Assembly: GCA_009886115.1 (NCBI GenBank)
Contig: VFJJ01000105.1
Coordinates: 1,891 to 65,890, forward strand
Source of the DNA: Actinomycetota bacterium
Lineage (GTDB): Bacteria > Actinomycetota > Acidimicrobiia > IMCC26256 > VFJJ01
Direction of reading: 5' to 3'
DNA: 64,000 bases
Numbering within the stretch: position 1 is the stretch's first letter; every line of letters begins with the position of its first letter. Under the pieces are notes generated by a model, which saw only the letters and a list, made by a program, of their open reading frames with translations, did not search any database and was not told where the DNA came from. Both the position numbers and the translations under genes were made by a program. Shown in pieces: positions 1-64,000 of the stretch.

Positions 1-180
1 ACCCGATTCCCCCGGCGATACGTGCTTGCGATCGTCGAGCTCGACGAGGGCATCCATCTGCTCACCAACCTCGTGGGGTGCGATCCGAGCGACATCTCGA
101 TCGGATCCCGGGTGCGCGTGGCCTTCCGACACCTCGACGAGGACCACACCGTGTACCCGTTCACCCTGATCGATGCCTGA
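1..180 (+). CDS. C-terminal fragment of a DUF35/OB-fold acyl-CoA-associated protein (5' end outside window)
   Basis: Frame 1 reads ...VLAIVELDEGIHLLTNLVGCDPSDISIGSRVRVAFRHLDEDHTVYPFTLIDA* with TGA at 178-180. It lies directly upstream of, and overlaps, a thiolase-like gene, which is the usual DUF35/thiolase-like pairing. Confidence 0.6.
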   Translation, partial: TRFPRRYVLAIVELDEGIHLLTNLVGCDPSDISIGSRVRVAFRHLDEDHTVYPFTLIDA

Positions 181-1468
181 GCGCGCGGCCTCATCAGCGG
201 CATCACCCGCCTCGCGCGCCGTTCGCGCTCCGAGAACCCTGCGGGAAACGGCGATCGTGGGCGTCGCCACCACCGAGCAGACCCGCGCTGGCGGCCGGTA
301 CGGCCTGAGTTACGCGCTCGAAGCCCTGACGGCGGCGCTGGCCGACGCCGGGTTGGTCAAGAGCGACATCCAGGGCCTCTACGCCATGCTCGACCAGTGG
401 CCCCAGACCGGCCCGAGCGATCCCGGGAACTTCCGTCACACGAACTGGGCCGCCCAGCTCGGCATCCCGATCCGCTGGTACACGATCCCGGCCAACTCCG
501 GCTTCGGGTCCGGCGTGGCGGCCATCCTCGACGCGGCGGCGGCCATCGGCGCCGGCTACATCGACACCGCGGCGATCGTGGTGGGCCAGTCAGCAGCCAC
601 ACCGGGATCGGACCGCACCGCGCCGTGGACCTCGGCCGAGCTCGAGTTCAACGAGTGGACGGGCACCTACACCGCAGCGCAGTTCGCCCTGGCCGCCCGC
701 CGCCACATGCACGAGCACGGAACGACGATCGAGCAGCTGGCGCTGGTGGCGGCGACGATCCGCAACTACGGCCATCTCAACCCCGACGCGGTGATGCACG
801 GCCGCGGCCCCTACACCGTCGACGACATCCTCGCCGCACCTATCGCCGCCGACCCTCTCACCCGCTTGATGTGCGCTCAGACCAACAACGGCGGCGGGGC
901 GATGGTGCTCACGACACTCGAACGGGCCCGCGACCTTCGTGCCCCGGTCGTGGCGGTGCTGGGCGGGGCCGACCAGTTCTCGTATCCGGCCTACGCCGCT
1001 CCCCCGCTGCTCGGCCCCTCGGGCGGCGGCGCATGGTCGCGCCAGTGGGTCACCGACGGCTTCGCCATGGCGGGCGTCACCCACGACGACCTCGACGTGG
1101 TGGAGCTCTACGACGGGTTCGCCAGCTGGATCGTGATGCAGTGGGAGATGCTCGGGTTCTGCGGGCCCGGCGACGGAGGGCCGTTCGTCGAGAGCGGGGT
1201 GATGGCGCTCGACGGCCGCTACCCGACCTGCACCGACGGAGGGTGCCTGAGCTTCAGCCACATGGGTGTGCCGGCGTTGCTGCGGCCAATCGAGGCGGTG
1301 CGTCAGCTGCGCGGCGAGATCGCCGATGCTTGTCCCGACTGGCGATCGGGTGTTCACACCCACCAGCCTGGCCAGTGCCGACAGGTCCGAGACGCCGAGG
1401 TGGCGCTGGCGGTGAGCATGGGACCGCCCACCGGCGGAGGGCAATTCGTGGTGCTGGCCCTCAACTAG
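173..1468 (+). CDS. Thiolase-like protein (SCP-x / lipid-transfer type, non-condensing thiolase family)
   Basis: 431-aa ORF with ...AIVGVATTEQTR... near the N-terminus, an NNGGGAMVLT-type segment and a C-terminal thiolase-like fold. Codon bias is typical of a high-GC coding frame. The start is uncertain (ATG 173 overlapping the upstream stop, or an internal start near 250). Confidence 0.8.
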   Translation: MPERAASSAASPASRAVRAPRTLRETAIVGVATTEQTRAGGRYGLSYALEALTAALADAGLVKSDIQGLYAMLDQWPQTGPSDPGNFRHTNWAAQLGIPIRWYTIPANSGFGSGVAAILDAAAAIGAGYIDTAAIVVGQSAATPGSDRTAPWTSAELEFNEWTGTYTAAQFALAARRHMHEHGTTIEQLALVAATIRNYGHLNPDAVMHGRGPYTVDDILAAPIAADPLTRLMCAQTNNGGGAMVLTTLERARDLRAPVVAVLGGADQFSYPAYAAPPLLGPSGGGAWSRQWVTDGFAMAGVTHDDLDVVELYDGFASWIVMQWEMLGFCGPGDGGPFVESGVMALDGRYPTCTDGGCLSFSHMGVPALLRPIEAVRQLRGEIADACPDWRSGVHTHQPGQCRQVRDAEVALAVSMGPPTGGGQFVVLALN

Positions 1469-1478
1469 CGTCGACCCC

Positions 1479-2258
1479 ATGACGGGTGCGGCGCACGGGT
1501 TCCAGGCGGTCATCTTCGATCTCGGCGGGGTCGTGATGGGCTCGCCCATCCAGGCCATGAGCGCCTACGAGCTGGCGCACGGCCAGCCCGAGGGGCGCAT
1601 CAACCGTCACGTCGCCGACGCCGGCCCCACCGGGGTCTGGGCGCGCTTCGAGCGCTCCGAGCTCACGTGGTCGGCCTTCGTGCCCGCCTTCGAAGCCGAG
1701 CTGGCTGCGGTGGGCATCGCCTGCGACACCGAGACGCTGTTCTCGGGGTTCATGGCCTCCCAAGGCATCCGTCCCCGGATGCTCGACGCCATCGCCTGCA
1801 TCCGCACGCAGGGCTTGAAGACCGCCGCGCTCACGAACAACTTCAGCCGGAATGACCGCGGCGGTACCGGTGCCAGCGGGGCCAACGCAAGCAGCGCTGA
1901 CAGCGCTGACAGCGCTGACAGCGCCGATCCCATGGCCGTGTTGCGCAGCCACTTCGACGTGTTCGTCGAGTCGCGCCTCACCGGGCTGCGCAAGCCCGAC
2001 CCCCGCATCTACGAGCTGGTGTGTCGCGAGCTCGCCGTCGCTCCGGCGCACGCGGTGTTCCTCGACGACATCGGCTACAACCTCAAACCCGCCCGGGCCA
2101 TGGGCATGGCCACCATCCGGGTTCACGATCCCCATGACGCGCTGGTGGAGCTCGAGGCCCTGCTCGGGTTCGCTCTCAGCGCAGTCGCCAACGCCAACGC
2201 CAACGCCAACGCCAACGCCAACGCCAACGCCGACGCCGACCGGGAGGCGCCACGATGA
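1479..2258 (+). CDS. HAD-superfamily hydrolase (epoxide-hydrolase N-terminal phosphatase-like) with repeat insertions
   Basis: The N-terminus FQAVIFDLGGVV carries HAD motif I (DxG variant), and FLDDIGYNLKPA is motif IV-like. It contains a 9-nt x4 repeat (SADSADSAD) and a C-terminal GCCAAC x7 + GCCGAC x2 tail (ANANAN...ADAD). Confidence 0.8.
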   Translation: MTGAAHGFQAVIFDLGGVVMGSPIQAMSAYELAHGQPEGRINRHVADAGPTGVWARFERSELTWSAFVPAFEAELAAVGIACDTETLFSGFMASQGIRPRMLDAIACIRTQGLKTAALTNNFSRNDRGGTGASGANASSADSADSADSADPMAVLRSHFDVFVESRLTGLRKPDPRIYELVCRELAVAPAHAVFLDDIGYNLKPARAMGMATIRVHDPHDALVELEALLGFALSAVANANANANANANANADADREAPR

Positions 2259-3019
2259 CCGTCCGCTTCGAGGCCGAGGGGCCCGTCGCCATCGTCACGA
2301 TCGACCGTCCCGAGGTGCGCAATGCGGTCGACGGGCCCACCGCACATGGCCTGCACGAAGCCTTTCTCCGCTACGAAGCCGACCCGGAGCTGTTCGTGGC
2401 CGTGCTCACCGGAGCCGGCGGCACCTTCTGCGCCGGCGCCGACCTCAAGGCCATCGCCGCAGGGTCGGGCAACCCGGTCACCGAGGACGGGCCCGGGCCG
2501 ATGGGGCCGACCCGCTTGCTGTTGGCCAAGCCCGTGCTCGCCGCCATCGAGGGTCACGCGGTGGCCGGTGGGCTGGAGCTGGCGCTGTGGTGCGATCTGC
2601 GTGTGGCGGCCAGCGATGCCGTGCTCGGGGTGTTCTCGCGTCGGTGGGGCGTTCCGCTCATCGACGGAGGCACGGTCCGCCTCCCCCGGCTGGTCGGGCA
2701 GTCGCGCGCCCTCGATCTCATCCTCACCGGGCGCGGTGTGAGCGGTGACGAGGCGCTGCAGATGGGGCTCGTCAATCGGCTCGTCCCCCCGGGGGAGGCG
2801 CTCCCCTCGGCCCTGGCGTTGGCCCATCAGATCGCTGGTTTCCCCCAGGCGTGCCTGCGCGCCGACCGTATCGCCGTCTACGAGCAGTGGGGCCTGCCCG
2901 AGGGCGCCGCGCTGCACCACGAGTTCCAGCGGGGCTGGCACGAGTCGGTCCGGGCCGAGGTCGTCGTCGGCGCCAGCCGGTTCGCCGGTGGCGAGGGCCG
3001 CCACGGCCTGTTCGGCTGA
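2255..3019 (+). CDS. Enoyl-CoA hydratase/isomerase (crotonase) family protein
   Basis: The sequence PVAIVTIDRPEVRNAVD...VLTGAGGTFCAGADLKA...AIEGHAVAGGLELALWCD is a canonical crotonase signature. There is an ATGA overlap with the HAD gene stop. Confidence 0.9.
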   Translation: MTVRFEAEGPVAIVTIDRPEVRNAVDGPTAHGLHEAFLRYEADPELFVAVLTGAGGTFCAGADLKAIAAGSGNPVTEDGPGPMGPTRLLLAKPVLAAIEGHAVAGGLELALWCDLRVAASDAVLGVFSRRWGVPLIDGGTVRLPRLVGQSRALDLILTGRGVSGDEALQMGLVNRLVPPGEALPSALALAHQIAGFPQACLRADRIAVYEQWGLPEGAALHHEFQRGWHESVRAEVVVGASRFAGGEGRHGLFG

Positions 3020-3022
3020 AGC

Positions 3023-4213
3023 TCACACCGGCTCGGGCGGCGAGGTGAGCGTGGGGTGGTAGTCGGGGTTCTCGAGCGCGTAGTCGGCCATGGCCCGGCC
3101 GATCGCGTGGCGGGTCTGGCCGCTCCAGTCGTCGCCCTCGTTGACGACCCAGTGGTGCGAGCGGACCGGGGCCTGCGCCTGGCCCGTGAAGTGGGGCATC
3201 ACCTGCTCGGCGAAGATCTCGAACGACCGTTTGGTCGAAGCCGGATCGCCCCACGAGCCGCCGTTGAGCAGCAGCGTGCCGAAGCCGCCCGACTGCTCGA
3301 TCAGCCGATGGATCTGCGCGACAGCGCGGTCGGCGGTCCCGATCGCAGCCGCACCCGAAGCGTTCATGGCGTCGATGCGCTCGTCGAGGCCCATCGGCGG
3401 GGTGTGGGCGATGGGCAGGACATGGCTCAGGTAGTCGCTCACCTGCTCGAAGCCGAACCGGAGCGCCCGACGAGCCTCGGCCTCGGTGTCGGCCAGGAAC
3501 ATGGGCGCCACGAGCCGCCAGTGTCGCCGATCGACGGCCCGTCCGTTCTTGGCGGCTTCGGTCTCGGCCACGGCCCAGTGCGAGGCGAGCAGCTCGAACC
3601 CCTGGGGCGACGTCGCGCCGATCGACAGCAGACCGATCCCGTGCTTGCCGGCCAGGCGAGGCCCGGTGGGCGAGAACGAGCCGGCGACCGCCATCTCGAT
3701 GTGGGGTTGGCTGAACGGCCGGAGTTGCAGGCGGGCGTCGCGTAGCTGGAACCAGCCGGCATCGACGGTCACCGGCTCGGCCGAGCGTTGCAACGCCATG
3801 ATGGCATCGAGGCTCTGCTCCATCATCGACCGCTGGGCGTCGGGGTCGATCCCCATCATGTGAGCGTCAGACGTGAGCTGACCGGGCCCGGCGCCGAACA
3901 TCACACGACCCCGGGTGAGGTGGTCGAGCAGGATCATCCGGTCGAGGAGCATCAATGGTTGGTGATACGGCAACGAGCTCACCCCGGTGCCCAGGCGGAT
4001 GTGGCGCGTCCGCTGCGCGGCGACGGCGATGAACACCTCCGGCGACGCGATGATCTCCAAGCCCCCCGAGTGGTGCTCGCCGATCCAGGCCTCATCGAAG
4101 CCCAACCGGTCGAGGTGCTCGACCAGCTCGAGGTCGCGCTCGAGCCACAGGGTCGGATTGTGCGGCACCGGATGGAACGGGGCCAGGAACACCCCGAACC
4201 GCAGTGGTTGCAT
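3023..4213 (-). CDS. LLM-class flavin-dependent oxidoreductase (luciferase-like monooxygenase)
   Basis: This is the C-terminal 396 aa of the 835-aa track ORF, starting MQPLRFGVFLAPFHP...LGFDEAWIGEHHSGG...RLGTGV, which is the LLM pattern. The upstream 439 aa of the ORF are an antisense artefact over the next gene. Confidence 0.85.
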   Translation of the reverse strand: MQPLRFGVFLAPFHPVPHNPTLWLERDLELVEHLDRLGFDEAWIGEHHSGGLEIIASPEVFIAVAAQRTRHIRLGTGVSSLPYHQPLMLLDRMILLDHLTRGRVMFGAGPGQLTSDAHMMGIDPDAQRSMMEQSLDAIMALQRSAEPVTVDAGWFQLRDARLQLRPFSQPHIEMAVAGSFSPTGPRLAGKHGIGLLSIGATSPQGFELLASHWAVAETEAAKNGRAVDRRHWRLVAPMFLADTEAEARRALRFGFEQVSDYLSHVLPIAHTPPMGLDERIDAMNASGAAAIGTADRAVAQIHRLIEQSGGFGTLLLNGGSWGDPASTKRSFEIFAEQVMPHFTGQAQAPVRSHHWVVNEGDDWSGQTRHAIGRAMADYALENPDYHPTLTSPPEPV

Positions 4214-4321
4214 GGCCCTCACGGTACCCGTCCCCCAGCGCAGCCGCGCAGCTGCGGTTGCGAGCTGCGCACGGCGGCGCATCGTGCAGCACGGGGTCGA
4301 GGTTTGTGCTGGAGTTGTGCC

Positions 4322-5518
4322 ATGACGACGCTCTCCGACCCCAACGTCCTGTGGCTCCCCGAGCCCGAGCCTCGCGATGTCACCTACACCGTCATCTCGG
4401 TCGACGACCACGTGGTCGAGCCCGCTCACCTCTTCGAGGGGCGGATGCCGGCGCATCTCGCCGACCGCGCGCCGAGGATCGTCGAGACCGAGCAGGGCCA
4501 TCAGGTCTGGTCGTTCGACGGTCAGATCTTCAGCCAGGTGGGCATGAACGCCATCGCCGGTCGCAACAAGGCCAGCGTGAAGGTCGAGCCCTTCCGCTTC
4601 GAGCACATGCGGCCGGGCTGTTTCGACGTGCACGCCCGGGTGCGCGACATGGACATCAACGGCGTGTGGGCGTCGCTCAACTTCCCGTCGATGATCACCG
4701 GTTTCGCCGGAAGGGTGTTCTCGGCCTGCACCGACCCCGAGCTCGGCATTGCCGCCATGCGGGCGTGGAACGACTGGATCTTCGAGGAGTGGTACTCGTC
4801 GTATCCCGAGCGCATCATCCCGCTCGGGATCACGTACCTCGCCGACCCGGTCGTGGGGGCAGAGGAGATCCGCCGCAACGCCGCCCGCGGGTTCCGTTCG
4901 GTCACCATGCCCGAGCGGCCGCAGCTCATCGGCTTCCCCTCGTTGTTCGAACCCGGGTACTGGGATCCGATCATCGAGGCCTGCGTCGAGACCGACACCG
5001 TGGTCTCGATCCACGTCGCATCGTCGGGCGGCTACCCGCTCCCGCCCCATGCTCCGAGCCTGGCGCTGGGCGCAACCCTGTTCGGTCAGCTCTCGCTGGC
5101 GGCGTGTGCCGAGTGGCTCTGGTCTGGATACCCGGTGCGTCATCCCGGGTTGAAGATCGCCATGTCGGAAGGGGGGATCGGCTGGGTCGCCATGCTCCTC
5201 GACCGGCTCGACAACATCGTCGACCGTTCCGGCTACGGCCTGGGCTGGGATCTGCGGCCGGCCGAGGTGCTCCAGCGCAACTTCTGGTTCTGCACCATCG
5301 ACGACCCTTCCACGATCGACACCCGGTACCGGATCGGCGTCGAGAACATCATGGTCGAGGTCGACTATCCCCACGGCGACGGCACCTGGCCCGACACCCA
5401 GGCCGAGATCAGCCGGGTGTGGGGCCACATCCCGACCGACGAGCTCCGCGCCATGTGCTGCGAGAACGCGTCCCGCCTCTATCGCCACCCGCTCCCTGCG
5501 GTCGTGTTGCCCGCATAG
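4322..5518 (+). CDS. Amidohydrolase-2 (ACMSD/TIM-barrel metal-dependent hydrolase) family protein
   Basis: The protein starts MTTLSDPNVLW...VISVDDHVVEP (metal-ligand DxH-type N-terminus) and continues ...INGVWASLNFPS...VEVDYPHGDGTWP. The real start, ATG 4322, lies inside the longer track ORF. Confidence 0.85.
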   Translation: MTTLSDPNVLWLPEPEPRDVTYTVISVDDHVVEPAHLFEGRMPAHLADRAPRIVETEQGHQVWSFDGQIFSQVGMNAIAGRNKASVKVEPFRFEHMRPGCFDVHARVRDMDINGVWASLNFPSMITGFAGRVFSACTDPELGIAAMRAWNDWIFEEWYSSYPERIIPLGITYLADPVVGAEEIRRNAARGFRSVTMPERPQLIGFPSLFEPGYWDPIIEACVETDTVVSIHVASSGGYPLPPHAPSLALGATLFGQLSLAACAEWLWSGYPVRHPGLKIAMSEGGIGWVAMLLDRLDNIVDRSGYGLGWDLRPAEVLQRNFWFCTIDDPSTIDTRYRIGVENIMVEVDYPHGDGTWPDTQAEISRVWGHIPTDELRAMCCENASRLYRHPLPAVVLPA

Positions 5519-5571
5519 GTTGACCGCCACATTGGCGATCCCGTCGCCTCCTCGATCGGAGCACTGCGCTC

Positions 5572-6432
5572 ATGACCGCCGCCGTCTCGCCCGTCACCGT
5601 CTCGCCCGTCACCACCACGATCGGCGCCGAGATCAGCGGGATCGACCTGACCCGGCCATTGAGCCCGGCTGAGGTCGAGCAGGTCGCCGCGGCGCTGCAC
5701 ACCTCGGGTGTCGTGTTCTTCCGCGGTCAACACATCAGCGACGAGCACCAGCGCGACCGGGCGTTGCAGTTCGGCACGCCCGAGATCTTCCCGTTCGCCG
5801 CGCCCGTTCATCCCGACATCCCCGAGGTGCACGCCGTCACGTTCGACGACGGCTCATTGGCCAAGGGGCGTATGGCCGACTCGTGGCACAGCGACGCGAC
5901 CTGGATGGTCGAGCCGCCCTATGGCTCGATCCTACGGGCCGTCGAGATCCCCGCCGTTGGCGGCGACACGTGCTGGTCCGATACCGCCGCGGCGTACGAC
6001 GATCTGTCCTCGTCCATGCAGCGCATGCTCGACGGGATGACCGCCACCCATGACTTCGTCACGTCGTTCGCGGCGTTCTTCGAAGGACCCGACGGGCCGG
6101 CTCGCCTCCAAGCCATCAGAGCCAAGCATCCACGGGTCAGTCACCCGGTCGTGCGGGTGCACCCGGTCACCGGGCGCAGGGCCCTGTATGTCAATCGCAA
6201 CTTCACCATGCGACTCGACGGGATGACCGATCGCGAGAACGAGGTGCTGCTGCCGTTCCTGTGCGACCACGTCCGCAGCCCCGACTTCCAGTGCCGTTTC
6301 CACTGGACCCCGGGTTCGATCGCGTTCTGGGACAACCGGGCGACCCAGCACTACGCCGTCCCCGATTACTCGGGCCGTCGCGTCATGCACCGCGTGATCC
6401 TCGCCGGCGACCGTCCCTTCGGTCCGTCGTAG
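5572..6432 (+). CDS. TauD/TfdA-family Fe(II)/2-oxoglutarate-dependent dioxygenase
   Basis: Motifs WHSDATW (HxD facial triad) and FWDNRATQHYAVPDY are present. The N-terminus contains a 15-nt x2 tandem repeat (VSPVTVSPVT). Confidence 0.9.
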   Translation: MTAAVSPVTVSPVTTTIGAEISGIDLTRPLSPAEVEQVAAALHTSGVVFFRGQHISDEHQRDRALQFGTPEIFPFAAPVHPDIPEVHAVTFDDGSLAKGRMADSWHSDATWMVEPPYGSILRAVEIPAVGGDTCWSDTAAAYDDLSSSMQRMLDGMTATHDFVTSFAAFFEGPDGPARLQAIRAKHPRVSHPVVRVHPVTGRRALYVNRNFTMRLDGMTDRENEVLLPFLCDHVRSPDFQCRFHWTPGSIAFWDNRATQHYAVPDYSGRRVMHRVILAGDRPFGPS

Positions 6433-6514
6433 CGAACGCACCCGTCACGCGCTCCGCGACCGCGACCCCGACTCCCATCACGACGCCACTGGTTCTGCCG
6501 AAGCACGGACGTCG

Positions 6515-7390
6515 CTACGGGATGATCTCGCCGGCGGCTCGGGCTGACATGCGGGTCGGACGGGCCAGGTGGGACCATTTGGGTTCGTTGCCCTCGGGGA
6601 GGTCGCCGAGGATCGTCACCCGGTTGATCGTCCGTGTGCCCTCGAAGTCGTTCACCACGAAATGCTGCGTGCACCGGTTGTCCCACATGGCGATGGTGCC
6701 CTGGGTCCACTGGTAGCGGACGGTGAAGCGGGGGTCGGACGCCAAGCGCATGAGGAAGCTGCGCAGCATCTCGCTCTCGTCGAAGCTCAACTGCGGGTAT
6801 CGCCCGAGGAACTGCCCGCTGAAGTACAAGCAGCGCTTGCCGGTCTCGGGGTGCACCCGCACCGCCGGATGCTCGGCCTTCTGGTCGGGATTGCCGTAGA
6901 TGGCCGCAGTGTGAATGGCCGTGAGCCCGTCGAGCAGCTCCTTCATCGGCTGCGAGAGCGCCTCGTACACCAGGTACTGGTTCGACCACATCGTGTCGCC
7001 GCCGACGTCGGGCGTCTCGATCATGTTCAGGATCGACATGACGGGCGGACGGGCCTCGAAGGTGCAATCGGTGTGCCAGGTGTCGGCCACGCCCCCGGTC
7101 TCGGCGCGCAGCTCGACCACCTCGGGGTGATCATCGTCGACCTTGTTGATGAAGCGGTGGATCTCCATCTCGCCCCAGATCGAGGCGTAGGCCCGGTGCT
7201 GGTCGGGGTTCAGGTGCTGATCGGGGAAGAACAGCACCAGGTGCTCGTTCAGCAGGGCTCTGACGGCCGCTTGTTGGGCCAGCGAGACGGGACGCTTGAG
7301 ATCGATGCCCCGCACCTCAGCTCCGAGAGATCCGGCGACCCTGCGGACGTCGAACGCGACCTCGGACTCGACCACCGATTGAGCCGTCAT
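6515..7390 (-). CDS. TauD/TfdA-family Fe(II)/2-oxoglutarate-dependent dioxygenase (paralog, convergent)
   Basis: Motifs WHTDCTFEARPP...GGDTMWSNQ...MWDNRCTQHFVVNDF are present. The start overlaps the TetR stop (TCATGA context at 7387-7390). Confidence 0.9.
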   Translation of the reverse strand: MTAQSVVESEVAFDVRRVAGSLGAEVRGIDLKRPVSLAQQAAVRALLNEHLVLFFPDQHLNPDQHRAYASIWGEMEIHRFINKVDDDHPEVVELRAETGGVADTWHTDCTFEARPPVMSILNMIETPDVGGDTMWSNQYLVYEALSQPMKELLDGLTAIHTAAIYGNPDQKAEHPAVRVHPETGKRCLYFSGQFLGRYPQLSFDESEMLRSFLMRLASDPRFTVRYQWTQGTIAMWDNRCTQHFVVNDFEGTRTINRVTILGDLPEGNEPKWSHLARPTRMSARAAGEIIP

Positions 7391-8043
7391 GACTTCCTCC
7401 TCCGTGTGGATGGACGTTCGAGCGCCGGGCCACCGGGCGGTCCCGACAGCATTCCCGCCAGCGCGTCGACGATGTGCTCGATCAGCTCGCGTGCCGCGAT
7501 CGATCCGCCGCCGGCACGCCAGGCGCCCCCGGAGCGGCCGAGATCGGACAGGGCCGCGCTCGCAGCGTCGACCGCCAGCGCGAATCGGAAGCGTCGAACC
7601 TCGACCTCGCTCGTGGGTAGCGCCCGAGCGAGCAGCGCGTCGATGCGAGCGAAGCTCGGGCGGAACAGCTCCGTCGCCAGGTCGCGATACTCAGGAGCCG
7701 ATGCGTGCAAGCGGGCCAGGAACCCAGGGTATGCGCAGCGCTCGCCGGTGGGGTCGAGCGCCATCTCGGCCAGTGGCCACACCCACGCGGCTGCGACGTC
7801 GCGGACGGTCACCGTGGACCGCTGGTCGAGATCGGCCAGCATGAGATCGCGCGCCCGCTTGACCTCGCCCATACGCCGTTCGAGGATGGCTCGCACGAGC
7901 GCGGCCTTGGATCCGAAGTGGTAGTGGATGGCCGCAGCGTTGGCCCCGGCAGCCGCGGTGACGGCCCGGGTGGGAACCGCCTCGATGCCACGCTCGGCGA
8001 AGAGCCGCTCAGCCACCCAGAGCAAGCGCTCGGGGGTGGCCAT
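7387..8043 (-). CDS. TetR/AcrR-family transcriptional regulator
   Basis: The sequence MATPERLLWVAERLFAERGIEAVPTRAVTAAAGANAAAIHYHFGSKAALV is a TetR N-terminal HTH. An alternative upstream start at 8139 is given by the track ORF. Confidence 0.8.
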   Translation of the reverse strand: MATPERLLWVAERLFAERGIEAVPTRAVTAAAGANAAAIHYHFGSKAALVRAILERRMGEVKRARDLMLADLDQRSTVTVRDVAAAWVWPLAEMALDPTGERCAYPGFLARLHASAPEYRDLATELFRPSFARIDALLARALPTSEVEVRRFRFALAVDAASAALSDLGRSGGAWRAGGGSIAARELIEHIVDALAGMLSGPPGGPALERPSTRRRKS

Positions 8044-8338
8044 GACCGGCGCGGCGCGCGTCGCGCCGAGCGCCTCGGGGTCGAGCAACGGTGGGAGCGC
8101 AGCGACGGGAGCGACCATCGGCGGCGACGCTACCACCATTCAAGCAATCGTTTCAAGCGGTTGCCTGACTCCGACACCCGGAGTCGATGGGATGGCGCGA
8201 CGATCGTGACTCGTTTGCCGGCTTCGCTCGGCGTCACGGTCGAGCAGCTCGATGTGTCGCGGGGAATCGACGATGAGACCTCGGGACCGGGCAAGCAGGT
8301 CGTTCCGGGAGTGCTCGGGGCGTCGGTAGCATCGAAGG

Positions 8339-9355
8339 GTGATGAGCGGAGCGTCTCGCGAGCGACGCCTCGGCGTTGCGGTGGTGCTGAACCTCGTGAT
8401 CGTCGCGGTACAGGTCGCCTTCGGCATCGTCGCCGGGTCACTGGGCCTCATCGCCGATGCAGGGCACAACCTCACCGACGTGGGCGCCGTCGCCCTGTCG
8501 TTGTTCGCCATCCGCTACGCCCGGAGGAGATCGTCCGAGCGACGGAGCTTCGGGAACCATCGCGCCACGGTGCTTGCGGCACAGGCCAACGCCGTTGCCA
8601 TCCTGGCTGTGACCGCGGTCATCTCGTTCGAGGCCGTGCAACGTCTCGGCGATCCCGACCCGGTCGACGGCGGCGTCGTCATGGTGGTGGCCCTCATCGC
8701 AGCGGCCGTCAACGGCTTTTCGATCCTGGTGCTGCGCGAACGACACCACGGGGTCCACGACGGCGGACCGGGCGGGCACCGAGCCCACGACGGCAGTGTT
8801 CGTGAGCCGCTCCACGACGAACGGGAAGGCGATCTCAACATGCGTTCGGCCATGGTGCACATGGTCGGTGACGCCGCTGCCTCCGTTGGTCTGGCGATCA
8901 GTGGTGGGGCGATCCTGCTGCTCGACGGTGCGTACTGGCTCGACCCAGCCGTGTCGCTCGCCATCGCGACGCTCATCGGGATTCAGGGCTGGGGTCTGGT
9001 GCGAGCGACGAGTGAGATGCTTCTCGAGTCGACGCCGATCGGGATCAACCTTGCGAGCCTCACCGACACCATGGAGACGATCCCCGGCGTCGACCACGTG
9101 CACGATCTCCACGTGTGGAGCCTCAACAGCGACATCCGGGCCTTGTCGGCGCACGTGGTGATCGACGGCCATCCCACGCTCGAGGAGGCCCAAGTGGTGG
9201 CCCAGCAGCTGCGGCAGACCCTCGGAACCCGGTTCGGTATCGCTCACGCCACCCTCGAACTCGAGTGCGAGTCGTGCTCCGACGAGGGACCGTGGTGCGC
9301 CATCGAGCCGGCTGGGTTCGAATCTCGAGGTGGAGGGCCCGGCGGCCACCACTGA
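8339..9355 (+). CDS. Cation diffusion facilitator (CzcD/ZitB-like) metal efflux transporter
   Basis: The sequence LNLVIVAVQVAFGIVAGSLGLIADAGHNLTDV is the CDF signature. There are six predicted TM segments, a His-rich loop (HHGVHDGGPGGHRAHDG) and a C-terminal cytoplasmic domain (HVHDLHVWSL). Confidence 0.9.
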   Translation: MMSGASRERRLGVAVVLNLVIVAVQVAFGIVAGSLGLIADAGHNLTDVGAVALSLFAIRYARRRSSERRSFGNHRATVLAAQANAVAILAVTAVISFEAVQRLGDPDPVDGGVVMVVALIAAAVNGFSILVLRERHHGVHDGGPGGHRAHDGSVREPLHDEREGDLNMRSAMVHMVGDAAASVGLAISGGAILLLDGAYWLDPAVSLAIATLIGIQGWGLVRATSEMLLESTPIGINLASLTDTMETIPGVDHVHDLHVWSLNSDIRALSAHVVIDGHPTLEEAQVVAQQLRQTLGTRFGIAHATLELECESCSDEGPWCAIEPAGFESRGGGPGGHH

Positions 9356-9398
9356 GCTCGCCCTCAAGGCTCTCCCAGCCGGTGTCGAAACAGCGGCG

Positions 9399-10850
9399 GT
9401 GAGCGACCACCATCGGGTACTCGACGCGGCTCCTATCCGAACTCTCGATGACTACATCGCAGAAGGCGGCGGACGAGGCCTGCACGCGGCACGCGACCAC
9501 GACCCCGGGACGATCATCCGCATGATCGAGGCCTCGGGCCTCAGGGGTCGTGGTGGGGCCGGGTTCCCGACCGGGAAGAAGTGGCGGACCGTGTCGTCGC
9601 ACCGCTCGGGGTCGCTGGCCACCAGCGTGGTGGTCAACGCCGCCGAGGGCGAGCCGGGCACGTTCAAGGACCGGACGATCATCCGTCGCAACCCGTTCAA
9701 GCTCTTGGAGGGCGCACTCATCGCCTGCCGCGCCGTGGGCGCGAACCGCATCTTCGTGGGGACCAAGGAGCACTTCCACATCGAGGTCGCTCGTCTGCTC
9801 AACGCCGTCGACGAGGTCGTGGCCGCAGGATGGGCTCAGGGCGTCACCATCGAGGTCGTGCGCGGCCCGAGCTCGTACCTGCTCGGCGAAGAGACCGCTC
9901 TGCTCGAGGTGATCGACGAGCGGGCCCCGTTTCCGCGCATCGCACCGCCCTACCGCCATGGTGTGCAGGAGGTGGGGCTGGCAACGGGATACAGCGGCCA
10001 GATCGTGATGGCCTCCCGGGGCACGGCCACCGAGGCCCCGCCGACGCTGGTGAACAACGTCGAGACCATGTCGAACATCGCCTCGATCCTGGCCCACGGG
10101 CCCGACTGGTTCCGCGAGGTCGGCACGGCCGATTCGCCGGGCACGATCGTCTGCACGGTCAGCGGGCACACGACCAAGCAGGGCGTGTGCGAAGTGCCCA
10201 TGGGCCTGCCCCTGCGCCGGGTGCTCGAACGCATCGGCGGTGGGCCACACGCGGGCCGAGAGTGGACCGTGATGATGCCAGGAGTCTCGAACCCGTTGCT
10301 GTTGGCCGAGAAGTTCGACACCCCCGTGTCGTACGAGGCGCTCGCTGCCGCTGGGAGCGGGCTGGGATCGGGGTCGTTCATCGTGTTCGACGACACGCTC
10401 GACCCGGTCGCTCTCGCCTATGGCGTGTCGCGCTTCTTGTCGATCGAGTCGTGCGGGCAGTGCACGCCGTGCAAGAAGACCGGTATGAAGATCACCGAGC
10501 ACCTCGATGCCCTCAGGCAGTCGAAGGCCAAGCCCTGGGACGTCAACGAGGTCAAGCGTCGCATCCCGTTGGTGAACGAGAGCGCTCGGTGCTACATCGG
10601 CCATCAGCAGCGGACGGTGCTCGAGAGCATCCTCGGCCTGTTCCCCGAGGCGTTCGAAGCCCATGGCGACGGACGGGTGCCCGGCGCCGAGCCCGAGGCG
10701 ATCATCCCCATCCTCGACATCGTCGACGGTACGGCCGTCTACGATGTCGACCATTGGGAGAAGCAACCCGACTGGACGTTCGGCGTGTGGTCGGGCGCCA
10801 GCCCCGTCGAGCTGCTCGGCCACAAGATCCCCGAGCAGCTCTACCACTGA
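9399..10850 (+). CDS. NuoF-like NADH-binding FMN/[4Fe-4S] flavoprotein (complex I 51-kDa subunit homolog, stand-alone)
   Basis: Motifs present are SGLRGRGGAGFPTGKKW (FMN site), NAAEGEPGTFKDR (NADH site) and ESCGQCTPCK (N3 cluster cysteines). The start is uncertain (GTG 9399 preferred; GTG 9330 would overlap the CDF gene). Confidence 0.8.
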   Translation: MSDHHRVLDAAPIRTLDDYIAEGGGRGLHAARDHDPGTIIRMIEASGLRGRGGAGFPTGKKWRTVSSHRSGSLATSVVVNAAEGEPGTFKDRTIIRRNPFKLLEGALIACRAVGANRIFVGTKEHFHIEVARLLNAVDEVVAAGWAQGVTIEVVRGPSSYLLGEETALLEVIDERAPFPRIAPPYRHGVQEVGLATGYSGQIVMASRGTATEAPPTLVNNVETMSNIASILAHGPDWFREVGTADSPGTIVCTVSGHTTKQGVCEVPMGLPLRRVLERIGGGPHAGREWTVMMPGVSNPLLLAEKFDTPVSYEALAAAGSGLGSGSFIVFDDTLDPVALAYGVSRFLSIESCGQCTPCKKTGMKITEHLDALRQSKAKPWDVNEVKRRIPLVNESARCYIGHQQRTVLESILGLFPEAFEAHGDGRVPGAEPEAIIPILDIVDGTAVYDVDHWEKQPDWTFGVWSGASPVELLGHKIPEQLYH

Positions 10851-10922
10851 GCGGCGCTCCTCACGCACGAGACGGCCGCCCTCGCCTGCCAACGCCGGCG
10901 TGCAGACGACTCGAGGAGCACC

Positions 10923-11714
10923 ATGGAACGCTTGGCGGGCAAGGGAATCTGGGTGACGGGTGCGGCCCAGGGTTTGGGTGAGGTCATCGCCCGACGGGCC
11001 GTCGCCGAGGGCGCGCTCGTGGTCGTGGCCGACGTGAAGGAAGACGCCGGGCGGGCCGTCGCCGACGATCTCGGCCCTGCGGCCGTGTTCATCCGGCTCG
11101 ACATCACCGACGACAGCAGCTGGGCGCAGGCCGTCCCCAGCGTCCTGGGCCACCTGGGCCAGCTCGACGGCATCGTCAACAACGCGGCGATCCTGTGGAT
11201 GGGGTCGCTCGAATCGATGAGCACCGCCGACGCCGAGCGAGTCATGCGGGTGAACCTGCTCGGGACGTTCCTCGGGATACGTACCGCCGTCGCGCCGTTG
11301 CGGGCCGCGGGTGGCGGGTCGATCGTCAACATCTCCTCGATCGACGGGCTCGCCGGCATGAACAGCGTCGCCATGTACTCGGCCACCAAGTTCGCGGTGC
11401 GCGGGCTCACCAAGTCGGCCGCGCTCGAGCTCGGCCGCGACGGCATCAGGGTCAACACCGTGTGCCCGGCCATGGGCAACCCCGAGATGTCGATGCCGTG
11501 GTTCGATCAGTTCGACCTCGACCGCTACCTGGCTCGGGTCCAGCAACCGGCCATCCTCGACGACGGCATACCGCGCACCGTCGACGCCGACGCTGTGGCC
11601 TCGATGGTGCTGTTCCTGCTGAGCGATGAGAGCCGCACGTGTAGCGGAGGCGATTATCCCGTCGACGCGGCGTGGACGGCCGGCAAGCTCTGCCCCGGCC
11701 TTCCCGGCTTCTGA
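10923..11714 (+). CDS. Short-chain dehydrogenase/reductase (SDR), hydroxysteroid-dehydrogenase-like
   Basis: The sequence GKGIWVTGAAQGLG is a TGxxxGxG Rossmann motif. NNAAI and YSATKFAV (YxxxK) are also present. Confidence 0.9.
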   Translation: MERLAGKGIWVTGAAQGLGEVIARRAVAEGALVVVADVKEDAGRAVADDLGPAAVFIRLDITDDSSWAQAVPSVLGHLGQLDGIVNNAAILWMGSLESMSTADAERVMRVNLLGTFLGIRTAVAPLRAAGGGSIVNISSIDGLAGMNSVAMYSATKFAVRGLTKSAALELGRDGIRVNTVCPAMGNPEMSMPWFDQFDLDRYLARVQQPAILDDGIPRTVDADAVASMVLFLLSDESRTCSGGDYPVDAAWTAGKLCPGLPGF

Positions 11715-11813
11715 GGCGAGCCCACGCCTTTTTTCGCGATTTCGCGCACCCCCGGTGCAAAAGCGCGAAGAAAGCAGCCCGAGCGCAGCCCGAGCGCGGC
11801 GCGAGCGGCGCCG

Positions 11814-13331
11814 ATGTTGCACATGATCGCGGTCACCCGGACCGGTACTGTGCGGCGAAGAGGCGAGGAGAACGGCCTGGGGGGCGAGGTGGCGGGCACG
11901 ACAGCTGGTCGGGGACCGGGAGCGACGTGGCGACGGCTGCGCGTTCTGGAGCGCGCGACCCGTCCGGTCGATCCACTCATCGCGGCAGCCCTCGATCGGC
12001 GCTGGGACGGGCTTCCGGAGCACGTCAAGACCCCGGCCCAGCTCGTGGGGCGCCGCACAACGGGATGCGAGGGTACGCACGGGGTGTTCCCGCAGTGTGA
12101 CTTCACCTGCAAGCCCTGCTACCACTCCAAGGACGCCAACCGGGTGGCGATCGACGGGCCGCACACCATTCGGGAGGTCGAGCGGCAGATGGCCCACCTC
12201 GAGAGCGAGCGCGGGCCGTCGGCGTACGCTCAGCTCATCGGGGGCGAGGTGTCGCTGCTCCATCCCGACGACCACGCGGCGACGATCGAGACCATGCGCC
12301 GTCACGGCCGCGTGCCCATGAGCTTCACCCACGGCGACATCGACGCCGAGTACCTCGAGCGTCTCACCATCAAGCCCGACGGCACACGGCGCTTCGATTT
12401 CCTGTCGTTCGCCGCGCATTTCGACATGACGATGTTCGGCCGGCGGGGCCTCGAAAAGCCCACGTGCGAACGCGAGCTGAACCCCGCGCGCCAGCGGTTC
12501 GTCGAGATGTTCGACCGCCTCCGCCGCGACCACGGCGTACGTTCGTACCTCGCCCACAACATGACAGTCACCCCCACGAACCTCGACCAGGTCGCCGAGG
12601 TCGTCCGCGAGTGCCGGTTCATGGGCTTTCGCATGTTCTCGTTCCAGCCCGCAGCCTTCGTGGGGAACGAGACCCGATGGACAGCCGACTACCGAGCGAT
12701 GTCCGACGACGACGTGTGGGCCGAGGTCGAGCGAGGTGTCGGTGTGCGCCTGCCGTACAAGGCCGTCCAGTTCGGCGACTTCCGCTGCAACCGCGTCGTG
12801 TGGGGCGTGTGGGTCGGCGAGCGGTTCGTTCCCGTTCTCGACGATGACGTCCCCGCCGACCTGCGGGCTCGCGACCTGTTCCTGCATGCCTTCCGCGGCA
12901 ACTTCCTCTTCGTGCGCAGACCAGTCATGACGACCCGGGTGGTCCGGACGGTGCTCCGCCATCCACGGCTGGTGCCGGTCGGCCTGGCCTGGGCCCGACG
13001 TTTCGTCCGGCGGGGCGGCGGCATCCTTGCGTTCCGCAAGCCCTTGCGCCCCATGACGTTCGTGATGCACAGCTTCATCGACGCCGCCGATGTCGCGCCC
13101 GCCTGGGAGGCGCTCCAGCGAGGCGAGACCCTCTCCGACGAAAGGCTCAAGGCCACGCAGGAGCGGTTGGCCGCGTGCGTGTACTCGATGGCACATCCCG
13201 ACACCGGGCAGATCGTCCCAGCCTGCGTACAGCACAGCCTGCTCGACCCCCTCGAGAACGTCCAGCTCGTCGAGTTGCTCCCCCGCTCCCCCCGCTCTCG
13301 TGCGAGGCTCGCCGACGCCACTCGGGCCTGA
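11814..13331 (+). CDS. Radical SAM enzyme of unassigned subfamily (about 505 aa)
   Basis: A CDFTCKPCY motif (Cx3Cx2C, C95/C99/C102, nt 12096-12119) is followed by a GGEVSLL (SAM-binding GGE) motif. A long C-terminal extension ends ...ACVYSMAHPDTGQIVPACVQHS. The exact start is uncertain (ATG 11814 or 11823). Confidence 0.8.
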   Translation: MLHMIAVTRTGTVRRRGEENGLGGEVAGTTAGRGPGATWRRLRVLERATRPVDPLIAAALDRRWDGLPEHVKTPAQLVGRRTTGCEGTHGVFPQCDFTCKPCYHSKDANRVAIDGPHTIREVERQMAHLESERGPSAYAQLIGGEVSLLHPDDHAATIETMRRHGRVPMSFTHGDIDAEYLERLTIKPDGTRRFDFLSFAAHFDMTMFGRRGLEKPTCERELNPARQRFVEMFDRLRRDHGVRSYLAHNMTVTPTNLDQVAEVVRECRFMGFRMFSFQPAAFVGNETRWTADYRAMSDDDVWAEVERGVGVRLPYKAVQFGDFRCNRVVWGVWVGERFVPVLDDDVPADLRARDLFLHAFRGNFLFVRRPVMTTRVVRTVLRHPRLVPVGLAWARRFVRRGGGILAFRKPLRPMTFVMHSFIDAADVAPAWEALQRGETLSDERLKATQERLAACVYSMAHPDTGQIVPACVQHSLLDPLENVQLVELLPRSPRSRARLADATRA

Positions 13332-13942
13332 TGTTCGACCGGGCCCTGCGTACGGCGAAGGATCGTGCGCTCCGACCCACGGCGCAGGTGGCGACGAGGA
13401 TCGTCGGACCCCTGCCGTTGACGCTGGCCGCGGCCGCGGCCAGCGTCGCGGCCGCTGTTGTGGCGTCCGACGGTCGGACGTGGCCGGCGGTGGCGCTCTG
13501 GTTGGCCTCACGGGTGCTCGACGGTCTCGACGGGACGGTCGCTCGTCTGCGGAGCGCCGCCACCGACCTCGGCGGCTACCTCGACATCGTGCTCGACACG
13601 ATCGGGTACGCGGCCGTCCCGCTCGGGGTGGCGTGGCACGTCGACGACCGCAGCACCTGGATGGCCGTCGCGCTGCTGCTCGGCTCGTTCTACGTGAACG
13701 CCATCTCGTGGGCGTACCTGTCGGCGGTGCTCGAAAAGCGCAGCCGCGGTGCGGCCTCCACCGGGGAATCCACAGCCGTCACCATGCCCGGCGGGCTCAT
13801 CGAGGGGGCCGAGACCATCGCACTGTTCTCGGGCATGCTCATCTGGCCGCAGCACGCCGCGACCTGGTTCGTCCTGATGGCCGCAGCGGTGGGCTTCACC
13901 ATCGCGCAACGGGTGGTCTTTGCCGTGAGGGAGCTCGGGTGA
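13331..13942 (+). CDS. CDP-alcohol phosphatidyltransferase family protein (YnjF-like, small)
   Basis: DGLDGTVARLRSAATDLGGYLDIVLD matches DGx2ARx7-8Gx3Dx3D (nt 13520-13596). The protein is multi-TM. Its start ATG shares the A of the radical SAM TGA (TGATG at 13329-13333). Confidence 0.85.
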   Translation: MFDRALRTAKDRALRPTAQVATRIVGPLPLTLAAAAASVAAAVVASDGRTWPAVALWLASRVLDGLDGTVARLRSAATDLGGYLDIVLDTIGYAAVPLGVAWHVDDRSTWMAVALLLGSFYVNAISWAYLSAVLEKRSRGAASTGESTAVTMPGGLIEGAETIALFSGMLIWPQHAATWFVLMAAAVGFTIAQRVVFAVRELG

Positions 13943-14811
13943 CGGGCCGTGTCGACGGCCATCGGCGCGGCCCCGACCGAGCGCGGATGGTCCAACGCGC
14001 CGCGGCCCTCACCACGCTGCTCGGCGCGGTCGTGGCCTGGCGCGTGTATCAGCACCGCACCGGAATGGGCACGACCGAGACCCTGCAACGATTCGTCGAC
14101 CGGGTCGACTCGGCCCGATGGGGCGTGCCGGCCTACCTCGGCGTCTACCTGGCCCGGCCGCTCGTGCTGTTCCCGGCCACGCTGCTGACGGTGGCCGGCG
14201 GGCTGATCTTCGGCCCGGTCACCGGTATCGTCGTGGTCGTTGTGGGGGCCAACGCCTCGGCGATGGTCGCCTACGGCGTCGGCCGGCTGCTCACGAAGCG
14301 ACCCGGTGCCGCGGTACCCGCCGGTGCTTCTGCCGTGACCGCCGGTGCTGCCAGTGCCGCCAACGCCGTCGACGGCGCGACCCCGTCAGCCGTGCTCGGC
14401 TTCGCCAACCGCTGGGCCGACCGCATGCGCCGCAACAGCTTCGAGTCGATCTTGCTGATGCGCTTGTTGTTCTTGCCCTATGACCTCGTCAACTACTCCG
14501 CCGGGCTGTTGCGGATCCGTTGGGTGCCGTTCCTCGGTGCGACCGCCATCGGCTCGCTCCCCGGCACCGTCTCGTTCGTGCTCCTCGGGGCCTCGCTCGA
14601 GCGGGTCGACGAAGGCATCGACGGCCTCGACCCGGCGGCGCTGATCGTCTCGGTCGGGCTGATCGCCGCCAGCATCACGACGTCGCGCCTGTTGCGGCGC
14701 CGGCAATCGGTCGCTGGCGGCGGCACGGGCGCGGGCGCCGGACCAGGTGTGGGCCGGGGCGATGGCGATGGCGATGGCGATGGCGATACGGCGCTGCAGG
14801 CGATGCCGTGA
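13939..14811 (+). CDS. TVP38/TMEM64 (DedA-related, SNARE-associated) family membrane protein
   Basis: The sequence LARPLVLFPATLLTVAGGLIFGPVTGIVVVVVGANASAMVAYGVGR...LRLLFLPYDLVNYSAGL is the TVP38 pattern. A GTGA overlap at 13939-13942 joins it to the upstream gene (alternative ATG 13987). The C-terminal GD x5 comes from a GGCGAT repeat. Confidence 0.8.
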   Translation: MTGRVDGHRRGPDRARMVQRAAALTTLLGAVVAWRVYQHRTGMGTTETLQRFVDRVDSARWGVPAYLGVYLARPLVLFPATLLTVAGGLIFGPVTGIVVVVVGANASAMVAYGVGRLLTKRPGAAVPAGASAVTAGAASAANAVDGATPSAVLGFANRWADRMRRNSFESILLMRLLFLPYDLVNYSAGLLRIRWVPFLGATAIGSLPGTVSFVLLGASLERVDEGIDGLDPAALIVSVGLIAASITTSRLLRRRQSVAGGGTGAGAGPGVGRGDGDGDGDGDTALQAMP

Positions 14812-16379
14812 CTCACCCGTCGACGATGCGCTCGATGCGCCGGCGCGGACACCCGCGATCAGCCCGGGCATCAGCCGAGGCATCAGCCGGGGCATCAGCC
14901 GAGGCATCAGCCGGGGCCATCGGTCTCGCTGAGGTCGCGGGGGCCTTCGACGCGGTCGTCATCGGAGCGGGCTCGGCCGGACTCACGGTGGCCGTTGGTC
15001 TGGCCGGGCTCGGCAAGCGGGTGGCCCTGGTCGAATCGGGGCCGATCGGGGGCGACTGCACGAACACCGGGTGCATCCCGTCCAAGACGCTGATCCACCA
15101 AGCGTCTCGCCACGGCCCGCTCCCTGGACCAGCGCCGGCGGTTGACGGGCTCAGCGCAGCAGCGGCGGCGCTCGCACTCGTACGCCAACGCCGAGACGAG
15201 CTCGCCCGGCGCGAGCGTGCCGAGATACCGGCCATCCCCGGCATCGAGCTCGTCGAGGGGCGAGCGCGGCTCGTGGCCGCGGGCCGGGTCGAGATCACCC
15301 GAGCCGATGGCGTCACTCGCTCGATCGACGCGGCGCACGTGGTCGTCGCGACCGGGGCCGGTCCCCGCCCGCTGGTGATCGACGGGCTCCCCGCGGCGCT
15401 GGCCCTCACCAACGAGACCCTCTTCGAGCAGCCCGACCTCTCCGGCCATCTCGTGGTGATCGGCGGTGGGGCGATCGGCGTCGAGATGGCCTGCGCGGTG
15501 CGACGCCTCGGTGCACGGGTCACCGTGGTGACTCGCGGCACGAGCCTCCTGAGCGCCGAGGACCGCGCTGCAACCTCGGTACTGGTGGCCGAGCTGCGCG
15601 CTCGCGGGATCGACGTGCGAACCAGTGCCGAAGCGGCCCGATTCGAGCACGCCACGAGCACCCTGGTGCTCGGTGACGGGTCGCGCCTCGATGCCGTCGA
15701 TCAGGTGCTCGTGGCCATCGGGCGGTCTCCCCGGGTCGGGGGCCTCGGCCTCGAGCACGTCGGCGTCAAGATCACCTCGTCGGGAATCGCGACCGATCAC
15801 GTCGGTCGAACCGGCGTGGCGGGTCTGTGGGCGGTCGGCGACGTCACCGACCTCTCCCACACGACCCATGGCGCGAATGCCTACGGGCGACGAGTCGTGC
15901 AGGCGATCGCCTTCCCGATGATTCCCATCCGCAACCGGCCGATCCTGGTGCCCACCGCGGTGTTCTCCGATCCGGAGCTGGCTTCGGTGGGGCTCTCGCT
16001 CGCCGAGATCGAGCGCCGTTGGCCGACGGCGGCCGTGCGGCGCTTCGAGATCGACTTGGCCTCCCTCGATCGGGCGCACACCGACGACGTACGTCACGGG
16101 ATCATGATCGTGATCGCCGAGCGCCTGACCGGACGGGTCCTGCGCGCGACCACCGTCGGGCCTCACGCGTCCGAGACGATCGGCATCGTCACCTTGGCGA
16201 TCCAGCGCAACATCTCCCTCCATCGCCTGTACCGACTCGTGCACCCCTACCCCACCTTCGCGGCTGCGCTGGGCAAGGCCGCCGACGAGTTCACCCGCGA
16301 GACCCTGCCCCACCTCCCTCGCGAGAGCGCTGCCTGGCTCCGAACTCGCTTGCCCAAGGTCATCAGGAGCTTTCGATGA
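14808..16379 (+). CDS. Pyridine nucleotide-disulfide oxidoreductase (mercuric/glutathione reductase-like, class I flavoprotein disulfide reductase)
   Basis: The protein has FDAVVIGAGSAGLT (FAD GxGxxG), a GGDCTNTGCIPSK redox-active CxxxxC (nt 15057-15074), a second Rossmann motif VVIGGGAIGVE and a C-terminal dimerisation HPYPTF. A GTGA overlap at 14808-14811 joins it to the upstream gene (alternative ATG 14826). The N-terminus contains a 12-nt x4 repeat. Confidence 0.85.
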   Translation: MTHPSTMRSMRRRGHPRSARASAEASAGASAEASAGAIGLAEVAGAFDAVVIGAGSAGLTVAVGLAGLGKRVALVESGPIGGDCTNTGCIPSKTLIHQASRHGPLPGPAPAVDGLSAAAAALALVRQRRDELARRERAEIPAIPGIELVEGRARLVAAGRVEITRADGVTRSIDAAHVVVATGAGPRPLVIDGLPAALALTNETLFEQPDLSGHLVVIGGGAIGVEMACAVRRLGARVTVVTRGTSLLSAEDRAATSVLVAELRARGIDVRTSAEAARFEHATSTLVLGDGSRLDAVDQVLVAIGRSPRVGGLGLEHVGVKITSSGIATDHVGRTGVAGLWAVGDVTDLSHTTHGANAYGRRVVQAIAFPMIPIRNRPILVPTAVFSDPELASVGLSLAEIERRWPTAAVRRFEIDLASLDRAHTDDVRHGIMIVIAERLTGRVLRATTVGPHASETIGIVTLAIQRNISLHRLYRLVHPYPTFAAALGKAADEFTRETLPHLPRESAAWLRTRLPKVIRSFR

Positions 16380-17680
16380 GACGCACTTCGTTCCCGTGGC
16401 CCGCCCGCACCATTGGTCTGATCATGGCGTCGCTCATGGCGATCACGGCCTGCGGCAGCGACGACGACACCGGGTCCGGGTCCCCGTCAGCGTCGGGCTC
16501 GGTGGCCGAGATCCTCGACCCGTCCGACTGGGATGCGGTGGTCGAGGCCGCTCGCGGGCAAACGGTCAATTGGTACCTCTATGGGGGCTCGGAGAGCATC
16601 AACCGATTCGTCGACGAGACGTACGGGCCCGCCTTGTCGCAGCGGTACGACATCACCTTGAACCGGGTGCCCGTCGCCGACACCGTCGACGCCGTCAACC
16701 AGGTGCTGGCCGAAGCCGAGGCAGGCACCGAGAACGGATCAGTCGATCTCATCTGGATCAACGGCGAGAACTTCAGCACGCTCAAGGAAGCGGAGCTCTT
16801 GCTACCGGCGTGGGCCGAGGCGATCCCCGGCGCCGCCCTGGTCGACTGGGACAACCCGGCGATCAACCTCGACTTCGGCGTCCCGGTCGAAGGCCAGGAG
16901 AGCCCGTGGTCGTCGGCGCAGTTCCAGCTCGTCTACGACACGGCGCGCATGTCCGCCGACGAGTTGCCCCGGTCGTACGCCGCCATGAAGGACTGGGCCT
17001 GCGCCCACCCTGGGCGCTTCACCTACATCGCCCCCGGTCCCGGCGCCTTCCAGGGAACCCGGTTCGTCAAGGGAGCGCTGTACGAGCTCTCGGGCGATCC
17101 CGCGCTCTGGAAGTTGTTCGACCAGGCGCTCTGGGACCAGTGGTCGCCGGCGTTGTGGGCGTACCTCGACGAGCTCGCGCCCTGCCTGTGGCGCGAGGGC
17201 GAGACCTACCCCAAGGACGAGAACGAGCTCCACGCGCTCTTCGCCAACCAGGAGGTCGATTTCACGATCACCCAGGCGGCGGTCGGGCCCGGCTCCCTCA
17301 TCGCCGAGGGGCTCGTCCCGAGCACGGCCAAGGCCTTCGTGTTCGACGCCAACTCGATCGGCGACTTCAACTACGTGACCATCCCGGCGAACGCCGCCAA
17401 CGCCGCTGCTGCACTGGTACTGGCGAATCTCATCCTCGACCCGACGCTCCAGGCCCGTCAGATCGTGCCCGAGAACGGGTTCGGCCTCGGGTTCGCGATC
17501 GACGTCGGCCGGGTCAGCGATCCTGCGCAGCGTGCCGCGCTCGACACCGCGGCCGCATCGCTCGGCGACGCAGCGGCGCCGGCCGACGAGCTGGCCCGCG
17601 CGCTCGTCGGCGACGCCGCAGCCGAGTACCAGGACCTCGTCGAGCAGGGCTGGCGCGAGAACGTCTCGGGCGGGCTGTGA
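16376..17680 (+). CDS. ABC transporter substrate-binding lipoprotein, YnjB-like
   Basis: A lipobox LMAITACG is followed by NWYLYGGSESINRFVD...GSVDLIWINGENFSTLKEAELL, remembered as characteristic of the YnjB family. There is an ATGA overlap with the reductase stop (16376-16379). Confidence 0.8.
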   Translation: MRRTSFPWPARTIGLIMASLMAITACGSDDDTGSGSPSASGSVAEILDPSDWDAVVEAARGQTVNWYLYGGSESINRFVDETYGPALSQRYDITLNRVPVADTVDAVNQVLAEAEAGTENGSVDLIWINGENFSTLKEAELLLPAWAEAIPGAALVDWDNPAINLDFGVPVEGQESPWSSAQFQLVYDTARMSADELPRSYAAMKDWACAHPGRFTYIAPGPGAFQGTRFVKGALYELSGDPALWKLFDQALWDQWSPALWAYLDELAPCLWREGETYPKDENELHALFANQEVDFTITQAAVGPGSLIAEGLVPSTAKAFVFDANSIGDFNYVTIPANAANAAAALVLANLILDPTLQARQIVPENGFGLGFAIDVGRVSDPAQRAALDTAAASLGDAAAPADELARALVGDAAAEYQDLVEQGWRENVSGGL

Positions 17681-18597
17681 CCCCGTCGGTCCTGGGCGTC
17701 GATCGTGGGTGGGGTAGGGCCCTGCGGCTGAGCCCGGTGCTCATCGTGGTGGGGGGCTTGAGTGCCTACGCCGCGTGGATCGTGTTCCGCCAGAGCCTGG
17801 GTCTCGGTCTGGGTCTGGGTCCGAGCGCCGAGCGCAGCCCGGGTCGCGACGGTGGGGCGACGCTCGATGCCTATCGGCGGCTCGTCGAGGCCGACGGTTT
17901 CTGGCGTTCGTGGGCGTTCACGCTGTGGGTGGCCGCGGTCGGGACGATCTTGGCTGTCGTGGGAGCCGTGGCGGTCTTGTGGCACTGGACGCGTCGCCCC
18001 GGACGGGCCCGGCGGTTCGATCTCTGGCTGCTCCAGGTGAACCTGACGATCCCCCACGTCGTGTGGACGGTGGCCCTGCTCGCCACCTTCTCCCAGAGCG
18101 GTTGGGCGTCACGCCTCGTCGCCGCCGCGGGGCTGATCGACCGTCCGGCCCAGTTCCCGGTGCTGGTGCGCGACGCCTTCGGTGTGGGCATCATCGGGCA
18201 TCTGGTCACCAAGGAGCTCCCGTTCCTGGTGCTTGCCGGGGCTCCCCTCGCCGGCCGTCGGCTGGCGCCCCTCGTGCAGACGGCGGCCACCCTGGGCGCC
18301 GGGCCATGGCCCACGCTCCGGCGGGTGTTCCTCCCGGCGATCGTTCCGGTGCTCGTACCCGCGAGCCTCGTGGCGTTCGCCTTCGCCGTCGGCGCCTACG
18401 AGCCCGCCAGCGCGCTCGGTGTGAGCGACCCCCGGATGCTCTCGGTCGTGGCGCTCGAGCGTTATCGCGACCCCGATCTCCTTGTGCGGGCTGACGCCCA
18501 GGCGATCAGCGTCGTCCTGGCCCTGATCGTGATCGCCGTCGCAGTGGCCGTGTGGTCGGCCACCCGGCGCTGGTTCCCCAGGCGACCGGGACCATGA
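17677..18597 (+). CDS. ABC transporter permease (YnjC-like, first half)
   Basis: The protein is multi-TM with a permease EAA-like region (TAATLGAGPWPTLRRVFLPAIVP). There is a GTGA overlap with the binding-protein stop. Confidence 0.8.
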   Translation: MTPSVLGVDRGWGRALRLSPVLIVVGGLSAYAAWIVFRQSLGLGLGLGPSAERSPGRDGGATLDAYRRLVEADGFWRSWAFTLWVAAVGTILAVVGAVAVLWHWTRRPGRARRFDLWLLQVNLTIPHVVWTVALLATFSQSGWASRLVAAAGLIDRPAQFPVLVRDAFGVGIIGHLVTKELPFLVLAGAPLAGRRLAPLVQTAATLGAGPWPTLRRVFLPAIVPVLVPASLVAFAFAVGAYEPASALGVSDPRMLSVVALERYRDPDLLVRADAQAISVVLALIVIAVAVAVWSATRRWFPRRPGP

Positions 18598-19382
18598 CGG
18601 CCCGGATCGCATGGAGGGCGACAGCGCTCATCGTGCTGGCCGCGCCGCTGCTGACACTGGTGTTGCAGGCGTTCTCGACCCGCTGGTTCTTCCCCGACGC
18701 GCTGCCAGCCGAATGGACACTTCGAGGCTGGCGGGGCATCGGGTCCGACGACCGTACGCTGAGTGCCTTCGGTACCGGTGTGGTGGTGAGCGGGGCCGTC
18801 ACCGTGGCGAGCTGCGCGATGGCGTGGCCGGCCGCCCGGGTGCTGGCCCGCTCGAGTTTCCGGTGGCGGGGCCCGGTGATGGTGGTGTTGTTCGTGCCCC
18901 ATCTGGTGCCCGCCGTGGGCCTGGCCATTGGGCTCGACGTGGCCCTGCTCCGACTCGACCTGGCGGGAGGACGGCCCGGTGTGGTCCTGGCTCACCTCGT
19001 GACCACCATCCCCTACACGGTGGCCATCTTGACGGCGGTCTTCACCAGGCACGACGACCGGGCGCGCCAGCAGGCTGCCGTCCTGGGAGCAACGCCGTGG
19101 CAGGCGCTGCGGATGGTGACGCTGCGTCTGGTGGGGCCGGGGCTCGTCGTCGCCGCGCTGTTCAGTTTCCTCGTGTCGTGGAGCCAGTATCTCGTCACCC
19201 TGCTCGTGGGTGGAGGCCGGGTCGTCACGATCACCATGCTGGTGTTCAGCTCCGTGGCCGGCGGGAACCCCACCAGCATCGGTGTGCTCGCGCTCATGGC
19301 AGCGCTGCCACCCTTGCTGGTGCTGGTGCTGGCCGGCCGGATCGCCGTGCGCGAGATCGTCGACCCGACGGCATCGCCATGA
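18594..19382 (+). CDS. ABC transporter permease (YnjC-like, second half)
   Basis: The protein is multi-TM with an EAA-like region (AAVLGATPWQALRMVTLRLVGPG). There is an ATGA overlap at 18594-18597. Confidence 0.85.
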   Translation: MTARIAWRATALIVLAAPLLTLVLQAFSTRWFFPDALPAEWTLRGWRGIGSDDRTLSAFGTGVVVSGAVTVASCAMAWPAARVLARSSFRWRGPVMVVLFVPHLVPAVGLAIGLDVALLRLDLAGGRPGVVLAHLVTTIPYTVAILTAVFTRHDDRARQQAAVLGATPWQALRMVTLRLVGPGLVVAALFSFLVSWSQYLVTLLVGGGRVVTITMLVFSSVAGGNPTSIGVLALMAALPPLLVLVLAGRIAVREIVDPTASP

Positions 19383-20509
19383 ACGAGGCGTCGACCCCGG
19401 CCGGCGTGGAGGTCGTGGGACTGGTCAAGCGCTACGGGCCCCGCGGCGCAGCGCGAGCGGTGCTCGACGGTGTCACCTTCGACGTGCCGGCCGGCTCCTT
19501 GACGTGCCTGCTCGGCCCGTCGGGAAGCGGCAAGTCGACGATCCTCGGATGCCTCGCCGGCCTGATCGAGCCCGACGGTGGGACGATCACGATCGGCGGG
19601 CGGACGATGGATCGGCTCGCTCCGCACCGGAGACCCGTCACCTTGTTGATGCAGACTGCCCAGCTCTTCGGCTTCCTGTCGGTGGCAGAGAACGTCGGAT
19701 TCGGGCTACAAGTTCGGGGAGTGGGCGCCGCCGAACGGGCGCGACGGGTCGACGAGCTCCTTGCGTCCGTGGGCCTCGTCGGTCTCGGCGATCGTTCACC
19801 GGCCGGGCTCTCGGGCGGCGAGCAACAGCGGGTGGCGCTGGCCCGGGCGCTGGCGATCGAGCCCGAGGTGCTGCTCCTCGACGAGCCGTTGGCCAACCTC
19901 GACCCTCCGGTGCGTCGTGAGCTCCAGGATCTGTTGGTGGAGATTCACCGCCGGACCGGCACCACGACCGTGCTCGTCACCCACGACGTGAGCGAGGCTC
20001 TGGCCCTCGGCGAGCAACTGGTGGTGCTCGCCGGCGGACGGGTGGCGGCGAGTGGCCGTCCCGAGGAGCTGTATCGCAGGCCCCCCACGGTGTCGGTGGC
20101 CCGGATGCTGGGGATCGAGACCGTGCTCACCGGCCGGCTGAACGACGGCGTGCTCGCGGGCCCGTGGGGGGCGCTCACGGTGTCGGCCGCCAACGCCCGG
20201 GGCCCGGTCACCGGCGGGCGCCCATCCACCTGGGTGATCCGGCCCGAGCTGGTCGAGGTCTCCAGCGCGGGGGACGCCAGCGCGGGGGACGCCAGCGCGG
20301 CCGGCCACGCCGCGTCGGGGCTCGATGTCGTGGTCGAGACCGTCCGCTACGCCGGAGCCACGCTGCAGCTGCGCATGATGGCCCCCGCCGATACGCGCAT
20401 CGCCGCGACGATCACGACGGCCGCCGGCGCTCCCCCACCCGTTCCCGGCCAGCGGCGTGTCGCCCGGCTCCCCGCCGACTCGCTGGTCGAGGTCGCCGAC
20501 GACGGCTGA
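19379..20509 (+). CDS. ABC transporter ATP-binding protein (YnjD/PotA-like with C-terminal regulatory domain)
   Basis: Motifs present are Walker A GPSGSGKST, signature LSGGEQQRVALARA, Walker B LLLDEP and an H-loop VTHD. There is an ATGA overlap at 19379-19382. A 15-nt x2.5 repeat encodes SAGDASAGDASA. Confidence 0.9.
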   Translation: MNEASTPAGVEVVGLVKRYGPRGAARAVLDGVTFDVPAGSLTCLLGPSGSGKSTILGCLAGLIEPDGGTITIGGRTMDRLAPHRRPVTLLMQTAQLFGFLSVAENVGFGLQVRGVGAAERARRVDELLASVGLVGLGDRSPAGLSGGEQQRVALARALAIEPEVLLLDEPLANLDPPVRRELQDLLVEIHRRTGTTTVLVTHDVSEALALGEQLVVLAGGRVAASGRPEELYRRPPTVSVARMLGIETVLTGRLNDGVLAGPWGALTVSAANARGPVTGGRPSTWVIRPELVEVSSAGDASAGDASAAGHAASGLDVVVETVRYAGATLQLRMMAPADTRIAATITTAAGAPPPVPGQRRVARLPADSLVEVADDG

Positions 20510-20563
20510 CGCGCCGCGCCGGACGCAGGCCGCCAGTGCAGGCGCCGGTCGACGATCGACGCT

Positions 20564-21022
20564 TCAGTCGACGAGGACGTTGGGGCGGGGGAGGCCCTGG
20601 GCCTCGCACAGCGCGTAGTAGGCCGCCAGCGCAGAGGTGCCGTCGGCGATCGATTCGACGTTGCCGTCGGCGTCGAGGTTCAGGTTCACGCCGTACATGT
20701 GGAACCACACCCGGGTGTCGTCCTCGATGCAGGTGAGCGTGTGGACCGACCCCGCCGGCTCGTAGAGGAACGAACCGGCCCGGTTCACATACTCGGATTC
20801 CTTGTACTTCCAGGCACCCGTGGTCGTGTAGCCCCAGACCGGTCCGGTGTGACGATGGGTCTGCACGGCGAAGCCGGCCTGGAAGACGTTCTCGACGATC
20901 CAGAGGCCCTCGCCCTCTTTCACCTGGAGCACCTTGAGCTTGTTCCCGCCCCCGATGTCGACGAACGGCATCTCGTCGGCGCCGCGGTGGATGGCCGACG
21001 GGGCGGATTCGATCATGGTCAT
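20564..21022 (-). CDS. Cupin-fold protein, 2,4'-dihydroxyacetophenone dioxygenase (DAD)-like
   Basis: The 152-aa protein MTMIESAPSAIH...FAVQTHRHTGPVWGYTTTGAWKYKE...EPAGSVHTL has cupin His ligands. The real start lies inside a longer artefactual track ORF. Confidence 0.7.
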   Translation of the reverse strand: MTMIESAPSAIHRGADEMPFVDIGGGNKLKVLQVKEGEGLWIVENVFQAGFAVQTHRHTGPVWGYTTTGAWKYKESEYVNRAGSFLYEPAGSVHTLTCIEDDTRVWFHMYGVNLNLDADGNVESIADGTSALAAYYALCEAQGLPRPNVLVD

Positions 21023-21084
21023 GGGGGGCTCCTCGGCCGGGTGATCGGGATGATCCGTTGAATGAACAAGCGACTTCGATGGAA

Positions 21085-22302
21085 TCAGCGAGATAGGCGG
21101 ACGGGGAGCACCTTCAAGGCGTTGTTGAGGTTCGACCGGACCCGTTTCGGATCGCCGATCAGCTCGACGGTCGGGAACGCGGCGAGCAGCTCCTCGAAGA
21201 ACACCCGTCCCTCGAGGCGGGCCAGGTGCACGCCCAGGCAGAAGTGGGTCGCGATCCCGAACGACAGGTGGGGATTGGGGCTCCGGCGGATGTCGAAGCG
21301 GTGCGGATCGGCGAACACCTCCTCGTCGCGGTTCGCCGACGTGTAATACATCGCGACCTTGTCGCCCGCCGCGATGGGCACGCCTCGCAGCACGGTGTCG
21401 ACCAGGGCCGTGCGGCGGAAGTAGTGCAACGGGTTGGCCCAGCGGAGGATCTCCTCGACGGCACCGTCGATCAGCGACCGGTCGGCGCGCAGCTCGGCCA
21501 TCTGCTCGGGATGCTGGAGCAGCGCCAGGAGCCCGCCCGCGAGCATGGTCTTGGTCGTGTCGTTCCCCGCGGTGACGAGCTGCACGAAGAACGAGCCGAA
21601 CTCGAGGTCGGTCATCTGGCGACCGTTGAACTCGCCGTCGAGCAGCAACGTGGAGAGGTCTTCCCGGGGCGGCTCCGACCGGCGCCGCGCCGCCCACGCC
21701 ATGCCGTACATGACCATCTGCATCGAGCCGTCACCGCTGGTGTAGTTGTCGCCCTCGGGATTGATGTCGGCGTCCTGGCTCGACGTGTTCATCTCGGCCA
21801 TGCGGTGGATCGCTGCCCAATCCTCCCTCGGGAGGCCCATGAGCTCACCGATCACCTGCGATGGCAGGCTCGAGGTGACATCGTGCACGAACTCGACATC
21901 GCCCATCTCAGCGGCCCGGGCGAAGATCTCACGGCAGATCGTGCGGATGCGATCTTCCATCTGCCCGATGACCCTAACCTTGAAGCTCGGCGCGAGCGGC
22001 CGCCGGAAACCCGTGTGTCGGGGCGGGTCCATGGCCAGGAGCATGTTGCGCATGCCCTCGAGCTGCTCGGGGCCGAGGTTCTCGAGCACCACCCCGGCCT
22101 CGTTCGCCGAGAAGATCTCCGAGTGCTTGGCCACGTGCACCACGTCGGCGTGCTTGAGCACCGCCCAGTAGCCGGGCTCGTGCGGCATGTCCTGCCAGAA
22201 CACCGGTTGCTCACGTCGGAGCCGCTCGAAGAGCGCATGGGGCGGCTCGTCGATGTAGATGTCGGGCTCGTAGATTCCCGTCGGAACCGCGGTGGTGCTC
22301 AT
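21085..22302 (-). CDS. Cytochrome P450 monooxygenase
   Basis: The protein has a heme-binding loop FGIATHFCLGVHLA (FxxGxHxCxG), an I-helix VTAGNDTT and an ExxR (EEILRW). Confidence 0.9.
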   Translation of the reverse strand: MSTTAVPTGIYEPDIYIDEPPHALFERLRREQPVFWQDMPHEPGYWAVLKHADVVHVAKHSEIFSANEAGVVLENLGPEQLEGMRNMLLAMDPPRHTGFRRPLAPSFKVRVIGQMEDRIRTICREIFARAAEMGDVEFVHDVTSSLPSQVIGELMGLPREDWAAIHRMAEMNTSSQDADINPEGDNYTSGDGSMQMVMYGMAWAARRRSEPPREDLSTLLLDGEFNGRQMTDLEFGSFFVQLVTAGNDTTKTMLAGGLLALLQHPEQMAELRADRSLIDGAVEEILRWANPLHYFRRTALVDTVLRGVPIAAGDKVAMYYTSANRDEEVFADPHRFDIRRSPNPHLSFGIATHFCLGVHLARLEGRVFFEELLAAFPTVELIGDPKRVRSNLNNALKVLPVRLSR

Positions 22303-22341
22303 GCCGACCTCCTGTGGTCACTTGCTAGCACGCCACAGCTC

Positions 22342-22389
22342 CAACTGTCAGCGTGGCACCCCGTATCCGGGGTGCCACGCTGACAGTTG
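22342..22389. repeat. 48-nt palindromic element, copy 1 (perfect 22-bp arms, TATC loop)
   Basis: The sequence is CAACTGTCAGCGTGGCACCCCG-TATC-CGGGGTGCCACGCTGACAGTTG. It is intergenic, between the P450 start and the DUF202 gene end. Confidence 0.9.
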
Positions 22390-22404
22390 CGGTGATCGTC
22401 GACA

Positions 22405-22779
22405 TCAACGGGTGAGCTCCACAGCGATGACGCCCAGGCACACCACGGTGGTGAACCAGGCCATCGCCCGCAGCACCCCGCCCCGCACCCTGACGGGTTC
22501 ATCGGCTCTGATCGCGGCCATGGTGCGCCGGTACTCGGAAGTCCCCCCGGCCCAGCTCAGCGCGCCCACCATCAGCATCGCGAAGCCGATGGCGGTGCTG
22601 GGCCGGAGGAAGCCGTCGTCGGCGAAGTACCTCACCGTCGCCGCCCCCGCTCCACCCCACGACAGCGCCGTGCGGTTCCACGCCAGGTGCACCCGCTCCG
22701 CAGCCAGGCTCCCGAGCACGTCGGGATGGTGCCCAGCCCAGCCACTCGCGGCGCCGTCCATGGGGTCGTACACCGTCAC
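22405..22779 (-). CDS. DUF202 (YidH/YidG-like) small membrane protein
   Basis: An ERVHLAWNRTALSW motif is followed by TM helices. A GTGA overlap joins it to the upstream DUF202 gene (alternative ATG start at 22761). Confidence 0.7.
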   Translation of the reverse strand: MTVYDPMDGAASGWAGHHPDVLGSLAAERVHLAWNRTALSWGGAGAATVRYFADDGFLRPSTAIGFAMLMVGALSWAGGTSEYRRTMAAIRADEPVRVRGGVLRAMAWFTTVVCLGVIAVELTR

Positions 22780-23189
22780 ACCAGGCTGTAGACGACGGCG
22801 GCCACGGCGACCACCGCGGTGACGACCGACACGAGCATCGGCAGCCGCGAGTGACGGATCGGCTCCTGCAGGCGCATGGCCCGCTCGTTGCTCTCCCATG
22901 TGGAATAGCTGAAGAACGCCAGGAGCGCACCGAGCGCCATGAGCGACACGCCGACGACCTTGGGTCCGGTCTGGCTCCCGTCGGGCTTGAGGACGTGCGT
23001 GACGGCGAGGCCGGCGACGATGCACCCGAGGGCCGTGCGGTTCCACGCGAGGAAGGTCCGCTCATTGGCAAAGCTGAAGCGGGCGTCGGGCGCCTCACCC
23101 ACCTCGTCGAAGCGAGGACGTCGAGCGAGCCGTCCACGGCTTGCACCGGCCGACCCGGGGGGCTCGGAGCGACCGTCGACCGTCGCCAC
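22776..23189 (-). CDS. DUF202 (YidH-like) membrane protein
   Basis: A NERTFLAWNRTALG motif is followed by three hydrophobic helices. Confidence 0.75.
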   Translation of the reverse strand: MATVDGRSEPPGSAGASRGRLARRPRFDEVGEAPDARFSFANERTFLAWNRTALGCIVAGLAVTHVLKPDGSQTGPKVVGVSLMALGALLAFFSYSTWESNERAMRLQEPIRHSRLPMLVSVVTAVVAVAAVVYSLV

Positions 23190-23192
23190 CGC

Positions 23193-23747
23193 CTACAGGT
23201 CCCGGTAGATGTCGTCGACCGGAATGCTGATCCCGGCGCAGGGGACGAGCACCACCTCGCCCGAGCCGAGGATCGACGAGACCCATCGCTCGCCCATCCG
23301 CTCGTGCACCTCGAGGCGCGGGTGGTCGGGATCGACGATGACGTACATGCCCAGCGTTGGTATCGAGAGGTAAGCCCCGAGCTTCTCGCGACGATCGACC
23401 GTCTCCGTCGACGGCGAGAGCACTTCGACGAGCAGACACGGTCCTGTCTCGTAGCGCTCGTCGACGAGCGGCGCACACACCACCATCACGTCGGGGTAGT
23501 AGAACGCCCACGAGCCCGCAGTTGCGCCAACGCGGAGCTTGGCTCCCTCCACGTACGGACGACAACCCGACGCGAGCGCGGAGCCCCGAACCGCGCTGTA
23601 GATGGCACCAGCCACGAGATTGTGCCGAAGCGTTGCTCCGGTCATCGCACACAGCACGCCGCCCACGAGCTCATGCCGGACCGCGCTCTCGGCCTCGAGC
23701 CTCAGGTACTCGTCAGCCGTGACGTGAAGGGGAGCGGCGAGGCTCAT
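23193..23747 (-). CDS. Uma2-family (DUF820) putative restriction-endonuclease-like protein
   Basis: The pattern ...TADEYLRLEAESAVRHELVGGVL.AMTGATLRHN...PDVMVVC...LLVEVLSPST...DRREKLGAYLSIPTLGMYVIVDP is a typical Uma2 PD-(D/E)xK arrangement. Confidence 0.8.
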   Translation of the reverse strand: MSLAAPLHVTADEYLRLEAESAVRHELVGGVLCAMTGATLRHNLVAGAIYSAVRGSALASGCRPYVEGAKLRVGATAGSWAFYYPDVMVVCAPLVDERYETGPCLLVEVLSPSTETVDRREKLGAYLSIPTLGMYVIVDPDHPRLEVHERMGERWVSSILGSGEVVLVPCAGISIPVDDIYRDL

Positions 23748-23804
23748 CCCCCCAAGCGTACCGCCCGTCTGCGGGCGTGACGGTGCCCTGGCCAGACGAC
23801 GAGC

Positions 23805-24722
23805 TCAGCCGGCATCGGCCAAGAGGTGCTTGGGGAACAGCTCGTCGAGCTCCTCGAGGGTGTAGGGCGGACGGGTCCGGTGGCCGCCCCCGTGGTAGTT
23901 CGTAGCGTCGACGTAGGAGGTCCACAGGCCCAGCTCGGTGCCCGCCGAGTGCACGACCTGACCGTTCACGGCCGCGGCAGCGTCGGTGCACAGCCAGGCC
24001 ACGACCGGGCCGATGTACTCAGGCGGCGGGGTGTTGATGTAGGCGTCCCAGCCGGCGTCGTCGATGACACCGTCGGCCCGCATCTGCTCGAAGGTGGCCC
24101 TGCTCACCGCGTGCAGGCGGGTGGCAGCGCCGGGTGCGAGGCAGTTGGCGGTGACGCCCGAGGGACCGTGCTCGTGCGCCAGGGCCTTGGTGAGGGAGAT
24201 GACCCCGCCCATGGCCGCGGCGAAGATGGGCTGGCCGAGCAGGCCGGTGGCCCCGAACGACGTGGTGGCGATGAACCGGCCCCAGCCTCGCTCGACCATG
24301 GCGGGAACGGCCGCCCGGGCCAACCAGAACTTCTGCGAGAGGAACAGGTCGAGAAACCGTTGGTACGACTGGTCATCGGCGTTCAGTGAGCCGTCGATGA
24401 TCGCCCCGGCACAGCCCACGACGATGTCGAGTTGGCCGTACGTGTCGACAGCCGTCTGTACGGCCCGCTCGCAGCCCGCCGAGCTGGCGACCGAGTCGTA
24501 GTTCGCGCTCGCCGTTCCCCCGGCGCCACGGATGTCGGCCACGGTGGCGTCGGCCGCTGCGCTCGTCGCTCCGGTCGCGAACTCGTCGGTGCCCAGGTCG
24601 TTGACCACCACCGACGCGCCGGCGGCTCCGATGGCGAGCGCGCAGGCCCGGCCGATCCCGTTCCCGGCACCGGTGACGAGCGCCACCCGTCCGGCCAGCC
24701 GTCCAGCATCTCGCTCAGCCAC
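23805..24722 (-). CDS. SDR-family oxidoreductase (MFE-2 dehydrogenase-like)
   Basis: The protein has GRVALVTGAGNGIGRA (Rossmann motif) and VVNDLG. Confidence 0.85.
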   Translation of the reverse strand: MAERDAGRLAGRVALVTGAGNGIGRACALAIGAAGASVVVNDLGTDEFATGATSAAADATVADIRGAGGTASANYDSVASSAGCERAVQTAVDTYGQLDIVVGCAGAIIDGSLNADDQSYQRFLDLFLSQKFWLARAAVPAMVERGWGRFIATTSFGATGLLGQPIFAAAMGGVISLTKALAHEHGPSGVTANCLAPGAATRLHAVSRATFEQMRADGVIDDAGWDAYINTPPPEYIGPVVAWLCTDAAAAVNGQVVHSAGTELGLWTSYVDATNYHGGGHRTRPPYTLEELDELFPKHLLADAG

Positions 24723-24794
24723 GCCACACCCCGTCGGTCGAATCCCGTCGAATGTCTCGGCCCCAACACGGCGCCGGCCGCAGCGTAGGCCGGC

Positions 24795-25844
24795 TCAGGA
24801 AGGGACGGCCCGGAGCCCAGCCAGCTCGGCCAGCATCTCATAGGAACGGACCCGGTCGGCGTGCGACGGCGTGATGGTGGTGACCATCAGCTCGTCGACA
24901 CGAGTCCGGAGCACAAGCTCGTCGAGCATGCGCTGCACGGTCGTCGGGCTGCCAACGACGCTGTTCGACGCCCGCGACTCGATGATCCGGAGGTCGTGCG
25001 CGGTGTACGGGTAGGCCGCCGCCTCCTCGGGCGTGGGGAACGGGCCCGGTCGGCCCTGGGCCAGCCGCAGGAAGGCCAGCCCTCCGGGTGCCGCCAGCCA
25101 GCGGGCGTGCTCGTCGGTTTCGGCGCAGAGCACCGAGACCCCGATCATCGCGTAGGGTTGATCGAGCACGTCGGACGGCCGGAACGCCTTGCGGTACAAG
25201 GCCAAAGCCGGCTCGGTGTTCTCGGACGCGAAGTGGTGCGCGAACGAGAACGGCAGCCCCAGCATCCCGGCGACCTGGGCGCTGTAGCCGCTCGAGCCGA
25301 GCAGCCACAGCTCCGGCTGGTGGCCGAGACCGGGAACGGCGGTGATCGCCTGCATGGGGTTGCCCGCCGGGAACACCCCCGAGAAGAAGCTCATGAGATC
25401 GCCGAGCTGCTCGGGGAAGTCGTCGGCGCTCATCGCGTCTGCCGTCCGCCGCAGGGCCCGGGCCGTGACCTGGTCGGTGCCGGGCGCCCGTCCGATGCCG
25501 AGGTCGATCCGGCCGGGGTGCAGCGCCTCCAACATCCCGAACTGCTCGGCGATCACGAGCGGGGCATGGTTGGGGAGCATGACCCCGCCGGCCCCGATGC
25601 GCATCCGCTCGGTCACCGACGCCAGGTGGCCGATCAGCACGGCCGGCGCCGAGCTGGCGATGCCCGGCATGTTGTGGTGCTCGGCCACCCAGTAGCGGTG
25701 ATATCCCAGCCGCTCGGTGCGCCGGGCCAGGTCGAGCGAGTTGCGCAGGGCCTGGCCCACTGTCGTGCCCGAGGTGACCGGAGCCAGATCGAGCACCGAG
25801 AGCACGACGGCGGACAGGGAGGCGGGGGAGGGTATCGAGGGCAT
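24795..25844 (-). CDS. LLM-class flavin-dependent oxidoreductase (luciferase-family group 1 type)
   Basis: The sequence LSVLDLAPV...[30 protein letters not shown] matches this LLM class. Confidence 0.85.
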
Positions 25845-25880
25845 CCGGGCGAGGCTACCGACCGCGCATCACGAGACCGG

Positions 25881-27065
25881 CTACAGGATCACGCCGGCTT
25901 CCTTGAGCTCCGAGATGCGGTCCCAGTCGTAGCCCCGTTCGAGCAGCACCTCCTCGGTGTGCTGACCGTGCTCGGGGCTGGCGAGCCGCGGGACCGACGG
26001 ACGGCCGTGGAAGTCGATCGGCGTCGTGAGCGTTCTCGCCGGGCCCTCGGCGTGCGGCGCCTCGACGAAGGCGCCGGCGGCGATGGCCTGCGGATCGTCG
26101 ACCACGTCGAACGGGCTGAGCACCGACTCCCACCACACGCCTTCCCGGTCGAAGACCTCGGCCCACTCCTCACGCGACGCTCTGGAGAAGATCTCGTCGA
26201 GCGCGCCGATCAGCCCGGCGGCGTTGCTGCGTCGCGACGCCAGCGACGAGTAGCGCTCGTCGTCGATCCACTCGGGACGGCCGACGGCGCGGGCCAGCGC
26301 CGGCCAGTGCCGGTCGGGCTGGAGACCCAACAGCCAGAACCATCTTCCGTCGCCGGCCCGGTAGCAGTTCATCACCGGGTTGGTCGTCGACCGCCGGCCC
26401 TGACCCATCGGGAAGGACGTACCCGTTCGTGCGATCGTGTTGAGGTCCTGGCCGATCGTGTACATCCCGGTGCGGAGCAGCGAGGTGGTGACGAGCTGGC
26501 CCCGGCCGGTCTGCGAGCGTTCGTAGAGCGCTGCGGCGATCCCCGCGGCCAGCATGGCGCCGGTGATGTGGTCGCCGAACGCGCCGCGCAGCACGGGCGG
26601 TTCACCACCCTCGAGCGTGTGGGCGGCGGCGACGCCCGATCGGGAGTAGAACGCGCCGATGTCGTAGCCCGGTCGATCACGTTCGTCGCCGTCGAGCCCG
26701 TAACCGGTCATGAGCCCGTACACCAGCCGGGGATGGGCGGCCAGCAGCGTCGGGTGATCGAATCCCCACCGTTCGAGCACCGGCCCGCGAACGTTCGTGA
26801 CGAGCACGTCGGCGTCGGCCAGGAACTCGGCGACGATCGCCCGTCCGGCCTCACCGTCGAGGTCGACGGCCACGCTGCGCTTGCCCCGGTTGTCGAGCTC
26901 GAAGGCCGCGTTGACCGGCATGATCCCGCCCGTGAGGATCCAACGGAACGGATCCCCGTCGAGCGACTCGATCTTGATGACGTCGGCGCCCCAGTCGGCG
27001 AGCATCATCGACGCCGAAGGCCCGGCGATCCAGGCCCCGATCTCGAGAACCCCGACGCCGGCCAT
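25881..27065 (-). CDS. Family III CoA-transferase (CaiB/BaiF)
   Basis: The sequence MAGVGVLEIGAWIAGPSASMMLADWGADVIKIESLDGDPFR is a canonical family III N-terminus. Alternative upstream starts are at 27119 and 27170. Confidence 0.85.
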   Translation of the reverse strand: MAGVGVLEIGAWIAGPSASMMLADWGADVIKIESLDGDPFRWILTGGIMPVNAAFELDNRGKRSVAVDLDGEAGRAIVAEFLADADVLVTNVRGPVLERWGFDHPTLLAAHPRLVYGLMTGYGLDGDERDRPGYDIGAFYSRSGVAAAHTLEGGEPPVLRGAFGDHITGAMLAAGIAAALYERSQTGRGQLVTTSLLRTGMYTIGQDLNTIARTGTSFPMGQGRRSTTNPVMNCYRAGDGRWFWLLGLQPDRHWPALARAVGRPEWIDDERYSSLASRRSNAAGLIGALDEIFSRASREEWAEVFDREGVWWESVLSPFDVVDDPQAIAAGAFVEAPHAEGPARTLTTPIDFHGRPSVPRLASPEHGQHTEEVLLERGYDWDRISELKEAGVIL

Positions 27066-27205
27066 GGGCCCGGGCCGCGGTGCCGGCCCCGGCTCCGACC
27101 CCGGCTGGGTGACGGCCATCAGGCGATCGGCTCGAGCAGCTCGAACAGCGGGCCGAGGCGCAGGGGTCATGGCCGCAACGTACCCGCTGACGCGAGCGCC
27201 CATCT

Positions 27206-27286
27206 CAACTGTCAGTGTCACGGGCCGGATACGGACCCCCACGCTGACAGTTGGAGGAATCGCACGCTGACAGTTGGAGGAATCGC
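27206..27286. repeat. 48-nt palindromic element, copy 2 (inverted orientation, GATA loop), plus a 23-nt x2 tandem duplication of its right end
   Basis: The element is CAACTGTCAGTGTCACGGGCCG-GATA-CGGACCCCCACGCTGACAGTTG (27206-27253). ACGCTGACAGTTGGAGGAATCGC occurs twice in tandem (27241-27263 and 27264-27286). It lies in the divergent region between the CoA-transferase and amidohydrolase genes. Confidence 0.9.
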
Positions 27287-27333
27287 GCGTGCATCGGTAG
27301 CGTCCAGCCAAGCGTTGGCGAGTTCGGGAGACG

Positions 27334-28896
27334 ATGAACGTGAGCCGTACGTTGGTCCTGGGGGATCCCGTGATCGCGCTCGACACTGCGTCGACGATTC
27401 CCGACGGCGCGGTCATCGTCGAGGGCTCCGAGATCGTCGAGGTCGGTCCCCGGGTCGAGCTCGAAGGGCACGGACCGTTCGACGCCGTGCTCGGTGGCCC
27501 GACCAGCATCGTCATGCCCGGCTTCGTGAACGGGCACTACCACACCGAGTGCTTCACCGGGCCGGGCCTGATCGGCACGATCTTCGAGCTCTCGAACCTG
27601 TTCCTCGGCACAGCACCGCGCGAGGCCGACGAGGAGATCTTCGGGCTCCTCGCCATGCACGGCCTGATCCAGGCGGCCAAGGGTGGGCAGACCTCCACGG
27701 TCGACGTGTTCTACGGCAAGCCCAGCCTCCCCCGCTTCGGCGCCGACGGGGTCTTGCGGGCCTACGAGCAGATCGGGCTGCGGACGGCGCTGGCCATGAG
27801 CCTGCGCGACCAGAACATCTACGCCCACGAGGACGATGCTCGTTTCCTCGCCCGGGTTCCCGCCAGCACCGCAGAGGAGATCCGACGGTCGCCGCTCGGC
27901 TACGCCTGGCCCGTCGACGACGTGTTCAGCGCCTACGACGGTCTCGTGAGCGACTGGGACGGGCGAGGCGACCGCTTCCGGCTGCTCCTGGCGCCCGATT
28001 GGACGCCCGCGGTGTCCGACGACCTGTTCCGGCGGGTACGCCGGGCCGCCACCGAGTACGCGACGGGCATCACCACCCACGTGCTCGAGACCCGCTCGGA
28101 GCTCCTGTGGAACCTCGAGACCTACGGAAAGCCTGCGGTGCAGCGGCTCCACGATCTCGGTGTGCTGGGCGACGACGTGAGCTTCAGCCACTTCGTCTGG
28201 GCCACCGACACCGATCTCGACATCTTCGTCGACTCCGGCGTGGTGGCCGTGAGCAACGTGGGGTCGAACCTGCGCTTGTCGTCGGGGATCGCCCGGGTCC
28301 GTGACATGCTCGCCCGGGGCGGCCGCGTGGCCTTCGGCACCGACGGGATCTCGGTCGGCGATCGCGAGGACTTCTTCACCGAGCTGCGCACCGCGCTGTT
28401 GCTCCAGCGCCAGCCCGACGTCGTCGACGACCACCGTCTCGACTCCGAGCAGGTGCTCCGCGCCGCCGGCACGAACGGGTCTCGGGCCCTGGGCATTCCG
28501 GGACGAGTCGGCCGTCTCGCTGCTGGCACCCACGCCGATCTGCTGGTGCTCGACACGAAGCGCCTGTTCTTCCCGCCCGGCCGGTACGCGGCAACGCCCG
28601 TCCTCGACGTGATCGTCGATCGGGCCCACGCCGACGACATCACCACCGTGATGGTTCACGGGCAGGTCGTCGTCGACCGGGGCCGGGTGCTCACCGTCGA
28701 CGAGGACACGGTCGTCGACCGCATCAACGAGCTCTCGGAGCGGCTGTACGCGGTGACGCCCGAGAGCACCCGCTGGTTGGAGCTGGCGATCGAGCTGTGG
28801 CCGCACGCCCGGTCGATCTACGAGCGCTGGTACGGAATGCCCGTCGAGCAGCCCGCGTCGATCTACAACACGCGCACGCCGCCCCGGATCGGCTGA
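27334..28896 (+). CDS. Amidohydrolase-family protein (chlorohydrolase / aminohydrolase type)
   Basis: The protein has MPGFVNGHYHTE (HxH metal site), ...THVLET... and ...FGTDG... (C-terminal Asp ligand region). Confidence 0.85.
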   Translation: MNVSRTLVLGDPVIALDTASTIPDGAVIVEGSEIVEVGPRVELEGHGPFDAVLGGPTSIVMPGFVNGHYHTECFTGPGLIGTIFELSNLFLGTAPREADEEIFGLLAMHGLIQAAKGGQTSTVDVFYGKPSLPRFGADGVLRAYEQIGLRTALAMSLRDQNIYAHEDDARFLARVPASTAEEIRRSPLGYAWPVDDVFSAYDGLVSDWDGRGDRFRLLLAPDWTPAVSDDLFRRVRRAATEYATGITTHVLETRSELLWNLETYGKPAVQRLHDLGVLGDDVSFSHFVWATDTDLDIFVDSGVVAVSNVGSNLRLSSGIARVRDMLARGGRVAFGTDGISVGDREDFFTELRTALLLQRQPDVVDDHRLDSEQVLRAAGTNGSRALGIPGRVGRLAAGTHADLLVLDTKRLFFPPGRYAATPVLDVIVDRAHADDITTVMVHGQVVVDRGRVLTVDEDTVVDRINELSERLYAVTPESTRWLELAIELWPHARSIYERWYGMPVEQPASIYNTRTPPRIG

Positions 28897-29912
28897 TGGC
28901 CGACGTCGCGGCGAGCCCGGCCCGGTCGCAGGGCCCGGGGACGGAGGCATCGGCCCTCATACCCGGGCGCGCCACGGAGATGCCCGTCGAGCAGCGTTAC
29001 CCGCTCGATCTCGTGAGCCGACTCGGAGACGTGAGGCAGCTCTACCTCGACGCCTCGGCCGATCGCTGGGATCCCGAGACCGACATCGACCTGTCGGGTC
29101 TCGGCTCTGAGGCAACCGAGGTTCAACGCGCAGCGGGGGCCCTGGTCTGGAGCCACAGGGCCTGGCTCGAGTACCGGGGGATCGGCGAGAGCGAAGCGGC
29201 GCTGGTGAGGATGTGCCTGGAACGCGATCGCGAGGTCGACATCAAGTACCTCCTCACCGCGAGAGGTACCGCCAAGGCCTTGGCTACCGAGGCCTGTTGG
29301 ATGGTCGCCGAGCACCTCGGGGGCTACCTCGAGACGCCTGGTTCGCCCGTGCTGGCTGGGCTGCTGCGCGATCGTGTCGCGCGGCGGGGCCTGCACGCCG
29401 ACGTCGATCCCGACGCGTTCGTCGTGGCGCACTTCGTGCTGGGCGACACGATCGACCTGGCGCTGTGGCGCGCCGCGCTCGACGCTGCGGGCACGGGCCG
29501 ACACGATGGCGTGCGGGGCCTGATCGCACGGTTGGTCACGGCCAAGACCCGCCACGCGGCGTTCGGCTGGGCCTACGCCGAGGCTCGCCTCCCCCGGCTC
29601 GACCTCGACCAGCGAGCGGCCGTCGAGGCCAACCTCACGGCCGCGCTGGCACGGGAGCGAGGTGGCCTGAGGGTCGTGGCCGGCCTGGCCGATCGGGGGC
29701 GAGATCGGTTCACCGATGATCTGGTGGCTGCGGTCGACAGCACGGCCGCCGCCGGGCTGGGCGGCGCCGACAACACCCGGATGGCTGGCGCGCTCGACGA
29801 GGCGGTCGACGAGGTACGGTCGGGCTTGGCCCGGCTCGGGATCTCGCTCATCGAGCCGGCAACGCCGTCACCGACAAGACCGGGTATGGATCCGATTCAG
29901 GGGCCCTCGTGA
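28896..29912 (+). CDS. Ferritin-like four-helix-bundle protein, degenerate paralog of the next gene (metal ligands largely lost)
   Basis: It aligns by eye with the downstream protein (..RAWLEYRGIGESEA.. vs ..RAWGEYGAISESPA..; ..AEHLGGYLE.. vs ..ADLLGGYLPE..; ..RHAAFGWAY.. vs ..RHCEFGWEY..). The positions of both ExxH motifs read AKALA and AKTRH. There is a TGATG junction with the amidohydrolase gene. Confidence 0.6.
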   Translation: MADVAASPARSQGPGTEASALIPGRATEMPVEQRYPLDLVSRLGDVRQLYLDASADRWDPETDIDLSGLGSEATEVQRAAGALVWSHRAWLEYRGIGESEAALVRMCLERDREVDIKYLLTARGTAKALATEACWMVAEHLGGYLETPGSPVLAGLLRDRVARRGLHADVDPDAFVVAHFVLGDTIDLALWRAALDAAGTGRHDGVRGLIARLVTAKTRHAAFGWAYAEARLPRLDLDQRAAVEANLTAALARERGGLRVVAGLADRGRDRFTDDLVAAVDSTAAAGLGGADNTRMAGALDEAVDEVRSGLARLGISLIEPATPSPTRPGMDPIQGPS

Positions 29913-30898
29913 GCAGCATCCTCGATCGAGACGACCGTGCGTTCCCCCTTCGGCTGGGGCCGACCCTGCCCGCGGTGCGCACGCTCTACCGTCGGGCCAA
30001 GCGCCTGGCGTGGGACCCGATGCTCTCGATCCCGTGGGACCAGTTCGACCCGACCCGCTACTCGGCCGAGGTCCGCGAAGCCGGGCGGCTCTACTACTCG
30101 GGAAGGGCCTGGGGCGAGTACGGCGCGATCTCCGAGAGCCCGGCCATGCAGTTGCGCTACGACCTCGACGACCTCGAGCCCGATCTGAGCCTGTTCTGGG
30201 CGTTGCGCACCCAGGAGGAGGCGCGCCATGCCGAGGTGAGCGCCCACATGGCCGACCTGCTCGGCGGCTATCTCCCCGAGCCCCCGCCGCCCCCCGCGCC
30301 GCCGGCCCCGGCGGCGACCGCTCCCGTCTCTCCGGCTGCGACGCCGGCCCCGGTCGTCGCCGCGACCGCCCTCGACGAAGCCCCGCCGGCCACCGGGCCG
30401 TACCTGGGAACGCGGGCCCGGGCGCTGGCGGCCGACATCCCCGTCGAGGCCACCATCGCCGGCCTCGTGTGCGTGGCCGAGACGGTCGTCTACGACGTCT
30501 TCGTGGCGCTCATCCGTGAGCTGCGCGACCCGGTGGCCAAGGAGATCTTCCGCCACATCCTGCGCGACGAGATTCGCCACTGCGAGTTCGGCTGGGAGTA
30601 CCTCACGCATCGCCGCGCCCACCTCACGCCCGAGGTGATCGACGCCTGCCGAACGGCGATGATCTCGATGATCCGCGACGTCGAGCTCGGCGGCTATCGC
30701 AGCCCGTGGTTGCGGGCCGATCCCGACGAGGAAGCCGTCCGACTCGAGCGCATCGTCTTCGAGGCCGGCCTCGGCGGCGTCACCCCCGAGTGGGAGGGCC
30801 CGGTGCTCATGGCATCGATCGCCGGGGTGCGCGAACGAGCGTCCGGCCTCGGCATCGACATCCCGATCTTCCACCATCACCTGCTCGGGACGGTGTGA
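29909..30898 (+). CDS. Ferritin-like diiron-carboxylate protein (putative oxygenase/oxidase)
   Basis: The ligand pattern E...EEARH (nt 30215-30229) ... E ... DEIRH (nt 30566-30580) gives E/ExxH/E/ExxH. A Pro/Ala-rich insertion (PEPPPPPAPPAPAATAPVSPAATPAP) is present. There is a GTGA overlap with the upstream paralog. Confidence 0.7.
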   Translation: MSSILDRDDRAFPLRLGPTLPAVRTLYRRAKRLAWDPMLSIPWDQFDPTRYSAEVREAGRLYYSGRAWGEYGAISESPAMQLRYDLDDLEPDLSLFWALRTQEEARHAEVSAHMADLLGGYLPEPPPPPAPPAPAATAPVSPAATPAPVVAATALDEAPPATGPYLGTRARALAADIPVEATIAGLVCVAETVVYDVFVALIRELRDPVAKEIFRHILRDEIRHCEFGWEYLTHRRAHLTPEVIDACRTAMISMIRDVELGGYRSPWLRADPDEEAVRLERIVFEAGLGGVTPEWEGPVLMASIAGVRERASGLGIDIPIFHHHLLGTV

Positions 30899-30903
30899 GG
30901 GCC

Positions 30904-30951
30904 CAACTGCCAGCGTGGGTACCGGTATCCCGGTAGCCACGGTGACAGTTG
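30904..30951. repeat. 48-nt palindromic element, copy 3 (TATC loop, 19/22 arm pairing)
   Basis: The sequence is CAACTGCCAGCGTGGGTACCGG-TATC-CCGGTAGCCACGGTGACAGTTG. It lies between the convergent ferritin-like and Rieske genes. Confidence 0.85.
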
Positions 30952-30967
30952 CGGGGGTCAGGCCACA

Positions 30968-31948
30968 TCAGCCGGTGGCGAGCTCGCGGAGCATGCGACG
31001 GTAGGCCAGGCTGGCCTTGTCAGCGGGGACGTGCGCACCGGCGTCGGGCGACAGATCGAGCGAGGGATCGTCGATGCGCTCGAGCATCCACAGGTCTTCG
31101 TCGAGCACGACGTCGGTGAACGCGACCTCGCGTTCGAGGGCGAGCGGATCGTCGCCGGCATTGGTGGCGATCAGTTGGTACACGCGGCTCGATCCGTTGC
31201 GCTCGGGTTGGATCGTCTGGAACCAGGCGAGGATCCGGCCGTCGGGCATGTCGACGCGCAGCCACGCCGTGAACGGCGCCGCGCAGATCGAGTGGTGTGG
31301 CGCAACGCTGCCCGGGGCGTCGGAGACCGCCGCCTCGAAGCGGATGTCGACGATGTGGGCCTGCCGATCGACCGAGATCGCCTCGGGTCGCGGCTGGCCG
31401 TAGCTGTACCCGAACGACTTGGCGTGTACGAACGGCAGATGCGAGAAGTCGAAGTTGTTCTCCATGAGCTGCGGTGCGCCGATGTGGGCTTCCCGCACTC
31501 GCAGTGCAGCCCCCTGGAAGCCCTCGGCCGTCCATTCGGGAAAGTCGAGCACGGGGGTGCGGGGCGCCTCGGGGGCGATCCACACGATGCCGTGGGCCTC
31601 GCACACGTGCGGCGTGGAAGCGGTCGAGCGGATCCCGGCCGCCGGTGCTGCACCGACCGACGGCGCGAGCACACACGCCCCGGTCGCGTCGTAACACCAG
31701 CCGTGGTAGCCGCACTGCAGCACGGGTCCCCCGTCGTCGGGAAGCTCGATCACCGAACCGACGGACAAGCGCGCGCCCCGATGGGGGCACCGATCGTGGT
31801 ACGCCGCCACCTGATCACCCAGCCGGACCACCGCATAGGCGTGCCCGAGCAGCATCACCCTCGTCGGCGTGTCGCCGATCTCGACGGACAGCGCAACCGG
31901 ATGCCAGAACGATCGGAGCCACGGGCTCTCGTTGTCGACGTGTGCCAT
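30968..31948 (-). CDS. Rieske [2Fe-2S] non-heme-iron oxygenase, alpha-subunit type (VanA/KshA-like, single component)
   Basis: The Rieske motif is CPHRGARLS...CGYHGWCYD. The downstream catalytic domain has NNFDFSHLPFVH. Confidence 0.85.
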   Translation of the reverse strand: MAHVDNESPWLRSFWHPVALSVEIGDTPTRVMLLGHAYAVVRLGDQVAAYHDRCPHRGARLSVGSVIELPDDGGPVLQCGYHGWCYDATGACVLAPSVGAAPAAGIRSTASTPHVCEAHGIVWIAPEAPRTPVLDFPEWTAEGFQGAALRVREAHIGAPQLMENNFDFSHLPFVHAKSFGYSYGQPRPEAISVDRQAHIVDIRFEAAVSDAPGSVAPHHSICAAPFTAWLRVDMPDGRILAWFQTIQPERNGSSRVYQLIATNAGDDPLALEREVAFTDVVLDEDLWMLERIDDPSLDLSPDAGAHVPADKASLAYRRMLRELATG

Positions 31949-31966
31949 GGATGCGAATGTATTTCG

Positions 31967-32593
31967 TCAGGGCGAGCGATGCATCCGTACGAGCACGTTC
32001 GCCACCAATTTCTCGAATTCCGACAGGGCCACGATCGGCGGGTCGACGTACGAGTGGACGGTGACCACACCAGCGAAATCGCCCACGTGCACGACGCTGA
32101 TCATCGTCGAACGGACGTCGCCATCGCGGCTGCGCTCCACGAAGCTGACCACGGCTGGGCTGTCGTTGACGGTCGTCAGACGCTGCATCCGATCGTCGGG
32201 CTGGCGTGAGCCGGTGAACGTCGCGACGCCGTCGAGGAGCGTGACCCGCTCGGCGAAATCGGCGACCGCCGCGCTCTCGTCGGCCCACTCATGGATCTGG
32301 CACTGCAGGTAGGCGGTCCCGTCGGCACGGAGGAAGCCGGACTGCGCGTTGGCCCAGCGAGCGCGCGTGAAGCCGGGAAGGTCACCCGACCCACAACCTC
32401 TCGAGAGGGTGACATCGAAGCCGACGTCGTCGGGCACGGTGGAAGGGCGCGAGACGAGGAGCGTGGCAACGACCTCTTCCGGCTCACCCTGATTGAGGAG
32501 CCAGAAGGCACCCGTCGTGGCGAGCACGACACTGGCGATGCTCGCCCCCACGGAGATCACCCGTCGAAACCGCGATGCCTGAGCCGGCGGCAT
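31967..32593 (-). CDS. Hypothetical membrane-anchored protein
   Basis: A 208-aa ORF with an N-terminal TM segment (VISVGASIASVVLATTGAFWLL) and no recognisable motif. The coding call rests on length and the absence of a competing supported frame. Confidence 0.55.
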   Translation of the reverse strand: MPPAQASRFRRVISVGASIASVVLATTGAFWLLNQGEPEEVVATLLVSRPSTVPDDVGFDVTLSRGCGSGDLPGFTRARWANAQSGFLRADGTAYLQCQIHEWADESAAVADFAERVTLLDGVATFTGSRQPDDRMQRLTTVNDSPAVVSFVERSRDGDVRSTMISVVHVGDFAGVVTVHSYVDPPIVALSEFEKLVANVLVRMHRSP

Positions 32594-32650
32594 GTGCGTA
32601 GTCTACGAACGGCACGGGGCCCGGGTCTCTCTGAACCTCAGGTGCACGCC

Positions 32651-33367
32651 ATGGGAGGAACCATGATCCCGTCTGAACTCCTCGAACGCATCGGGCGCCC
32701 CGAGGTCGAGCGATGGCGGCAGCACCCGTTCGTCAACGGTCTGACCGACGGGACGCTGCCGGTCGAGGCGTTTCGGTGGTATCTCCAGCAGGATTGGCTG
32801 TACCTGAAGAACTACGTGCGGGTCTACGCGCGCCTGGCCGGCATCGCTCCCGACGGTGCCATGGAGCATCTGGTGCACCTCGCCCACGAGCTCGTCACCA
32901 CCGAGCTCGGGCTGATCAGGACCATGATGGAGCCCTTCGCCGTCGACCTCGTGAGCATCGAGCCCACGCCGGTGAACCGTGCGTACCAGGAGTTCCTCCT
33001 CGATACCGCGTCGCGCGATTTCGCCGAGGGGGTCGCGGCGACCATGCCGTGCCTGTGGGGGTATTCGGTGCTGGGCCGGTCCATGCCCGAGCCCCCGGTC
33101 GACGGTTCGCACCCGTACGAGTCGTGGGTCGCGGTGTATCGGGCCGACTCGATGCGTGCCAACACCGACCTGCTCCTCGGGCTCCTCGACGATGCAGCCC
33201 GCGTCGCACCGGGCACCGATCCCGCTGCGATCGAGAAGGCGTTCAGGCGGGCCTTCGAGCTCGAGTGGCTCTTCTGGGACAACCCGCATCTGCGTGCGTC
33301 GGCCACGCGCTTGGCGTGCAGCGAGGAAGCAGACAGGACAAGTTCATCCCCCCGAAATAAGATCTGA
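32651..33367 (+). CDS. tenA: TenA/thiaminase II family protein (aminopyrimidine aminohydrolase-like)
   Basis: The pattern HPFVNGLTDGTLPVEAFRWYLQQDWLYLKNYVRVYA...NRAYQEFLL...MPCLWGYS...ELEWLFWD is TenA-like. The real start lies inside a longer track ORF. Confidence 0.8.
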   Translation: MGGTMIPSELLERIGRPEVERWRQHPFVNGLTDGTLPVEAFRWYLQQDWLYLKNYVRVYARLAGIAPDGAMEHLVHLAHELVTTELGLIRTMMEPFAVDLVSIEPTPVNRAYQEFLLDTASRDFAEGVAATMPCLWGYSVLGRSMPEPPVDGSHPYESWVAVYRADSMRANTDLLLGLLDDAARVAPGTDPAAIEKAFRRAFELEWLFWDNPHLRASATRLACSEEADRTSSSPRNKI

Positions 33368-33412
33368 TGCACAATGTCTGGTGTCTCGACTCTGAGAGTG
33401 GGAGGACGAGGG

Positions 33413-34732
33413 ATGCAGCCCCAACCTGACGGTGCCGGCAACCAAACCCTCAAGGCGCGCCACGCGAGGGTGATCCCGCACTGGGTCGACCAGATGTACG
33501 CCGAGCCGCTGGAGCTCGTCTCGGGGCAGGGCGTCATGGTGACCGACGCCAACGGCGTCGAGTACCTCGACTTCTTCGCCGGGCTGGCGACCACGGCGAC
33601 GGGCCACAACCTCCCCGAGCTCGTCGAAGCGGTGACCGCGCAGTTGGGCAAGATCATCCACTCGTCGACGCTGTACCTCATACGCCCCATGGTCGAGCTG
33701 GCCGAGCTCCTGGTGTCGCTCACGCCGCCCATGCAGGAGAAGGCGTTCTTCGTGAACTCCGGCACCGAGGCCGTCGATGCGGCGCTGCTCGTGGCCACCA
33801 GCTTCCGCCGCTCGCACCAGATCATCGCCATGCGTCACAGCTACCACGGACGGTCGTTCAGCGCGGTGGCGGTCACCGGCAACCGCGGCTACTCCGCGAC
33901 GAACCTCACGCCGTTCAACGTGCAGTACGCCCCGTACGCCTACTGCTACCGCTGCCCGTTCCATCTCACGTACCCGAGCTGCGATGTCGCCTGTGCCCGC
34001 GATCTCGACACGGTCATCAAGACCCAGACGGCGGGCGACATCGCCGCACTCATCATCGAGCCCATCCAGGGCGTCAACGGGTTCGTCACACCGCCGCCGG
34101 AGTTCTTCCCGATCATCCGCGAGATCTGCGATCGCCACGGCATCCTGCTGATCTCGGACGAGATCCAGACCGGGTTCGGCCGCACTGGCGAGGCGCTGTG
34201 GGGCATCGAGGCCGACGGCGTCGATGCCGACCTGATGGTCATGGCCAAGGGACTCGGCAACGGCATACCCATCGCCGCCGTGCTCGGCCGGGCCGACGTG
34301 ATGGACTCGCTCACGGCCGGCTCGATCAGCACCTTCGGTGGCAACCACCTGGCCTCGACGGCGGCCCTGGCCAACGTGAACTACATCGCGGGGCACGACC
34401 TCGTCGGCAACGCCGCCAAGCAGGGAGCCACGATCCGCGAGGCCCTCCTCGGGCTGCAGCGCCGGTACCCCGATGCCATCGGCGACGTTCGGGGCAAGGG
34501 CCTCATGCAGGCGATCGAGCTGGCCGACGCCGACGTTCACCGCACCCCCCGGGCCGATCTCGCCGCCCAGATCCAGGAGGCGTGCCGCGAGCGCGGACTG
34601 CTCGTGGGCAAGGGCGGTATCGACTGGAACGTCATCCGGTTGGCCCCGCCGCTCGTCGTCGACGACAGCCACGTCGGCGAGGCCCTCCGCATCCTCAGTG
34701 AGGCGTGCACGCATGTGTTGGCGGGGCCATGA
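33413..34732 (+). CDS. Class III (omega) aminotransferase, PLP-dependent
   Basis: Motifs present are FVNSGTEAVDAAL, ISDEIQTGFGRTG and MVMAKGLGNG (PLP Lys). GGAGGA sits 8 nt upstream of ATG 33413. Confidence 0.85.
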   Translation: MQPQPDGAGNQTLKARHARVIPHWVDQMYAEPLELVSGQGVMVTDANGVEYLDFFAGLATTATGHNLPELVEAVTAQLGKIIHSSTLYLIRPMVELAELLVSLTPPMQEKAFFVNSGTEAVDAALLVATSFRRSHQIIAMRHSYHGRSFSAVAVTGNRGYSATNLTPFNVQYAPYAYCYRCPFHLTYPSCDVACARDLDTVIKTQTAGDIAALIIEPIQGVNGFVTPPPEFFPIIREICDRHGILLISDEIQTGFGRTGEALWGIEADGVDADLMVMAKGLGNGIPIAAVLGRADVMDSLTAGSISTFGGNHLASTAALANVNYIAGHDLVGNAAKQGATIREALLGLQRRYPDAIGDVRGKGLMQAIELADADVHRTPRADLAAQIQEACRERGLLVGKGGIDWNVIRLAPPLVVDDSHVGEALRILSEACTHVLAGP

Positions 34733-34778
34733 CCGGGCAGCGCCAGGACCGGGTGGGGGCCGTGACCAGGTGGGGCCC

Positions 34779-35765
34779 GTGACCGGGGCCCGTCGTTCCG
34801 CCAGCCGCCTGTCCGCCGTCGGCAACGTGCTCGATCGGTGTCTCGCCGTGCGCCACGGCGAGGAGGTCGTGCTCCTCACCGACGACGGAACCGATCCCCT
34901 CGTCGTCGACGGCCTGATCGAGGCCCTGATCGAACGCCGTGCCGTGCCGGTCGTGGCCCGGATTCCGCGACCTGTGCTCCCGGGAGAGGAGCCGCCCCGC
35001 TCGGTCGCCGCGCTGATGTGCGACGCCGCCGCGGTGATCGAGCTCACCTCGTTGTTCATCGGCTCGAACCAGGCTCGCCGACGGGCCAACGCTGCTGGCG
35101 TGCGCTATCTGGCCATGCCGGGCGTTCGCGCCTCCACGTTCCGGGCCGAGGGGCCGCTGGCCGTCGACTTCGACGCCATCCGAGTCACGGCCGAGCGGGT
35201 CGGTGCCGCCTGGACGGCCGCGACGACCTTCCGCCTCACCACCCCGGCCGGTACCGATCTCGTCGGCTCGGTGTCGGGACGGCCCGGTCGCGTGTTGCAC
35301 GGCGTGTGCCGAGGCGCCGGTGACTACATGGCGCCGCCCGACATCGAGGCCGGCACCGCGCCGGTCGAGGGAACGGGCTCGGGCACCGTGGTGGTCGATG
35401 CCGACCTGCTGTTCATGGGCGTCGGCCCGCTGCCCGAGCCGGTGGTGCTCGAGTTCCGCGACGGGCTGCTCGTTGCGGCCGAGGGCGCCGAAGCCGGCCG
35501 ACTCACCGACATGATCGAGCGGTGTGCCGACGATCGCATGCACAACCTGGCCGAGGTGTCGCTGGGGTTGAACCCGGCGGGCCGGGTGTGCGACGTGGCC
35601 ATGGAGACCGAGTCATCGCTCGGCAGCGCGCACATCGCGCTGGGGAATTCGATCGCCTATGGGGGCATCGTCGACGCCCGGGCCCATCTCGACGCTGTGA
35701 TGCGAGATGCGACCCTGGTGCTCGACGGGCGCCCGGTGCTCGAATGCGGAAGGCTGTTGGTATGA
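34779..35765 (+). CDS. Aminopeptidase T (M29)/NicX-like family protein
   Basis: The roughly 328-aa protein ...EEVVLLTDDGTDP...APPDIEAGTAPVEGTGSGTVVVD...SLGSAHIALGNS... resembles the AmpS/NicX fold pattern. The family assignment is by eye only. The start is uncertain (GTG 34770 or 34779). Confidence 0.55.
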   Translation: MTGARRSASRLSAVGNVLDRCLAVRHGEEVVLLTDDGTDPLVVDGLIEALIERRAVPVVARIPRPVLPGEEPPRSVAALMCDAAAVIELTSLFIGSNQARRRANAAGVRYLAMPGVRASTFRAEGPLAVDFDAIRVTAERVGAAWTAATTFRLTTPAGTDLVGSVSGRPGRVLHGVCRGAGDYMAPPDIEAGTAPVEGTGSGTVVVDADLLFMGVGPLPEPVVLEFRDGLLVAAEGAEAGRLTDMIERCADDRMHNLAEVSLGLNPAGRVCDVAMETESSLGSAHIALGNSIAYGGIVDARAHLDAVMRDATLVLDGRPVLECGRLLV

Positions 35766-35796
35766 ACCCCAAGGGGAAAAGAGAGAGGGAACAGAC

Positions 35797-36966
35797 ATGA
35801 CACGAACATTCCGAGGAAGGTGGTTCGTCGGACTCCTGGCAGCCCTGGCGCTCGTCGCCGCGGCTTGTGGGGACGATGACGACGACACCGTTGCCAGTTC
35901 CGACACGACCGCAGCACCGGCCGCGGGGGGCGACACCACGGCGCCCGCAGCCGCTGGAGGCGAGACCACGGCGCCCGCAGCCGCTGGAGGCGGGATCGCC
36001 GCCGGACCGTGCGCCGACACGCCGGCGGCGACCGAGCTGACCACCGTCAAGCTCCAGCTCGACTGGACGCCCAACACCAACCACACCGGGTTCTTCGTGG
36101 CCGATGCGCTCGGGTGCTACGCCCAAGCGGGGATCGAGCTCGAGATCCTGCCGTACAGCGGTGGGAACGCCGATGAGATCGTGGCCTCGGGCCAGGCCGA
36201 CTTCGGCGTCTCGTTCCACAACTCGATCAGCCTGGCCGGACCGGCCGGGGTGCCGATCGTGGGCGTGGCGGCGATCCTCCAGAAGACCGCCGAGGCCATC
36301 GCGGTCAAGGCCGATCGTGACGAGATCGCGTCGCCCAAGGACCTCGACGGGCTCACCTACGCCGGCTTCGGCGGCCCGCAGGAGGTCCCGGTGCTGACCG
36401 CGATCATCCAAGCCGACGGGGGTGAAGGCGAATTCGAGGTGGTCACATTGAACACCTCGGCCTACGAGGCCGTCTACAACGGCGACGCCGACTTCACAAT
36501 CCCCTTCACCCTGTGGGAAGGGATCGAGGCCACGCTGAACAACGAGCCGGTCAAGTACTTCGAGTACTCCGACTACGGCCTGCCCAACCAGTACTCCGTG
36601 ATGCTCGTCACGTCACAGGACAACATCGCGGGCAAGGCCGACCTGGTCAAGAGCTTCCTGGCTGCCAGCCAGAAGGGTTGGGACTACGCAGCCGCCAACC
36701 CGCAGGAGGCCGGCCAGATCCTCCTCGACGCCAACCCCAGCGAGCTGACCAACACCGAGCTGGTGCTGCAGAGCGCCCAGGCCATGGCCGATGGCGGGTA
36801 CCTCCTCGGCCCAGGAGGCCACTGGGGCGAGATCGACCCGGCCATCTTCTCTGGCTACTCCCAGTTCCTGTTCGAGGCCGGGATCATCAGTGACGCCGAC
36901 GGCAACCCGCTCGACGCCGCACCCGACTGGACCCAGTACATCAACACCACGTTGCTCCCAGCCTGA
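35797..36966 (+). CDS. NMT1/THI5-like ABC substrate-binding lipoprotein (ThiY-type pyrimidine-precursor binding protein candidate)
   Basis: A lipobox LVAAACG is followed by a Thr/Ala/Gly linker with a 30-nt x2 repeat, then VKLQLDWTPNTNHTGFFVA, which is the THI5/NMT1 signature. A purine-rich RBS precedes ATG 35797. Confidence 0.8.
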   Translation: MTRTFRGRWFVGLLAALALVAAACGDDDDDTVASSDTTAAPAAGGDTTAPAAAGGETTAPAAAGGGIAAGPCADTPAATELTTVKLQLDWTPNTNHTGFFVADALGCYAQAGIELEILPYSGGNADEIVASGQADFGVSFHNSISLAGPAGVPIVGVAAILQKTAEAIAVKADRDEIASPKDLDGLTYAGFGGPQEVPVLTAIIQADGGEGEFEVVTLNTSAYEAVYNGDADFTIPFTLWEGIEATLNNEPVKYFEYSDYGLPNQYSVMLVTSQDNIAGKADLVKSFLAASQKGWDYAAANPQEAGQILLDANPSELTNTELVLQSAQAMADGGYLLGPGGHWGEIDPAIFSGYSQFLFEAGIISDADGNPLDAAPDWTQYINTTLLPA

Positions 36967-37050
36967 CCGACCGGGGTGGAGCCGGGTCGCTGATGCGGCC
37001 CGGCTCCACCGCCCACCCGTTCCCACCAACTCCGCCCGGAGCCTGAACCC

Positions 37051-38010
37051 ATGAGTGTCGACCACGCCGACCGGACGACAGCTCCGCCAGCGCCTCCATC
37101 ATCGATACCCGATGCCGCGAGCGGGCAGTCTCGCCAGCTCGGACGAGCGGTGGCGCGAGCGGTGGGGCGAGCCATCCTCCAGGTCCTGCCCCCACTCGTG
37201 CTCTTCGCGACCCTCATCGCCGTCTGGCAGATCTACGTCGACACGCAGAACGTCCGCCCGACAACGCTCCCGTCGCCCAGCCGCGTCGTCGAGCAGGGCT
37301 GGCGTTTTCACGACATCATCTGGGGGCACACCAAGGTCACCATGAAGGAAGTGGCGATCGGCTTCTCGCTGTCGGTGTTGTTCGCCACCATCGTGGCCAT
37401 CGCCATCGACTTCTCCGGACTTGTCCGGCGCTCGCTGCTCCCGCTACTCGTCGCATCGCAGACCCTGCCGATCATCGCCATCGCGCCGCTCATGATCATC
37501 TGGTTCGGCTTCGGGATCGCGCCCAAGATCTACGTGGTGATCCTGGTCACGTTCTTCCCGATCACCGTGGGCTGGGTCGAGGGCTTCCGCGGCACCGAGG
37601 CCGAGGCCATGAGCCTGCTCCGGTCCATGGGCGCCAATCGTTGGAAGGTGTTCCGGTACGTGCGCTTCCCGAGCGCGCTGCCGTCGTTCTTCCTCGGGTT
37701 TCGGATCGCCATCACGTACTCGGTCGTCGGCGCGATCTTCGCGGAGTACGTCGGCGCCAAGGACGGCCTCGGTATCTTCATGCAGACGTCGAAGAACTCC
37801 TTCCGCACAGACCTGGTCCTCGCGGCCGTCGTGGTAACCGCCGTCGTGAGCATTGCGCTGTTCATGCTGAGCTTTCTCGCTCAGCGGGCGCTCATCCCGT
37901 GGTGGGCGGCATCACGAAAGCAGCAATCCGCTCAGGGCTCTCCCAACGCTCCCACCCTCTCTGGCGTCATGAGCCAGTGGTGGGGCTCCCGCACCCGCAT
38001 CGGAGGCTGA
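37051..38010 (+). CDS. ABC transporter permease (NitT/TauT family)
   Basis: The protein has six TM segments and an EAA loop (AEAMSLLRSMGANRWKVFRYVRFPSALP). Confidence 0.85.
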   Translation: MSVDHADRTTAPPAPPSSIPDAASGQSRQLGRAVARAVGRAILQVLPPLVLFATLIAVWQIYVDTQNVRPTTLPSPSRVVEQGWRFHDIIWGHTKVTMKEVAIGFSLSVLFATIVAIAIDFSGLVRRSLLPLLVASQTLPIIAIAPLMIIWFGFGIAPKIYVVILVTFFPITVGWVEGFRGTEAEAMSLLRSMGANRWKVFRYVRFPSALPSFFLGFRIAITYSVVGAIFAEYVGAKDGLGIFMQTSKNSFRTDLVLAAVVVTAVVSIALFMLSFLAQRALIPWWAASRKQQSAQGSPNAPTLSGVMSQWWGSRTRIGG

Positions 38011-38013
38011 ACC

Positions 38014-39348
38014 ATGAGCAGGATCGTCATCGACAACGGGGCTGTCGTCACGATGAACGACGCGCTCGACGTTCACTTCGGGGGCACGGTCATCATCGAA
38101 GGCGACCGCATCGTCGACGTGGGCCCGTCGGCCGAGGTGGCCAAGCGAAACCCCGACGCCCGCACGGGTGCGACGGTCATCGACGCCGGCGGCAAGGCCG
38201 TGATGCCCGGGCTCGTCGACCTCCACTACCACACCGCGCTGGGCAAGGGCTGGAGCGACCATCTCCCGCTGTGGGAGTACCTCCAGACGTGTTGGTACCC
38301 GATGATCCGAGCGCTCGATCACGAGGACGCGTACTACGCCGCGCTGGCCAGCTACAGCGAGTCGCTGCGGACGGGCACGACGACCGTCAACGACATGTAC
38401 CGCCAATTGGGAGCGCTGGCCCAGGCGGCCGACACCATCGGCATCCGGGCCGTGCTCTCCAACGACGTCGCCGACGACGAGCACAACCTCGACACCCTGG
38501 CCGACAACGAGAAGGCGTTCCGCGACCTGCACGGCTCGGCCGACGGGCGCGTCGAGGTCCTCATCGGCATCGAATGGCTCCCGCTCGCCTCGGGCGCACT
38601 GCTTCGCGACGCCCGGACTCTCGCCAACGAGCTCGGCATCGGTATCCACATCCATCTCAACGAGTCGCTCTCGGAGGTCGAGATCTCCAAGGAGAAGTTC
38701 GGGCGTCGGCCCACCGAGTTCGCCTACGACTGCGGCATCCTCGGGCCTGACACCATCGCCGCGCACTGCGTGTGGCTGTCTGATCTCGAGATCGCGCTCA
38801 TGCGAGAGACGGGTACCCAGATCTCGCACAATCCCACCTCGAACGCCAAGCTGGGCAACGGGATCGCCCGGCTCCCCGAGATGCTCGCCGCGGGCTTGAA
38901 CGTGGGCCTGGGCCACGACGCCGCCGAGTGCAACAACAGCCGCGACATCTTCGAGGTCATGAAGTGGGCCTCGCTCATCCACCGGGCCAACCGGGTCGAC
39001 GCGTCGCTGCAGCAGGCGCCCGACGTGTTGCGCATGGCCACGCGCAACGGCGCCAAGGCGCTGGGTCATGACACCGGCGAGCTCGCAGTGGGGAAGAAGG
39101 CCGACGTGATCATCGTCGACCTGAAGAGCCAGCAGTTCACACCGCTCATGCCCGACAACCCGGCGCACCTCTACTCGCACCTGGTCTTCGCGGCCAACGG
39201 CAGCTGTGTCGACACCACGATCGTCAACGGGCAGATCGTGATGCGCGACCGCCAGCTCACCACGATCGACGAGCAGGAGGTGCTCGCCAAGGCCAACGAG
39301 TGCTTCCGCCGGGTCATCGACCGGATGGTCGTCCCCACCGAATACTGA
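38014..39348 (+). CDS. Amidohydrolase-family deaminase/chlorohydrolase-like protein (MtaD/SsnA-like)
   Basis: The protein has MPGLVDLHYHTA (HxH), ...HIHLNES..., ...HCVWL... and ...GLGHDAAECNN. Confidence 0.85.
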   Translation: MSRIVIDNGAVVTMNDALDVHFGGTVIIEGDRIVDVGPSAEVAKRNPDARTGATVIDAGGKAVMPGLVDLHYHTALGKGWSDHLPLWEYLQTCWYPMIRALDHEDAYYAALASYSESLRTGTTTVNDMYRQLGALAQAADTIGIRAVLSNDVADDEHNLDTLADNEKAFRDLHGSADGRVEVLIGIEWLPLASGALLRDARTLANELGIGIHIHLNESLSEVEISKEKFGRRPTEFAYDCGILGPDTIAAHCVWLSDLEIALMRETGTQISHNPTSNAKLGNGIARLPEMLAAGLNVGLGHDAAECNNSRDIFEVMKWASLIHRANRVDASLQQAPDVLRMATRNGAKALGHDTGELAVGKKADVIIVDLKSQQFTPLMPDNPAHLYSHLVFAANGSCVDTTIVNGQIVMRDRQLTTIDEQEVLAKANECFRRVIDRMVVPTEY

Positions 39349-39357
39349 GACCCCCAA

Positions 39358-39408
39358 CGTTCTTTGTGGCTGCCCCCGCGCCAGGAGCGACGTGGGACGC
39401 AAAGAACG
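39358..39408 (+). repeat. 51-nt AT-stem hairpin element A (upstream of the ykoF-like gene)
   Basis: The element is CGTTCTTTGTG-N27-GACGCAAAGAACG. The 11-bp stem has one U.G wobble that is only valid in + strand RNA. Confidence 0.8.
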
Positions 39409-39431
39409 CATGACACAGGAGCGAGGTTCCC

Positions 39432-39728
39432 GTGAGCACACGTCATGCGATCGTCAACATCCAGATCATCCCCAAGGCCGACGCGCCAGCCGACGTGTAC
39501 CCCGCGGTCGACCGGGCCATCGAGGTGATCGTCCGCTCCGGCGTGCCGTATGAGGTGGGAGCCCTCGGCACGACGATGGAGGGCGATCTCGACCAGCTGT
39601 TCGAGATCGTCAAGGACATGCACCGGGCCGTGCTCGCCGCGGGCTGCCCCTCGGTCCTCGGCCAGATCCGCACGTTCTTCGGCCCAGCCGAGACGACGAT
39701 GGGCGAGGTCACCAAGAACTACCGCTGA
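39432..39728 (+). CDS. MTH1187/YkoF-family thiamine-binding protein (single ACT-like domain)
   Basis: The 98-aa protein reads ...IVNIQIIPKADAP.DVYPAVDRAIEVIVRSGVPYEVGALGTTMEGDLDQLFEIVKDMH, which is the MTH1187/YkoF pattern. It starts at a GTG. Confidence 0.75.
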   Translation: MSTRHAIVNIQIIPKADAPADVYPAVDRAIEVIVRSGVPYEVGALGTTMEGDLDQLFEIVKDMHRAVLAAGCPSVLGQIRTFFGPAETTMGEVTKNYR

Positions 39729-39773
39729 GCGCCTTCGCCGGTCGCCGCGTCTGACCTGAGAGCACACCCCGGC

Positions 39774-39824
39774 CGTTCTTTGTGTCCAGGGCCGCTCCAT
39801 GCGCGGCGCGAGACGCAAAGAACG
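39774..39824 (+). repeat. 51-nt AT-stem hairpin element B (downstream of the ykoF-like gene)
   Basis: The element is CGTTCTTTGTGTC-N25-GACGCAAAGAACG, with the same arms and total length as element A. The 13-bp stem has the same U.G wobble position. Confidence 0.8.
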
Positions 39825-39831
39825 AGAAGGG

Positions 39832-40650
39832 CTAGACCTGCTCGCCTCGTTCGCGGTGTGCCCGTTGCGATTCCTCGCGCAGCGCGTCGAACAGCACGCC
39901 CTCGACGGCGACGAACTCAGACGAGGTGACGATCGACGACTGCCGGGGCCGGGGTAGCTCGATCCGTTGCTCCAGGCGCACCGAGGCCGGCCGGGCGGTG
40001 AGCACGTAGACGCGATCGGACAGAAATACCGCCTCCCGGATGTCGTGGGTGATGAGGACGACCGTCCAACGGAACTGCTCCCAGACCTGGGCCAGCCACT
40101 CCTGCATCTCGGTGCGGGTCAACGAGTCGAGCGCACCGAACGGCTCGTCGAGCAACAGCACCTCGCGGCCCTGGACGACCGTCCGAAGTAGCGCCGCCCG
40201 CTGTCGCATGCCCCCCGAGAGCTGCCATGGGTACGAACGCTCGAAGCCGGCCAGCCCGAAGCGCTCGAACAACGGCTGGGCCCGGGCCCGGGCCTCCTTG
40301 CGTGACACGCCCTGCACCTCGAGACCGAGCGTCGTGTTGTCGATGACCCGCCGCCAGGGGAACAGCAGGTCCTTCTGGGGCATGTAGGCGAACTTCTCGG
40401 TCCGCCCCGTCGCCGGACGCCCGTCGACGAGGATCTCCCCGCCCGATGGCACGTCGAGCCCGGCGATGATGTTGAACATCGTGCTCTTGCCGCAGCCCGA
40501 CGGCCCGATGATGCTCACGAACTCGCCGGCGTGGGCCTCGAGATCGATGCCCTCGAGCACCGCGAGTTGCGCGCGCTCGCCCGCGAAGGCCTTGGTCACG
40601 CCACGGAGTGCGATCCGCGGCACGGTCGGGGTGAGCTCCAGTGCGCTCAT
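39832..40650 (-). CDS. ABC transporter ATP-binding protein (NitT/TauT family)
   Basis: Motifs present are Walker A GPSGCGKST, signature LSGGMRQRAALLR, Walker B LLLDEP and ITHD. The start overlaps the stop of the alcohol dehydrogenase gene (ATGA at 40647-40650). Confidence 0.9.
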   Translation of the reverse strand: MSALELTPTVPRIALRGVTKAFAGERAQLAVLEGIDLEAHAGEFVSIIGPSGCGKSTMFNIIAGLDVPSGGEILVDGRPATGRTEKFAYMPQKDLLFPWRRVIDNTTLGLEVQGVSRKEARARAQPLFERFGLAGFERSYPWQLSGGMRQRAALLRTVVQGREVLLLDEPFGALDSLTRTEMQEWLAQVWEQFRWTVVLITHDIREAVFLSDRVYVLTARPASVRLEQRIELPRPRQSSIVTSSEFVAVEGVLFDALREESQRAHRERGEQV

Positions 40651-41747
40651 GCTGGCATCCGCAGTACCGGCTTGATCGCCAGACCCGCCTCGGCGTCGTG
40701 GGCCGCGGCGTCGATGTCGGCGAAGTCGTAGAAGCGGATCAGACGGTCGAAGGGGAAGCGGCCCTGACGCCAGAGCTCGATGAGCTTGGGGATGAAGAGC
40801 TGAGCGATGGCGTCACCACCGATGATCCCCCGCACGAAACGGCCGAAGAGCACGCTGTGGAACTCGACGGTGAGCTCCGTGCCGGTGGGCGGAACACCGA
40901 CCAGCCCGCATGTTCCCAACAGTGCCAAGCACTCGATTGCCTGACGGGCCACCGCCGGGACGGCAGTCGTGTCGATGCTGTAGTCGCAACCGAGACCCGC
41001 GATGTCGCGGATCGCCGCGACCGAGTCGGTCGTGCGCCCGTCGATCGTGTGCGTGGCCCCGAGGTCGCGAGCGAGTGCGAGCCGCTCGGGGACGATGTCG
41101 ACCGCGATGATCGTCGTGCAGCCGCAGACCACTGCGGCCATCACGGCGCTGAGGCCCACGGCACCGGCGCCGAACACGGCGATGCTGGTGCCGGGTCGGG
41201 CCTGGAGCGAGTTGATGACCGCGCCGGCTCCGGTCTGGACGCCGCAGCCCATGGGCCCGAAGAGCTCGAGCGGGAGGTCGGGAGCGATCTTGACGACGTT
41301 GTGCTCGGAGGCCAAGGCGTGGGTGGCGAACGAAGACTGGCTGAAGAAGTGTCCGTTCACCGGTCCGGACGGACCGGAGAGCGTTGCGCTCCCGTCGGGG
41401 CGCCTCCCCCCGAAGTTGATGTCGTAGTGCGACACGCAATACCCGGGGGGCCCCGTGCGGCAATAGGAACAGGTGCGACACGACGCCATGCTCATCACCA
41501 CGTGATCGCCCGGCGCCACCTTGGTCACGGCCGAGCCCACGCGCTCGACCACGCCCGAGCCCTCGTGCCCCAGCACGACGGGCAGCGGCACGGGAAACCA
41601 CTGGTCGCGCACGACCAGATCGGTGTGGCAGATACCGGCGGCGGCCACCTTGACCACGATCTCGTCAGGACGGGGCTCGTCGAGCTCGAGATCCTCGATC
41701 AGGAACGCTCCACCGGGTTCCCTGACCACGGCGGCCCGCATCAACAT
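40647..41747 (-). CDS. Zn-dependent alcohol dehydrogenase (aryl-alcohol/benzyl-alcohol dehydrogenase-like, MDR family)
   Basis: Motifs present are GICHTDLVV...GHEGSGVVERVG (catalytic Zn), CRTCSYCRTGPPGYC (structural Zn) and VFGAGAVGLS (NAD). The real start lies inside an 846-aa artefactual ORF. Confidence 0.9.
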   Translation of the reverse strand: MLMRAAVVREPGGAFLIEDLELDEPRPDEIVVKVAAAGICHTDLVVRDQWFPVPLPVVLGHEGSGVVERVGSAVTKVAPGDHVVMSMASCRTCSYCRTGPPGYCVSHYDINFGGRRPDGSATLSGPSGPVNGHFFSQSSFATHALASEHNVVKIAPDLPLELFGPMGCGVQTGAGAVINSLQARPGTSIAVFGAGAVGLSAVMAAVVCGCTTIIAVDIVPERLALARDLGATHTIDGRTTDSVAAIRDIAGLGCDYSIDTTAVPAVARQAIECLALLGTCGLVGVPPTGTELTVEFHSVLFGRFVRGIIGGDAIAQLFIPKLIELWRQGRFPFDRLIRFYDFADIDAAAHDAEAGLAIKPVLRMPA

Positions 41748-41832
41748 CCCTGTCCTCCGCTCCTGGTTCGTGGTGATCCGAGGCGTCGGTTCGGCCGCCA
41801 GACGTCGACGCTGGACGGGCGAGAACGCATTT

Positions 41833-41847
41833 GAGATATGATATCTC
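41833..41847. promoter_or_regulatory. Perfect AT-rich 15-bp palindrome, candidate operator in a divergent promoter region
   Basis: The sequence GAGATAT-G-ATATCTC lies in the 186-nt gap between the divergent ADH (-) and M20 peptidase (+) genes. This is the lowest-GC patch in the neighbourhood. Confidence 0.3.
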
Positions 41848-41933
41848 GCATCGGATGTTGCTGCTAGGGCTCCCAATCGTTGCCTACCGAGCGGCCCGAT
41901 GGCAATGCCGACATCCGCTCCCAGGAGGCAGGT

Positions 41934-43121
41934 GTGGACTCCGACAGCATCGCAGCAGCGGTCCTCGCCACTGTCGATCTCGACCGTGCCGTCGAGCTCA
42001 CCCGCGAGGTGTGCCGCATCCCCAGCATCCTCGGCGCCGAGGGCCCCCTCGCCGGTCTGCTCACCTCGACCATGCGGGAGTCCGGCTTCGAGGCCGTCGA
42101 GCTCCAGCCCGTGCTTGCCGACCGACCGAACGCGATCGGCGAGCTGGGATTCGGGCCCGGGCGGCGGGTGGTGCTGACCGGGCACATGGACACCAAGCCG
42201 GTGTCGCGGGGCTGGACCGTCACCGATCCGTTCTCGGGCGACCTGATCGACGGCCGGGTCTACGGCCACGGGATCATGGACATGAAGGCCGCTCTGGCGT
42301 GTCAGATCGTGGCGATGGAGGCCGTGCGCGCTAGCGGGCTCCCCCTGAGCGGGACTCTGGCCATGGCGGCGGTGAGCGACCACATGGGCGATCAGCGCGG
42401 CAGCATCGCCTACTTCGACCGACACCACGCCGACCTGTGCGTGCTCGGCGAGCTGTCCGACAACGAGATCTTCGTCGGTCATCGCGGTCGCTACTACTTC
42501 GACATCACCACCCACGGCGTGTCGGCGCACACCTGTCACAAGTACGACGCCGTCAATGCCAACCTCCTGGCTGCCCACGCCGTGATCGAGCTCGACGCCT
42601 CGGCTCTCAAACCCCCGTTGGAGAGCTGGGTGCGCGACCTCTTCGGCGACGAGACCATGATGGCGCCGGGGCGCATCTATGGGGGTCTGCCCCCGGGAGG
42701 CCCGTCGATGGTCCCCGACGAATGCGTCATCCGGGTCGACTGCCGGCCTCAGCCCGGCGTGTCGGTCGAGACGGTCAGAGCCGAGATCGACCGGTGCCTC
42801 AGCGCAGCCAAGCTTCGCGATCCGCGCTTCGAGGCCAGCGTCGAGCTCGCCGACGTGAAGGCCGGCCATCTCATCGACCCCGAGCACGAAGTGGTGCAGC
42901 TCATGATCGACGCCGTCCGCCGGGTCAAGGGAGTCGAACCCGAACTGAAGGCCGCCGGCTGGCTGGGCGACACGGCGAGCTTCGGTCCCCAGGTTCCCAC
43001 GGTCATCTTCGGGCCCGGCGGTGAGCCGGTGTACTGCGCCAACGAGAACCTGTCGGTCCACGACATCCACGTGGCCACCAAGGTGTACGCGCTGTGGGCG
43101 GCCATGGCCCTGTCGGCGTGA
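41934..43121 (+). CDS. M20-family metallohydrolase (ArgE/DapE/acylase-like)
   Basis: The protein has LTGHMDTKPV and GHGIMDMKAALA (metal ligands). AGGAGG sits 5 nt upstream of GTG 41934; the track ORF gives an alternative TTG start at 41880. Confidence 0.8.
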   Translation: MDSDSIAAAVLATVDLDRAVELTREVCRIPSILGAEGPLAGLLTSTMRESGFEAVELQPVLADRPNAIGELGFGPGRRVVLTGHMDTKPVSRGWTVTDPFSGDLIDGRVYGHGIMDMKAALACQIVAMEAVRASGLPLSGTLAMAAVSDHMGDQRGSIAYFDRHHADLCVLGELSDNEIFVGHRGRYYFDITTHGVSAHTCHKYDAVNANLLAAHAVIELDASALKPPLESWVRDLFGDETMMAPGRIYGGLPPGGPSMVPDECVIRVDCRPQPGVSVETVRAEIDRCLSAAKLRDPRFEASVELADVKAGHLIDPEHEVVQLMIDAVRRVKGVEPELKAAGWLGDTASFGPQVPTVIFGPGGEPVYCANENLSVHDIHVATKVYALWAAMALSA

Positions 43122-43149
43122 GACCGTGAGACCGTGAGACCGTGAGATG
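43118..43149 (+). repeat. 8-nt tandem repeat (GTGAGACC x3 + GTGAGATG) spanning a stop-to-start junction
   Basis: The sequence is gcGTGAGACCGTGAGACCGTGAGACCGTGAGATGacc. The first unit holds the M20 TGA (43119-43121) and the last holds the mutase small-subunit ATG (43147). Confidence 0.9.
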
Positions 43150-43590
43150 ACCGGCCCGAGTGATCCCCACCCCGCGGCTCCCCTCAAGGTGCTCCTGGCG
43201 AAGCCGGGGCTCGACGGTCACGATCGGGGCCTCAAGGTCATCGCCATGGCTTTGCGCGCTGCCGGCGCCGAGGTCGTGTATCTGGGGATGCGCAAGACCG
43301 TCGAGCAGATCCTCACCGCAGCGGCCGACGAGGATGTCGACGTGATCGGTCTCTCGATCCTCTCGGGGGCCCACCTCGCACTCGGGCGCAGTCTGCTCGC
43401 CGAGCGGTCCGAGCACGGTCTCGACGCCACGCCGGTCGTGATCGGGGGGACCATCCCCGCCGCCGATGCTCGCACCCTCGTGACCCTGGGAGCACACGTC
43501 TTCCCGGCGGGAAGCAACCTCGACGAGGTTGTCGCCGGCGTGTTCGCAGCCGCCGGTCGCCGGCAGTGTGGGAGCGGGTCAGGTGCCTGA
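43147..43590 (+). CDS. Cobalamin-binding small subunit of an acyl-CoA mutase (B12-binding domain)
   Basis: The sequence [23 protein letters not shown] contains the DxHxxG B12 motif, followed by ...[11 protein letters not shown]...VVIGG. Confidence 0.85.
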
Positions 43591-45208
43591 CCGGCGAGCG
43601 TTCGACACGGCGGTCGAGCATCTCGCTCCGGTCGTGACCGACTCGGGGATCCCCGTGGCGCCGCTGTACACGGCGGCCGATGTGACCGGCGACCTCGAAG
43701 CGCGGCTCGGCCTGCCCGGTCAGCCGCCGTTCACGCGAGGCCCCTATCCCACGATGTACCGCGACCAGCCCTGGACGATGCGGCAGTTCGCCGGGTTCGG
43801 ATCGTCCGAGGACGCCAACGCCCGCTTCCGCTATCTGCTGGCACAGGGCCAGACTGCGCTGTCGGTGGCCTTCGACCTCCCCACCCAGCTCGGGTACGGC
43901 TCGGCCCATCCGCTGGCGCAGGCCGAGGTGGGCCGGGTCGGCGTGGCCATCGACACGGCCGACGACATGGCCGAGCTCTTCGACGGGCTGCCCCTCGACC
44001 ACCTCTCGGTCAACTTCACCATCAACGCCACGGCCCCGGTGATCCTGGCGTTCTATCTCGTCGCCGCCGAGCGCCAAGGGGTGGCGCCGACCCGACTCGC
44101 CGGCACCCTGCAGAACGAGATCCTCAAGGAGTTCCTGGCTCGCAAGACCTACGTGTTCCCGCCCGCACCATCGATGCGCCTCGTGGCCGATGTCGTCGAG
44201 TATGCATCGGAGCACCTCCCACGCTTCAACCCCATCTCGGTGACGGGATATCACGCCCGCGAGGCGGGGTGCGACGCCGTGCAGGAGTTGGCGTTCACGA
44301 TGGCTTCGGCGATCGCCTACTCCGAGGAGCTCATCGGCCGGGGCCTGTCGTTCGACACGTTCGCGCCGCGGCTCTCGTTCCACTTCGCCACCACGCTCGA
44401 CCTGTTCGAGGAAGCGGCCAAGCTCCGAGCTGCGCGCCGGCTCTGGCACGAGATCGCCACCGGCCGCTTCGGCGCGACGCGACCGGAGTCGGCGCGCCTC
44501 CGGTTCTTCTCGGGGTGCTCGGGGGCCACGCTCACCGCGCAGCAGCCACTCAACAACATCGTCCGCTCCACGATCCAGTGCCTCGGCGCCGTGCTCGGAG
44601 GCGCCCAGTCGATCCACGTCATGGGCTACGACGAAGCCCACGAGCTGCCATCGGAGGAGGCGGTCACGATCGCCTTGCGGACACAGCAGATCGTGGCCGA
44701 GGAGTCGGGCGTCACCCGCACCATCGATCCTCTCGCCGGCTCGTACTACGTCGAGTGGCTCACCGACGAGCTCCACCGTCGAGCCCGGGACCTGATCGAC
44801 GAGATCGATCAGCTCGGAGGAGCGGTCGCGGCGATCGGCGCCGGCGTGCCCCAGCGCTGGATCGCCGAGGCGGCCTACCGCATCGAGCGCGACATCACCG
44901 ACGGGCGACGGGTCAAGGTCGGCGTCAACCGGTACGTCGATGACACCGCGACCGAGACCCAACTCCGGCTCTTCGAGGTGAGCGACGATGTGCGGGAGCG
45001 GCAGTGCGAGCGCACGGCCCGGCGCGTCGCGGCCCGCGATGCATCAGCCCACGAGAGCGCGATGCGCAACCTCGACGTCGTTGCCCGGCACGGCTCCAAC
45101 GTCATGCCGGCGCTCGTCGAGTGCGCCCGCGCCGGATCGACGCTGGGTGAGATCGGGGCGTTGCTGCGTTCGGTCTTCGGCGAGCACGAGGAGCCGTCAC
45201 CGTGGTGA
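43583..45208 (+). CDS. Methylmalonyl-CoA mutase-family large (substrate-binding TIM barrel) subunit
   Basis: The sequence [58 protein letters not shown] is a canonical MCM-family N-terminal barrel. The GTG start overlaps the small-subunit stop by 8 nt. Confidence 0.85.
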
Positions 45209-46440
45209 ACGCCGTTTCCCGGGAGGAAACAGCTGCGACGCCGAGTCGGGGGCCGCTGTCGGGCACCCGGGTCGTCGACCTGACCCGCTTCGTCTCGGGC
45301 TCCTACACGACGATGCTCCTCGGCTCGCTCGGGGCCGAGGTCGTCAAGATCGAGGTACCGCCCGACGGCGATCCGTACCGGGCCCAGGGCACCGAGACCA
45401 TCGGCGACGAGTCGGCACTGTTCTTGTGCCTCAACAACGCCAAGCGCAGCCTGGCCATCGACTTCCGGTCACCCGAGGGCCGCGACGTGCTCGAGCGGCT
45501 CCTCGCCGGGAGCGACTTCTTCGTGCACAACGCCCGTCCCGGCAGCCTCGCCGAGCACGGCCTCGACGGGCCGTCGATGCGGTCCCGTCATCCTCATCTC
45601 GTGTACGCCTCGATCTCGGGGTACGGCGATGTCGGGCCCGATGCCGAACGCGGCGGCTTCGACCTCATCCTCCAAGCCGAGGGCGGGATGATGAGCGTCA
45701 CCGGGAGCGCCGGGGCCGGTCCCGTCAAGGTGGGGGCTCCGCTGCTCGACATCGGCGCGTCGCTGTCGGTGACGATCGGCATCCTCGCGGCGTACCTCGA
45801 GCGGCTCCGGACGGGACGGGGCAGCGAGGTCGCCTCGTCATTGCTCGAGTTCTCGTTGGCCGGCATGACCACGCTCGCCGCCGCGCTCTTCGTCTCGGGC
45901 CAGGCCCCCGAGCTGCTCGGGAGCCACTCACCCACGTTCTCGCCGTACGGGGCGTTCAGGGCCCGTGACGACTGGCTGGTCCTCACCGGCGCCGGCAACG
46001 AGCGCTTCTGGCACCTCCTGTGCGAGGTGCTCGACCTCGGCGTGCTCGTCACCGATCCCCGATTCGCCAACAACGCCTTGCGAGTCGCGTATCGCGACGA
46101 GCTCACAGAGATCATCGAGGCCGCGCTGGCCCACGACGATGCCCACGCCTGGGTCACCCGTCTCGAAGCCGCCGGTATCCCGTCGGGACTCGTGCGAGAT
46201 CTCCGGCAGGTGATCGACTCGCCCCAGGTCGATGCGCTCGAGGCTGTCCAGACCGTCGAGCACCCGAGCGCCGGCAGCTATCGGACCATCGGGCCTCCGT
46301 TCCGGATCGACGGGCTGCGGCCCCTGCTGGGTACCGCACCGGTGTTGGGCGCTGACACCCGCAGCATCCTGGCCGAGTTGGGCCTCGAGGCCGACGAGGT
46401 GACGGCCTTGGTGGCCCGAGGTCTGGCGGTGACGCCATGA
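45202..46440 (+). CDS. Family III CoA-transferase (CaiB/BaiF)
   Basis: The sequence is LSGTRVVDLTRFVSGSYTTMLLGSLGAEVVKIEVPPDGDPYR. The start overlaps the mutase stop. Confidence 0.85.
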   Translation: MVNAVSREETAATPSRGPLSGTRVVDLTRFVSGSYTTMLLGSLGAEVVKIEVPPDGDPYRAQGTETIGDESALFLCLNNAKRSLAIDFRSPEGRDVLERLLAGSDFFVHNARPGSLAEHGLDGPSMRSRHPHLVYASISGYGDVGPDAERGGFDLILQAEGGMMSVTGSAGAGPVKVGAPLLDIGASLSVTIGILAAYLERLRTGRGSEVASSLLEFSLAGMTTLAAALFVSGQAPELLGSHSPTFSPYGAFRARDDWLVLTGAGNERFWHLLCEVLDLGVLVTDPRFANNALRVAYRDELTEIIEAALAHDDAHAWVTRLEAAGIPSGLVRDLRQVIDSPQVDALEAVQTVEHPSAGSYRTIGPPFRIDGLRPLLGTAPVLGADTRSILAELGLEADEVTALVARGLAVTP

Positions 46441-47783
46441 CGCTCACGGCCACGCCGGCCCTCGTAGAACGTGTGGTGGCCCGGACGGTGGAGATCGCCG
46501 CCATCGCCGCGCCCCCACTCGACGAGGCCGACCGCACGAGCCTCGTGCAGCGCTGGTGGACGGCCGACGGTCTCGAGGAGGTCGCTGTCGACCGCGTCGG
46601 GAACGTGTGGGCCCGCATCCGTCCCGGGGCCCGGGTCGTTGCGCGTGCCGAACCCGCCGCTGCCTCTGCTGCTGCCGTCGCCGCCGAACCCGCCGCCGGT
46701 ACCGGTGCCGGTGCCGGTGCCGCGGCCCCGGCCCGGCCGGCCGTCGTGATCGCCGCGCATCTCGACACCGTGTTCGGGCGCGACGTCGCGCACGGCGCCG
46801 TCGGTGACGGGCGCTACCTGCGAGGGCCCTCGGTGGGCGACGACTCGATCGCCCTGGCCTCGTTGAGCGCCCTGGCCGAGCTGCTCCCCGCCGACATGGC
46901 CGTCCCCGTCTGGATCCTGGCGACGGTCGGCGAGGAGGGGCTGGGCAACCTCATCGGCATCACGACCGCGCTCGCCGAGCCGCGGACCCCGGTGGCCACG
47001 CTCGTCGCGCTCGAGGGCAACTGGCTGGGACGGGTCTGTCACACGGCGGTGGGCTCGGTGCGTTGGCGGGTCACCATCACCGGGCCGGGTGGGCATGCCT
47101 GGGAGCGGGCCGATGCGCCCAGTGCCGTGCACACCGCGGCTCGGGCCATCGATGCGCTCGTGGGAATCACCCGACCGACGGGCGCCCGGACGGCGATCAA
47201 CGTGGGCCGAATGGGCGGCGGGGAATCGATCAACTCCCGCGCCATCAGCGCCTGGTTCGAGGTCGACCTGCGCGCCGACTCGCAGGCGGCTCTCGACGCC
47301 CTCGACGCCACGGTGCGCCAAGCGATCTCCGGCGCCATCGCCACGGACAACACGGACAACACGGGCACCGCAGACACCGCAGACACCGCAGACACCCCGG
47401 GTGGCACGGGTGGCACGGGTGGCACCGGCACTACGAGCACGGGCACCACCGACACCGACGCTGCGGGCAGAGCGCAGGTGACGGCGACCTTCGACGAGAT
47501 CGGTCGGCGCCCGGCCGGACACCTCGCCGTCGACCATCCGATCGTGGCTGCCGCGGCCGATGCCCTGCGCGCCGCCGGACGCACGGTGACGTACACGGCG
47601 GCGAGCACCGACGCCAACGCGGCCCATCGCATCGGGATCCCGGCCGTGGCCATCGGGGTCACCATCGGCGAAGGCGAGCACACCGAGGCCGAGTGGATCG
47701 ACCTCGAACCGGTCGCCGAGGGCCTGTGCGTGCTCGCCGACACCGTCATCCGCATCGCCGCCACCTTGGGAGCGAACCCATGA
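46437..47783 (+). CDS. M20-family peptidase (PepT/tripeptidase-like) with two low-complexity repeat insertions
   Basis: Motifs present are AAHLDTV, GPSVGDDSIA and VGEEGLGN (M20 metal and catalytic residues). Insertions are encoded by GGTGCC, ACGGACAAC, ACCGCAGAC and GGTGGCACG tandem repeats. There is an ATGA overlap with the CoA-transferase gene. Confidence 0.75.
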   Translation: MTLTATPALVERVVARTVEIAAIAAPPLDEADRTSLVQRWWTADGLEEVAVDRVGNVWARIRPGARVVARAEPAAASAAAVAAEPAAGTGAGAGAAAPARPAVVIAAHLDTVFGRDVAHGAVGDGRYLRGPSVGDDSIALASLSALAELLPADMAVPVWILATVGEEGLGNLIGITTALAEPRTPVATLVALEGNWLGRVCHTAVGSVRWRVTITGPGGHAWERADAPSAVHTAARAIDALVGITRPTGARTAINVGRMGGGESINSRAISAWFEVDLRADSQAALDALDATVRQAISGAIATDNTDNTGTADTADTADTPGGTGGTGGTGTTSTGTTDTDAAGRAQVTATFDEIGRRPAGHLAVDHPIVAAAADALRAAGRTVTYTAASTDANAAHRIGIPAVAIGVTIGEGEHTEAEWIDLEPVAEGLCVLADTVIRIAATLGANP

Positions 47784-48802
47784 CCAGACCGACCACCGTG
47801 CGCGCCACCAGTCCCACGAGCGGCGTCGTGTTGCAGGGCGTCGACCCGCCAGCCGCGTTCCTCGACCTCGTCGAGAGCATCGACCGGGCCGGCTACCACA
47901 ACCTCTGGCTCACCGACTCGTCGCTGCACGCTCGCAATCCCTTCGTGTACCTGAGCCTGGCGGCGCAACGAGCGCCCCGACTGGTGATGGGCACCGCAGT
48001 CACCAATCCCGTCACACGACATCCGGGAATCGTCGCCGCCTCGTTCGCGACGCTCGACGAGATCACTGGCGGGCGGGCCATCCTCGGGATCGGTGCCGGC
48101 GATCGCCCGCTCCGGGCCCTGGGACAGCAGCCGGCCCGACTCGGCGCACTGCGTGACTCGATCGCCGTGATCCGCAGGCTCCTCGCCGGTGAGCACGTGA
48201 GCTTCGAGAGCGACGCGTTCAGCCTGGTCGACGCCCACCTCCGGTTCCCCGGCCGGGGCGACGCCCCCGTCTACATCTCGGCCAGCGGACCAAAGACCCT
48301 CGAGCTCGCCGGCGAGGTCGCCCAGGGCGTGATCCTCTTGTGCGGCTTGGCTCCTGAGGGGCTGCGCTACGCGCTCGACCACATCGAGCATGGGGCACGG
48401 AAGGCCCAGAGGCCGCGGCCCCACGTGGCCGTCTTCGCGTACGGCGCCATCGACGAGGACGAGGACCGGGCCCTCGTCCCGGCCCGGTCGATCGCCGCAT
48501 GGTTCCCCCAGACCGTCCCCGTCTACTGCGAGCTGGCCGGTCTCGATCCGGCGATCGCCGAAGCCGTTCGCACGAGCTACACCGGCGGCGAGTTCCAGGA
48601 GGCGGCGACCGCGGCCGAGGCCCTTCCGGCCGAGTTCGTTCGCAAGATGGCCCTGGCCGGCAACCGTCAGCGGACCTCGGAGCAGCTCTCGACGATCCTC
48701 GATCTCGGGGTCGACTCGGTGAACGTGTTCCCGCTCGGAGACCGACGGGCCGAGACCATCGAGGCCTTCGCCCAGTGTTGGAAGGACGTGACCGGCTCGT
48801 GA
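47780..48802 (+). CDS. LLM-class oxidoreductase, F420-dependent (Mer-like) type
   Basis: The pattern is ...GYHNLWLTDSSLHARNPFVYLSLAA...LGIGAGD...YISASGPKTLELAGEVAQGVIL. There is an ATGA overlap at 47780-47783. Confidence 0.8.
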   Translation: MTRPTTVRATSPTSGVVLQGVDPPAAFLDLVESIDRAGYHNLWLTDSSLHARNPFVYLSLAAQRAPRLVMGTAVTNPVTRHPGIVAASFATLDEITGGRAILGIGAGDRPLRALGQQPARLGALRDSIAVIRRLLAGEHVSFESDAFSLVDAHLRFPGRGDAPVYISASGPKTLELAGEVAQGVILLCGLAPEGLRYALDHIEHGARKAQRPRPHVAVFAYGAIDEDEDRALVPARSIAAWFPQTVPVYCELAGLDPAIAEAVRTSYTGGEFQEAATAAEALPAEFVRKMALAGNRQRTSEQLSTILDLGVDSVNVFPLGDRRAETIEAFAQCWKDVTGS

Positions 48803-49488
48803 GCACGCTGCCCGCCACCACGCTCCTGACCCGCCCCGAACGCAGTCAGCTCAAGGATCTCGTGTACCACGAGCTCAAGCAGGCGATCGTCGACCTGCGC
48901 CTGGCACCCGGTCAGCCGCTGCGCGAAGCAGCACTGTCAGCCGATCTGGGCGTCAGCAAGACGCCGGTGCGCGAGGCCCTGGTGAAGCTGCAGGACGACG
49001 GTCTGGTGATCATCGAGCCGTACCGGGGCGCCAGCGTCACCTCGTACTCAGCCGTCGACCTCGTCGAGCTGTACGAGCTGCGCGAGATCCTCGAAGGAGC
49101 CTGCGCCCACCGGGCCGCGACCACGATGACAGCGGCCGACCTGGCCGAGCTGGGCGAGGTGAACCGGCTCAGCCGGGCTGCCCTGCGCACCCGCAAGGCC
49201 CTTCGCCAGGAGACGTTGACGAAGCTGTTCGACACGTTCGACGAGTGCCTGTTCCGGCAGATGACCAACCAACGGGTGCAAGGGCTGCTCGACAACCTGC
49301 GCTGCCACATCGTCCGCATCGGTCGGCTCACCGTGGGCATCCCGGGCCGCCTCGAGAGCTCGGTCCGACAACACGCCGAGATCAGCGACGCCCTGGCGGC
49401 CCGGCAGCCCGTCGCAGCCGAGGCGGCGACCCGCAGCCACATCCGCAGCGTGATGGCCGACCAGCTCGCGTCGCTCGAAACCACCTGA
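48799..49488 (+). CDS. GntR-family transcriptional regulator (FadR/FCD subfamily)
   Basis: A winged HTH (LKDLVYHELKQAIVDLRLAPGQPLREAALSADLGVSKTPVREALVKLQDDGLV) is followed by an FCD-like helical domain. There is a GTGA overlap at 48799-48802. Confidence 0.85.
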   Translation: MSTLPATTLLTRPERSQLKDLVYHELKQAIVDLRLAPGQPLREAALSADLGVSKTPVREALVKLQDDGLVIIEPYRGASVTSYSAVDLVELYELREILEGACAHRAATTMTAADLAELGEVNRLSRAALRTRKALRQETLTKLFDTFDECLFRQMTNQRVQGLLDNLRCHIVRIGRLTVGIPGRLESSVRQHAEISDALAARQPVAAEAATRSHIRSVMADQLASLETT

Positions 49489-49508
49489 CCCCTCGAAGGG
49501 AGCGTGCC

Positions 49509-50519
49509 ATGACCTTGGTGATCGATGCCCACACGCACATCCTGAGCCTGGCGGCCGACGCCGAGTTCACTGCCGAGTACGGCCGTGAGGGGTCGCTGTG
49601 CATCTATCGCAGCATGGGGCTGCTGCCGTCGCACCGCGAGCCCACCGAGCACGAGTGGGACGATTGTGGCTTCTCCCGCAAGGGTTTCCCTGTGATCGGC
49701 CCCGAGGAGTCGCTGCGCGATCACCCGGGTTTCGACAAGATCGTGATCCTGGCCGTGTCGCCGCAGTTCCTCGACGGCGAGCTCATCGGGACGGTCGACA
49801 GTTTCGGGATCACCGGCGTCGAGGGCGAGAGCCATCCCGAGCGCTGCAACGAGTACATCGGGGCCATCGCCCGGGCCCAGCCCGAGCGGTTCATCGGGTT
49901 CGCATCGGTCAATCCCTTGTACCGGGGCGTGCGCAAGGCTGTCGAGGAGCTGGAGCTGGCGGTCACGCGCTACGGCTGCACGGGGGTGAAGCTCTACCCG
50001 ATGTACCAGCATTGGCGGCCCGATGATCGCGAGCTGGCGTTCCCGATCTATGACGCGGCCCGATCGATGGGAATACCGGTCATGATCCACCAGGCCGGAT
50101 CGACCCGCATCGACGCCCGCATGGAATACGGCCGTCCCGCGCTGCTCGACGATGTCGGTCGGGAGTTCCGCGACCTCCGCGTGATCATCGCCCACTGCGG
50201 TATCCCCTGGATCGAGGAGGCGATGTTCATGCTCACCAAGCACCCGAACTTCTACGCCGACCTCTCGTACCACATCGCAACGATCAGCCGCGAAGACCTC
50301 TACAGGTATCTGTTGCGAGCCGAGCCGTTCTTCGTGCCCCTGGAGAAACTGTTCTTCGGGACTGACTATCCGGGGTTCCTCTACGACCCCGTGGCGCTGC
50401 GCACGAAGCTGATGACGGTGAACGAGGACGCCGAACGCCTCGGAACGCCACCGATCGCACAGGCGAAGCTCGACGGCATCATGGGTGGGAACTTCGCGGC
50501 GGTGCTCGGTCTGGAGTGA
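49509..50519 (+). CDS. Amidohydrolase-2 (ACMSD-like TIM-barrel hydrolase/decarboxylase) family protein
   Basis: The protein has MTLVIDAHTHIL (HxH), ...VKLYP..., IIAHCGIPW and FGTDYP (Asp ligand). Confidence 0.85.
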   Translation: MTLVIDAHTHILSLAADAEFTAEYGREGSLCIYRSMGLLPSHREPTEHEWDDCGFSRKGFPVIGPEESLRDHPGFDKIVILAVSPQFLDGELIGTVDSFGITGVEGESHPERCNEYIGAIARAQPERFIGFASVNPLYRGVRKAVEELELAVTRYGCTGVKLYPMYQHWRPDDRELAFPIYDAARSMGIPVMIHQAGSTRIDARMEYGRPALLDDVGREFRDLRVIIAHCGIPWIEEAMFMLTKHPNFYADLSYHIATISREDLYRYLLRAEPFFVPLEKLFFGTDYPGFLYDPVALRTKLMTVNEDAERLGTPPIAQAKLDGIMGGNFAAVLGLE

Positions 50520-50656
50520 CGATTCGACACTGGAGCATCGTCGAGCGAGCGGCGATCGGCGATCGGCGGCGGACGAGACCGGAGCAGGGGTCAGGCCCCG
50601 GCCCCGGTTTCGTCATGTACGTCAGGCGCCAGGCGACGGCCGCCACGCGACGTGCG

Positions 50657-51292
50657 TCAGGCGCCGAAGGCCTCCTCGAACGCCGCCGTGAGCTCGGGGG
50701 TGGCCGGGCCGCTGTAACCACAGGCGTTCACGGTTCCCTCTGCTGCGGTGATCAGGTATCGGCCGCCGACCTCGAAGTCGACGCCACCGATCAACGCGAC
50801 CGAGCCCGGCGAGGAACGCAACACGACGGTCGCTGCGTCACCACCGGTATACCAACGCTCGACCGACAACGTCACGGTCTCGCCGTCAACGGCCGTGGCC
50901 GTAGCGGCGAATGCCGGTGACATCTCGGCCAGGAAGGCCACGTCGAAGATCATGCAGCTCGCCAGGGCACCGCTCGCGCCGACCGACAGCTCCAGCGGAG
51001 GGCCGGCGACCTCTCCGCTGTCGTCGTCATCGCCGCCGGCGGCTGAGACGACGAGAACGGCTGCCACCACCACCGCTGCGGAGGCCGCGGCGGCCACGGT
51101 CCAGAACCGACGACCTCGGACGGCACTGCCGCGCGGGTTGCTCGGCGTCGCGGGAGTGGGACGGTCTTCGAGTGATGTGTTCATGATGTGCTCCAGTCGG
51201 GCTCGGGCCGACATCGAGGTCGGCGCTTCGACAGACGTCTCGGGAGGCATCGGGTCGATCCTTTGGAGTCGTGCTTTCAGCTCGTCGGTCAC
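50657..51292 (-). CDS. Membrane-anchored protein co-translated with the ECF sigma factor (possible anti-sigma factor, non-ZAS)
   Basis: The GTG start overlaps the sigma stop (GTGA, 51289-51292). It has a single TM segment (FWTVAAAASAAVVVAAVLVV) and an extracytoplasmic domain of about 130 aa with two Cys. No HxxxCxxC motif is present. Confidence 0.5.
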   Translation of the reverse strand: MTDELKARLQRIDPMPPETSVEAPTSMSARARLEHIMNTSLEDRPTPATPSNPRGSAVRGRRFWTVAAAASAAVVVAAVLVVSAAGGDDDDSGEVAGPPLELSVGASGALASCMIFDVAFLAEMSPAFAATATAVDGETVTLSVERWYTGGDAATVVLRSSPGSVALIGGVDFEVGGRYLITAAEGTVNACGYSGPATPELTAAFEEAFGA

Positions 51293-51870
51293 GATGGGTG
51301 CCTTCCCGGGTCTGCACCCCTTGTATGTCCACCATGGGTGCGATCGTGTCGCTCCAAGCTCTGGCGCAGGCGCCGCTTGGCCCGCGACAGCCTCAGGCTC
51401 ACGGCGTTCGGCGCCATGTCGAGCACCGTGGCGATCTCCCGTGGTGCGAGCTCCTCCCATGCCCAGAGGCGCATGATCTCACGATCGCGCTCGGGCAACT
51501 CTGCCAATGCCCGGATCAGGTCCGGGTCGCCCGGGCCCTCGTCGGCTCCGGTGGAGGCGTCGACCTCGGTCGGAGCGACATACGAGATCGAGAGCTTTCG
51601 GAGCAGGCGACTCCGGCGATCGTCACCGCGGCGATGATTCGCCACGCAGCGGCGGGCGACCCCGTAGCACCACGGGAGCGGATCGGTGACCGGCACGTCG
51701 TCGAGACGTCGCCACAGCACGAGGAGCACGTCGCCCAGGACCTCGTCGCCGTCCGACGGGGAGACCCGGCGCCCGAGGTACCGCTGGAGCGGTTCGAAGA
51801 CGACATCGACGACCTCCTCGAAGCGCCGGTGGCGCGCGGTCGACACCGATCCGCCGGTCGTCATGTCCAT
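51289..51870 (-). CDS. ECF-type RNA polymerase sigma-70 factor
   Basis: Region 2 reads FEEVVDVVFEPLQRYLGRR...DVLLVLWRR, and region 4 reads LPERDREIMRLWAWEELAPREIATVLDMAPNAVSLRLSRAKRRL. Confidence 0.85.
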   Translation of the reverse strand: MDMTTGGSVSTARHRRFEEVVDVVFEPLQRYLGRRVSPSDGDEVLGDVLLVLWRRLDDVPVTDPLPWCYGVARRCVANHRRGDDRRSRLLRKLSISYVAPTEVDASTGADEGPGDPDLIRALAELPERDREIMRLWAWEELAPREIATVLDMAPNAVSLRLSRAKRRLRQSLERHDRTHGGHTRGADPGRHPS

Positions 51871-52071
51871 CTCCCACGTTCTCCTCGCACCGCGCGTGTG
51901 ACGACGGCCAACGCCCCCCGGTTCCCGGACGGCGCGAATTGCCTCGGTCGCCACTGAACGCCAGGCCAGCTCGGAATGCTCCGAGCAGCTCAGCCGCCGC
52001 ACGGAGCCGACGACATCGAGCCGAGGCGACGAAGCTCGCCGGATGCGGCGCTCCGTTCCGGCGAGCACGCG

Positions 52072-52875
52072 TCAGACCTTGTAGCCACCGTCGACGCTGA
52101 TGACCTGACCGGTGACACCGCCGCCTTCGTCGCAGCAGAGCAGGACGGCCATGCCGGTGAGCTCCTCGGGTTCGAGGATGCGACCCTGGAGGCTCTCAGC
52201 GCGGGCCGCGGCTTGGGCCTCGGGGACCGAGACGCCTCGGCCTCTGGCGATGCGGTCCCAGTCGACGAGCGACGTGTTGGTCCAGCCCGGGCACAGGCAG
52301 TTGACCGTGATGCCGTGCGGCGCCGCGTGAGCTGCGAGCTGACGGGTCATGCCCACCAGGCCGTGCTTGGCCGTGACGTAAGGCAGCGCTCCGCCCGTGG
52401 CCTTCGACGCCCCTGATCCGATGCTGACGATCCGACCGTATCCCTGCTCGCGCATGTGGGGTAGGGCTTCCCGGGTCGTCCACCACGCCGAGATGAGCGA
52501 GAGGACGAGCGTCGACTCGAAGGCGTCGTCGTCGATCGTGAACGGATCGTTGGCACGGCCCACCGACCCGCCGACATTGTTGACGAGGATGTCGACGCGG
52601 CCGAACCGGTCGTGGGCCTCGGCCACGGGACGACGCGCGTCGAGACGGTCCATGGCGTCGGCGACCACGGCCAGACCGGCGGCACCCACCGCCTCGGCCT
52701 CGGCCACGACCTCGTCGAGCTCGGCTCGCGTCCGTGACGACACCACGACCGTCGCACCCTCGCGAGCGAAGCGCGACGCGATGGCCCGGCCGATCCCCCG
52801 TCCCCCACCGGTGATCACTGCGACCCGGCCATCGAGCTTGCCCACGTGCGACTCCTCTGCGTCTCGGAACGGCAT
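52072..52875 (-). CDS. SDR-family oxidoreductase
   Basis: Motifs present are GRVAVITGGGRGIGRA, NNVG and YVTAKHGLVG (YxxxK). Confidence 0.85.
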   Translation of the reverse strand: MPFRDAEESHVGKLDGRVAVITGGGRGIGRAIASRFAREGATVVVSSRTRAELDEVVAEAEAVGAAGLAVVADAMDRLDARRPVAEAHDRFGRVDILVNNVGGSVGRANDPFTIDDDAFESTLVLSLISAWWTTREALPHMREQGYGRIVSIGSGASKATGGALPYVTAKHGLVGMTRQLAAHAAPHGITVNCLCPGWTNTSLVDWDRIARGRGVSVPEAQAAARAESLQGRILEPEELTGMAVLLCCDEGGGVTGQVISVDGGYKV

Positions 52876-52963
52876 CGCCGAGCATCCTGGCCGCTCCGGC
52901 GGACACCATCTAAGTTCGCCCACGAGAACCCGTGCACCGTCGAGGGAGAAGCGGAGCCAGACC

Positions 52964-54310
52964 ATGCTCGATGACAGCGGCTTCGGTCCCGACGAGCGGC
53001 GCATCGTCGAATGGATGACCACGCACCTGGGAGCGACCGTCACCGGGCTCCGGCGCCAGCCCCGCTGGCGGCCGGTGTGGTTCGTCGACGTCGACCGCGA
53101 CGGCGAACGGCTGGAGTTGGTGGTGCGAGGCGATCGCTTCGATGTGCCCGGCGTGTTCCCCCTCGAGCACGAGATGCTCGTGCAGCGCCTGCTCGACGAG
53201 CGCGGCATCCCCGTTCCGCACGTGTACGGATGGTGCGACGCGCCTCGAGCGTTCGTCACCAGCCGGGTGCCCGGTGAGCCCGACTTCGCGCACGCCACCG
53301 ACAGCGAGCGGGAGTCGGTGATGGACGACTACCTCGCCATCCTGGCTCGCATGCACGCCCTCGACGTGGAGCCGTTCGCCCGGGCCGGCGTGTGGAGGGC
53401 GGCGACACCCAGTGAGTCGGGCACCTTCGGTCTGGCCTTGTACGAGATGGGCTACCGCCGTATGAAGAAGAGGCCCGACCCGTTCCTCGAGTGGGTTCTG
53501 GCCTGGCTCCGCCGCCACCCCCTCGACCATCACGGGCGCGAGTCGGTGGTGGTATGGGACTCGGGCCAGTTCCACCACGAGCGCGGGAAGATCACCGGGG
53601 TGCTCGACATCGAGCTCGGCCACATCGGCGATCCGCTCATGGACCTGGCGGCGTTCCGGATGCGCGACACCATCGTCGGCTACGGCGACTTCAAGGACCT
53701 CTACGCCCGCTACGAACGGCTCTCGGGCCACCCGGTCGACGTCGGCGCGATCCAGTGGCACCACCTGGCCTTCACGTTGTCGAACCAGCTCGCCTACCAC
53801 GCCGCCCTGGCCGAGCCCGTCGCCGGGTCCGACTACATGACCAACGCCCAGTGGTGCTGCGAGACCAACATCTTCGCCGTCGAGGCCGTCGCCGAGATCC
53901 TCGGGATCGAGCTCGGCGAGGTGGAGCTCCCCGAGATCGACCGGTCGCCCGTGGGCCAGGCCCACGAGCACCTCGTGCGGGCGCTGCGCAGCATCGACGG
54001 TGCCGACGACTTCGCCCGGCACGAGATCCGCATCGCCTTCCGCCTGGCCCGCCATCTCCAACGCTTCGACGAGATCGGCCGGCAGGTCATCGACGCCGAC
54101 CTCGACGACCTGGCCGAGCTGATCGGCCGGCGCCCGTCGAGCTGGCAGGAGGGCCACGCCGCTCTCGAGGACTACGTGCTGGCCGACGACGGTCGCCACG
54201 ACGAGCAGCTCGTCACGCTGTTCCACCGCCGAACGACCAGGGCCCAGAAGCTCCTCGGCCCCGCCGGCTCGGCCATGACCACCCACCTGCCCATCCAGAT
54301 GTTCGGCTGA
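52964..54310 (+). CDS. Phosphotransferase (APH/choline-kinase-like) family protein
   Basis: The kinase-like fold is indicated by ...VVVWDSGQFHHERGKITGVLDIELGHIGDPLMDLA (Brenner/DxD-type catalytic and Mg loop). The last three codons and the stop lie in the first unit of the 14-nt array. Confidence 0.8.
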   Translation: MLDDSGFGPDERRIVEWMTTHLGATVTGLRRQPRWRPVWFVDVDRDGERLELVVRGDRFDVPGVFPLEHEMLVQRLLDERGIPVPHVYGWCDAPRAFVTSRVPGEPDFAHATDSERESVMDDYLAILARMHALDVEPFARAGVWRAATPSESGTFGLALYEMGYRRMKKRPDPFLEWVLAWLRRHPLDHHGRESVVVWDSGQFHHERGKITGVLDIELGHIGDPLMDLAAFRMRDTIVGYGDFKDLYARYERLSGHPVDVGAIQWHHLAFTLSNQLAYHAALAEPVAGSDYMTNAQWCCETNIFAVEAVAEILGIELGEVELPEIDRSPVGQAHEHLVRALRSIDGADDFARHEIRIAFRLARHLQRFDEIGRQVIDADLDDLAELIGRRPSSWQEGHAALEDYVLADDGRHDEQLVTLFHRRTTRAQKLLGPAGSAMTTHLPIQMFG

Positions 54311-54394
54311 CACTGTTCGGCTGACACTGTTCGGCTGACACTGTTCGGCTGACACTGTCCGGCTGACACTGTTCGGCTGACACTGTTCGGCTGA
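54301..54394 (+). repeat. 14-nt tandem array, about 6.7 units of GTTCGGCTGACACT
   Basis: Units start at 54301, 54315, 54329, 54343, 54357 (variant GTCC), 54371 and 54385 (truncated). The array runs from the phosphotransferase stop to 33 nt before the esterase ATG. Confidence 0.95.
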
Positions 54395-54426
54395 GACCGA
54401 GCACCCGAGAGAGACGGAGAACCCGC

Positions 54427-55377
54427 ATGGACGTGCAACGACTGCTCGACCCCGATGTGGCCTCAGCGTTGGCCCTGTTTCCCTTCGACCTGGGCTCGCT
54501 CAGCGTCGACGTGCTCCCCGCCTACCGCAGCGGCATGGGCTCGGCGCCGCCGCCGGAGCTCTCGGGCGCCGTGGAGTGCCGAGTCGTGGAGGTGGCCGGG
54601 CCCGCCGGGGCGCCCGACGTGGCACTGCGGATCCATCGTCCCAAGGCGTTGACGGGCGCCCTGCCGTGCGTGTTCTGGATGCACGGCGGCGGCTACGTGC
54701 TCGGTTCAGCAGCCATGGACGATCTCCGTTTCGACGAGTGGTGCCAGCAGTTCGGGTGCGTCGGCGTGTCGGTGGAGTACCGGTTGGCCCCCGAGACGCC
54801 GTACCCCGGGCCTCTCGACGACTGCTACGCCGGTCTGCGCTGGGTGCACGCCAACGCATCCGAGCTCGGCATCGACGCCGGCCGCATCGGCATCGGGGGC
54901 GCCAGCGCCGGCGCCGGCCTGGCCTCGGGCCTGGCATTGCTCGCCCGCGACCGGGCCGAGGTGCCGCTGGCGTTCCAGCTCCTCGTCTACCCGATGCTCG
55001 ACGATCGGTTGACCACCGCCTCGAGCGGCTGGGAGGTGCCGGTCTGGCCGCCTGCAGCCAACCGCTTCGGGTGGGAGGCCTATCTCGGCGCTCTCGCCGC
55101 CGATCGCGATGCGGTGCCTCCCTACGCGGCCGCGGCCCGGGCCACCGACGTGTCGGGCCTGCCGCCGACGCTGGTGCAGGTGGGCGCGCTCGACGGGTTC
55201 CTCGACGAAGACGTCGACTACGCCATGCGGCTCATCAGGGCCGGTGTGCCCACCGAGCTCCATGTGTATCCCGGCGCCCCGCACGGATTCGACGCCATGG
55301 CGCTGGGAACGGCCGTCGCTCAACAGGCCCGCCGCGACACCGAGGCCTGGCTGGGCAAGATCCTGACCGCCCGGTAG
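54427..55377 (+). CDS. Alpha/beta hydrolase, hormone-sensitive-lipase-like esterase
   Basis: The protein has an HGGG oxyanion motif (WMHGGGYVLG), a nucleophile elbow GGASAG, and a C-terminal DxxxD...H (PGAPHGF). Confidence 0.85.
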   Translation: MDVQRLLDPDVASALALFPFDLGSLSVDVLPAYRSGMGSAPPPELSGAVECRVVEVAGPAGAPDVALRIHRPKALTGALPCVFWMHGGGYVLGSAAMDDLRFDEWCQQFGCVGVSVEYRLAPETPYPGPLDDCYAGLRWVHANASELGIDAGRIGIGGASAGAGLASGLALLARDRAEVPLAFQLLVYPMLDDRLTTASSGWEVPVWPPAANRFGWEAYLGALAADRDAVPPYAAAARATDVSGLPPTLVQVGALDGFLDEDVDYAMRLIRAGVPTELHVYPGAPHGFDAMALGTAVAQQARRDTEAWLGKILTAR

Positions 55378-55454
55378 CCGGTCTGCCGTTGCCGTGGACC
55401 GGCGCATGCCTCCTGCTCGACCGGTGACGACGGCGGTCGTGCCGATGCACGAGG

Positions 55455-57149
55455 TCAGGTGCCTGCACCGTCCCGGTCATCGGTCCGGGGGCTGACGGCG
55501 GCGTCGCGGCCGGCGACGTACCCGAACGCGATGGCCGGACCCAACGTGCCCCCGGCGCCGCCGTAGGCCATGGCCGTGGCGGCGGCCATGGTGTTGCCCG
55601 CTGCGTAGAGCCCGGGGATCACACCGCCGCCCTGGCGCAGCACCCGGGCCCGGGCATCGGTGCGCGGGCCACCATTGGTGCCGAGCGAACCGCACTCGAT
55701 CCGTAGGGCGTGATAGGGCCCTGCGTCGAGCGGGCCCAGCGTCGTGAACGGCGGCTCGAGCGTGCGGTCGCCGTTGAAGTGATCGAAGGCGCTGCGGCCG
55801 CGTCCATGATCGGGATCGTCACCCCGCCGAGCGTGCTCGTTGAAACGGGCGACGGTGGCCTCCAGTGCGTCGGGGGGAACACCGATGCGCACGGCCAACT
55901 CGGACACGGTCTCGCCGGTGACGATCCAGTCGGGCACGGCGTCGCCGGCTCGTACCGTGAAGACGTTGTAGCGCTGCTGATGCCCGTGATCGAACACCAT
56001 CCAGGCCGGTTGGTTCGGGTAGGTGAACGTCGCCGGGTCGAAGGTGTGGAACACCCCGCCCATGGCGTTGTAGTTCCCGGCCTCGTTGCAAAAGCGCCGG
56101 CCGTGGGCGTTCACGAGGATCGAGCGGGGCCGGGTGCGCTCCGAGAGCACCAGCCGCACCCGGGGCTCACCCCACTCGGTCTCGCCCGGGATACGGGCAA
56201 CCGGCACCCACCACGCGTGCGGCATGTTGCCCAGGCGGGCACCGACGGCCATGGCCATGACGAGTCCGTCGCCCGTGTTGGTCGGGGTGCTCGCCGGCGC
56301 GGTCATGGGGCCCCGCAGGAACGTCTTCACCAGCTCGGGGTTCCACTCGAAGCCGCCAGTTGCGAGGATCACACCGTTGCGGGCCTCGACCTCGACGACA
56401 CTCCCGCCGCCTCCGGTTCCAGCGCAGTCGCCGTCGGGAAGCGCGAAGCGGACGCCCGTCACCCTCCCGTCGTCGGTCACGAGCTCCACGGCCCGGTGCG
56501 ACAGGTTGGGTTCGATGCCCCGGTCGAGGCACGCTCGCAGGAGGGCACCGACCAACGCCAGGCCCAGACCGTTGGCGTGCTTGGCGATCCGATCGGCGAT
56601 GAGCGCCTTGTCCGGAGGCCCGGTGGCTCCCCCCAAGGCCGTGTCGGAGAGGGTCATCGGCATCGGCCCCCCCGGGTTGCGGATGCGATCGGCCCAGTCG
56701 CCGAGCTCGTCGAAGCTGAACACCTCGTTGTCGAGCGACCGTCCGCCGCCAGGTTTCCCACCGGGATGCTCGGGGTGGTAGTCGGGATACCCGTCGATCA
56801 CGAAGAAGCGGCAGGCGGTGTTGTCTTCCAGCCATCGCAACGCTTCCGGGCCGTTGTCGACGAAGCTGGCAGCGAGGTCGGAATCGAGCAACCCGGACGA
56901 GAGCGCGTGCAGATACGCGAGGGCGTCGTCGCGCGAGTCGGCGAGGCCGGCTTCGAGCATGTGGTGGTTGTTGGGCATCCACACCACGCCACCACTCATC
57001 GACGTCGTGCCGCCGACCAGATCACTCTTCTCGAACAGGCCGACGCTGGCACCCGCCTCGGCAGCGACGACCGCGGCCACGAGACCGGCGGCGCCGGTCC
57101 CCAGCACCACGACATCGAACGATCGGTTGGACGATTCGGGAGTCGTCAT
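55455..57149 (-). CDS. FAD-dependent oxidoreductase, 3-ketosteroid-delta1-dehydrogenase / fumarate-reductase flavoprotein-like
   Basis: The protein has FDVVVLGTGAAGLVAAVVAAEAG...GGTTSMSGGVVW and a C-terminal PGLYAAGN FAD motif. Confidence 0.85.
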   Translation of the reverse strand: MTTPESSNRSFDVVVLGTGAAGLVAAVVAAEAGASVGLFEKSDLVGGTTSMSGGVVWMPNNHHMLEAGLADSRDDALAYLHALSSGLLDSDLAASFVDNGPEALRWLEDNTACRFFVIDGYPDYHPEHPGGKPGGGRSLDNEVFSFDELGDWADRIRNPGGPMPMTLSDTALGGATGPPDKALIADRIAKHANGLGLALVGALLRACLDRGIEPNLSHRAVELVTDDGRVTGVRFALPDGDCAGTGGGGSVVEVEARNGVILATGGFEWNPELVKTFLRGPMTAPASTPTNTGDGLVMAMAVGARLGNMPHAWWVPVARIPGETEWGEPRVRLVLSERTRPRSILVNAHGRRFCNEAGNYNAMGGVFHTFDPATFTYPNQPAWMVFDHGHQQRYNVFTVRAGDAVPDWIVTGETVSELAVRIGVPPDALEATVARFNEHARRGDDPDHGRGRSAFDHFNGDRTLEPPFTTLGPLDAGPYHALRIECGSLGTNGGPRTDARARVLRQGGGVIPGLYAAGNTMAAATAMAYGGAGGTLGPAIAFGYVAGRDAAVSPRTDDRDGAGT

Positions 57150-57229
57150 CGGGCGCGGAGCTTACGGCTGACGGCACCGACCTCAGGCAGTGCGAAGGCC
57201 ACGTTCGCCGATCCCGCGACCGCAGCGCT

Positions 57230-57410
57230 ACCGTGCGTGCGTCAGCTCAGAGGCGAAGTCCGGTGAGATCCCGGCACTGTCCCGCAACGGTAGAGCTGCG
57301 CAGGTCACTGCGTAGCGAGTCCGGTCGAACTCTGTTCTGCACGAACCACAGACCCTCGAGGCCAGGGGTTGGTTCGTCCGGCAGGATCCCTGTCGTTCGA
57401 GCAGCCGTTC
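57230..57410 (+). promoter_or_regulatory. Cobalamin (B12) riboswitch
   Basis: The sequence AGGCGAAGTCCGGTGAGATCCCGGCACTGTCCCGCAACGGTAGAG (57250-57294) matches the conserved AGGGAA..GGUG.GAA.CC...GC.G.CCCGCAAC.GUA core. A B12-box-like GAGTCCGG follows. It lies upstream of a B12 uptake/salvage operon. Confidence 0.8.
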
Positions 57411-57431
57411 CTCGACGACAGGAGACATACC

Positions 57432-58400
57432 TTGCTCAGAGCCCGAAAGCTCGTCCCCGTCATCGTTGCCATCGCCATGCTCGGCGCGGCCTGCGGTGAT
57501 GATGCCCCCGAGACGACACCCCAGACGACATCATCAGCGACCGTCCCGTCGGAAGTCCCGTCGACAGAGCCGACACAGACGACCGAGACGGTAGAGACCG
57601 CAGACGTGCCCCAGCGCATCGTCTCGCTCTCGCCTTCGGCGACGGAGATGCTGTTCGCCATCGGAGCCGGCGACCAGGTGCTCGCCGTCGACGCGTTCTC
57701 GTACTTCCCGCCCGAGGCCCCCGTCACCGAGCTCAGCGGGTTCCAGCCCAATGTGGAGGCGATCGTCGGCTACGACCCTGATCTGGTGGTGCTCTCCGAC
57801 GACATCGACGACGTCGTGAGCGGTCTCCAGGCCGCGGGAATCACGACGATGCTCATGAACGCACCGGTGGACATCCCCGGCACGTACGCGCAGATCGAGC
57901 AGCTCGGCGAGGCCACCGGCCATACCGCCGAGGCCACCGACCTGGTCGAGCAGATGCAAACGACGATCGACAGGCTCATCGCATCGATCCCCGAGCGCGA
58001 GACGCCGCTCACCTACTACCACGAGCTCGACGACCAGCTGTACTCGGTCACGTCGAAGACGTTCATCGGTGAGATCTATGCCTTGGCCGGACTCACCAAC
58101 GTGGCCGATGCCGCCGATCCCGACGGTGCGGCCGGCGGTTACCCCCAGTTGTCAGCCGAGTACCTCGTCGATGCCGATCCCGATCTGATCTTCCTCGCCG
58201 ACACGGTGTGCTGTGCCCAGAGTGCAGCTTCGCTGGCCGCGCGCCCGGGTTTCGATCAGCTCAGCGCAGTCAAGGCCGGCAACGTCATCGAGCTCGACGA
58301 CGACATCGCGTCGCGCTGGGGCCCACGGATCGTCGACTTCCTTGAAACTGTGGTGGCCGCGACGAACGCCGCCTCGGCCGCCGATACCGGAACGAGCTGA
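57432..58400 (+). CDS. btuF: BtuF/FepB-type (cluster A) ABC substrate-binding lipoprotein, probable corrinoid binding
   Basis: The protein has a lipobox AMLGAACG, and RIVSLSPSATEMLFAIGAGDQVLAV is the typical BtuF/periplasmic-binding-protein-2 N-terminus. A TTG start at 57432 has AGGAG 7 nt upstream; the track ORF gives an alternative start at 57369. Confidence 0.8.
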   Translation: MLRARKLVPVIVAIAMLGAACGDDAPETTPQTTSSATVPSEVPSTEPTQTTETVETADVPQRIVSLSPSATEMLFAIGAGDQVLAVDAFSYFPPEAPVTELSGFQPNVEAIVGYDPDLVVLSDDIDDVVSGLQAAGITTMLMNAPVDIPGTYAQIEQLGEATGHTAEATDLVEQMQTTIDRLIASIPERETPLTYYHELDDQLYSVTSKTFIGEIYALAGLTNVADAADPDGAAGGYPQLSAEYLVDADPDLIFLADTVCCAQSAASLAARPGFDQLSAVKAGNVIELDDDIASRWGPRIVDFLETVVAATNAASAADTGTS

Positions 58401-58407
58401 GCCGATC

Positions 58408-59484
58408 GTGGGCGCCGTCGCCGTCGACGAGCAGGGTCTCCGGGTGGCATTGCCCCGGGGTACCCGGCTCGAGACCGGGTGGTTGGTGGGAGGCATCGCT
58501 GCCGCCCTCGGGGCTGTGGTGCTCGGGCTCTGGCTCGGGCCGGTCTCGATCCCACCGGGGCGCGTCATGCTCGAGCTGCTCGACCGGCTGCCGGTGATCG
58601 ACATCGATTCGGGCCTGTCGGTCTCCGATCGGGCGATCGTCTGGGACCTGCGTGCGCCTCGCGTCGTGCTCGGCCTGCTCGTCGGCGGCCTCCTCGCGGG
58701 CTCGGGAGCCGCCTACCAGGGCGTGTTCCGCAACCCGCTGGCCGACCCCTACCTCCTCGGGATCGCCGCCGGAGCCGGCCTCGGAGCGACCCTGGCCATC
58801 GTGAGCGGGGTTGGCGATGGGATCGGCGTGGTCGATCCCGTGCCGCTGGCCGCATTCGTCGGCGCACTGGTCGCCGTCGCCGCCGCGGGGATGCTGGGCA
58901 CACGGCGGGGACGATCGGGAACGGCCAGCACCCTGATCCTGGCCGGCGTAGCCGTCGCCAGCTTCCTCACCGCGGTGCAAACCTATGTGCAGCAACGACA
59001 TGCGGAGTCGCTGCGTCAGGTCTACTCCTGGTTGCTGGGCCGACTCTCGACGAGCGGGTGGGGCGAGGTCGGGCTGCTGGCACCGTACGCGGTGGCGTGT
59101 GTCGTCGTCCTCACGCTCTCGGTCGGGGCCCTCGACGTTCTGGCCGTCGGCGACGACGAAGCGGCGTCGCTCGGCATGCGACCCCGCCGAGTTCGATTGG
59201 TGGTGCTGGGCGCGGCATCGCTGGGCGCGGCAGCGGCGGTCGCCGTGAGCGGCCTCATCGGCTTCGTCGGCTTGATCGTTCCGCATGTCGTGCGCCGCTT
59301 GACCGGCGTGTCGCATCGCCAGGTCATTCCCCTGTCGTTCCTGTTCGGTGGCGCCTTCCTGGTTCTCACCGACATCGCGGCCCGGACGGTGCAGGCCCCG
59401 GCCGAGCTCCCCATCGGCGTGATCACGGCGTTCATCGGCGCGCCGTTCTTCCTGCTGATCCTGCGCCGGGGGTCTGAGGCATGA
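58408..59484 (+). CDS. btuC: FecCD/BtuC-family ABC permease
   Basis: The pattern is ...LRAPRVVLGLLVGGLLAGSGAAYQGVFRNPLADPYLLGI...PIGVITAFIGAPFFLLIL. The start is GTG 58408. Confidence 0.85.
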   Translation: MGAVAVDEQGLRVALPRGTRLETGWLVGGIAAALGAVVLGLWLGPVSIPPGRVMLELLDRLPVIDIDSGLSVSDRAIVWDLRAPRVVLGLLVGGLLAGSGAAYQGVFRNPLADPYLLGIAAGAGLGATLAIVSGVGDGIGVVDPVPLAAFVGALVAVAAAGMLGTRRGRSGTASTLILAGVAVASFLTAVQTYVQQRHAESLRQVYSWLLGRLSTSGWGEVGLLAPYAVACVVVLTLSVGALDVLAVGDDEAASLGMRPRRVRLVVLGAASLGAAAAVAVSGLIGFVGLIVPHVVRRLTGVSHRQVIPLSFLFGGAFLVLTDIAARTVQAPAELPIGVITAFIGAPFFLLILRRGSEA

Positions 59485-60386
59485 CCGCCCGAGTCCCGAA
59501 CGAGCCGGTCGCGCCCGGCCGAACGGCGGCCGTCGACGTCGCCTGGGCTGGTGCCGCGGTGCAGCGCGGCGGTCGACGGGTCGTCGACGGCGTCGACCTC
59601 AGTGTCAGCGGCGGATCGTGGGTCTCGCTGCTCGGACCCAACGGCGCCGGCAAGACCACGCTCGTGCGCACGCTGGCGGGGAGCGGCCTCGACGCCGGCA
59701 GCGTGAGCATCGGAGGCCGCTCACTGGGCGACCTGAGCGCGCGCGAACGAGCTCGGCTGATCGCCGTGGTTCCCCAGCATCCCGTGATACCACCGGGGAT
59801 CGCCGTGTTCGACTACGTGCTGCTCGGCCGGGCGCCGCATCAGGGTCTGCGGTTCGCCGCTTCGGAGGAAGACCGCCGGCGGACCCACGCCGTCGCCCAG
59901 CGGCTCGATCTCGACGAGCTCTCGACCCGAACGCTCGAGAGCCTCTCGGGCGGCGAGCGGCAGCGGGTCGTGCTGGCGCGAGCCCTGGCCCAGGACACGC
60001 CGGTCCTGGTGCTCGACGAGCCGACCACGTTCCTCGACGTGGGCCATCAACTCGCCGTGCTCGAGCTCATCGCCGAGCTCCGCGCCGAGCGGAGCCTGAC
60101 CGTCATCACGACCATGCACGACCTCTCGGTTGCCGGCCAGTTCGCCGACACCGTTGCCGTGATGAGCGCCGGCCGGCTGATCGCCCATGGCCGCCCAGCC
60201 CAGGTGCTCACCCCGGAGCTCATCGAGACGTGCTGGGGCGTCGCCGCCACCACGACGGTCGATGGGCACGGCGGCGTCACGGTCGCCGTGCAACGCCGCC
60301 GTGAGGTCCCGCTCTGGCCCGGGCGCGCTCGTGTGACCGAGCCTCCCGAGTCGAGCACCCCCACGACCTTGGAGCCCACGCGATGA
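59481..60386 (+). CDS. btuD: ABC transporter ATP-binding protein (BtuD/FecE-like)
   Basis: Motifs present are Walker A GPNGAGKTT, signature LSGGERQRVVLARA and Walker B LVLDEP. There is an ATGA overlap at 59481-59484. Confidence 0.9.
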   Translation: MTARVPNEPVAPGRTAAVDVAWAGAAVQRGGRRVVDGVDLSVSGGSWVSLLGPNGAGKTTLVRTLAGSGLDAGSVSIGGRSLGDLSARERARLIAVVPQHPVIPPGIAVFDYVLLGRAPHQGLRFAASEEDRRRTHAVAQRLDLDELSTRTLESLSGGERQRVVLARALAQDTPVLVLDEPTTFLDVGHQLAVLELIAELRAERSLTVITTMHDLSVAGQFADTVAVMSAGRLIAHGRPAQVLTPELIETCWGVAATTTVDGHGGVTVAVQRRREVPLWPGRARVTEPPESSTPTTLEPTR

Positions 60387-60985
60387 GCGATCTCGACACG
60401 CCGCCGGCCGACCCGTCGTCGGCAGATCAGCCGCCCACCGACGATCCCCGTCCCGACGGGCTCCGACGGGCCGAGTCGCTCGTGCTCGTCAACACCGGTG
60501 ACGGGAAGGGGAAGTCGAGCGCGGCGTTCGGGGTGCTCATGCGTTCGATCGCCCGGGGCTGGCCCGTAGCTGTCGTGCAGTTCCTGAAATCAGGTTCGTG
60601 GAATGTCGGCGAGGAGAAGATCGCCCGGGAGCTCGGCGCCGACTGGTGGGCACTCGGAGCCGGCTTCACCTGGGACAGCGCCGACCTCACCGAGGACCAA
60701 GCCGTCGCCCGCGCCGCCTGGGCTCACGCGGCGAGCCTTCTCGAGCAAGGTTCGCATCGACTGGTCGTGCTCGACGAGATCACGTATCCGATGAACTGGG
60801 GATGGATCGACGCCGACGCCGTGGTGCGGGCGATCGTCGACCGCTCGCCCAAGGTCAACGTGGTCGCGACCGGCCGAGACGCGCCGTCGGCACTCGTCGC
60901 CGTCGCCGACACCGCCACCGAGATGCGCAACATCAAGCACGCCTACGACTCGGGGATTCGCGCGATGAAGGGGATCGACTATTGA
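60383..60985 (+). CDS. cobO: Cob(I)yrinic acid a,c-diamide adenosyltransferase (CobA/CobO/BtuR type)
   Basis: The sequence LVLVNTGDGKGKSSAAFG contains the modified P-loop, followed by ...VVQFLK...LVVLDE.TY. There is an ATGA overlap at 60383-60386. Confidence 0.9.
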   Translation: MSDLDTPPADPSSADQPPTDDPRPDGLRRAESLVLVNTGDGKGKSSAAFGVLMRSIARGWPVAVVQFLKSGSWNVGEEKIARELGADWWALGAGFTWDSADLTEDQAVARAAWAHAASLLEQGSHRLVVLDEITYPMNWGWIDADAVVRAIVDRSPKVNVVATGRDAPSALVAVADTATEMRNIKHAYDSGIRAMKGIDY

Positions 60986-61623
60986 ATCGCGCCGCGGCTC
61001 CGGCCCAGCTCCGACACCTCGCCGGCCCCGACACGCGGCCGGTGCTGGAGTGGCGCTTCACCAACCGGCCCATGGCCTTGTCGTCGGCCGCCGTCGGTGG
61101 GGGCTGGCGGCGGCTCGACTGGGCGCTGAACGTGGGTGTCGATCTCGCGTACAACCGCACCGATCTCGACGGGCACGGGCGTGAGGTCGCTGCTGCGCTC
61201 GGCCTCACCGGCGACGGGACCGTCCTGTTCACCGCCGCCGACGTGACGCGCTGCACCAAAGCCGACGACGGTGGGGTCCACGTCGACGCCACCGTCGGCA
61301 TCACCAGCCCCACGTGGGCCGCTGCCACCGACGGAGCATCCACGGCGTGGCGTGCCGGCACGATCAACATCGTGGTTCAGCTCCCGGTCGCGCTGAGCCC
61401 GGCGGCGGCGGTCAACACCGTCATCACCATCACCGAGGCCAAGAGCCAGGCCCTGCTCGATGCCTCGGTACCCGGGACCGGCACGGCCAGCGACGCCGTG
61501 GTCGTGTGCTGGCCGGTCGAGGGCGATCCCGAGATCTTCGCCGGGCCCCGCTCGGCGTGCGGCGCCAGCGTGGCCCGCGCGGTCTACAGGGCGGTCACCT
61601 CGGGGATCGAGCGCTCCCGATGA
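60982..61623 (+). CDS. cbiZ: Adenosylcobinamide amidohydrolase (CbiZ family)
   Basis: The pattern ...ALSSAAVGGG...LNVGV...TAADV...VGITSPTWAA...GTINIVV...VITITEAKSQALLD...GTGTASDAVVV is CbiZ-like. The TTG start overlaps the cobO stop (TTGA). Confidence 0.7.
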   Translation: MNRAAAPAQLRHLAGPDTRPVLEWRFTNRPMALSSAAVGGGWRRLDWALNVGVDLAYNRTDLDGHGREVAAALGLTGDGTVLFTAADVTRCTKADDGGVHVDATVGITSPTWAAATDGASTAWRAGTINIVVQLPVALSPAAAVNTVITITEAKSQALLDASVPGTGTASDAVVVCWPVEGDPEIFAGPRSACGASVARAVYRAVTSGIERSR

Positions 61624-62207
61624 TCACCCTCGTGCTCGGAGGCACGCGTTCGGGGAAATCGTCCGTGGCCGAACGGCTCGCAGCCAACATCGCCGCCGCT
61701 GGCGGAGGCGGTGGCGCCGTGACCTATGTGGCGACGGCCAGCCCGGTCCCCGACGATCACGACCATCTCGCGCGAGTCGCCATGCACCAGGCTCGCCGCC
61801 CCGACACCTGGACGACGATCGAGTCCAGCCGGTCGGAGCTCGCTGCCGTCATCGCTGGTGCACCGGGCATCGTGCTGGTCGACTCGCTGGGCTCGTGGGT
61901 CGGACTGCATCTCGATCTCCGGGTCGAGCTCGAGCCCATCGTCGCCGCGCTCGCAGCGCGTCGCGACCCGACGATCGTGGTCTCGGAGGAAGTCGGCCTC
62001 TCGGTCCATCCCGTGTCGGAGCTCGGGCGTCGCTTCGTCGACGTGCTCGGCGAGCTCAACCAGAGGGTCAGCGCGATCGCCGAGCGGGTCCTGTTCGTCG
62101 TCGCCGGTCGAGCCATCGACCTCATCGCGACATCCGAGCTCGCCGGTCTGGCACCCGAGCCGTCCAGGCCCCTTCGACCCGTGGCCGACGATCCGCCGTC
62201 GTGCTGA
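61620..62207 (+). CDS. cobU: Bifunctional adenosylcobinamide kinase / adenosylcobinamide-phosphate guanylyltransferase
   Basis: The sequence MITLVLGGTRSGKSSVAE contains the P-loop, followed by ...YVATA...H..RRP..W.T.E...VLVDSLG.W. There is an ATGA overlap at 61620-61623. Confidence 0.85.
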   Translation: MITLVLGGTRSGKSSVAERLAANIAAAGGGGGAVTYVATASPVPDDHDHLARVAMHQARRPDTWTTIESSRSELAAVIAGAPGIVLVDSLGSWVGLHLDLRVELEPIVAALAARRDPTIVVSEEVGLSVHPVSELGRRFVDVLGELNQRVSAIAERVLFVVAGRAIDLIATSELAGLAPEPSRPLRPVADDPPSC

Positions 62208-62965
62208 GCGCCGTGGCTTTCCTCACGGTGCTGGGCCGGTCCCGCGCACCCGACCACACGACCATGCGCTGGTTCCCTTTCGTCGGCGCGGCCGTCGGGG
62301 CCGTGGTCGGCGGCTCGTGGTGGGGCGCGCAGCAACTCTGGTCGCCGGGCGTCGCTGCCGCCGTCGCCGTGGCCGTCGATCTCGCGATCACCGGCATGTT
62401 GCACCTCGACGGCCTGGCCGACACGGCCGACGGCCTGCTGCCACATCTCGACCGGGAACGGCGGCTGGCGGTGATGCGCCAGCCCGATGTCGGCGCGTTC
62501 GGCGTCGGCGTGATCGCGATCGTCGTGCTCCTGCGCTGGGCTGCGCTCTCCGGCGCCGGTGAGGCCGGCGGGGGTTCGTGGAACGGTGGCAGCGGGAGCG
62601 CCAGCTTCGCGCCCATCGCCCTGATCGCCGTGTGGTCGATGAGCCGGACGGTCGTAGCCGCCATCCCTGCCTTCGTTCCCTACGCCCGCGATCGCGGGAT
62701 CACGACACCCTTCATCGCCGGCGCCAGCCGACTCCACCTGATGTGGGTGCTGCCTGCTGCGGCGCTGCTCGTCGTTTCCGTCGACCGGACGCGCCCGGGA
62801 GCCGTGCTCACGGCCGTGGTTGCCTCGGCCGCGCTGGTCGCCGTGGCGCTCGGGGTGACGGCACTCGCCCGACGCCGACTCGGCGGTTTCACCGGCGACG
62901 TGCTCGGCGCCGTCGTGCTGGTGGGCGAGACCGCGGCCCTGCTCGCGCTGGCGGCCACACCGTGA
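62201..62965 (+). CDS. cobS: Adenosylcobinamide-GDP ribazoletransferase (cobalamin synthase)
   Basis: The pattern is FLTVLGRS...RWFPFVGAAVG...LAITGMLHLDGLADTADGL...MRQPDVGAFGV. The GTG start overlaps the cobU end by 7 nt. Confidence 0.85.
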   Translation: MLSAVAFLTVLGRSRAPDHTTMRWFPFVGAAVGAVVGGSWWGAQQLWSPGVAAAVAVAVDLAITGMLHLDGLADTADGLLPHLDRERRLAVMRQPDVGAFGVGVIAIVVLLRWAALSGAGEAGGGSWNGGSGSASFAPIALIAVWSMSRTVVAAIPAFVPYARDRGITTPFIAGASRLHLMWVLPAAALLVVSVDRTRPGAVLTAVVASAALVAVALGVTALARRRLGGFTGDVLGAVVLVGETAALLALAATP

Positions 62966-63028
62966 GCGGCCGGGCCGTGCGCGGCCACACCGTGAGCGGC
63001 CGGGCCGTGCGCGGCCGGGCCGTGAGCG
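62951..63028 (+). repeat. 30-nt tandem duplication (2 full + 1 partial unit) of the cobS-stop/cobD-start junction
   Basis: GCGGCCACACCGTGAGCGGCCGGGCCGTGC occurs at 62951-62980 and again at 62981-63010, followed by GCGGCCGGGCCGTGAGCGG. Each unit carries a GTGA stop/start signal. Confidence 0.9.
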
Positions 63029-63993
63029 GTCGTCTTGCCCGTCGGTCGGCCGCTACCGCGCTCGGGCTCCTCCTCGACCGGAGCTTCGGCGAGCCGCCGC
63101 CGCGTGTGCATCCCGTCGCCGTGTTCGGCCGGGCCATGACCCGCGTCGAGGGGTTGGTGTGGCGCGACCGGCGCCGCGATGGCGTGGCGTACACGGCGAT
63201 CGGGGTCACCGTGGGTGCTCTGGGAGGGGCCGCGATCCGCTCGACCGCCGTGGCGGTGGCCATGGTCACGGCGGGACGCGAGCTGCGCCGGGTGGCCGCG
63301 AGCATCGGCGAGGCCTGCGCCCGAGACGACCTCGACGCCGCGCGGGCCGAGCTGCCGTCGCTCGTGGGACGTGATCCGCGCGGGCTCGACGCATCAGCGA
63401 TCGCCGCTGCTGTCATCGAGTCGCTCGCCGAGAACAGCGTCGACGCGGTCGTGGCCCCGGTGTTCTGGGCCGTCGTCGCCGGAGCTCCCGGGGTGGCCGC
63501 CTACCGGGCGGTGAACACGATGGACGCCATGGTCGGCCACCACAGCCCCCGCTACGAGCAATTCGGCTGGGCCTCGGCCCGTCTCGACGATGTCGCCAAC
63601 TACCTGCCGGCTCGCCTGTTCGCGCTGGCCGTCGCCGCCACGAACCCGAGCCGGGCGGGAGCCGTCTGGTCGGCGGTCCGCCACGATGCACCGGCGCACC
63701 CGTCGCCCAACGCCGGCGTCGCCGAGGCGGCCGTCGCCGCGGCCCTCGGCCGCCAACTCGGTGGCCCCCTGCGCTATGGCGACCGGCACGAGGACCGTCC
63801 CGCGCTGGGCTCGGGACCCCGGCCGCAGCCTGTCGACATCGCCGCGGCCATTCGTCTCGTCGACCGGACCGAGCTGGCGGTACTCGCCGTCCTGGGGACG
63901 CTCGGCGCTCTCGGCACGCTCGGCTCTCGCATCGGGGGGGCCCGCCGAGCCGTGCGCGATGCCGGAGCCCGTCCCGACAGGAGGCTCCGTTGA
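62962..63993 (+). CDS. cobD: Adenosylcobinamide-phosphate synthase (CobD/CbiB)
   Basis: The pattern is LLLDRSFGEPP..VHPVAVFGR...GRDP..L....I..A.IESLAEN..D.V.AP.FW...GA.G...YRAVNT.DAMVG.....Y..FGW..ARLDD..N.LPAR. There is a GTGA overlap with cobS; alternative in-frame GTG starts lie in the repeat at 62992 and 63022. Confidence 0.85.
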   Translation: MSGRAVRGHTVSGRAVRGRAVSGRLARRSAATALGLLLDRSFGEPPPRVHPVAVFGRAMTRVEGLVWRDRRRDGVAYTAIGVTVGALGGAAIRSTAVAVAMVTAGRELRRVAASIGEACARDDLDAARAELPSLVGRDPRGLDASAIAAAVIESLAENSVDAVVAPVFWAVVAGAPGVAAYRAVNTMDAMVGHHSPRYEQFGWASARLDDVANYLPARLFALAVAATNPSRAGAVWSAVRHDAPAHPSPNAGVAEAAVAAALGRQLGGPLRYGDRHEDRPALGSGPRPQPVDIAAAIRLVDRTELAVLAVLGTLGALGTLGSRIGGARRAVRDAGARPDRRLR

Positions 63994-64000
63994 TCGACGA

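Follow-up and report, generated by a model that had tools for sequence, protein, structure and literature searches.

What could an operon do that places a radical SAM (rSAM) enzyme, a CDP-alcohol phosphatidyltransferase-family protein, a TVP38/DedA membrane protein and a flavoprotein disulfide reductase ahead of an ABC importer? Eight such genes occupy positions 11814–20509 on the plus strand of the window, the 64,000-nucleotide stretch of actinobacterial DNA analysed here, and at each of the seven junctions stop and start codons may overlap by 1 or 4 nt (Table 1). The original prediction was of a lipid head-group system, a reading that is retained as the best guess, with its mechanism put conditionally below. 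The family names first given to the eight proteins agree with profile searches, and every motif was found where it had been placed.

Table 1. Genes, junctions and leader of the operon.
Feature	Positions	Strand	Basis
Gene 1, rSAM enzyme, unnamed family, 505-aa ORF	11814..13331	+	motif, domain searches, AF2 model
Gene 2, YnjF-like CDP-alcohol phosphatidyltransferase, 203 aa	13331..13942	+	PF01066, YnjF similarity
Gene 3, TVP38/DedA (VTT domain) membrane protein	13939..14811	+	PF09335, YdjX/YdjZ similarity
Gene 4, class-I flavoprotein disulfide reductase	14808..16379	+	PF07992, PF00070, PF02852
Gene 5, YnjB-family lipoprotein substrate-binding protein	16376..17680	+	NF008633, YnjB similarity
Gene 6, ABC permease ~ N-terminal half of YnjC	17677..18597	+	PF00528 (BPD_transp_1)
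Gene 7, ABC permease ~ C-terminal half of YnjC	18594..19382	+	PF00528 (BPD_transp_1)
Gene 8, YnjD-like ABC ATPase, TOBE_2 C-terminal domain	19379..20509	+	PF00005 (ABC_tran), PF08402
Junction 1/2, TGATG	13329-13333	+	string confirmed
Junction 2/3, GTGA	13939-13942	+	string confirmed
Junction 3/4, GTGA	14808-14811	+	string confirmed
Junction 4/5, ATGA	16376-16379	+	string confirmed
Junction 5/6, GTGA	17677-17680	+	string confirmed
Junction 6/7, ATGA	18594-18597	+	string confirmed
Junction 7/8, ATGA	19379-19382	+	string confirmed
Intergenic leader after upstream SDR gene; likely promoter region	11715..11813	+	sole sizeable non-coding gap around operon

Each junction start is in frame with a long ORF, and the start codons used are inferred ones. 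Gene 3 may begin at GTG 13939, which has AGGGAG just before it, or at ATG 13987, where a 100% identical database protein of 274 residues starts; gene 4 has an alternative in-frame start at ATG 14826. With these alternatives, the largest junction gap is still only 44 nt. In an independent assembly (L086), identical 4-nt overlaps are called at the reductase/binding protein and binding protein/permease junctions. A search of the leader for a sigma-70-like site found none, and its one terminator-like hairpin lies on the opposite strand; the operon interior showed no promoter- or terminator-like sites. The genes flanking the operon in the window encode TauD, TetR, SDR and P450 proteins. Judged by this arrangement, the eight genes form a real, tightly packed operon. 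As 4-nt overlaps are frequent in high-G+C operons, those found here are unremarkable, and they are evidence of tight packing, not of the stoichiometric co-expression once read from them. The non-chance element is the recurrence of the gene set.

The rSAM motif of gene 1, CDFTCKPC (12096–12119), supplies the CX3CX2C cysteines C95, C99 and C102, and four further cysteines (C85, C325, C455 and C471) are invariant. Its AF2 model (pLDDT 86) forms a radical SAM barrel. The conserved core begins near residue 40; because the first ~35 residues are non-conserved, with pLDDT below 50, the real start may lie 3′ of 11814. Profile searches matched the family to no family-level model, which bears out the view that the enzyme stands outside any well-characterised family. 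By homology, it is a member of a highly conserved, unnamed rSAM family whose sequences form over 2,500 clusters at 55–88% identity.

Searched against the PDB, the superfamily profile matched only GDGT-MAS (7TOL, E 1e-14; profile positions 56–442 aligned to chain residues 109–502) and SkfB. Paralogues of gene 1 reach 40–60 bits on the Tes and TrsS models, and gene 1 itself scores 15 bits on Tes against a cut-off of 450. The C-terminal half alone gave nothing significant in the PDB. Foldseek with the gene 1 model placed generic rSAM enzymes on top, and 7TOL was absent from the 50 matches listed. On the profile evidence, no characterised enzyme is closer than GDGT-MAS/Tes, which couples lipid tails; the relationship is distant and confined to the rSAM core. 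GDGT-MAS/Tes and TrsS, the latter an uncharacterised radical SAM (seleno)protein family, resemble gene 1 in length (about 470–530 aa), in the offset of the CX3CX2C motif and in having an extended C-terminal region that contains cysteines. However, the genomic partners of Tes are not the transferase, DedA protein, reductase and importer of this operon, and we know of no report of tetraethers from aerobic-type Actinomycetota, the hosts of the window's rSAM enzyme.

Six of the eight proteins have matches in E. coli, namely YnjF, YdjX/YdjZ, YnjB, YnjC (in two halves) and YnjD. The transferase carries the motif DGTVAR-x8-G-x3-D-x3-D (inside 13520–13596), scores 46.3 bits on PF01066 (cut-off 22), is 33% identical to YnjF (E 5e-15) and falls under the cut-offs of the AIP and PIP synthase models. 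Gene 3 scores 64.5 bits on PF09335 (cut-off 33.9) and resembles YdjX (E 3e-14) and YdjZ; its C-terminal tail reads GDGDGDGD. The claim of a YnjB-like binding protein holds: gene 5 scores 397 bits on NF008633 (PRK11622, YnjB family; cut-off 203), is 41% identical to E. coli YnjB (E 7e-60) and has the lipobox ITAC with invariant Cys26. The ATPase is 35% identical to YnjD.

In E. coli K-12, the corresponding genes run ydjX (DedA)–ydjY–ydjZ (DedA)–ynjA (AhpD-like)–ynjB–ynjC–ynjD–ynjE, with ynjF adjoining, and some other bacteria carry a CDP-OH transferase, a VTT protein and YnjBCD in one run without an rSAM gene. Since they are joined in both settings, the TVP38 protein, the transferase and the importer form one pre-existing module and not parts of two separate pairings fused here. 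By these matches, genes 2, 3 and 5–8 correspond, in an actinobacterium, to the E. coli YnjF/YdjX–YdjZ/YnjBCD set, and the additions made by the operon are the rSAM enzyme and the reductase. Both clusters hold a DedA protein, a YnjB-family binding protein, YnjC-type permease(s), a YnjD-type ATPase, a YnjF-type transferase and a thiol-redox protein, the latter being AhpD-like YnjA in E. coli and the flavoprotein reductase here. In contrast to the rSAM-headed operon, the E. coli cluster lacks a radical SAM gene and includes two DedA genes, the 4Fe-4S protein YdjY, the rhodanese YnjE and a single fused permease; its ynjF is transcribed separately from the opposite strand rather than within one overlapping unit. 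No characterisation of YnjF, YnjBCD or YdjX/Z was found in the searchable literature.

The reductase has its redox disulfide in CTNTGC (15057–15074), and in the PDB it is nearest to dihydrolipoamide dehydrogenases, glutathione amide reductase and MerA; it meets no equivalog model cut-off. Fusions of TVP38 proteins to such reductases, noted earlier as annotated in other phyla, were absent from the best 120 TVP38 homologues, in which PF09335 was the sole domain; the two are adjacent, not fused, in the window and at L090.

Neighbourhoods of the gene 1 family were surveyed in 80 species loci of 20 kb. As annotated, the reductase is the rSAM gene's most constant neighbour, lying within 10 kb in 52 loci. 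A CDP-alcohol transferase is found nearby in 29 and a YnjB-type binding protein in 23; both lie within 10 kb in 21 loci in shuffled order, and with the reductase in 17. This recurrence covers Acidimicrobiia, Thermoleophilia, Dehalococcoidia, Propionibacteriales, Mycobacteriales and Actinoplanes, with partners varying in order and orientation over several classes, so the gene set does extend beyond one genome. A 33%-identical paralogue from another lineage, on a contig that also bears OmpA and TonB-type genes, lies in the order CDP-OH transferase, rSAM, DUF547, reductase, VTT, with the importer absent. From such gene orders, a four-gene core of rSAM enzyme, CDP-alcohol transferase, reductase and TVP38 protein recurs across phyla.

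The supposed tie between the rSAM enzyme and the Ynj module does not hold. The YnjF/YnjB module is present in 31 of the 80 loci and a different one, a phosphoesterase–Rv1681-type rSAM fusion with a TIGR04283 glycosyltransferase, in 32; no 20-kb locus holds both, and the two are interleaved on one rSAM tree. Ynj modules lacking the rSAM gene exist too, so the two are separable. Loci of the second module also encode a SelL-related redox protein and, in some cases, an enzyme resembling MTA phosphorylase, and its neighbours look like small-molecule chemistry. Its nearest known counterparts are the hopanoid side-chain logic of HpnH/HpnG/HpnI and the 'rSAM/selenodomain' system, now 'arsenosugar biosynthesis', which we take to comprise ArsS (TIGR04167) and the TIGR04283 glycosyltransferase. 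The glycosyltransferase, above its cut-off, is common to the arsenosugar system and the second module; however, the second-module rSAM is Rv1681-type (268 bits, cut-off 380) rather than ArsS (39 bits), and no arsenic methyltransferase was seen. Neither the phosphoesterase–rSAM fusion, the TIGR04283 glycosyltransferase nor an MTAP-like gene is present in the window.

These neighbours give some weight to the possibility, on balance rather unlikely, that a soluble small molecule, and not a lipid, is what the operon makes or salvages. Candidates are a cofactor, a low-molecular-weight thiol and an organo-chalcogen or organo-arsenic sugar. The common step would then fall to the rSAM enzyme and reductase, and only a side branch or activation step to the transferase; second-module lineages would build the compound from a 5′-deoxyadenosyl unit, and lineages like that of the window would import it through YnjBCD. 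The alternation of the two modules on one tree fits this, as do a natural fusion of the TIGR04283 glycosyltransferase (231 bits, cut-off 182) to an rSAM of the gene 1 family and the widespread thiol-redox neighbours (SelL-related protein, glutaredoxin, thioredoxin-like proteins, DsbD_TM, ZAS-type anti-sigma factors). Among paralogues, DUF547 with a CxxxxC motif accompanies the rSAM gene in all four loci examined, one enzyme lies beside BshC and a PIG-L deacetylase, and another is fused to a VPGUxxT thioredoxin-like domain. Left unexplained, however, are the importer's tightest partners, the membrane transferase and DedA protein, and their presence beside the paralogue that lacks the importer.

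Defence against a metal, metalloid or oxidant is improbable. Here a MerA-like reductase would act on imported or membrane-bound toxic species (e.g. Hg, Se, Te, As, Cu), with an FbpA-like binding protein in the importer and an rSAM enzyme that forms or cleaves a carbon–heteroatom bond. MerA is indeed among the reductase's best PDB relatives, yet its 277 bits on the MerA model miss the cut-off of 454, dihydrolipoamide dehydrogenase scores higher, and the protein has neither a C-terminal Cys pair nor a metal-binding N-terminal domain. Similarly, the AF2 model of the binding protein resembles cluster-D proteins (FbpA, PhnS-like, AfuA, PotD), with ferric-ion binding proteins as its best fold matches, but the search mixes iron, polyamine, phosphonate and sugar-phosphate binders and singles out no ligand class. 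Near one homologue there are ArsR-type regulators, a rhodanese and DUF302, and NCBI names the associated glycosyltransferase 'arsenosugar biosynthesis'; against this, the window lacks ArsM, ArsS, MerB, MerT and MerP, and the operon's flanks are of other kinds. Slightly less credible again is the absence of any common pathway, with a compact genome having packed an unrelated rSAM enzyme beside a Ynj module and a housekeeping disulfide reductase. The sub-modules do occur singly elsewhere (Ynj without rSAM, rSAM without Ynj), and overlapping starts are generally common in high-G+C genomes; nevertheless, the same partners regroup around the rSAM gene in varied order and orientation in several classes, and around the paralogue in another lineage, and the reductase is its neighbour in most loci.

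It is tentatively proposed, at somewhat less than an even chance, that the operon encodes a system for membrane-lipid head groups, centred on a conserved radical/redox core. This reading is favoured by the packing (overlaps or gaps of at most 44 nt, free of internal promoter- or terminator-like sites), the six matches to the E. coli cluster, the transferase motif and PF01066 score, the shuffled recurrence with a four-gene core in another phylum, and the path from the rSAM superfamily profile to 7TOL. Ynj modules elsewhere also adjoin enzymes that release head groups (Exo_endo_phos phosphodiesterases or a YdjM/Zn-dependent PLC-like hydrolase). It is weakened by the low Tes score and matchless C-terminal half of gene 1, the 32 loci that carry no lipid enzyme, the indifference of the binding-protein fold to ligand class, and the existence of Ynj modules without the rSAM gene.

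Phosphatidylcholine synthase (Pcs) condenses CDP-diacylglycerol with choline that a binding-protein-dependent ABC importer brings in, and the operon may follow a comparable logic of importing a polar alcohol and condensing it through a CDP-alcohol phosphatidyltransferase-family enzyme. Unlike Pcs, its transferase is closer to AIP and PIP synthases, though under their cut-offs; its binding protein is YnjB-type, not ChoX-type; and rSAM, DedA and reductase partners are not known from Pcs systems. In the head-group system, the lipoprotein and YnjCD-type importer would take up a polar compound, which the YnjF-like enzyme, by analogy with Pcs and imported choline, would join, as such or as a derivative, to a lipid via a phosphodiester. 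Movement of the lipid, or of a lipid carrier, across the membrane may be the task of the TVP38/DedA protein. Radical modification of the compound or the lipid would fall to the rSAM enzyme, probably with a second Fe-S cluster on C85, C325, C455 and C471, and the NAD(P)H-dependent reductase would keep a thiol/disulfide of the product or a partner protein reduced.

The radical SAM (rSAM) protein encoded by gene 1 belongs to a large family that has no name, family model or proposed reaction. The family comprises more than 2,500 homologous clusters (90% identity clustering; 55-88% identity) across classes, its names go no further than 'radical SAM domain-containing protein', and relatives of the window rSAM are encoded in at least 566 species genomes. 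The CX3CX2C cluster motif (CDFTCKPC, residues 95-102) does not vary among 60 homologues or among the paralogues, which are full-length relatives of 31-39% identity recovered by an exhaustive search of 1.84 billion representatives and without informative names. Four Cys residues outside this motif (C85, C325, C455 and C471) are also invariant, being kept even in 30%-identical paralogues, and suggest that the enzyme may bind a second Fe-S cluster. The AF2 model (pLDDT 86, pTM 0.86) contains a radical SAM barrel. All of the top 25 PDB matches in Foldseek are radical SAM enzymes, with a probability of 1.0 and a TM of only ~0.3, and they are generic ones: SkfB, DesII, anSME, SuiB, PqqE and MoaA.

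Weak NCBIfam matches (E ~0.01) relate the window rSAM to the tetraether lipid synthase Tes (GDGT-MAS), to viperin and to TrsS, an uncharacterised radical SAM (seleno)protein family. Against the Tes model NF045702, the window rSAM scored 15 bits (E 0.007; equivalog cut-off 450) and the paralogues 22-60 bits, and paralogues at 40-60 bits were seen with the Tes and TrsS models. A profile of the family only (A1) gave no meaningful PDB match, and the link to GDGT-MAS (PDB 7TOL) emerged only once the 31-39% identical paralogues entered the profile. The resulting superfamily profile (A3) matched 7TOL over nearly its full length (E 1.1e-14), and 7TOL was the sole PDB match of one paralogue, P0216, searched alone (E 9e-10). 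Because a profile of the C-terminal half (A5) found nothing in the PDB, a Tes-like C-terminal domain is not claimed, and we place the rSAM tentatively, as a remote relative, in a radical SAM clade related to Tes and TrsS and do not call it a Tes. Bacterial Tes homologues are themselves putative.

The window has ~70% G+C, and the rSAM gene is the first of the eight + strand ORFs of the operon. The stop/start overlaps of the original prediction (TGATG, GTGA, GTGA, ATGA, GTGA, ATGA and ATGA) are present in the sequence, and its three motifs lie where it had placed them. The start codons are inferred, and genes 3 and 4 have alternative ATG starts, that of gene 3 being the start of a 274-aa database protein of 100% identity; with both alternatives, the largest junction gap is 44 nt. 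Two starts are preceded by SD-like sequences, and an independent assembly agrees on the 4-nt overlaps on either side of the binding-protein gene. A promoter and terminator scan found no promoter- or terminator-like sites within the eight genes. Given the overlaps and this absence of internal signals, we accept the genes, on sequence grounds, as one probable operon; the stoichiometric co-expression put forward in the original prediction does not follow from sequence.

Coordinates of features in the window and in comparison loci from other genomes
Feature	Locus	Position	Strand	Remark
TauD/TfdA-family dioxygenase genes (two)	Window	5572-8139	Opposite strands	Adjoin TetR regulator gene
NuoF-like gene	Window	9330-10850		Complex1_51K and NADH_4Fe-4S domain; two genes upstream of operon
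Leader of rSAM gene	Window	11740-11800		T-run (CCTTTTTTCGCGATTTCGCGC) and repeated GCCCGAGCGC units
Terminator-like hairpin (one, predicted)	Window	11795-11777	-	In leader
Eight-gene operon	Window	11814-20509	+	
SD-like AGGGAG	Window	Before GTG 13939		
Gene 3 alternative start	Window	ATG 13987		
Gene 3/gene 4 boundary	Window	14740-14808; 14808-14960		Low-complexity extensions
Gene 4 alternative start	Window	ATG 14826		
SD-like AGGAG	Window	Before ATG 16376		
P0118 fusion gene	L084	632-2920		Glycosyltransferase-rSAM
P0118 fusion gene	L085	2384-4672		Glycosyltransferase-rSAM
Paralogue and DUF547	L090	7346-12466		rSAM 31-39% identical
Paralogue and DUF547	L091	8001-10639		rSAM 31-39% identical
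Paralogue and DUF547	L092	7228-9458		rSAM 31-39% identical
Paralogue and DUF547	L093	8001-10182		rSAM 31-39% identical
Transferase/VTT/YnjBCD run	L087	415-5041		No rSAM
Transferase/VTT/YnjBCD run	L088	7620-13109		No rSAM
Transferase/VTT/YnjBCD run	L089	7603-13934		No rSAM
E. coli K-12 ydjX-ynjF cluster	L081	1,833,401-1,841,403		selD ~5.5 kb beyond ynjF

Among ten flanking ORFs scanned against Pfam, those upstream include genes for two TauD dioxygenases, a TetR regulator, a CDF transporter, a NuoF-like protein and an SDR, and those downstream encode a cupin and a P450. These genes look unrelated to the operon. The TauD/TfdA pair and its regulator look like a separate small catabolic unit. The NuoF-like gene has no adjacent gene for another complex I subunit, and in L001, the locus of an 88%-identical relative, ~4.5 kb separate a NuoF-like gene and the rSAM. 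Where genes 3 and 4 meet, the product of gene 3 ends in GDGDGDGD and that of gene 4 begins with the repeat ASAEASAG ASAEASAG ahead of its FAD-binding motif.

Among the Pfam families expected for the operon, PF01066, PF09335, PF07992 and PF02852 were detected, but PF04055 fell short for the window rSAM (17.6 bits, gathering score 29.5); many of its close homologues have a precomputed PF04055 match. Gene 2 carries a complete CDP-alcohol motif (DGTVAR LRSAATDL G GYL D IVL D) and scores 46.3 bits against PF01066 (cut-off 22). Its nearest named families are archaetidylinositol-phosphate synthase (57.9 bits) and phosphatidylinositol-phosphate synthase (46.6 bits), both scores being far short of the equivalog cut-offs of 180 and 170 bits. 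Gene 3 encodes a TVP38/DedA (VTT domain) protein (PF09335, 64.5 bits; cut-off 33.9). The TVP38-reductase fusions mentioned in the original prediction did not occur among the 120 best TVP38 homologues.

Gene 4 encodes a class-I flavoprotein disulfide reductase (PF07992, 183.6 bits; PF02852, 71.6 bits) with the CxxxxC redox disulfide GGDCTNTGCIPSK. In the PDB it is closest to E3 dihydrolipoamide dehydrogenases, glutathione amide reductase and MerA, and no equivalog cut-off was reached in the NCBIfam scan. Assignment as MerA was rejected (TIGR02053, 277 bits, below 454; C-terminus ...LPKVIRSFR without a Cys pair). The score against the dihydrolipoyl dehydrogenase model TIGR01350 was 285.7 bits, below 408.8. 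The gene 5 binding protein is YnjB-like, as expected, with 397 bits against NF008633 (PRK11622; cut-off 203). It has no sequence relative in the PDB. A fold search with its model placed it in cluster D but gave similar scores for binders of iron, polyamines, phosphonates, sugar phosphates and opines, and thus does not allow a ligand to be named. Genes 6-8 encode two permeases and an ATPase with a TOBE domain.

Six of the eight proteins have counterparts in a single region of the E. coli K-12 chromosome. In BLASTP searches against E. coli K-12 proteins, gene 2 matched YnjF (33% identity, E 5e-15), gene 3 matched YdjX (26%, E 3e-14) and YdjZ (28%, E 4e-9), gene 5 matched YnjB (41% over 318 aa, E 7e-60), genes 6 and 7 matched the N-terminal (29%, E 1e-7) and C-terminal (30%, E 2e-9) halves of YnjC, respectively, and gene 8 matched YnjD (35%, E 2e-28). 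In K-12, ydjX-ydjY-ydjZ-ynjA-ynjB-ynjC-ynjD-ynjE form one run, with ynjF adjacent on the opposite strand. The two pairings that had been taken as separately recurring are thus one cluster in this organism. Co-located DedA, YnjB, YnjC, YnjD and YnjF homologues are common to the E. coli cluster and the window, whereas YdjY (4Fe-4S), YnjA (AhpD-like) and YnjE (rhodanese) belong to E. coli only: BLASTP found no counterpart among the eight proteins of the operon or in two ORFs upstream of it, and the ten flanking ORFs scanned against Pfam fall into unrelated families. With selD nearby, YdjY, YnjA and YnjE give the E. coli cluster a sulfur/thiol-redox theme that parallels the actinobacterial loci.

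In other bacteria, the CDP-OH transferase, VTT protein, binding protein, two permeases and ATPase form a self-contained run without an rSAM, as in L088 and L089. Exo_endo_phos phosphodiesterase genes lie near rSAM-less runs, and in L087 a gene for a YdjM/Zn-dependent PLC-like hydrolase lies directly 3' of the ATPase gene. The literature searched yielded no functional study of ynjF, ynjB, ynjC, ydjX or ydjZ.

The surroundings of the rSAM were compared in the 80 best species loci, with partners scored by tblastn within ~10 kb. ORF clustering was not used for these counts; the GC3-based ORF caller lets antisense frames through its filter, which makes it noisy within the operon. The disulfide reductase is the most frequent partner (52/80 loci), followed by the CDP-alcohol transferase (29/80), the YnjB-type binding protein (23/80) and TVP38 (13/80). 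Transferase and binding protein occur together in 21 of the 80 loci, in 17 of them with the reductase, and the gene set thus recurs outside the window genome, as the original prediction requires. The hosts include Acidimicrobiia, Thermoleophilia, Dehalococcoidia, Propionibacteriales, Mycobacteriales, Actinoplanes and Nakamurella; this wide range, together with varied gene order and orientation, argues that the association is not inherited synteny.

Clustering of neighbouring ORFs revealed a second recurrent set around the rSAM. It consists of a metallophosphoesterase fused to an Rv1681-type rSAM (268 bits against NF049973, whose cut-off is 380), a TIGR04283 glycosyltransferase (194 bits, cut-off 182), an FAD oxidoreductase, a SelL-related redox protein and, sometimes, an MTA-phosphorylase-like gene. 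The Ynj-type module is present in 31 loci, the second module in 32, both in none and neither in 17, the last being mostly short contigs. No gene of the second module, whether for the glycosyltransferase, the phosphoesterase-rSAM fusion or the SelL-related protein, occurs anywhere in the 64-kb window. The two locus types interleave roughly by taxon in a neighbour-joining rSAM tree, pointing to a single orthologue that combines with either of two accessory modules. Furthermore, in the 762-aa protein P0118 a TIGR04283 'arsenosugar biosynthesis' glycosyltransferase (231 bits, cut-off 182) is N-terminal to an rSAM of the window family (60% identity). This natural fusion ties the rSAM to the second module in Rosetta-stone fashion and, on sequence evidence, confirms their association as functional. 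Thiol-redox neighbours, namely glutaredoxin, thioredoxin-like proteins, DsbD_TM and ZAS anti-sigma factors, are common around the window rSAM family.

The loci of the paralogues extend the comparison across phyla. One locus with a 33%-identical paralogue contains, in this order, a CDP-OH transferase, the rSAM, DUF547, a disulfide reductase and a VTT protein on a contig with OmpA and TonB-type genes, and the four-gene core of the operon therefore recurs independently. DUF547 lies immediately 3' of the rSAM paralogue in all four loci examined. These DUF547 proteins are exported, carry a signal peptide and conserve the motif HFALNCAxxGCP (CxxxxC); otherwise, the literature searched mentions DUF547 only in plant class-IV glutaredoxins. 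In L093, BshC and a PIG-L deacetylase are encoded just upstream of the paralogue. Another paralogue, P0194 (597 aa), carries at its N-terminus a thioredoxin-like (seleno)protein domain of the VPGUxxT family, which at 71 bits stays under the cut-off (275).

A lipid head-group role for the operon is plausible and is put forward tentatively, based on the presence of a transferase and a DedA protein, on the action of the nearest characterised rSAM relative on membrane lipids, on the phosphodiesterase or PLC-like genes that adjoin Ynj modules elsewhere, and on the recurrence of the four-gene core. The small-molecule flavour of the second module and the strong redox context weaken this reading and favour instead a soluble thiol- or chalcogen-containing small molecule, imported or made de novo; such a product is conceivable, if rather doubtful. 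The cluster D fold of the binding protein does not discriminate between lipid and soluble product, and the arsenic natural-product papers offered nothing relevant to the locus. Metal or metalloid defence is improbable; for a gene set that recurs in such varied order and hosts, mere coincidence is more improbable still.

The lipid and module observations can be joined in a two-arm pathway, which as a whole we consider unlikely. The rSAM and the disulfide reductase would form the invariant core of an undescribed pathway with interchangeable synthesis and uptake arms. In the synthesis arm, the phosphoesterase-Rv1681-type rSAM, the MTA-phosphorylase-like enzyme and the TIGR04283 protein would generate a 5'-deoxyadenosine-derived sugar-like unit, and in the uptake arm YnjBCD would take in that unit. 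Within the uptake arm, YnjF would then join it to a phospholipid and the DedA protein would flip the lipid. The product, in Actinomycetota and Chloroflexota, would be a membrane lipid of a new, redox-active class bearing a thiol or chalcogen.

The superfamily of every component is already known, and so, as an uncharacterised E. coli locus, is the Ynj/Ydj cluster. What appears to be new is the unnamed rSAM family with its distant Tes/TrsS kinship, its constant pairing with the disulfide reductase, the two alternative modules that never occur together in 80 loci, and the resulting link to the E. coli y-genes. The only characterised relative of the family is a maker of archaeal tetraether lipids. 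The apparent either/or between an importer/transferase module and a biosynthetic-looking one suggests that a single compound is either taken up or synthesised. Culturable strains carry the Ynj-type locus (Actinoplanes sp. NPDC023801) and the second type (Streptomyces regalis NRRL 3151 and Streptomyces sp. HK10). The stable partnerships of the rSAM offer a testable way into ydjX/ydjZ, ynjBCD and ynjF, which have resisted assignment, and may point to a physiological substrate for a TVP38/DedA protein. If true, the two-arm pathway would provide the first function for the E. coli ydjX-ynjF genes.

Follow-up and report, generated by a model that had tools for sequence, protein, structure and literature searches.

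REP-like palindromic repeats dispersed in uncultured Actinomycetota and a candidate nuclease partner

What are the three 48-nt palindromes that lie among the genes of an actinobacterial catabolic region, and what might disperse and maintain them? The window, i.e., the whole 64,000-nt stretch of DNA from Actinomycetota bacterium that was analysed, had been reported in a preliminary description to carry three intergenic palindromes with a conserved outer part and an inner part that varies between copies while remaining complementary within each (Table 1). Inspection of the sequence bore out their positions, and all three copies are intergenic and precisely 48 nt long, two 22-nt arms enclosing a loop of 4 nt. 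The loop sequences, which place copy 2 in the opposite orientation, and the gene contexts (tandem minus-strand, divergent and convergent genes) were likewise as described. The statement that the outer 15 nt of each arm are conserved was too wide: the first 10–13 nt are the truly invariant part of this 48-nt family, but three of the 15 positions deviate in the left arm of copy 2 (CAACTGTCAGTGTCA) and one in the right arm of copy 3.

Table 1. Palindromic copies and the adjoining duplication in the window (CM, covariance model).
Feature	Position	Strand	Form	Paired arm positions	CM score	Surroundings
Copy 1	22342..22389		48-nt perfect palindrome, 22-bp stem, + strand loop TATC	22/22	77.6 bits	Intercistronic, minus strand: 15 nt past the stop of a DUF202 gene, 39 nt ahead of a P450 start
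Copy 2	27206..27253		48-nt palindrome, + strand loop GATA, opposite orientation	17/22	65.5 bits, minus strand	Divergent region between CoA-transferase III (start ~27170, minus) and amidohydrolase (start 27334, plus)
23-bp tandem duplication, second unit	27263..27285	+	CACGCTGACAGTTGGAGGAATCG; first unit 27240-27262			
Copy 3	30904..30951		48-nt palindrome, loop TATC	19/22	68.1 bits	Between the convergent stops of a DUF455-like gene (ends 30898) and a Rieske/VanA oxygenase gene (ends 30968), 5 and 16 nt from the two stop codons

A covariance model run on the window recovered the three copies with scores of 66–78 bits (E 1e-18 to 1e-21), the next best match scoring 18.8 bits, and no further copy was found in the 64 kb. 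The three copies are far beyond chance; in 64 kb, about 1e-4 occurrences of an exact 15-mer would be expected. Folded as RNA they reach -37 to -51 kcal/mol (-50.4 kcal/mol for copy 1), with z-scores of -9.4, -3.3, and -4.3 for copies 1, 2, and 3. No T-tract follows any of them on either strand, a terminator scan of positions 22000-31300 flagged none, and the canonical intrinsic terminator, a GC-rich hairpin followed by a U-tract, is not found at the three copies.

The outcome named beforehand as fatal to the idea of a repeat family, only these three copies and no further covariation, is not what was observed. A genome scan of MAG JANLSK, which belongs to the lineage of the window (orthologues with 87–94% amino-acid identity), gave at least nine further 48-nt copies and two copies of a 44-nt variant on eight contigs, each lying between genes or at the end of a gene. 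In two Acidimicrobiia MAGs, CAWAEN and CBESNA, genome scanning gave at least 14 copies of a 50-nt sister family whose ends (CAACTGYCAGCG) are the same. The neighbours of the copies are diverse (kinases, ABC transporters, thiolase, succinate dehydrogenase, amidohydrolases) and no gene family occurs more than three times. The distribution is narrow, since a search of metagenomes for the 10-nt ends separated by 28 nt gave nine matches that were all chance or unrelated low-GC sequences and no true member. A viral scan gave 0 matches, the consensus of the element had no BLAST match in plasmids or phages, an Rfam scan at E≤10 gave spurious miRNA matches only, and a literature search with the 12-mers of the element gave primer coincidences only, which agrees with the earlier remark that this is not a catalogued family. 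Copies are gained or lost between relatives: L119 is colinear with window positions 27333-40370, and its spacer orthologous to the copy 3 site is 26 nt long and carries no element, so that this site is empty. The three palindromes are genuine copies of a dispersed, REP-like repeat family of uncultured actinobacteria that is non-coding, can fold into hairpins, is almost always intergenic and is located beside unrelated genes.

Pairing within the stems is preserved by compensatory change. Among 12 aligned copies of the 48-nt family 90.9% of the cells are paired, compared to 30–40% in slid controls, and double-sided changes occur in 18 cells vs. 7.8±2.0 in shuffles (0/500). For the 50-nt class (21 aligned copies) 93.4% are paired, 16 of the 23 pairs have changed on both sides, and 91 double-sided cells compare to 24.7±4.0 in shuffles (0/500), while only the terminal 6 bp, CAACTG/CAGTTG, are invariant. 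The covariation of the inner stem is therefore statistically supported with 12 and 21 copies, in line with the selection on a hairpin or cruciform that had been proposed from three copies. In the 48-nt family the compensatory changes amount to about three discrete inner-stem types and hence to few independent events, and stem columns 14 and 16 are frequently mispaired. As three different inner stems are found within one genome, the inner sequence cannot be what a protein reads out.

Dispersed palindromic repeats are best understood in Proteobacteria, in which they depend on a domesticated HUH transposase. REPs are 20–40-nt imperfect palindromes with a 5′ GTAG, and the gene for the HUH/Y1 transposase RAYT is flanked by them. 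The present elements resemble this system in being short extragenic hairpin repeats dispersed through the chromosome, in having a lineage-specific sequence with the structure kept, and in that one gene lies between two copies of its cognate repeat, with repeat and gene apparently co-diversifying between genomes. They differ in being 48–50-nt near-perfect palindromes with CAACTG/CAGTTG ends and no GTAG, in being hosted by Actinomycetota, and in the bracketed gene, which encodes an AbiEi-type winged helix (wHTH) and a DUF559 PD-(D/E)xK nuclease instead of an HUH/Y1 transposase. A further difference is that no bracketed gene was seen for the 48-nt family of the window in 136 kb, i.e., the window and 72 kb of JANLSK loci, in which no DUF559 homologue, transposase, or RAYT was found. 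A Y1/HUH transposase (RAYT, PF01797) is also absent among the Pfam matches listed for the window ORFs and 127 neighbouring proteins, and a literature search on REP and RAYT in Actinobacteria gave nothing.

At all nine loci examined, the gene for the AbiEi-type wHTH and DUF559 (Vsr-like) nuclease has a cognate palindrome close by on either side, and at five of the nine these palindromes have CAACTG…CAGTTG ends. At L003, in MAG CAWAEN, the gene lies between two copies of the 50-nt family, which also occurs at seven dispersed loci elsewhere in that genome. The eight further loci carry homologues of 41–58% identity, each between two mutually similar palindromes of 48–63 nt, of which the upstream one is located 13–76 nt before the start while the downstream one covers part of the stop codon or lies no more than 6 nt beyond it. 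A model made from the window's family matches the bracketing copies at E 2e-12 to 1e-4. In 25 homologues MTES_1575 was found 25 times, DUF559 24 times and AbiEi_4 wHTH (PF13338) 12 times, and none of the putative catalytic positions (D, E, and H) varies. The DUF559 family is large, with at least 861 clusters at 90% identity and E≤1e-10. A profile search of the PDB matched the endonuclease-like protein 3hrl and weakly (E 0.08) the mobile-intron protein 3r3p, a group I intron homing endonuclease with the same Vsr-like/DUF559 nuclease fold. The latter is an earlier case of this fold in the service of a selfish mobile element, although the present gene is free-standing, palindrome-bracketed and not embedded in an intron, and its product has an N-terminal AbiEi-type wHTH.

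It appears reasonably probable that REP-like repeats, a nuclease partner that reads their ends, and a passive RNA barrier together form one explanation of the elements. The family would be defined by its invariant CAACTG…CAGTTG ends (CAACTGYCAGCG in the lineage of the window), with the inner stem free to vary as long as it is paired. The proposal can be put as three steps. First, the hairpin itself would matter, be it in single-stranded DNA, as a cruciform or in RNA, and a protein would read the 6–12 nt ends sequence-specifically. Second, this reader would be the AbiEi-type winged-helix and DUF559/Vsr-like PD-(D/E)xK nuclease, which is suggested because its gene is bracketed by cognate palindromes in the same way as RAYT is by REPs. 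Its wHTH would bind the ends and the nuclease would nick or cut the extruded hairpin, and this cutting would copy, maintain, or homogenise the repeats. Third, when transcribed, the 22-bp GC-rich stem would serve as a passive 3′-end barrier, a decay barrier or an RNase III target, and not as a canonical terminator; 11 of 13 copies are located at most 45 nt downstream of a stop codon.

The palindromes on both sides of the nuclease gene are a hint that the classic REP/RAYT system may have a so far undescribed counterpart. It is more tentatively, and with some doubt, suggested that Actinomycetota harbour an undescribed REP/RAYT analogue, in which a single-copy bracketed AbiEi-DUF559 gene disperses, maintains, or homogenises hairpins via their conserved ends, and that the window elements are offspring of it. 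For the 48-nt family of the window the link to the nuclease would be an extrapolation from another class: a tblastn search with 120 DUF559 homologues against the window and all loci was negative, none of the 120 homologues screened had palindrome-encoded peptides at its termini, and a chimeric query with palindrome-encoded tails returned 14 fragments only. No dispersed copies of the bracketing palindromes were found nearby in the 21-kb loci L129 and L130. The DUF559 protein had no plasmid match by tblastn, a literature search on DUF559 with palindromes or repeats gave nothing relevant, and four of the bracketed genes occupy one shared syntenic position, which indicates vertical inheritance and not mobility.

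Proteins of the AbiEi type bind inverted repeats in their promoters and thereby control their own expression, and the bracketing may therefore simply reflect the operator and terminator of the nuclease gene itself. The likeness to the AbiEi antitoxin of type IV toxin-antitoxin systems lies in the N-terminal winged helix (PF13338, as counted above). The present gene differs in that no AbiEii nucleotidyltransferase toxin gene is adjacent and that the C-terminal domain is a nuclease, and the palindrome is also found downstream of the gene and, in some genomes, dispersed.

It is also conceivable that the elements are tail-less bidirectional terminators or 3′-end stabilisers of the TRIT type, selected in situ, possibly with a dsRNA-binding factor and with no partner at the DNA level. 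Eleven of 13 copies closely follow a stop codon, as noted above, and six copies lie between convergent genes, the RNA hairpins are very stable, and the TRIT motif of M. tuberculosis, with about 147 conserved palindromic copies that are bidirectional and tied to stop codons, provides a precedent for which the authors suspected a trans-acting factor (PMC3152330). Reports of TRIT are confined to Mycobacterium, and most of its copies span the stop codon, near position -8 (PMC3152330), whereas copies of the window's family are found 5–44 nt downstream of it, and no gene is known to be associated with TRIT. Compared by description only, the two are alike in being actinobacterial, conserved in both sequence and structure, and palindromic, hence bidirectional. 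The lack of a T-tract at the three copies nevertheless speaks against termination, as does the finding that predicted hairpin terminators, among them TRITs, each overlapped only 2–4% of the Term-seq 3′ ends of M. tuberculosis (bioRxiv 10.1101/2022.06.01.494293). Copy 2 and the copy in locus L084 are both situated in divergent promoter regions, the site of copy 3 is devoid of an element in locus L119, and the two-sided bracketing of one nuclease gene would be left unexplained. A role in termination or stabilisation alone is for these reasons considered rather unlikely.

It is improbable that the elements are MITEs, descendants of an ordinary DDE insertion sequence whose transposase would move them in trans. 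Such an origin would agree with the conserved inverted termini, the dispersed intergenic copies and the presence/absence difference at the orthologous site of copy 3. However, no target-site duplication was found in the flanks of 27 copies, which only weakly extend the palindrome (ctc to the left, gag to the right), no transposase family was present in the Pfam tally of 127 neighbouring proteins (25 commonest families listed), no match was found in phage or plasmid collections, and the element consists of an unbroken palindrome around a 4-nt loop, internal sequence being absent. Correia elements of Neisseria are 100–150 bp long with a TA target duplication and internal sequence, and can be co-transcribed as hairpins that RNase III can process. 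The present elements share with them, and with MITEs, the conserved inverted termini, the dispersed intergenic location and the capacity to be co-transcribed into long hairpins, but have neither the duplication nor the internal region. Of the REP/MITE-like label first given to the elements, the REP-like part is upheld by copies beside unrelated genes in JANLSK and the MITE part is not, while the reported absence of a transposase, a RAYT-like gene and target-site duplications from the window stands.

An operator function, in which one local transcription factor would control the catabolic cluster (P450, SDR, luciferase-like monooxygenase, CoA-transferase, amidohydrolase, Rieske oxygenase) through the three copies, is very improbable. 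All three do fall in an 8.6-kb part of a metabolically coherent region with none in the other 55 kb (P ~0.05 under random placement), a clustering that also counts against the reading as dispersed repeats, and copy 2 is in a divergent promoter region. Yet copy 3 is located between two stop codons and copy 1 directly after one, the inner half-sites vary between copies and co-vary within a copy, and the 20 flanking ORFs scanned include no regulator gene. The same element adjoins functionally unrelated genes in JANLSK and has a sister family in another class; such dispersed contexts strongly disfavour control by one regulator, as the preliminary description had argued. The attC sites of integrons have the consensus RYYYAAC/GTTRRRY, with AAC…GTT ends that are conserved and a centre that varies but stays paired. 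It is scarcely credible that the elements are attC-like sites of an integron-type cassette system, since the partial likeness of their ends and flanks (YYCCAAC…GTTGGRR) to this consensus and the single genes between two elements at L011 and L003 are set against perfect stems with no extrahelical bases, copies scattered among housekeeping genes on many contigs with no array, no integrase seen, and a fit of only the AAC/GTT cores, the R-box purine/pyrimidine positions being unmatched.

Other sequence motifs were also discarded. A CsoR/RicR-type operator (TACCC-N-GGGTA core) was set aside in view of the copper-unrelated contexts and the varying inner stems, and the PafBC/RecA-NDp promoter motif (TGTCRGTG) in view of an unsuitable -10 spacing. 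The copy at L097 has GGGGTCTGACGCT in common with the Tn3-type inverted repeat, but it is oriented inside-out and the other copies differ.

To our knowledge no equivalent of the proteobacterial repeats has been described in high-GC Gram-positives beyond the unexplained TRIT motif, and the literature searches gave none. If the partnership between repeats and nuclease is real, it would assign a function to a large uncharacterised protein family (DUF559), represent a second, independent route to REP-like repeats in bacteria, and offer a candidate for the factor acting in trans on conserved actinobacterial gene-end palindromes whose existence the TRIT authors suspected. The stems probably have an effect on the 3′ ends of mRNAs from operons like the catabolic cluster of the window. 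Being GC-rich and 22 bp long, they break short-read assemblies, and they mark synteny breakpoints. The position of copy 2 is the onset of colinearity with L119. Of the closest amidohydrolase homologues that were compared for an empty copy 2 site (L120, 91%; L121, 80%), the contig of the former ends exactly at the element boundary and the latter has a different upstream gene. L060 is syntenic with window positions 9.7–14.3 kb and is uninformative on insertion because its element is found inside a three-gene indel region.

Directly after copy 2 there is a 23-bp tandem duplication that had not been spotted earlier. The second unit (Table 1) consists of the last 14 nt of copy 2 and 9 nt of flank and thereby creates an extra solo half-site at 27263-27276, which suggests that events take place at the level of single arms.

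On re-reading of the sequence, the three 48-nt palindromes of the preliminary description were recovered with the same positions, stems and loops, and Pfam-supported genes agree with the intergenic location of all three (see table). The conserved outer arm ascribed to them stands only in part: the ends are shared, but the left arm of copy 2 deviates at 3 of 15 outer positions, and the conserved end is therefore better given as CAACTGYCAG(CG). The GC content of the window is about 70%, as is usual for actinobacteria, and the RNA folding energies of copies 1, 2 and 3 are -50, -39 and -39 kcal/mol (z = -9.4, -3.3 and -4.3). A covariance model trained on 12 members of the 48-nt family scores them at 66–78 bits and has no other match above 19 bits in the whole 64 kb, so there are exactly three copies, spanning 8.6 kb (P about 0.05 under random placement). 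The tandem duplicate directly after copy 2 starts inside the right end of the element; in its unit the terminal 14 nt of copy 2 are joined to 9 nt of flank, giving a solo half-site, which suggests slippage or an arm-level rearrangement at the element. Three further palindromes in the window do not match the family model.

Coordinates of palindromes and associated features (L-numbers are loci from other genomes)
Feature	Position	Structure	Context
Copy 1	window 22342-22389	perfect 22-bp stem; loop TATC	minus-strand genes: 15 nt past stop of second of two DUF202 genes, 39 nt before P450 ATG (start preceded by GGAGG)
Copy 2	window 27206-27253	17/22 paired; loop GATA	between divergent CoA-transferase III and amidohydrolase genes
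Copy 3	window 30904-30951	19/22 paired; loop TATC	convergent stops 5 and 16 nt away (DUF455-like gene, Rieske/VanA oxygenase gene)
Tandem duplicate	window 27240-27285	23-bp unit CACGCTGACAGTTGGAGGAATCG	copy 2
Unrelated palindrome	window 13420-13447	perfect, 28 nt (GACGCTGGCCGCGG/CCGCGGCCAGCGTC)	
Unrelated stem	window 36975-37010	16-bp stem, 4-nt loop	after gene ending 36966
Unrelated palindrome	window 10705-10759	imperfect, 25-nt arms	
Uma2-family (PF05685) putative restriction-endonuclease-like gene	window 23193-23747 (-)		between copies 1 and 2; adjoins two tandem DUF202 genes
44-nt subfamily	L011:928-971 and L094:357-400	CAACTGCCAGTAGTCGCGCGTATACG…; 10-nt ends identical to family	
Bracketed DUF559 gene (CAWAEN)	L003:5867-6952	two 50-nt-family copies 1 kb apart	one ORF between
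Contig end	L120:1-49	end of window's copy 2 + duplication	
Variant bracket end	L123:2938-2943	CAGCTG	
Unrelated tandem repeat	L051:2319-2668	three identical 48-nt CAACTGTCA…TGACAGTTG matches, ~150 nt apart	Segetibacter MAG

A pattern search of further genomes, of the kind proposed in the preliminary description, turned up more copies in JANLSK, a related "Actinomycetes bacterium" MAG, and in CAWAEN and CBESNA, two Acidimicrobiia MAGs. The scan, over one genome per species, returned at least 109 loci, chance hits included; the matches in L051 were rejected as an unrelated tandem repeat in a low-GC Bacteroidota contig. JANLSK carries at least nine copies of the 48-nt family on eight contigs, and at least two members of a third, 44-nt subfamily that shares the 10-nt ends, both 0.5–1.7 kb from a 48-nt copy. 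One JANLSK locus (L060) is syntenic with window 9.7–14.3 kb at 87–94% amino-acid identity, and JANLSK is a member of the window's lineage. At least nine 50-nt copies in CAWAEN and at least five in CBESNA have CAACTGCCAGCK at start and end, as in the window family, and share a GTACC core. No true family member was found in the metagenome scan, none in the viral scan and none by BLAST in plasmid and phage collections; the family is narrowly distributed. Rfam and the literature were likewise without a match, in line with the view that this is not a described repeat family. At L011, a small cupin gene is bracketed by the two kinds of palindrome, one of 44 nt and one of 48 nt.

Covariation keeping the hairpin paired was borne out in both sets by an excess of both-side changes over shuffles. 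Across the 12 aligned members of the 48-nt family no change occurs in the outer 13 bp, about half of the copies are mispaired at columns 14/35 and 16/33, two arm "alleles" (TGGS and TCAS) are combinable, and both-side changes occur at pairs 15, 17–19 and 21. Paired cells amount to 90.9% (slid controls, 30–40%), and 18 cells are altered on both sides vs. 7.8 ± 2.0 in shuffles (0/500). The inner stems are of about three types only (GGTACC, GCRCCCC and RGGGCC), which implies few independent compensatory events. The signal is much stronger in the wider 50-nt class, where the terminal CAACTG/CAGTTG is the sole invariant part, 93.4% of cells are paired, 16 of 23 pairs have changed on both sides and 91 cells are so altered vs. 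24.7 ± 4.0 (0/500). As several inner-stem types are present together in a single genome, recognition by a protein cannot depend on the inner sequence; what is constrained is pairing together with the ends.

We conclude with high confidence that the palindromes constitute a true family of dispersed palindromic repeats of REP-like type; operator set, canonical terminator, classical MITE and attC array are all rejected as readings. Proteins around the outside copies (sets of 53 and 74) are functionally diverse, including Ser/Thr kinases, ABC transporters, thiolase, adenosine deaminase, succinate dehydrogenase and ferrochelatase, and the regulon or operator reading is thereby excluded, as the preliminary description had argued for a dispersed family. 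No T-tract follows copies 1–3, and a terminator scan flags none of them. The suggested REP/MITE-like character holds for its REP-like half but not for a classical MITE, since no target-site duplication is seen in the copy flanks, which weakly prolong the palindrome (ctc left, gag right). No transposase is found among the genes of the copy region in the window, nor among the 25 commonest families in either outside set. A contig colinear with window 27333–40370 at 74–82% nucleotide identity (L119; ENA ERZ25039516 contig_32589) has a spacer of 26 nt at the copy 3 site vs. 69 nt including copy 3 in the window, and is thus an empty site. In this relative, colinearity sets in precisely at the intergenic region of copy 2 and runs on from the amidohydrolase gene; the block that separates copies 1 and 2 is missing. 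The L120 contig (from Logan SRR20217213, with an amidohydrolase of 91% identity) terminates just where copy 2 and its duplication end in the window, as would fit a break in assembly at a repeat in a close relative.

The 13 JANLSK and window copies lie between convergent (six), tandem (five) or divergent genes (two), and 11 of them have one or more stop codons no more than 45 nt upstream, only a mild bias given that the genomes are compact. An effect on transcripts, predicted from stem strength and these positions, is plausible, and might comprise a 3′-end barrier, processing by RNase III or the uncoupling of converging genes. Caution is warranted because in M. tuberculosis predicted hairpin terminators, including TRITs (a palindromic terminator motif of Mycobacterium), each overlap only 2–4% of mapped 3′ ends (bioRxiv 10.1101/2022.06.01.494293).

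With moderate confidence, the hairpin and its CAACTG ends are taken to be the substrate of a trans-acting protein, for which a bracketed wHTH-DUF559 nuclease would be the best candidate. The ORF at L003 encodes a 304-aa DUF559/MTES_1575 protein, its reading frame extends into the downstream palindrome, and it has homologues in at least 861 clusters (E ≤ 1e-10). Eight further distinct loci, with proteins 41–58% identical to it, were compared (L122–L127, L129 and L130; gene at 3001 or 10001), and in 9/9 loci a pair of similar palindromes of 48–63 nt brackets the gene. In these eight the upstream palindrome lies 13–76 nt before the gene start, and its downstream counterpart overlaps the stop codon or begins at most 6 nt beyond it. 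The brackets of L122–L125 are 50 nt with CAACTG…CAGTTG ends and otherwise genome-specific sequence, and are matched by the window-family model (E 2e-12 to 1e-4); those of L126, L127, L129 and L130 are cognate palindromes of different sequence. All 25 aligned homologues have MTES_1575, 24 have DUF559 and 12 an N-terminal AbiEi_4 winged helix, with putative catalytic D/E/H positions invariant; hits of a PDB profile search were 3hrl, an endonuclease-like protein (E 2e-6), and, as a weak match, the mobile-intron protein 3r3p. Many homologue genes lie on contigs of just ~1.0–1.4 kb, as if assemblies had broken at the bracket palindromes. Four DUF559 genes lie at a shared syntenic position, between a glpD-like gene upstream and ilvN/ilvB downstream, which indicates vertical inheritance, and two 21-kb loci hold no dispersed copies of their bracket palindromes. 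AbiEi-type proteins autoregulate at inverted repeats, and the upstream palindrome could thus be a mere operator. No DUF559 partner gene was found for the window's own 48-nt family in the 136 kb of sequence covered. The Uma2-family gene is not bracketed by palindromes and has no apparent link to the repeats.

Dispersed palindromes are a broad class in bacteria, to which the family adds a new member. The arrangement at the DUF559 gene, in which cognate palindromes bracket one gene, palindrome sequence diversifies from genome to genome and dispersed copies occur in some genomes, is the hallmark of REP/RAYT, the proteobacterial repeats and their transposase gene; the enzyme, however, is a DUF559 nuclease and not a RAYT. 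Such an association would make a new, variant REP-type system and supply a function for a large uncharacterised protein family; a literature search gave no paper in which DUF559 is connected with palindromic repeats. One bracket copy, in L123, begins with CAGCTG where all others have CAACTG. As pure speculation, CAGTTG/CAACTG is the product expected from C-to-T deamination of the inner C in CAGCTG, an idea that may be set, equally speculatively, beside the Vsr-like (T:G mismatch endonuclease) fold of the candidate partner.
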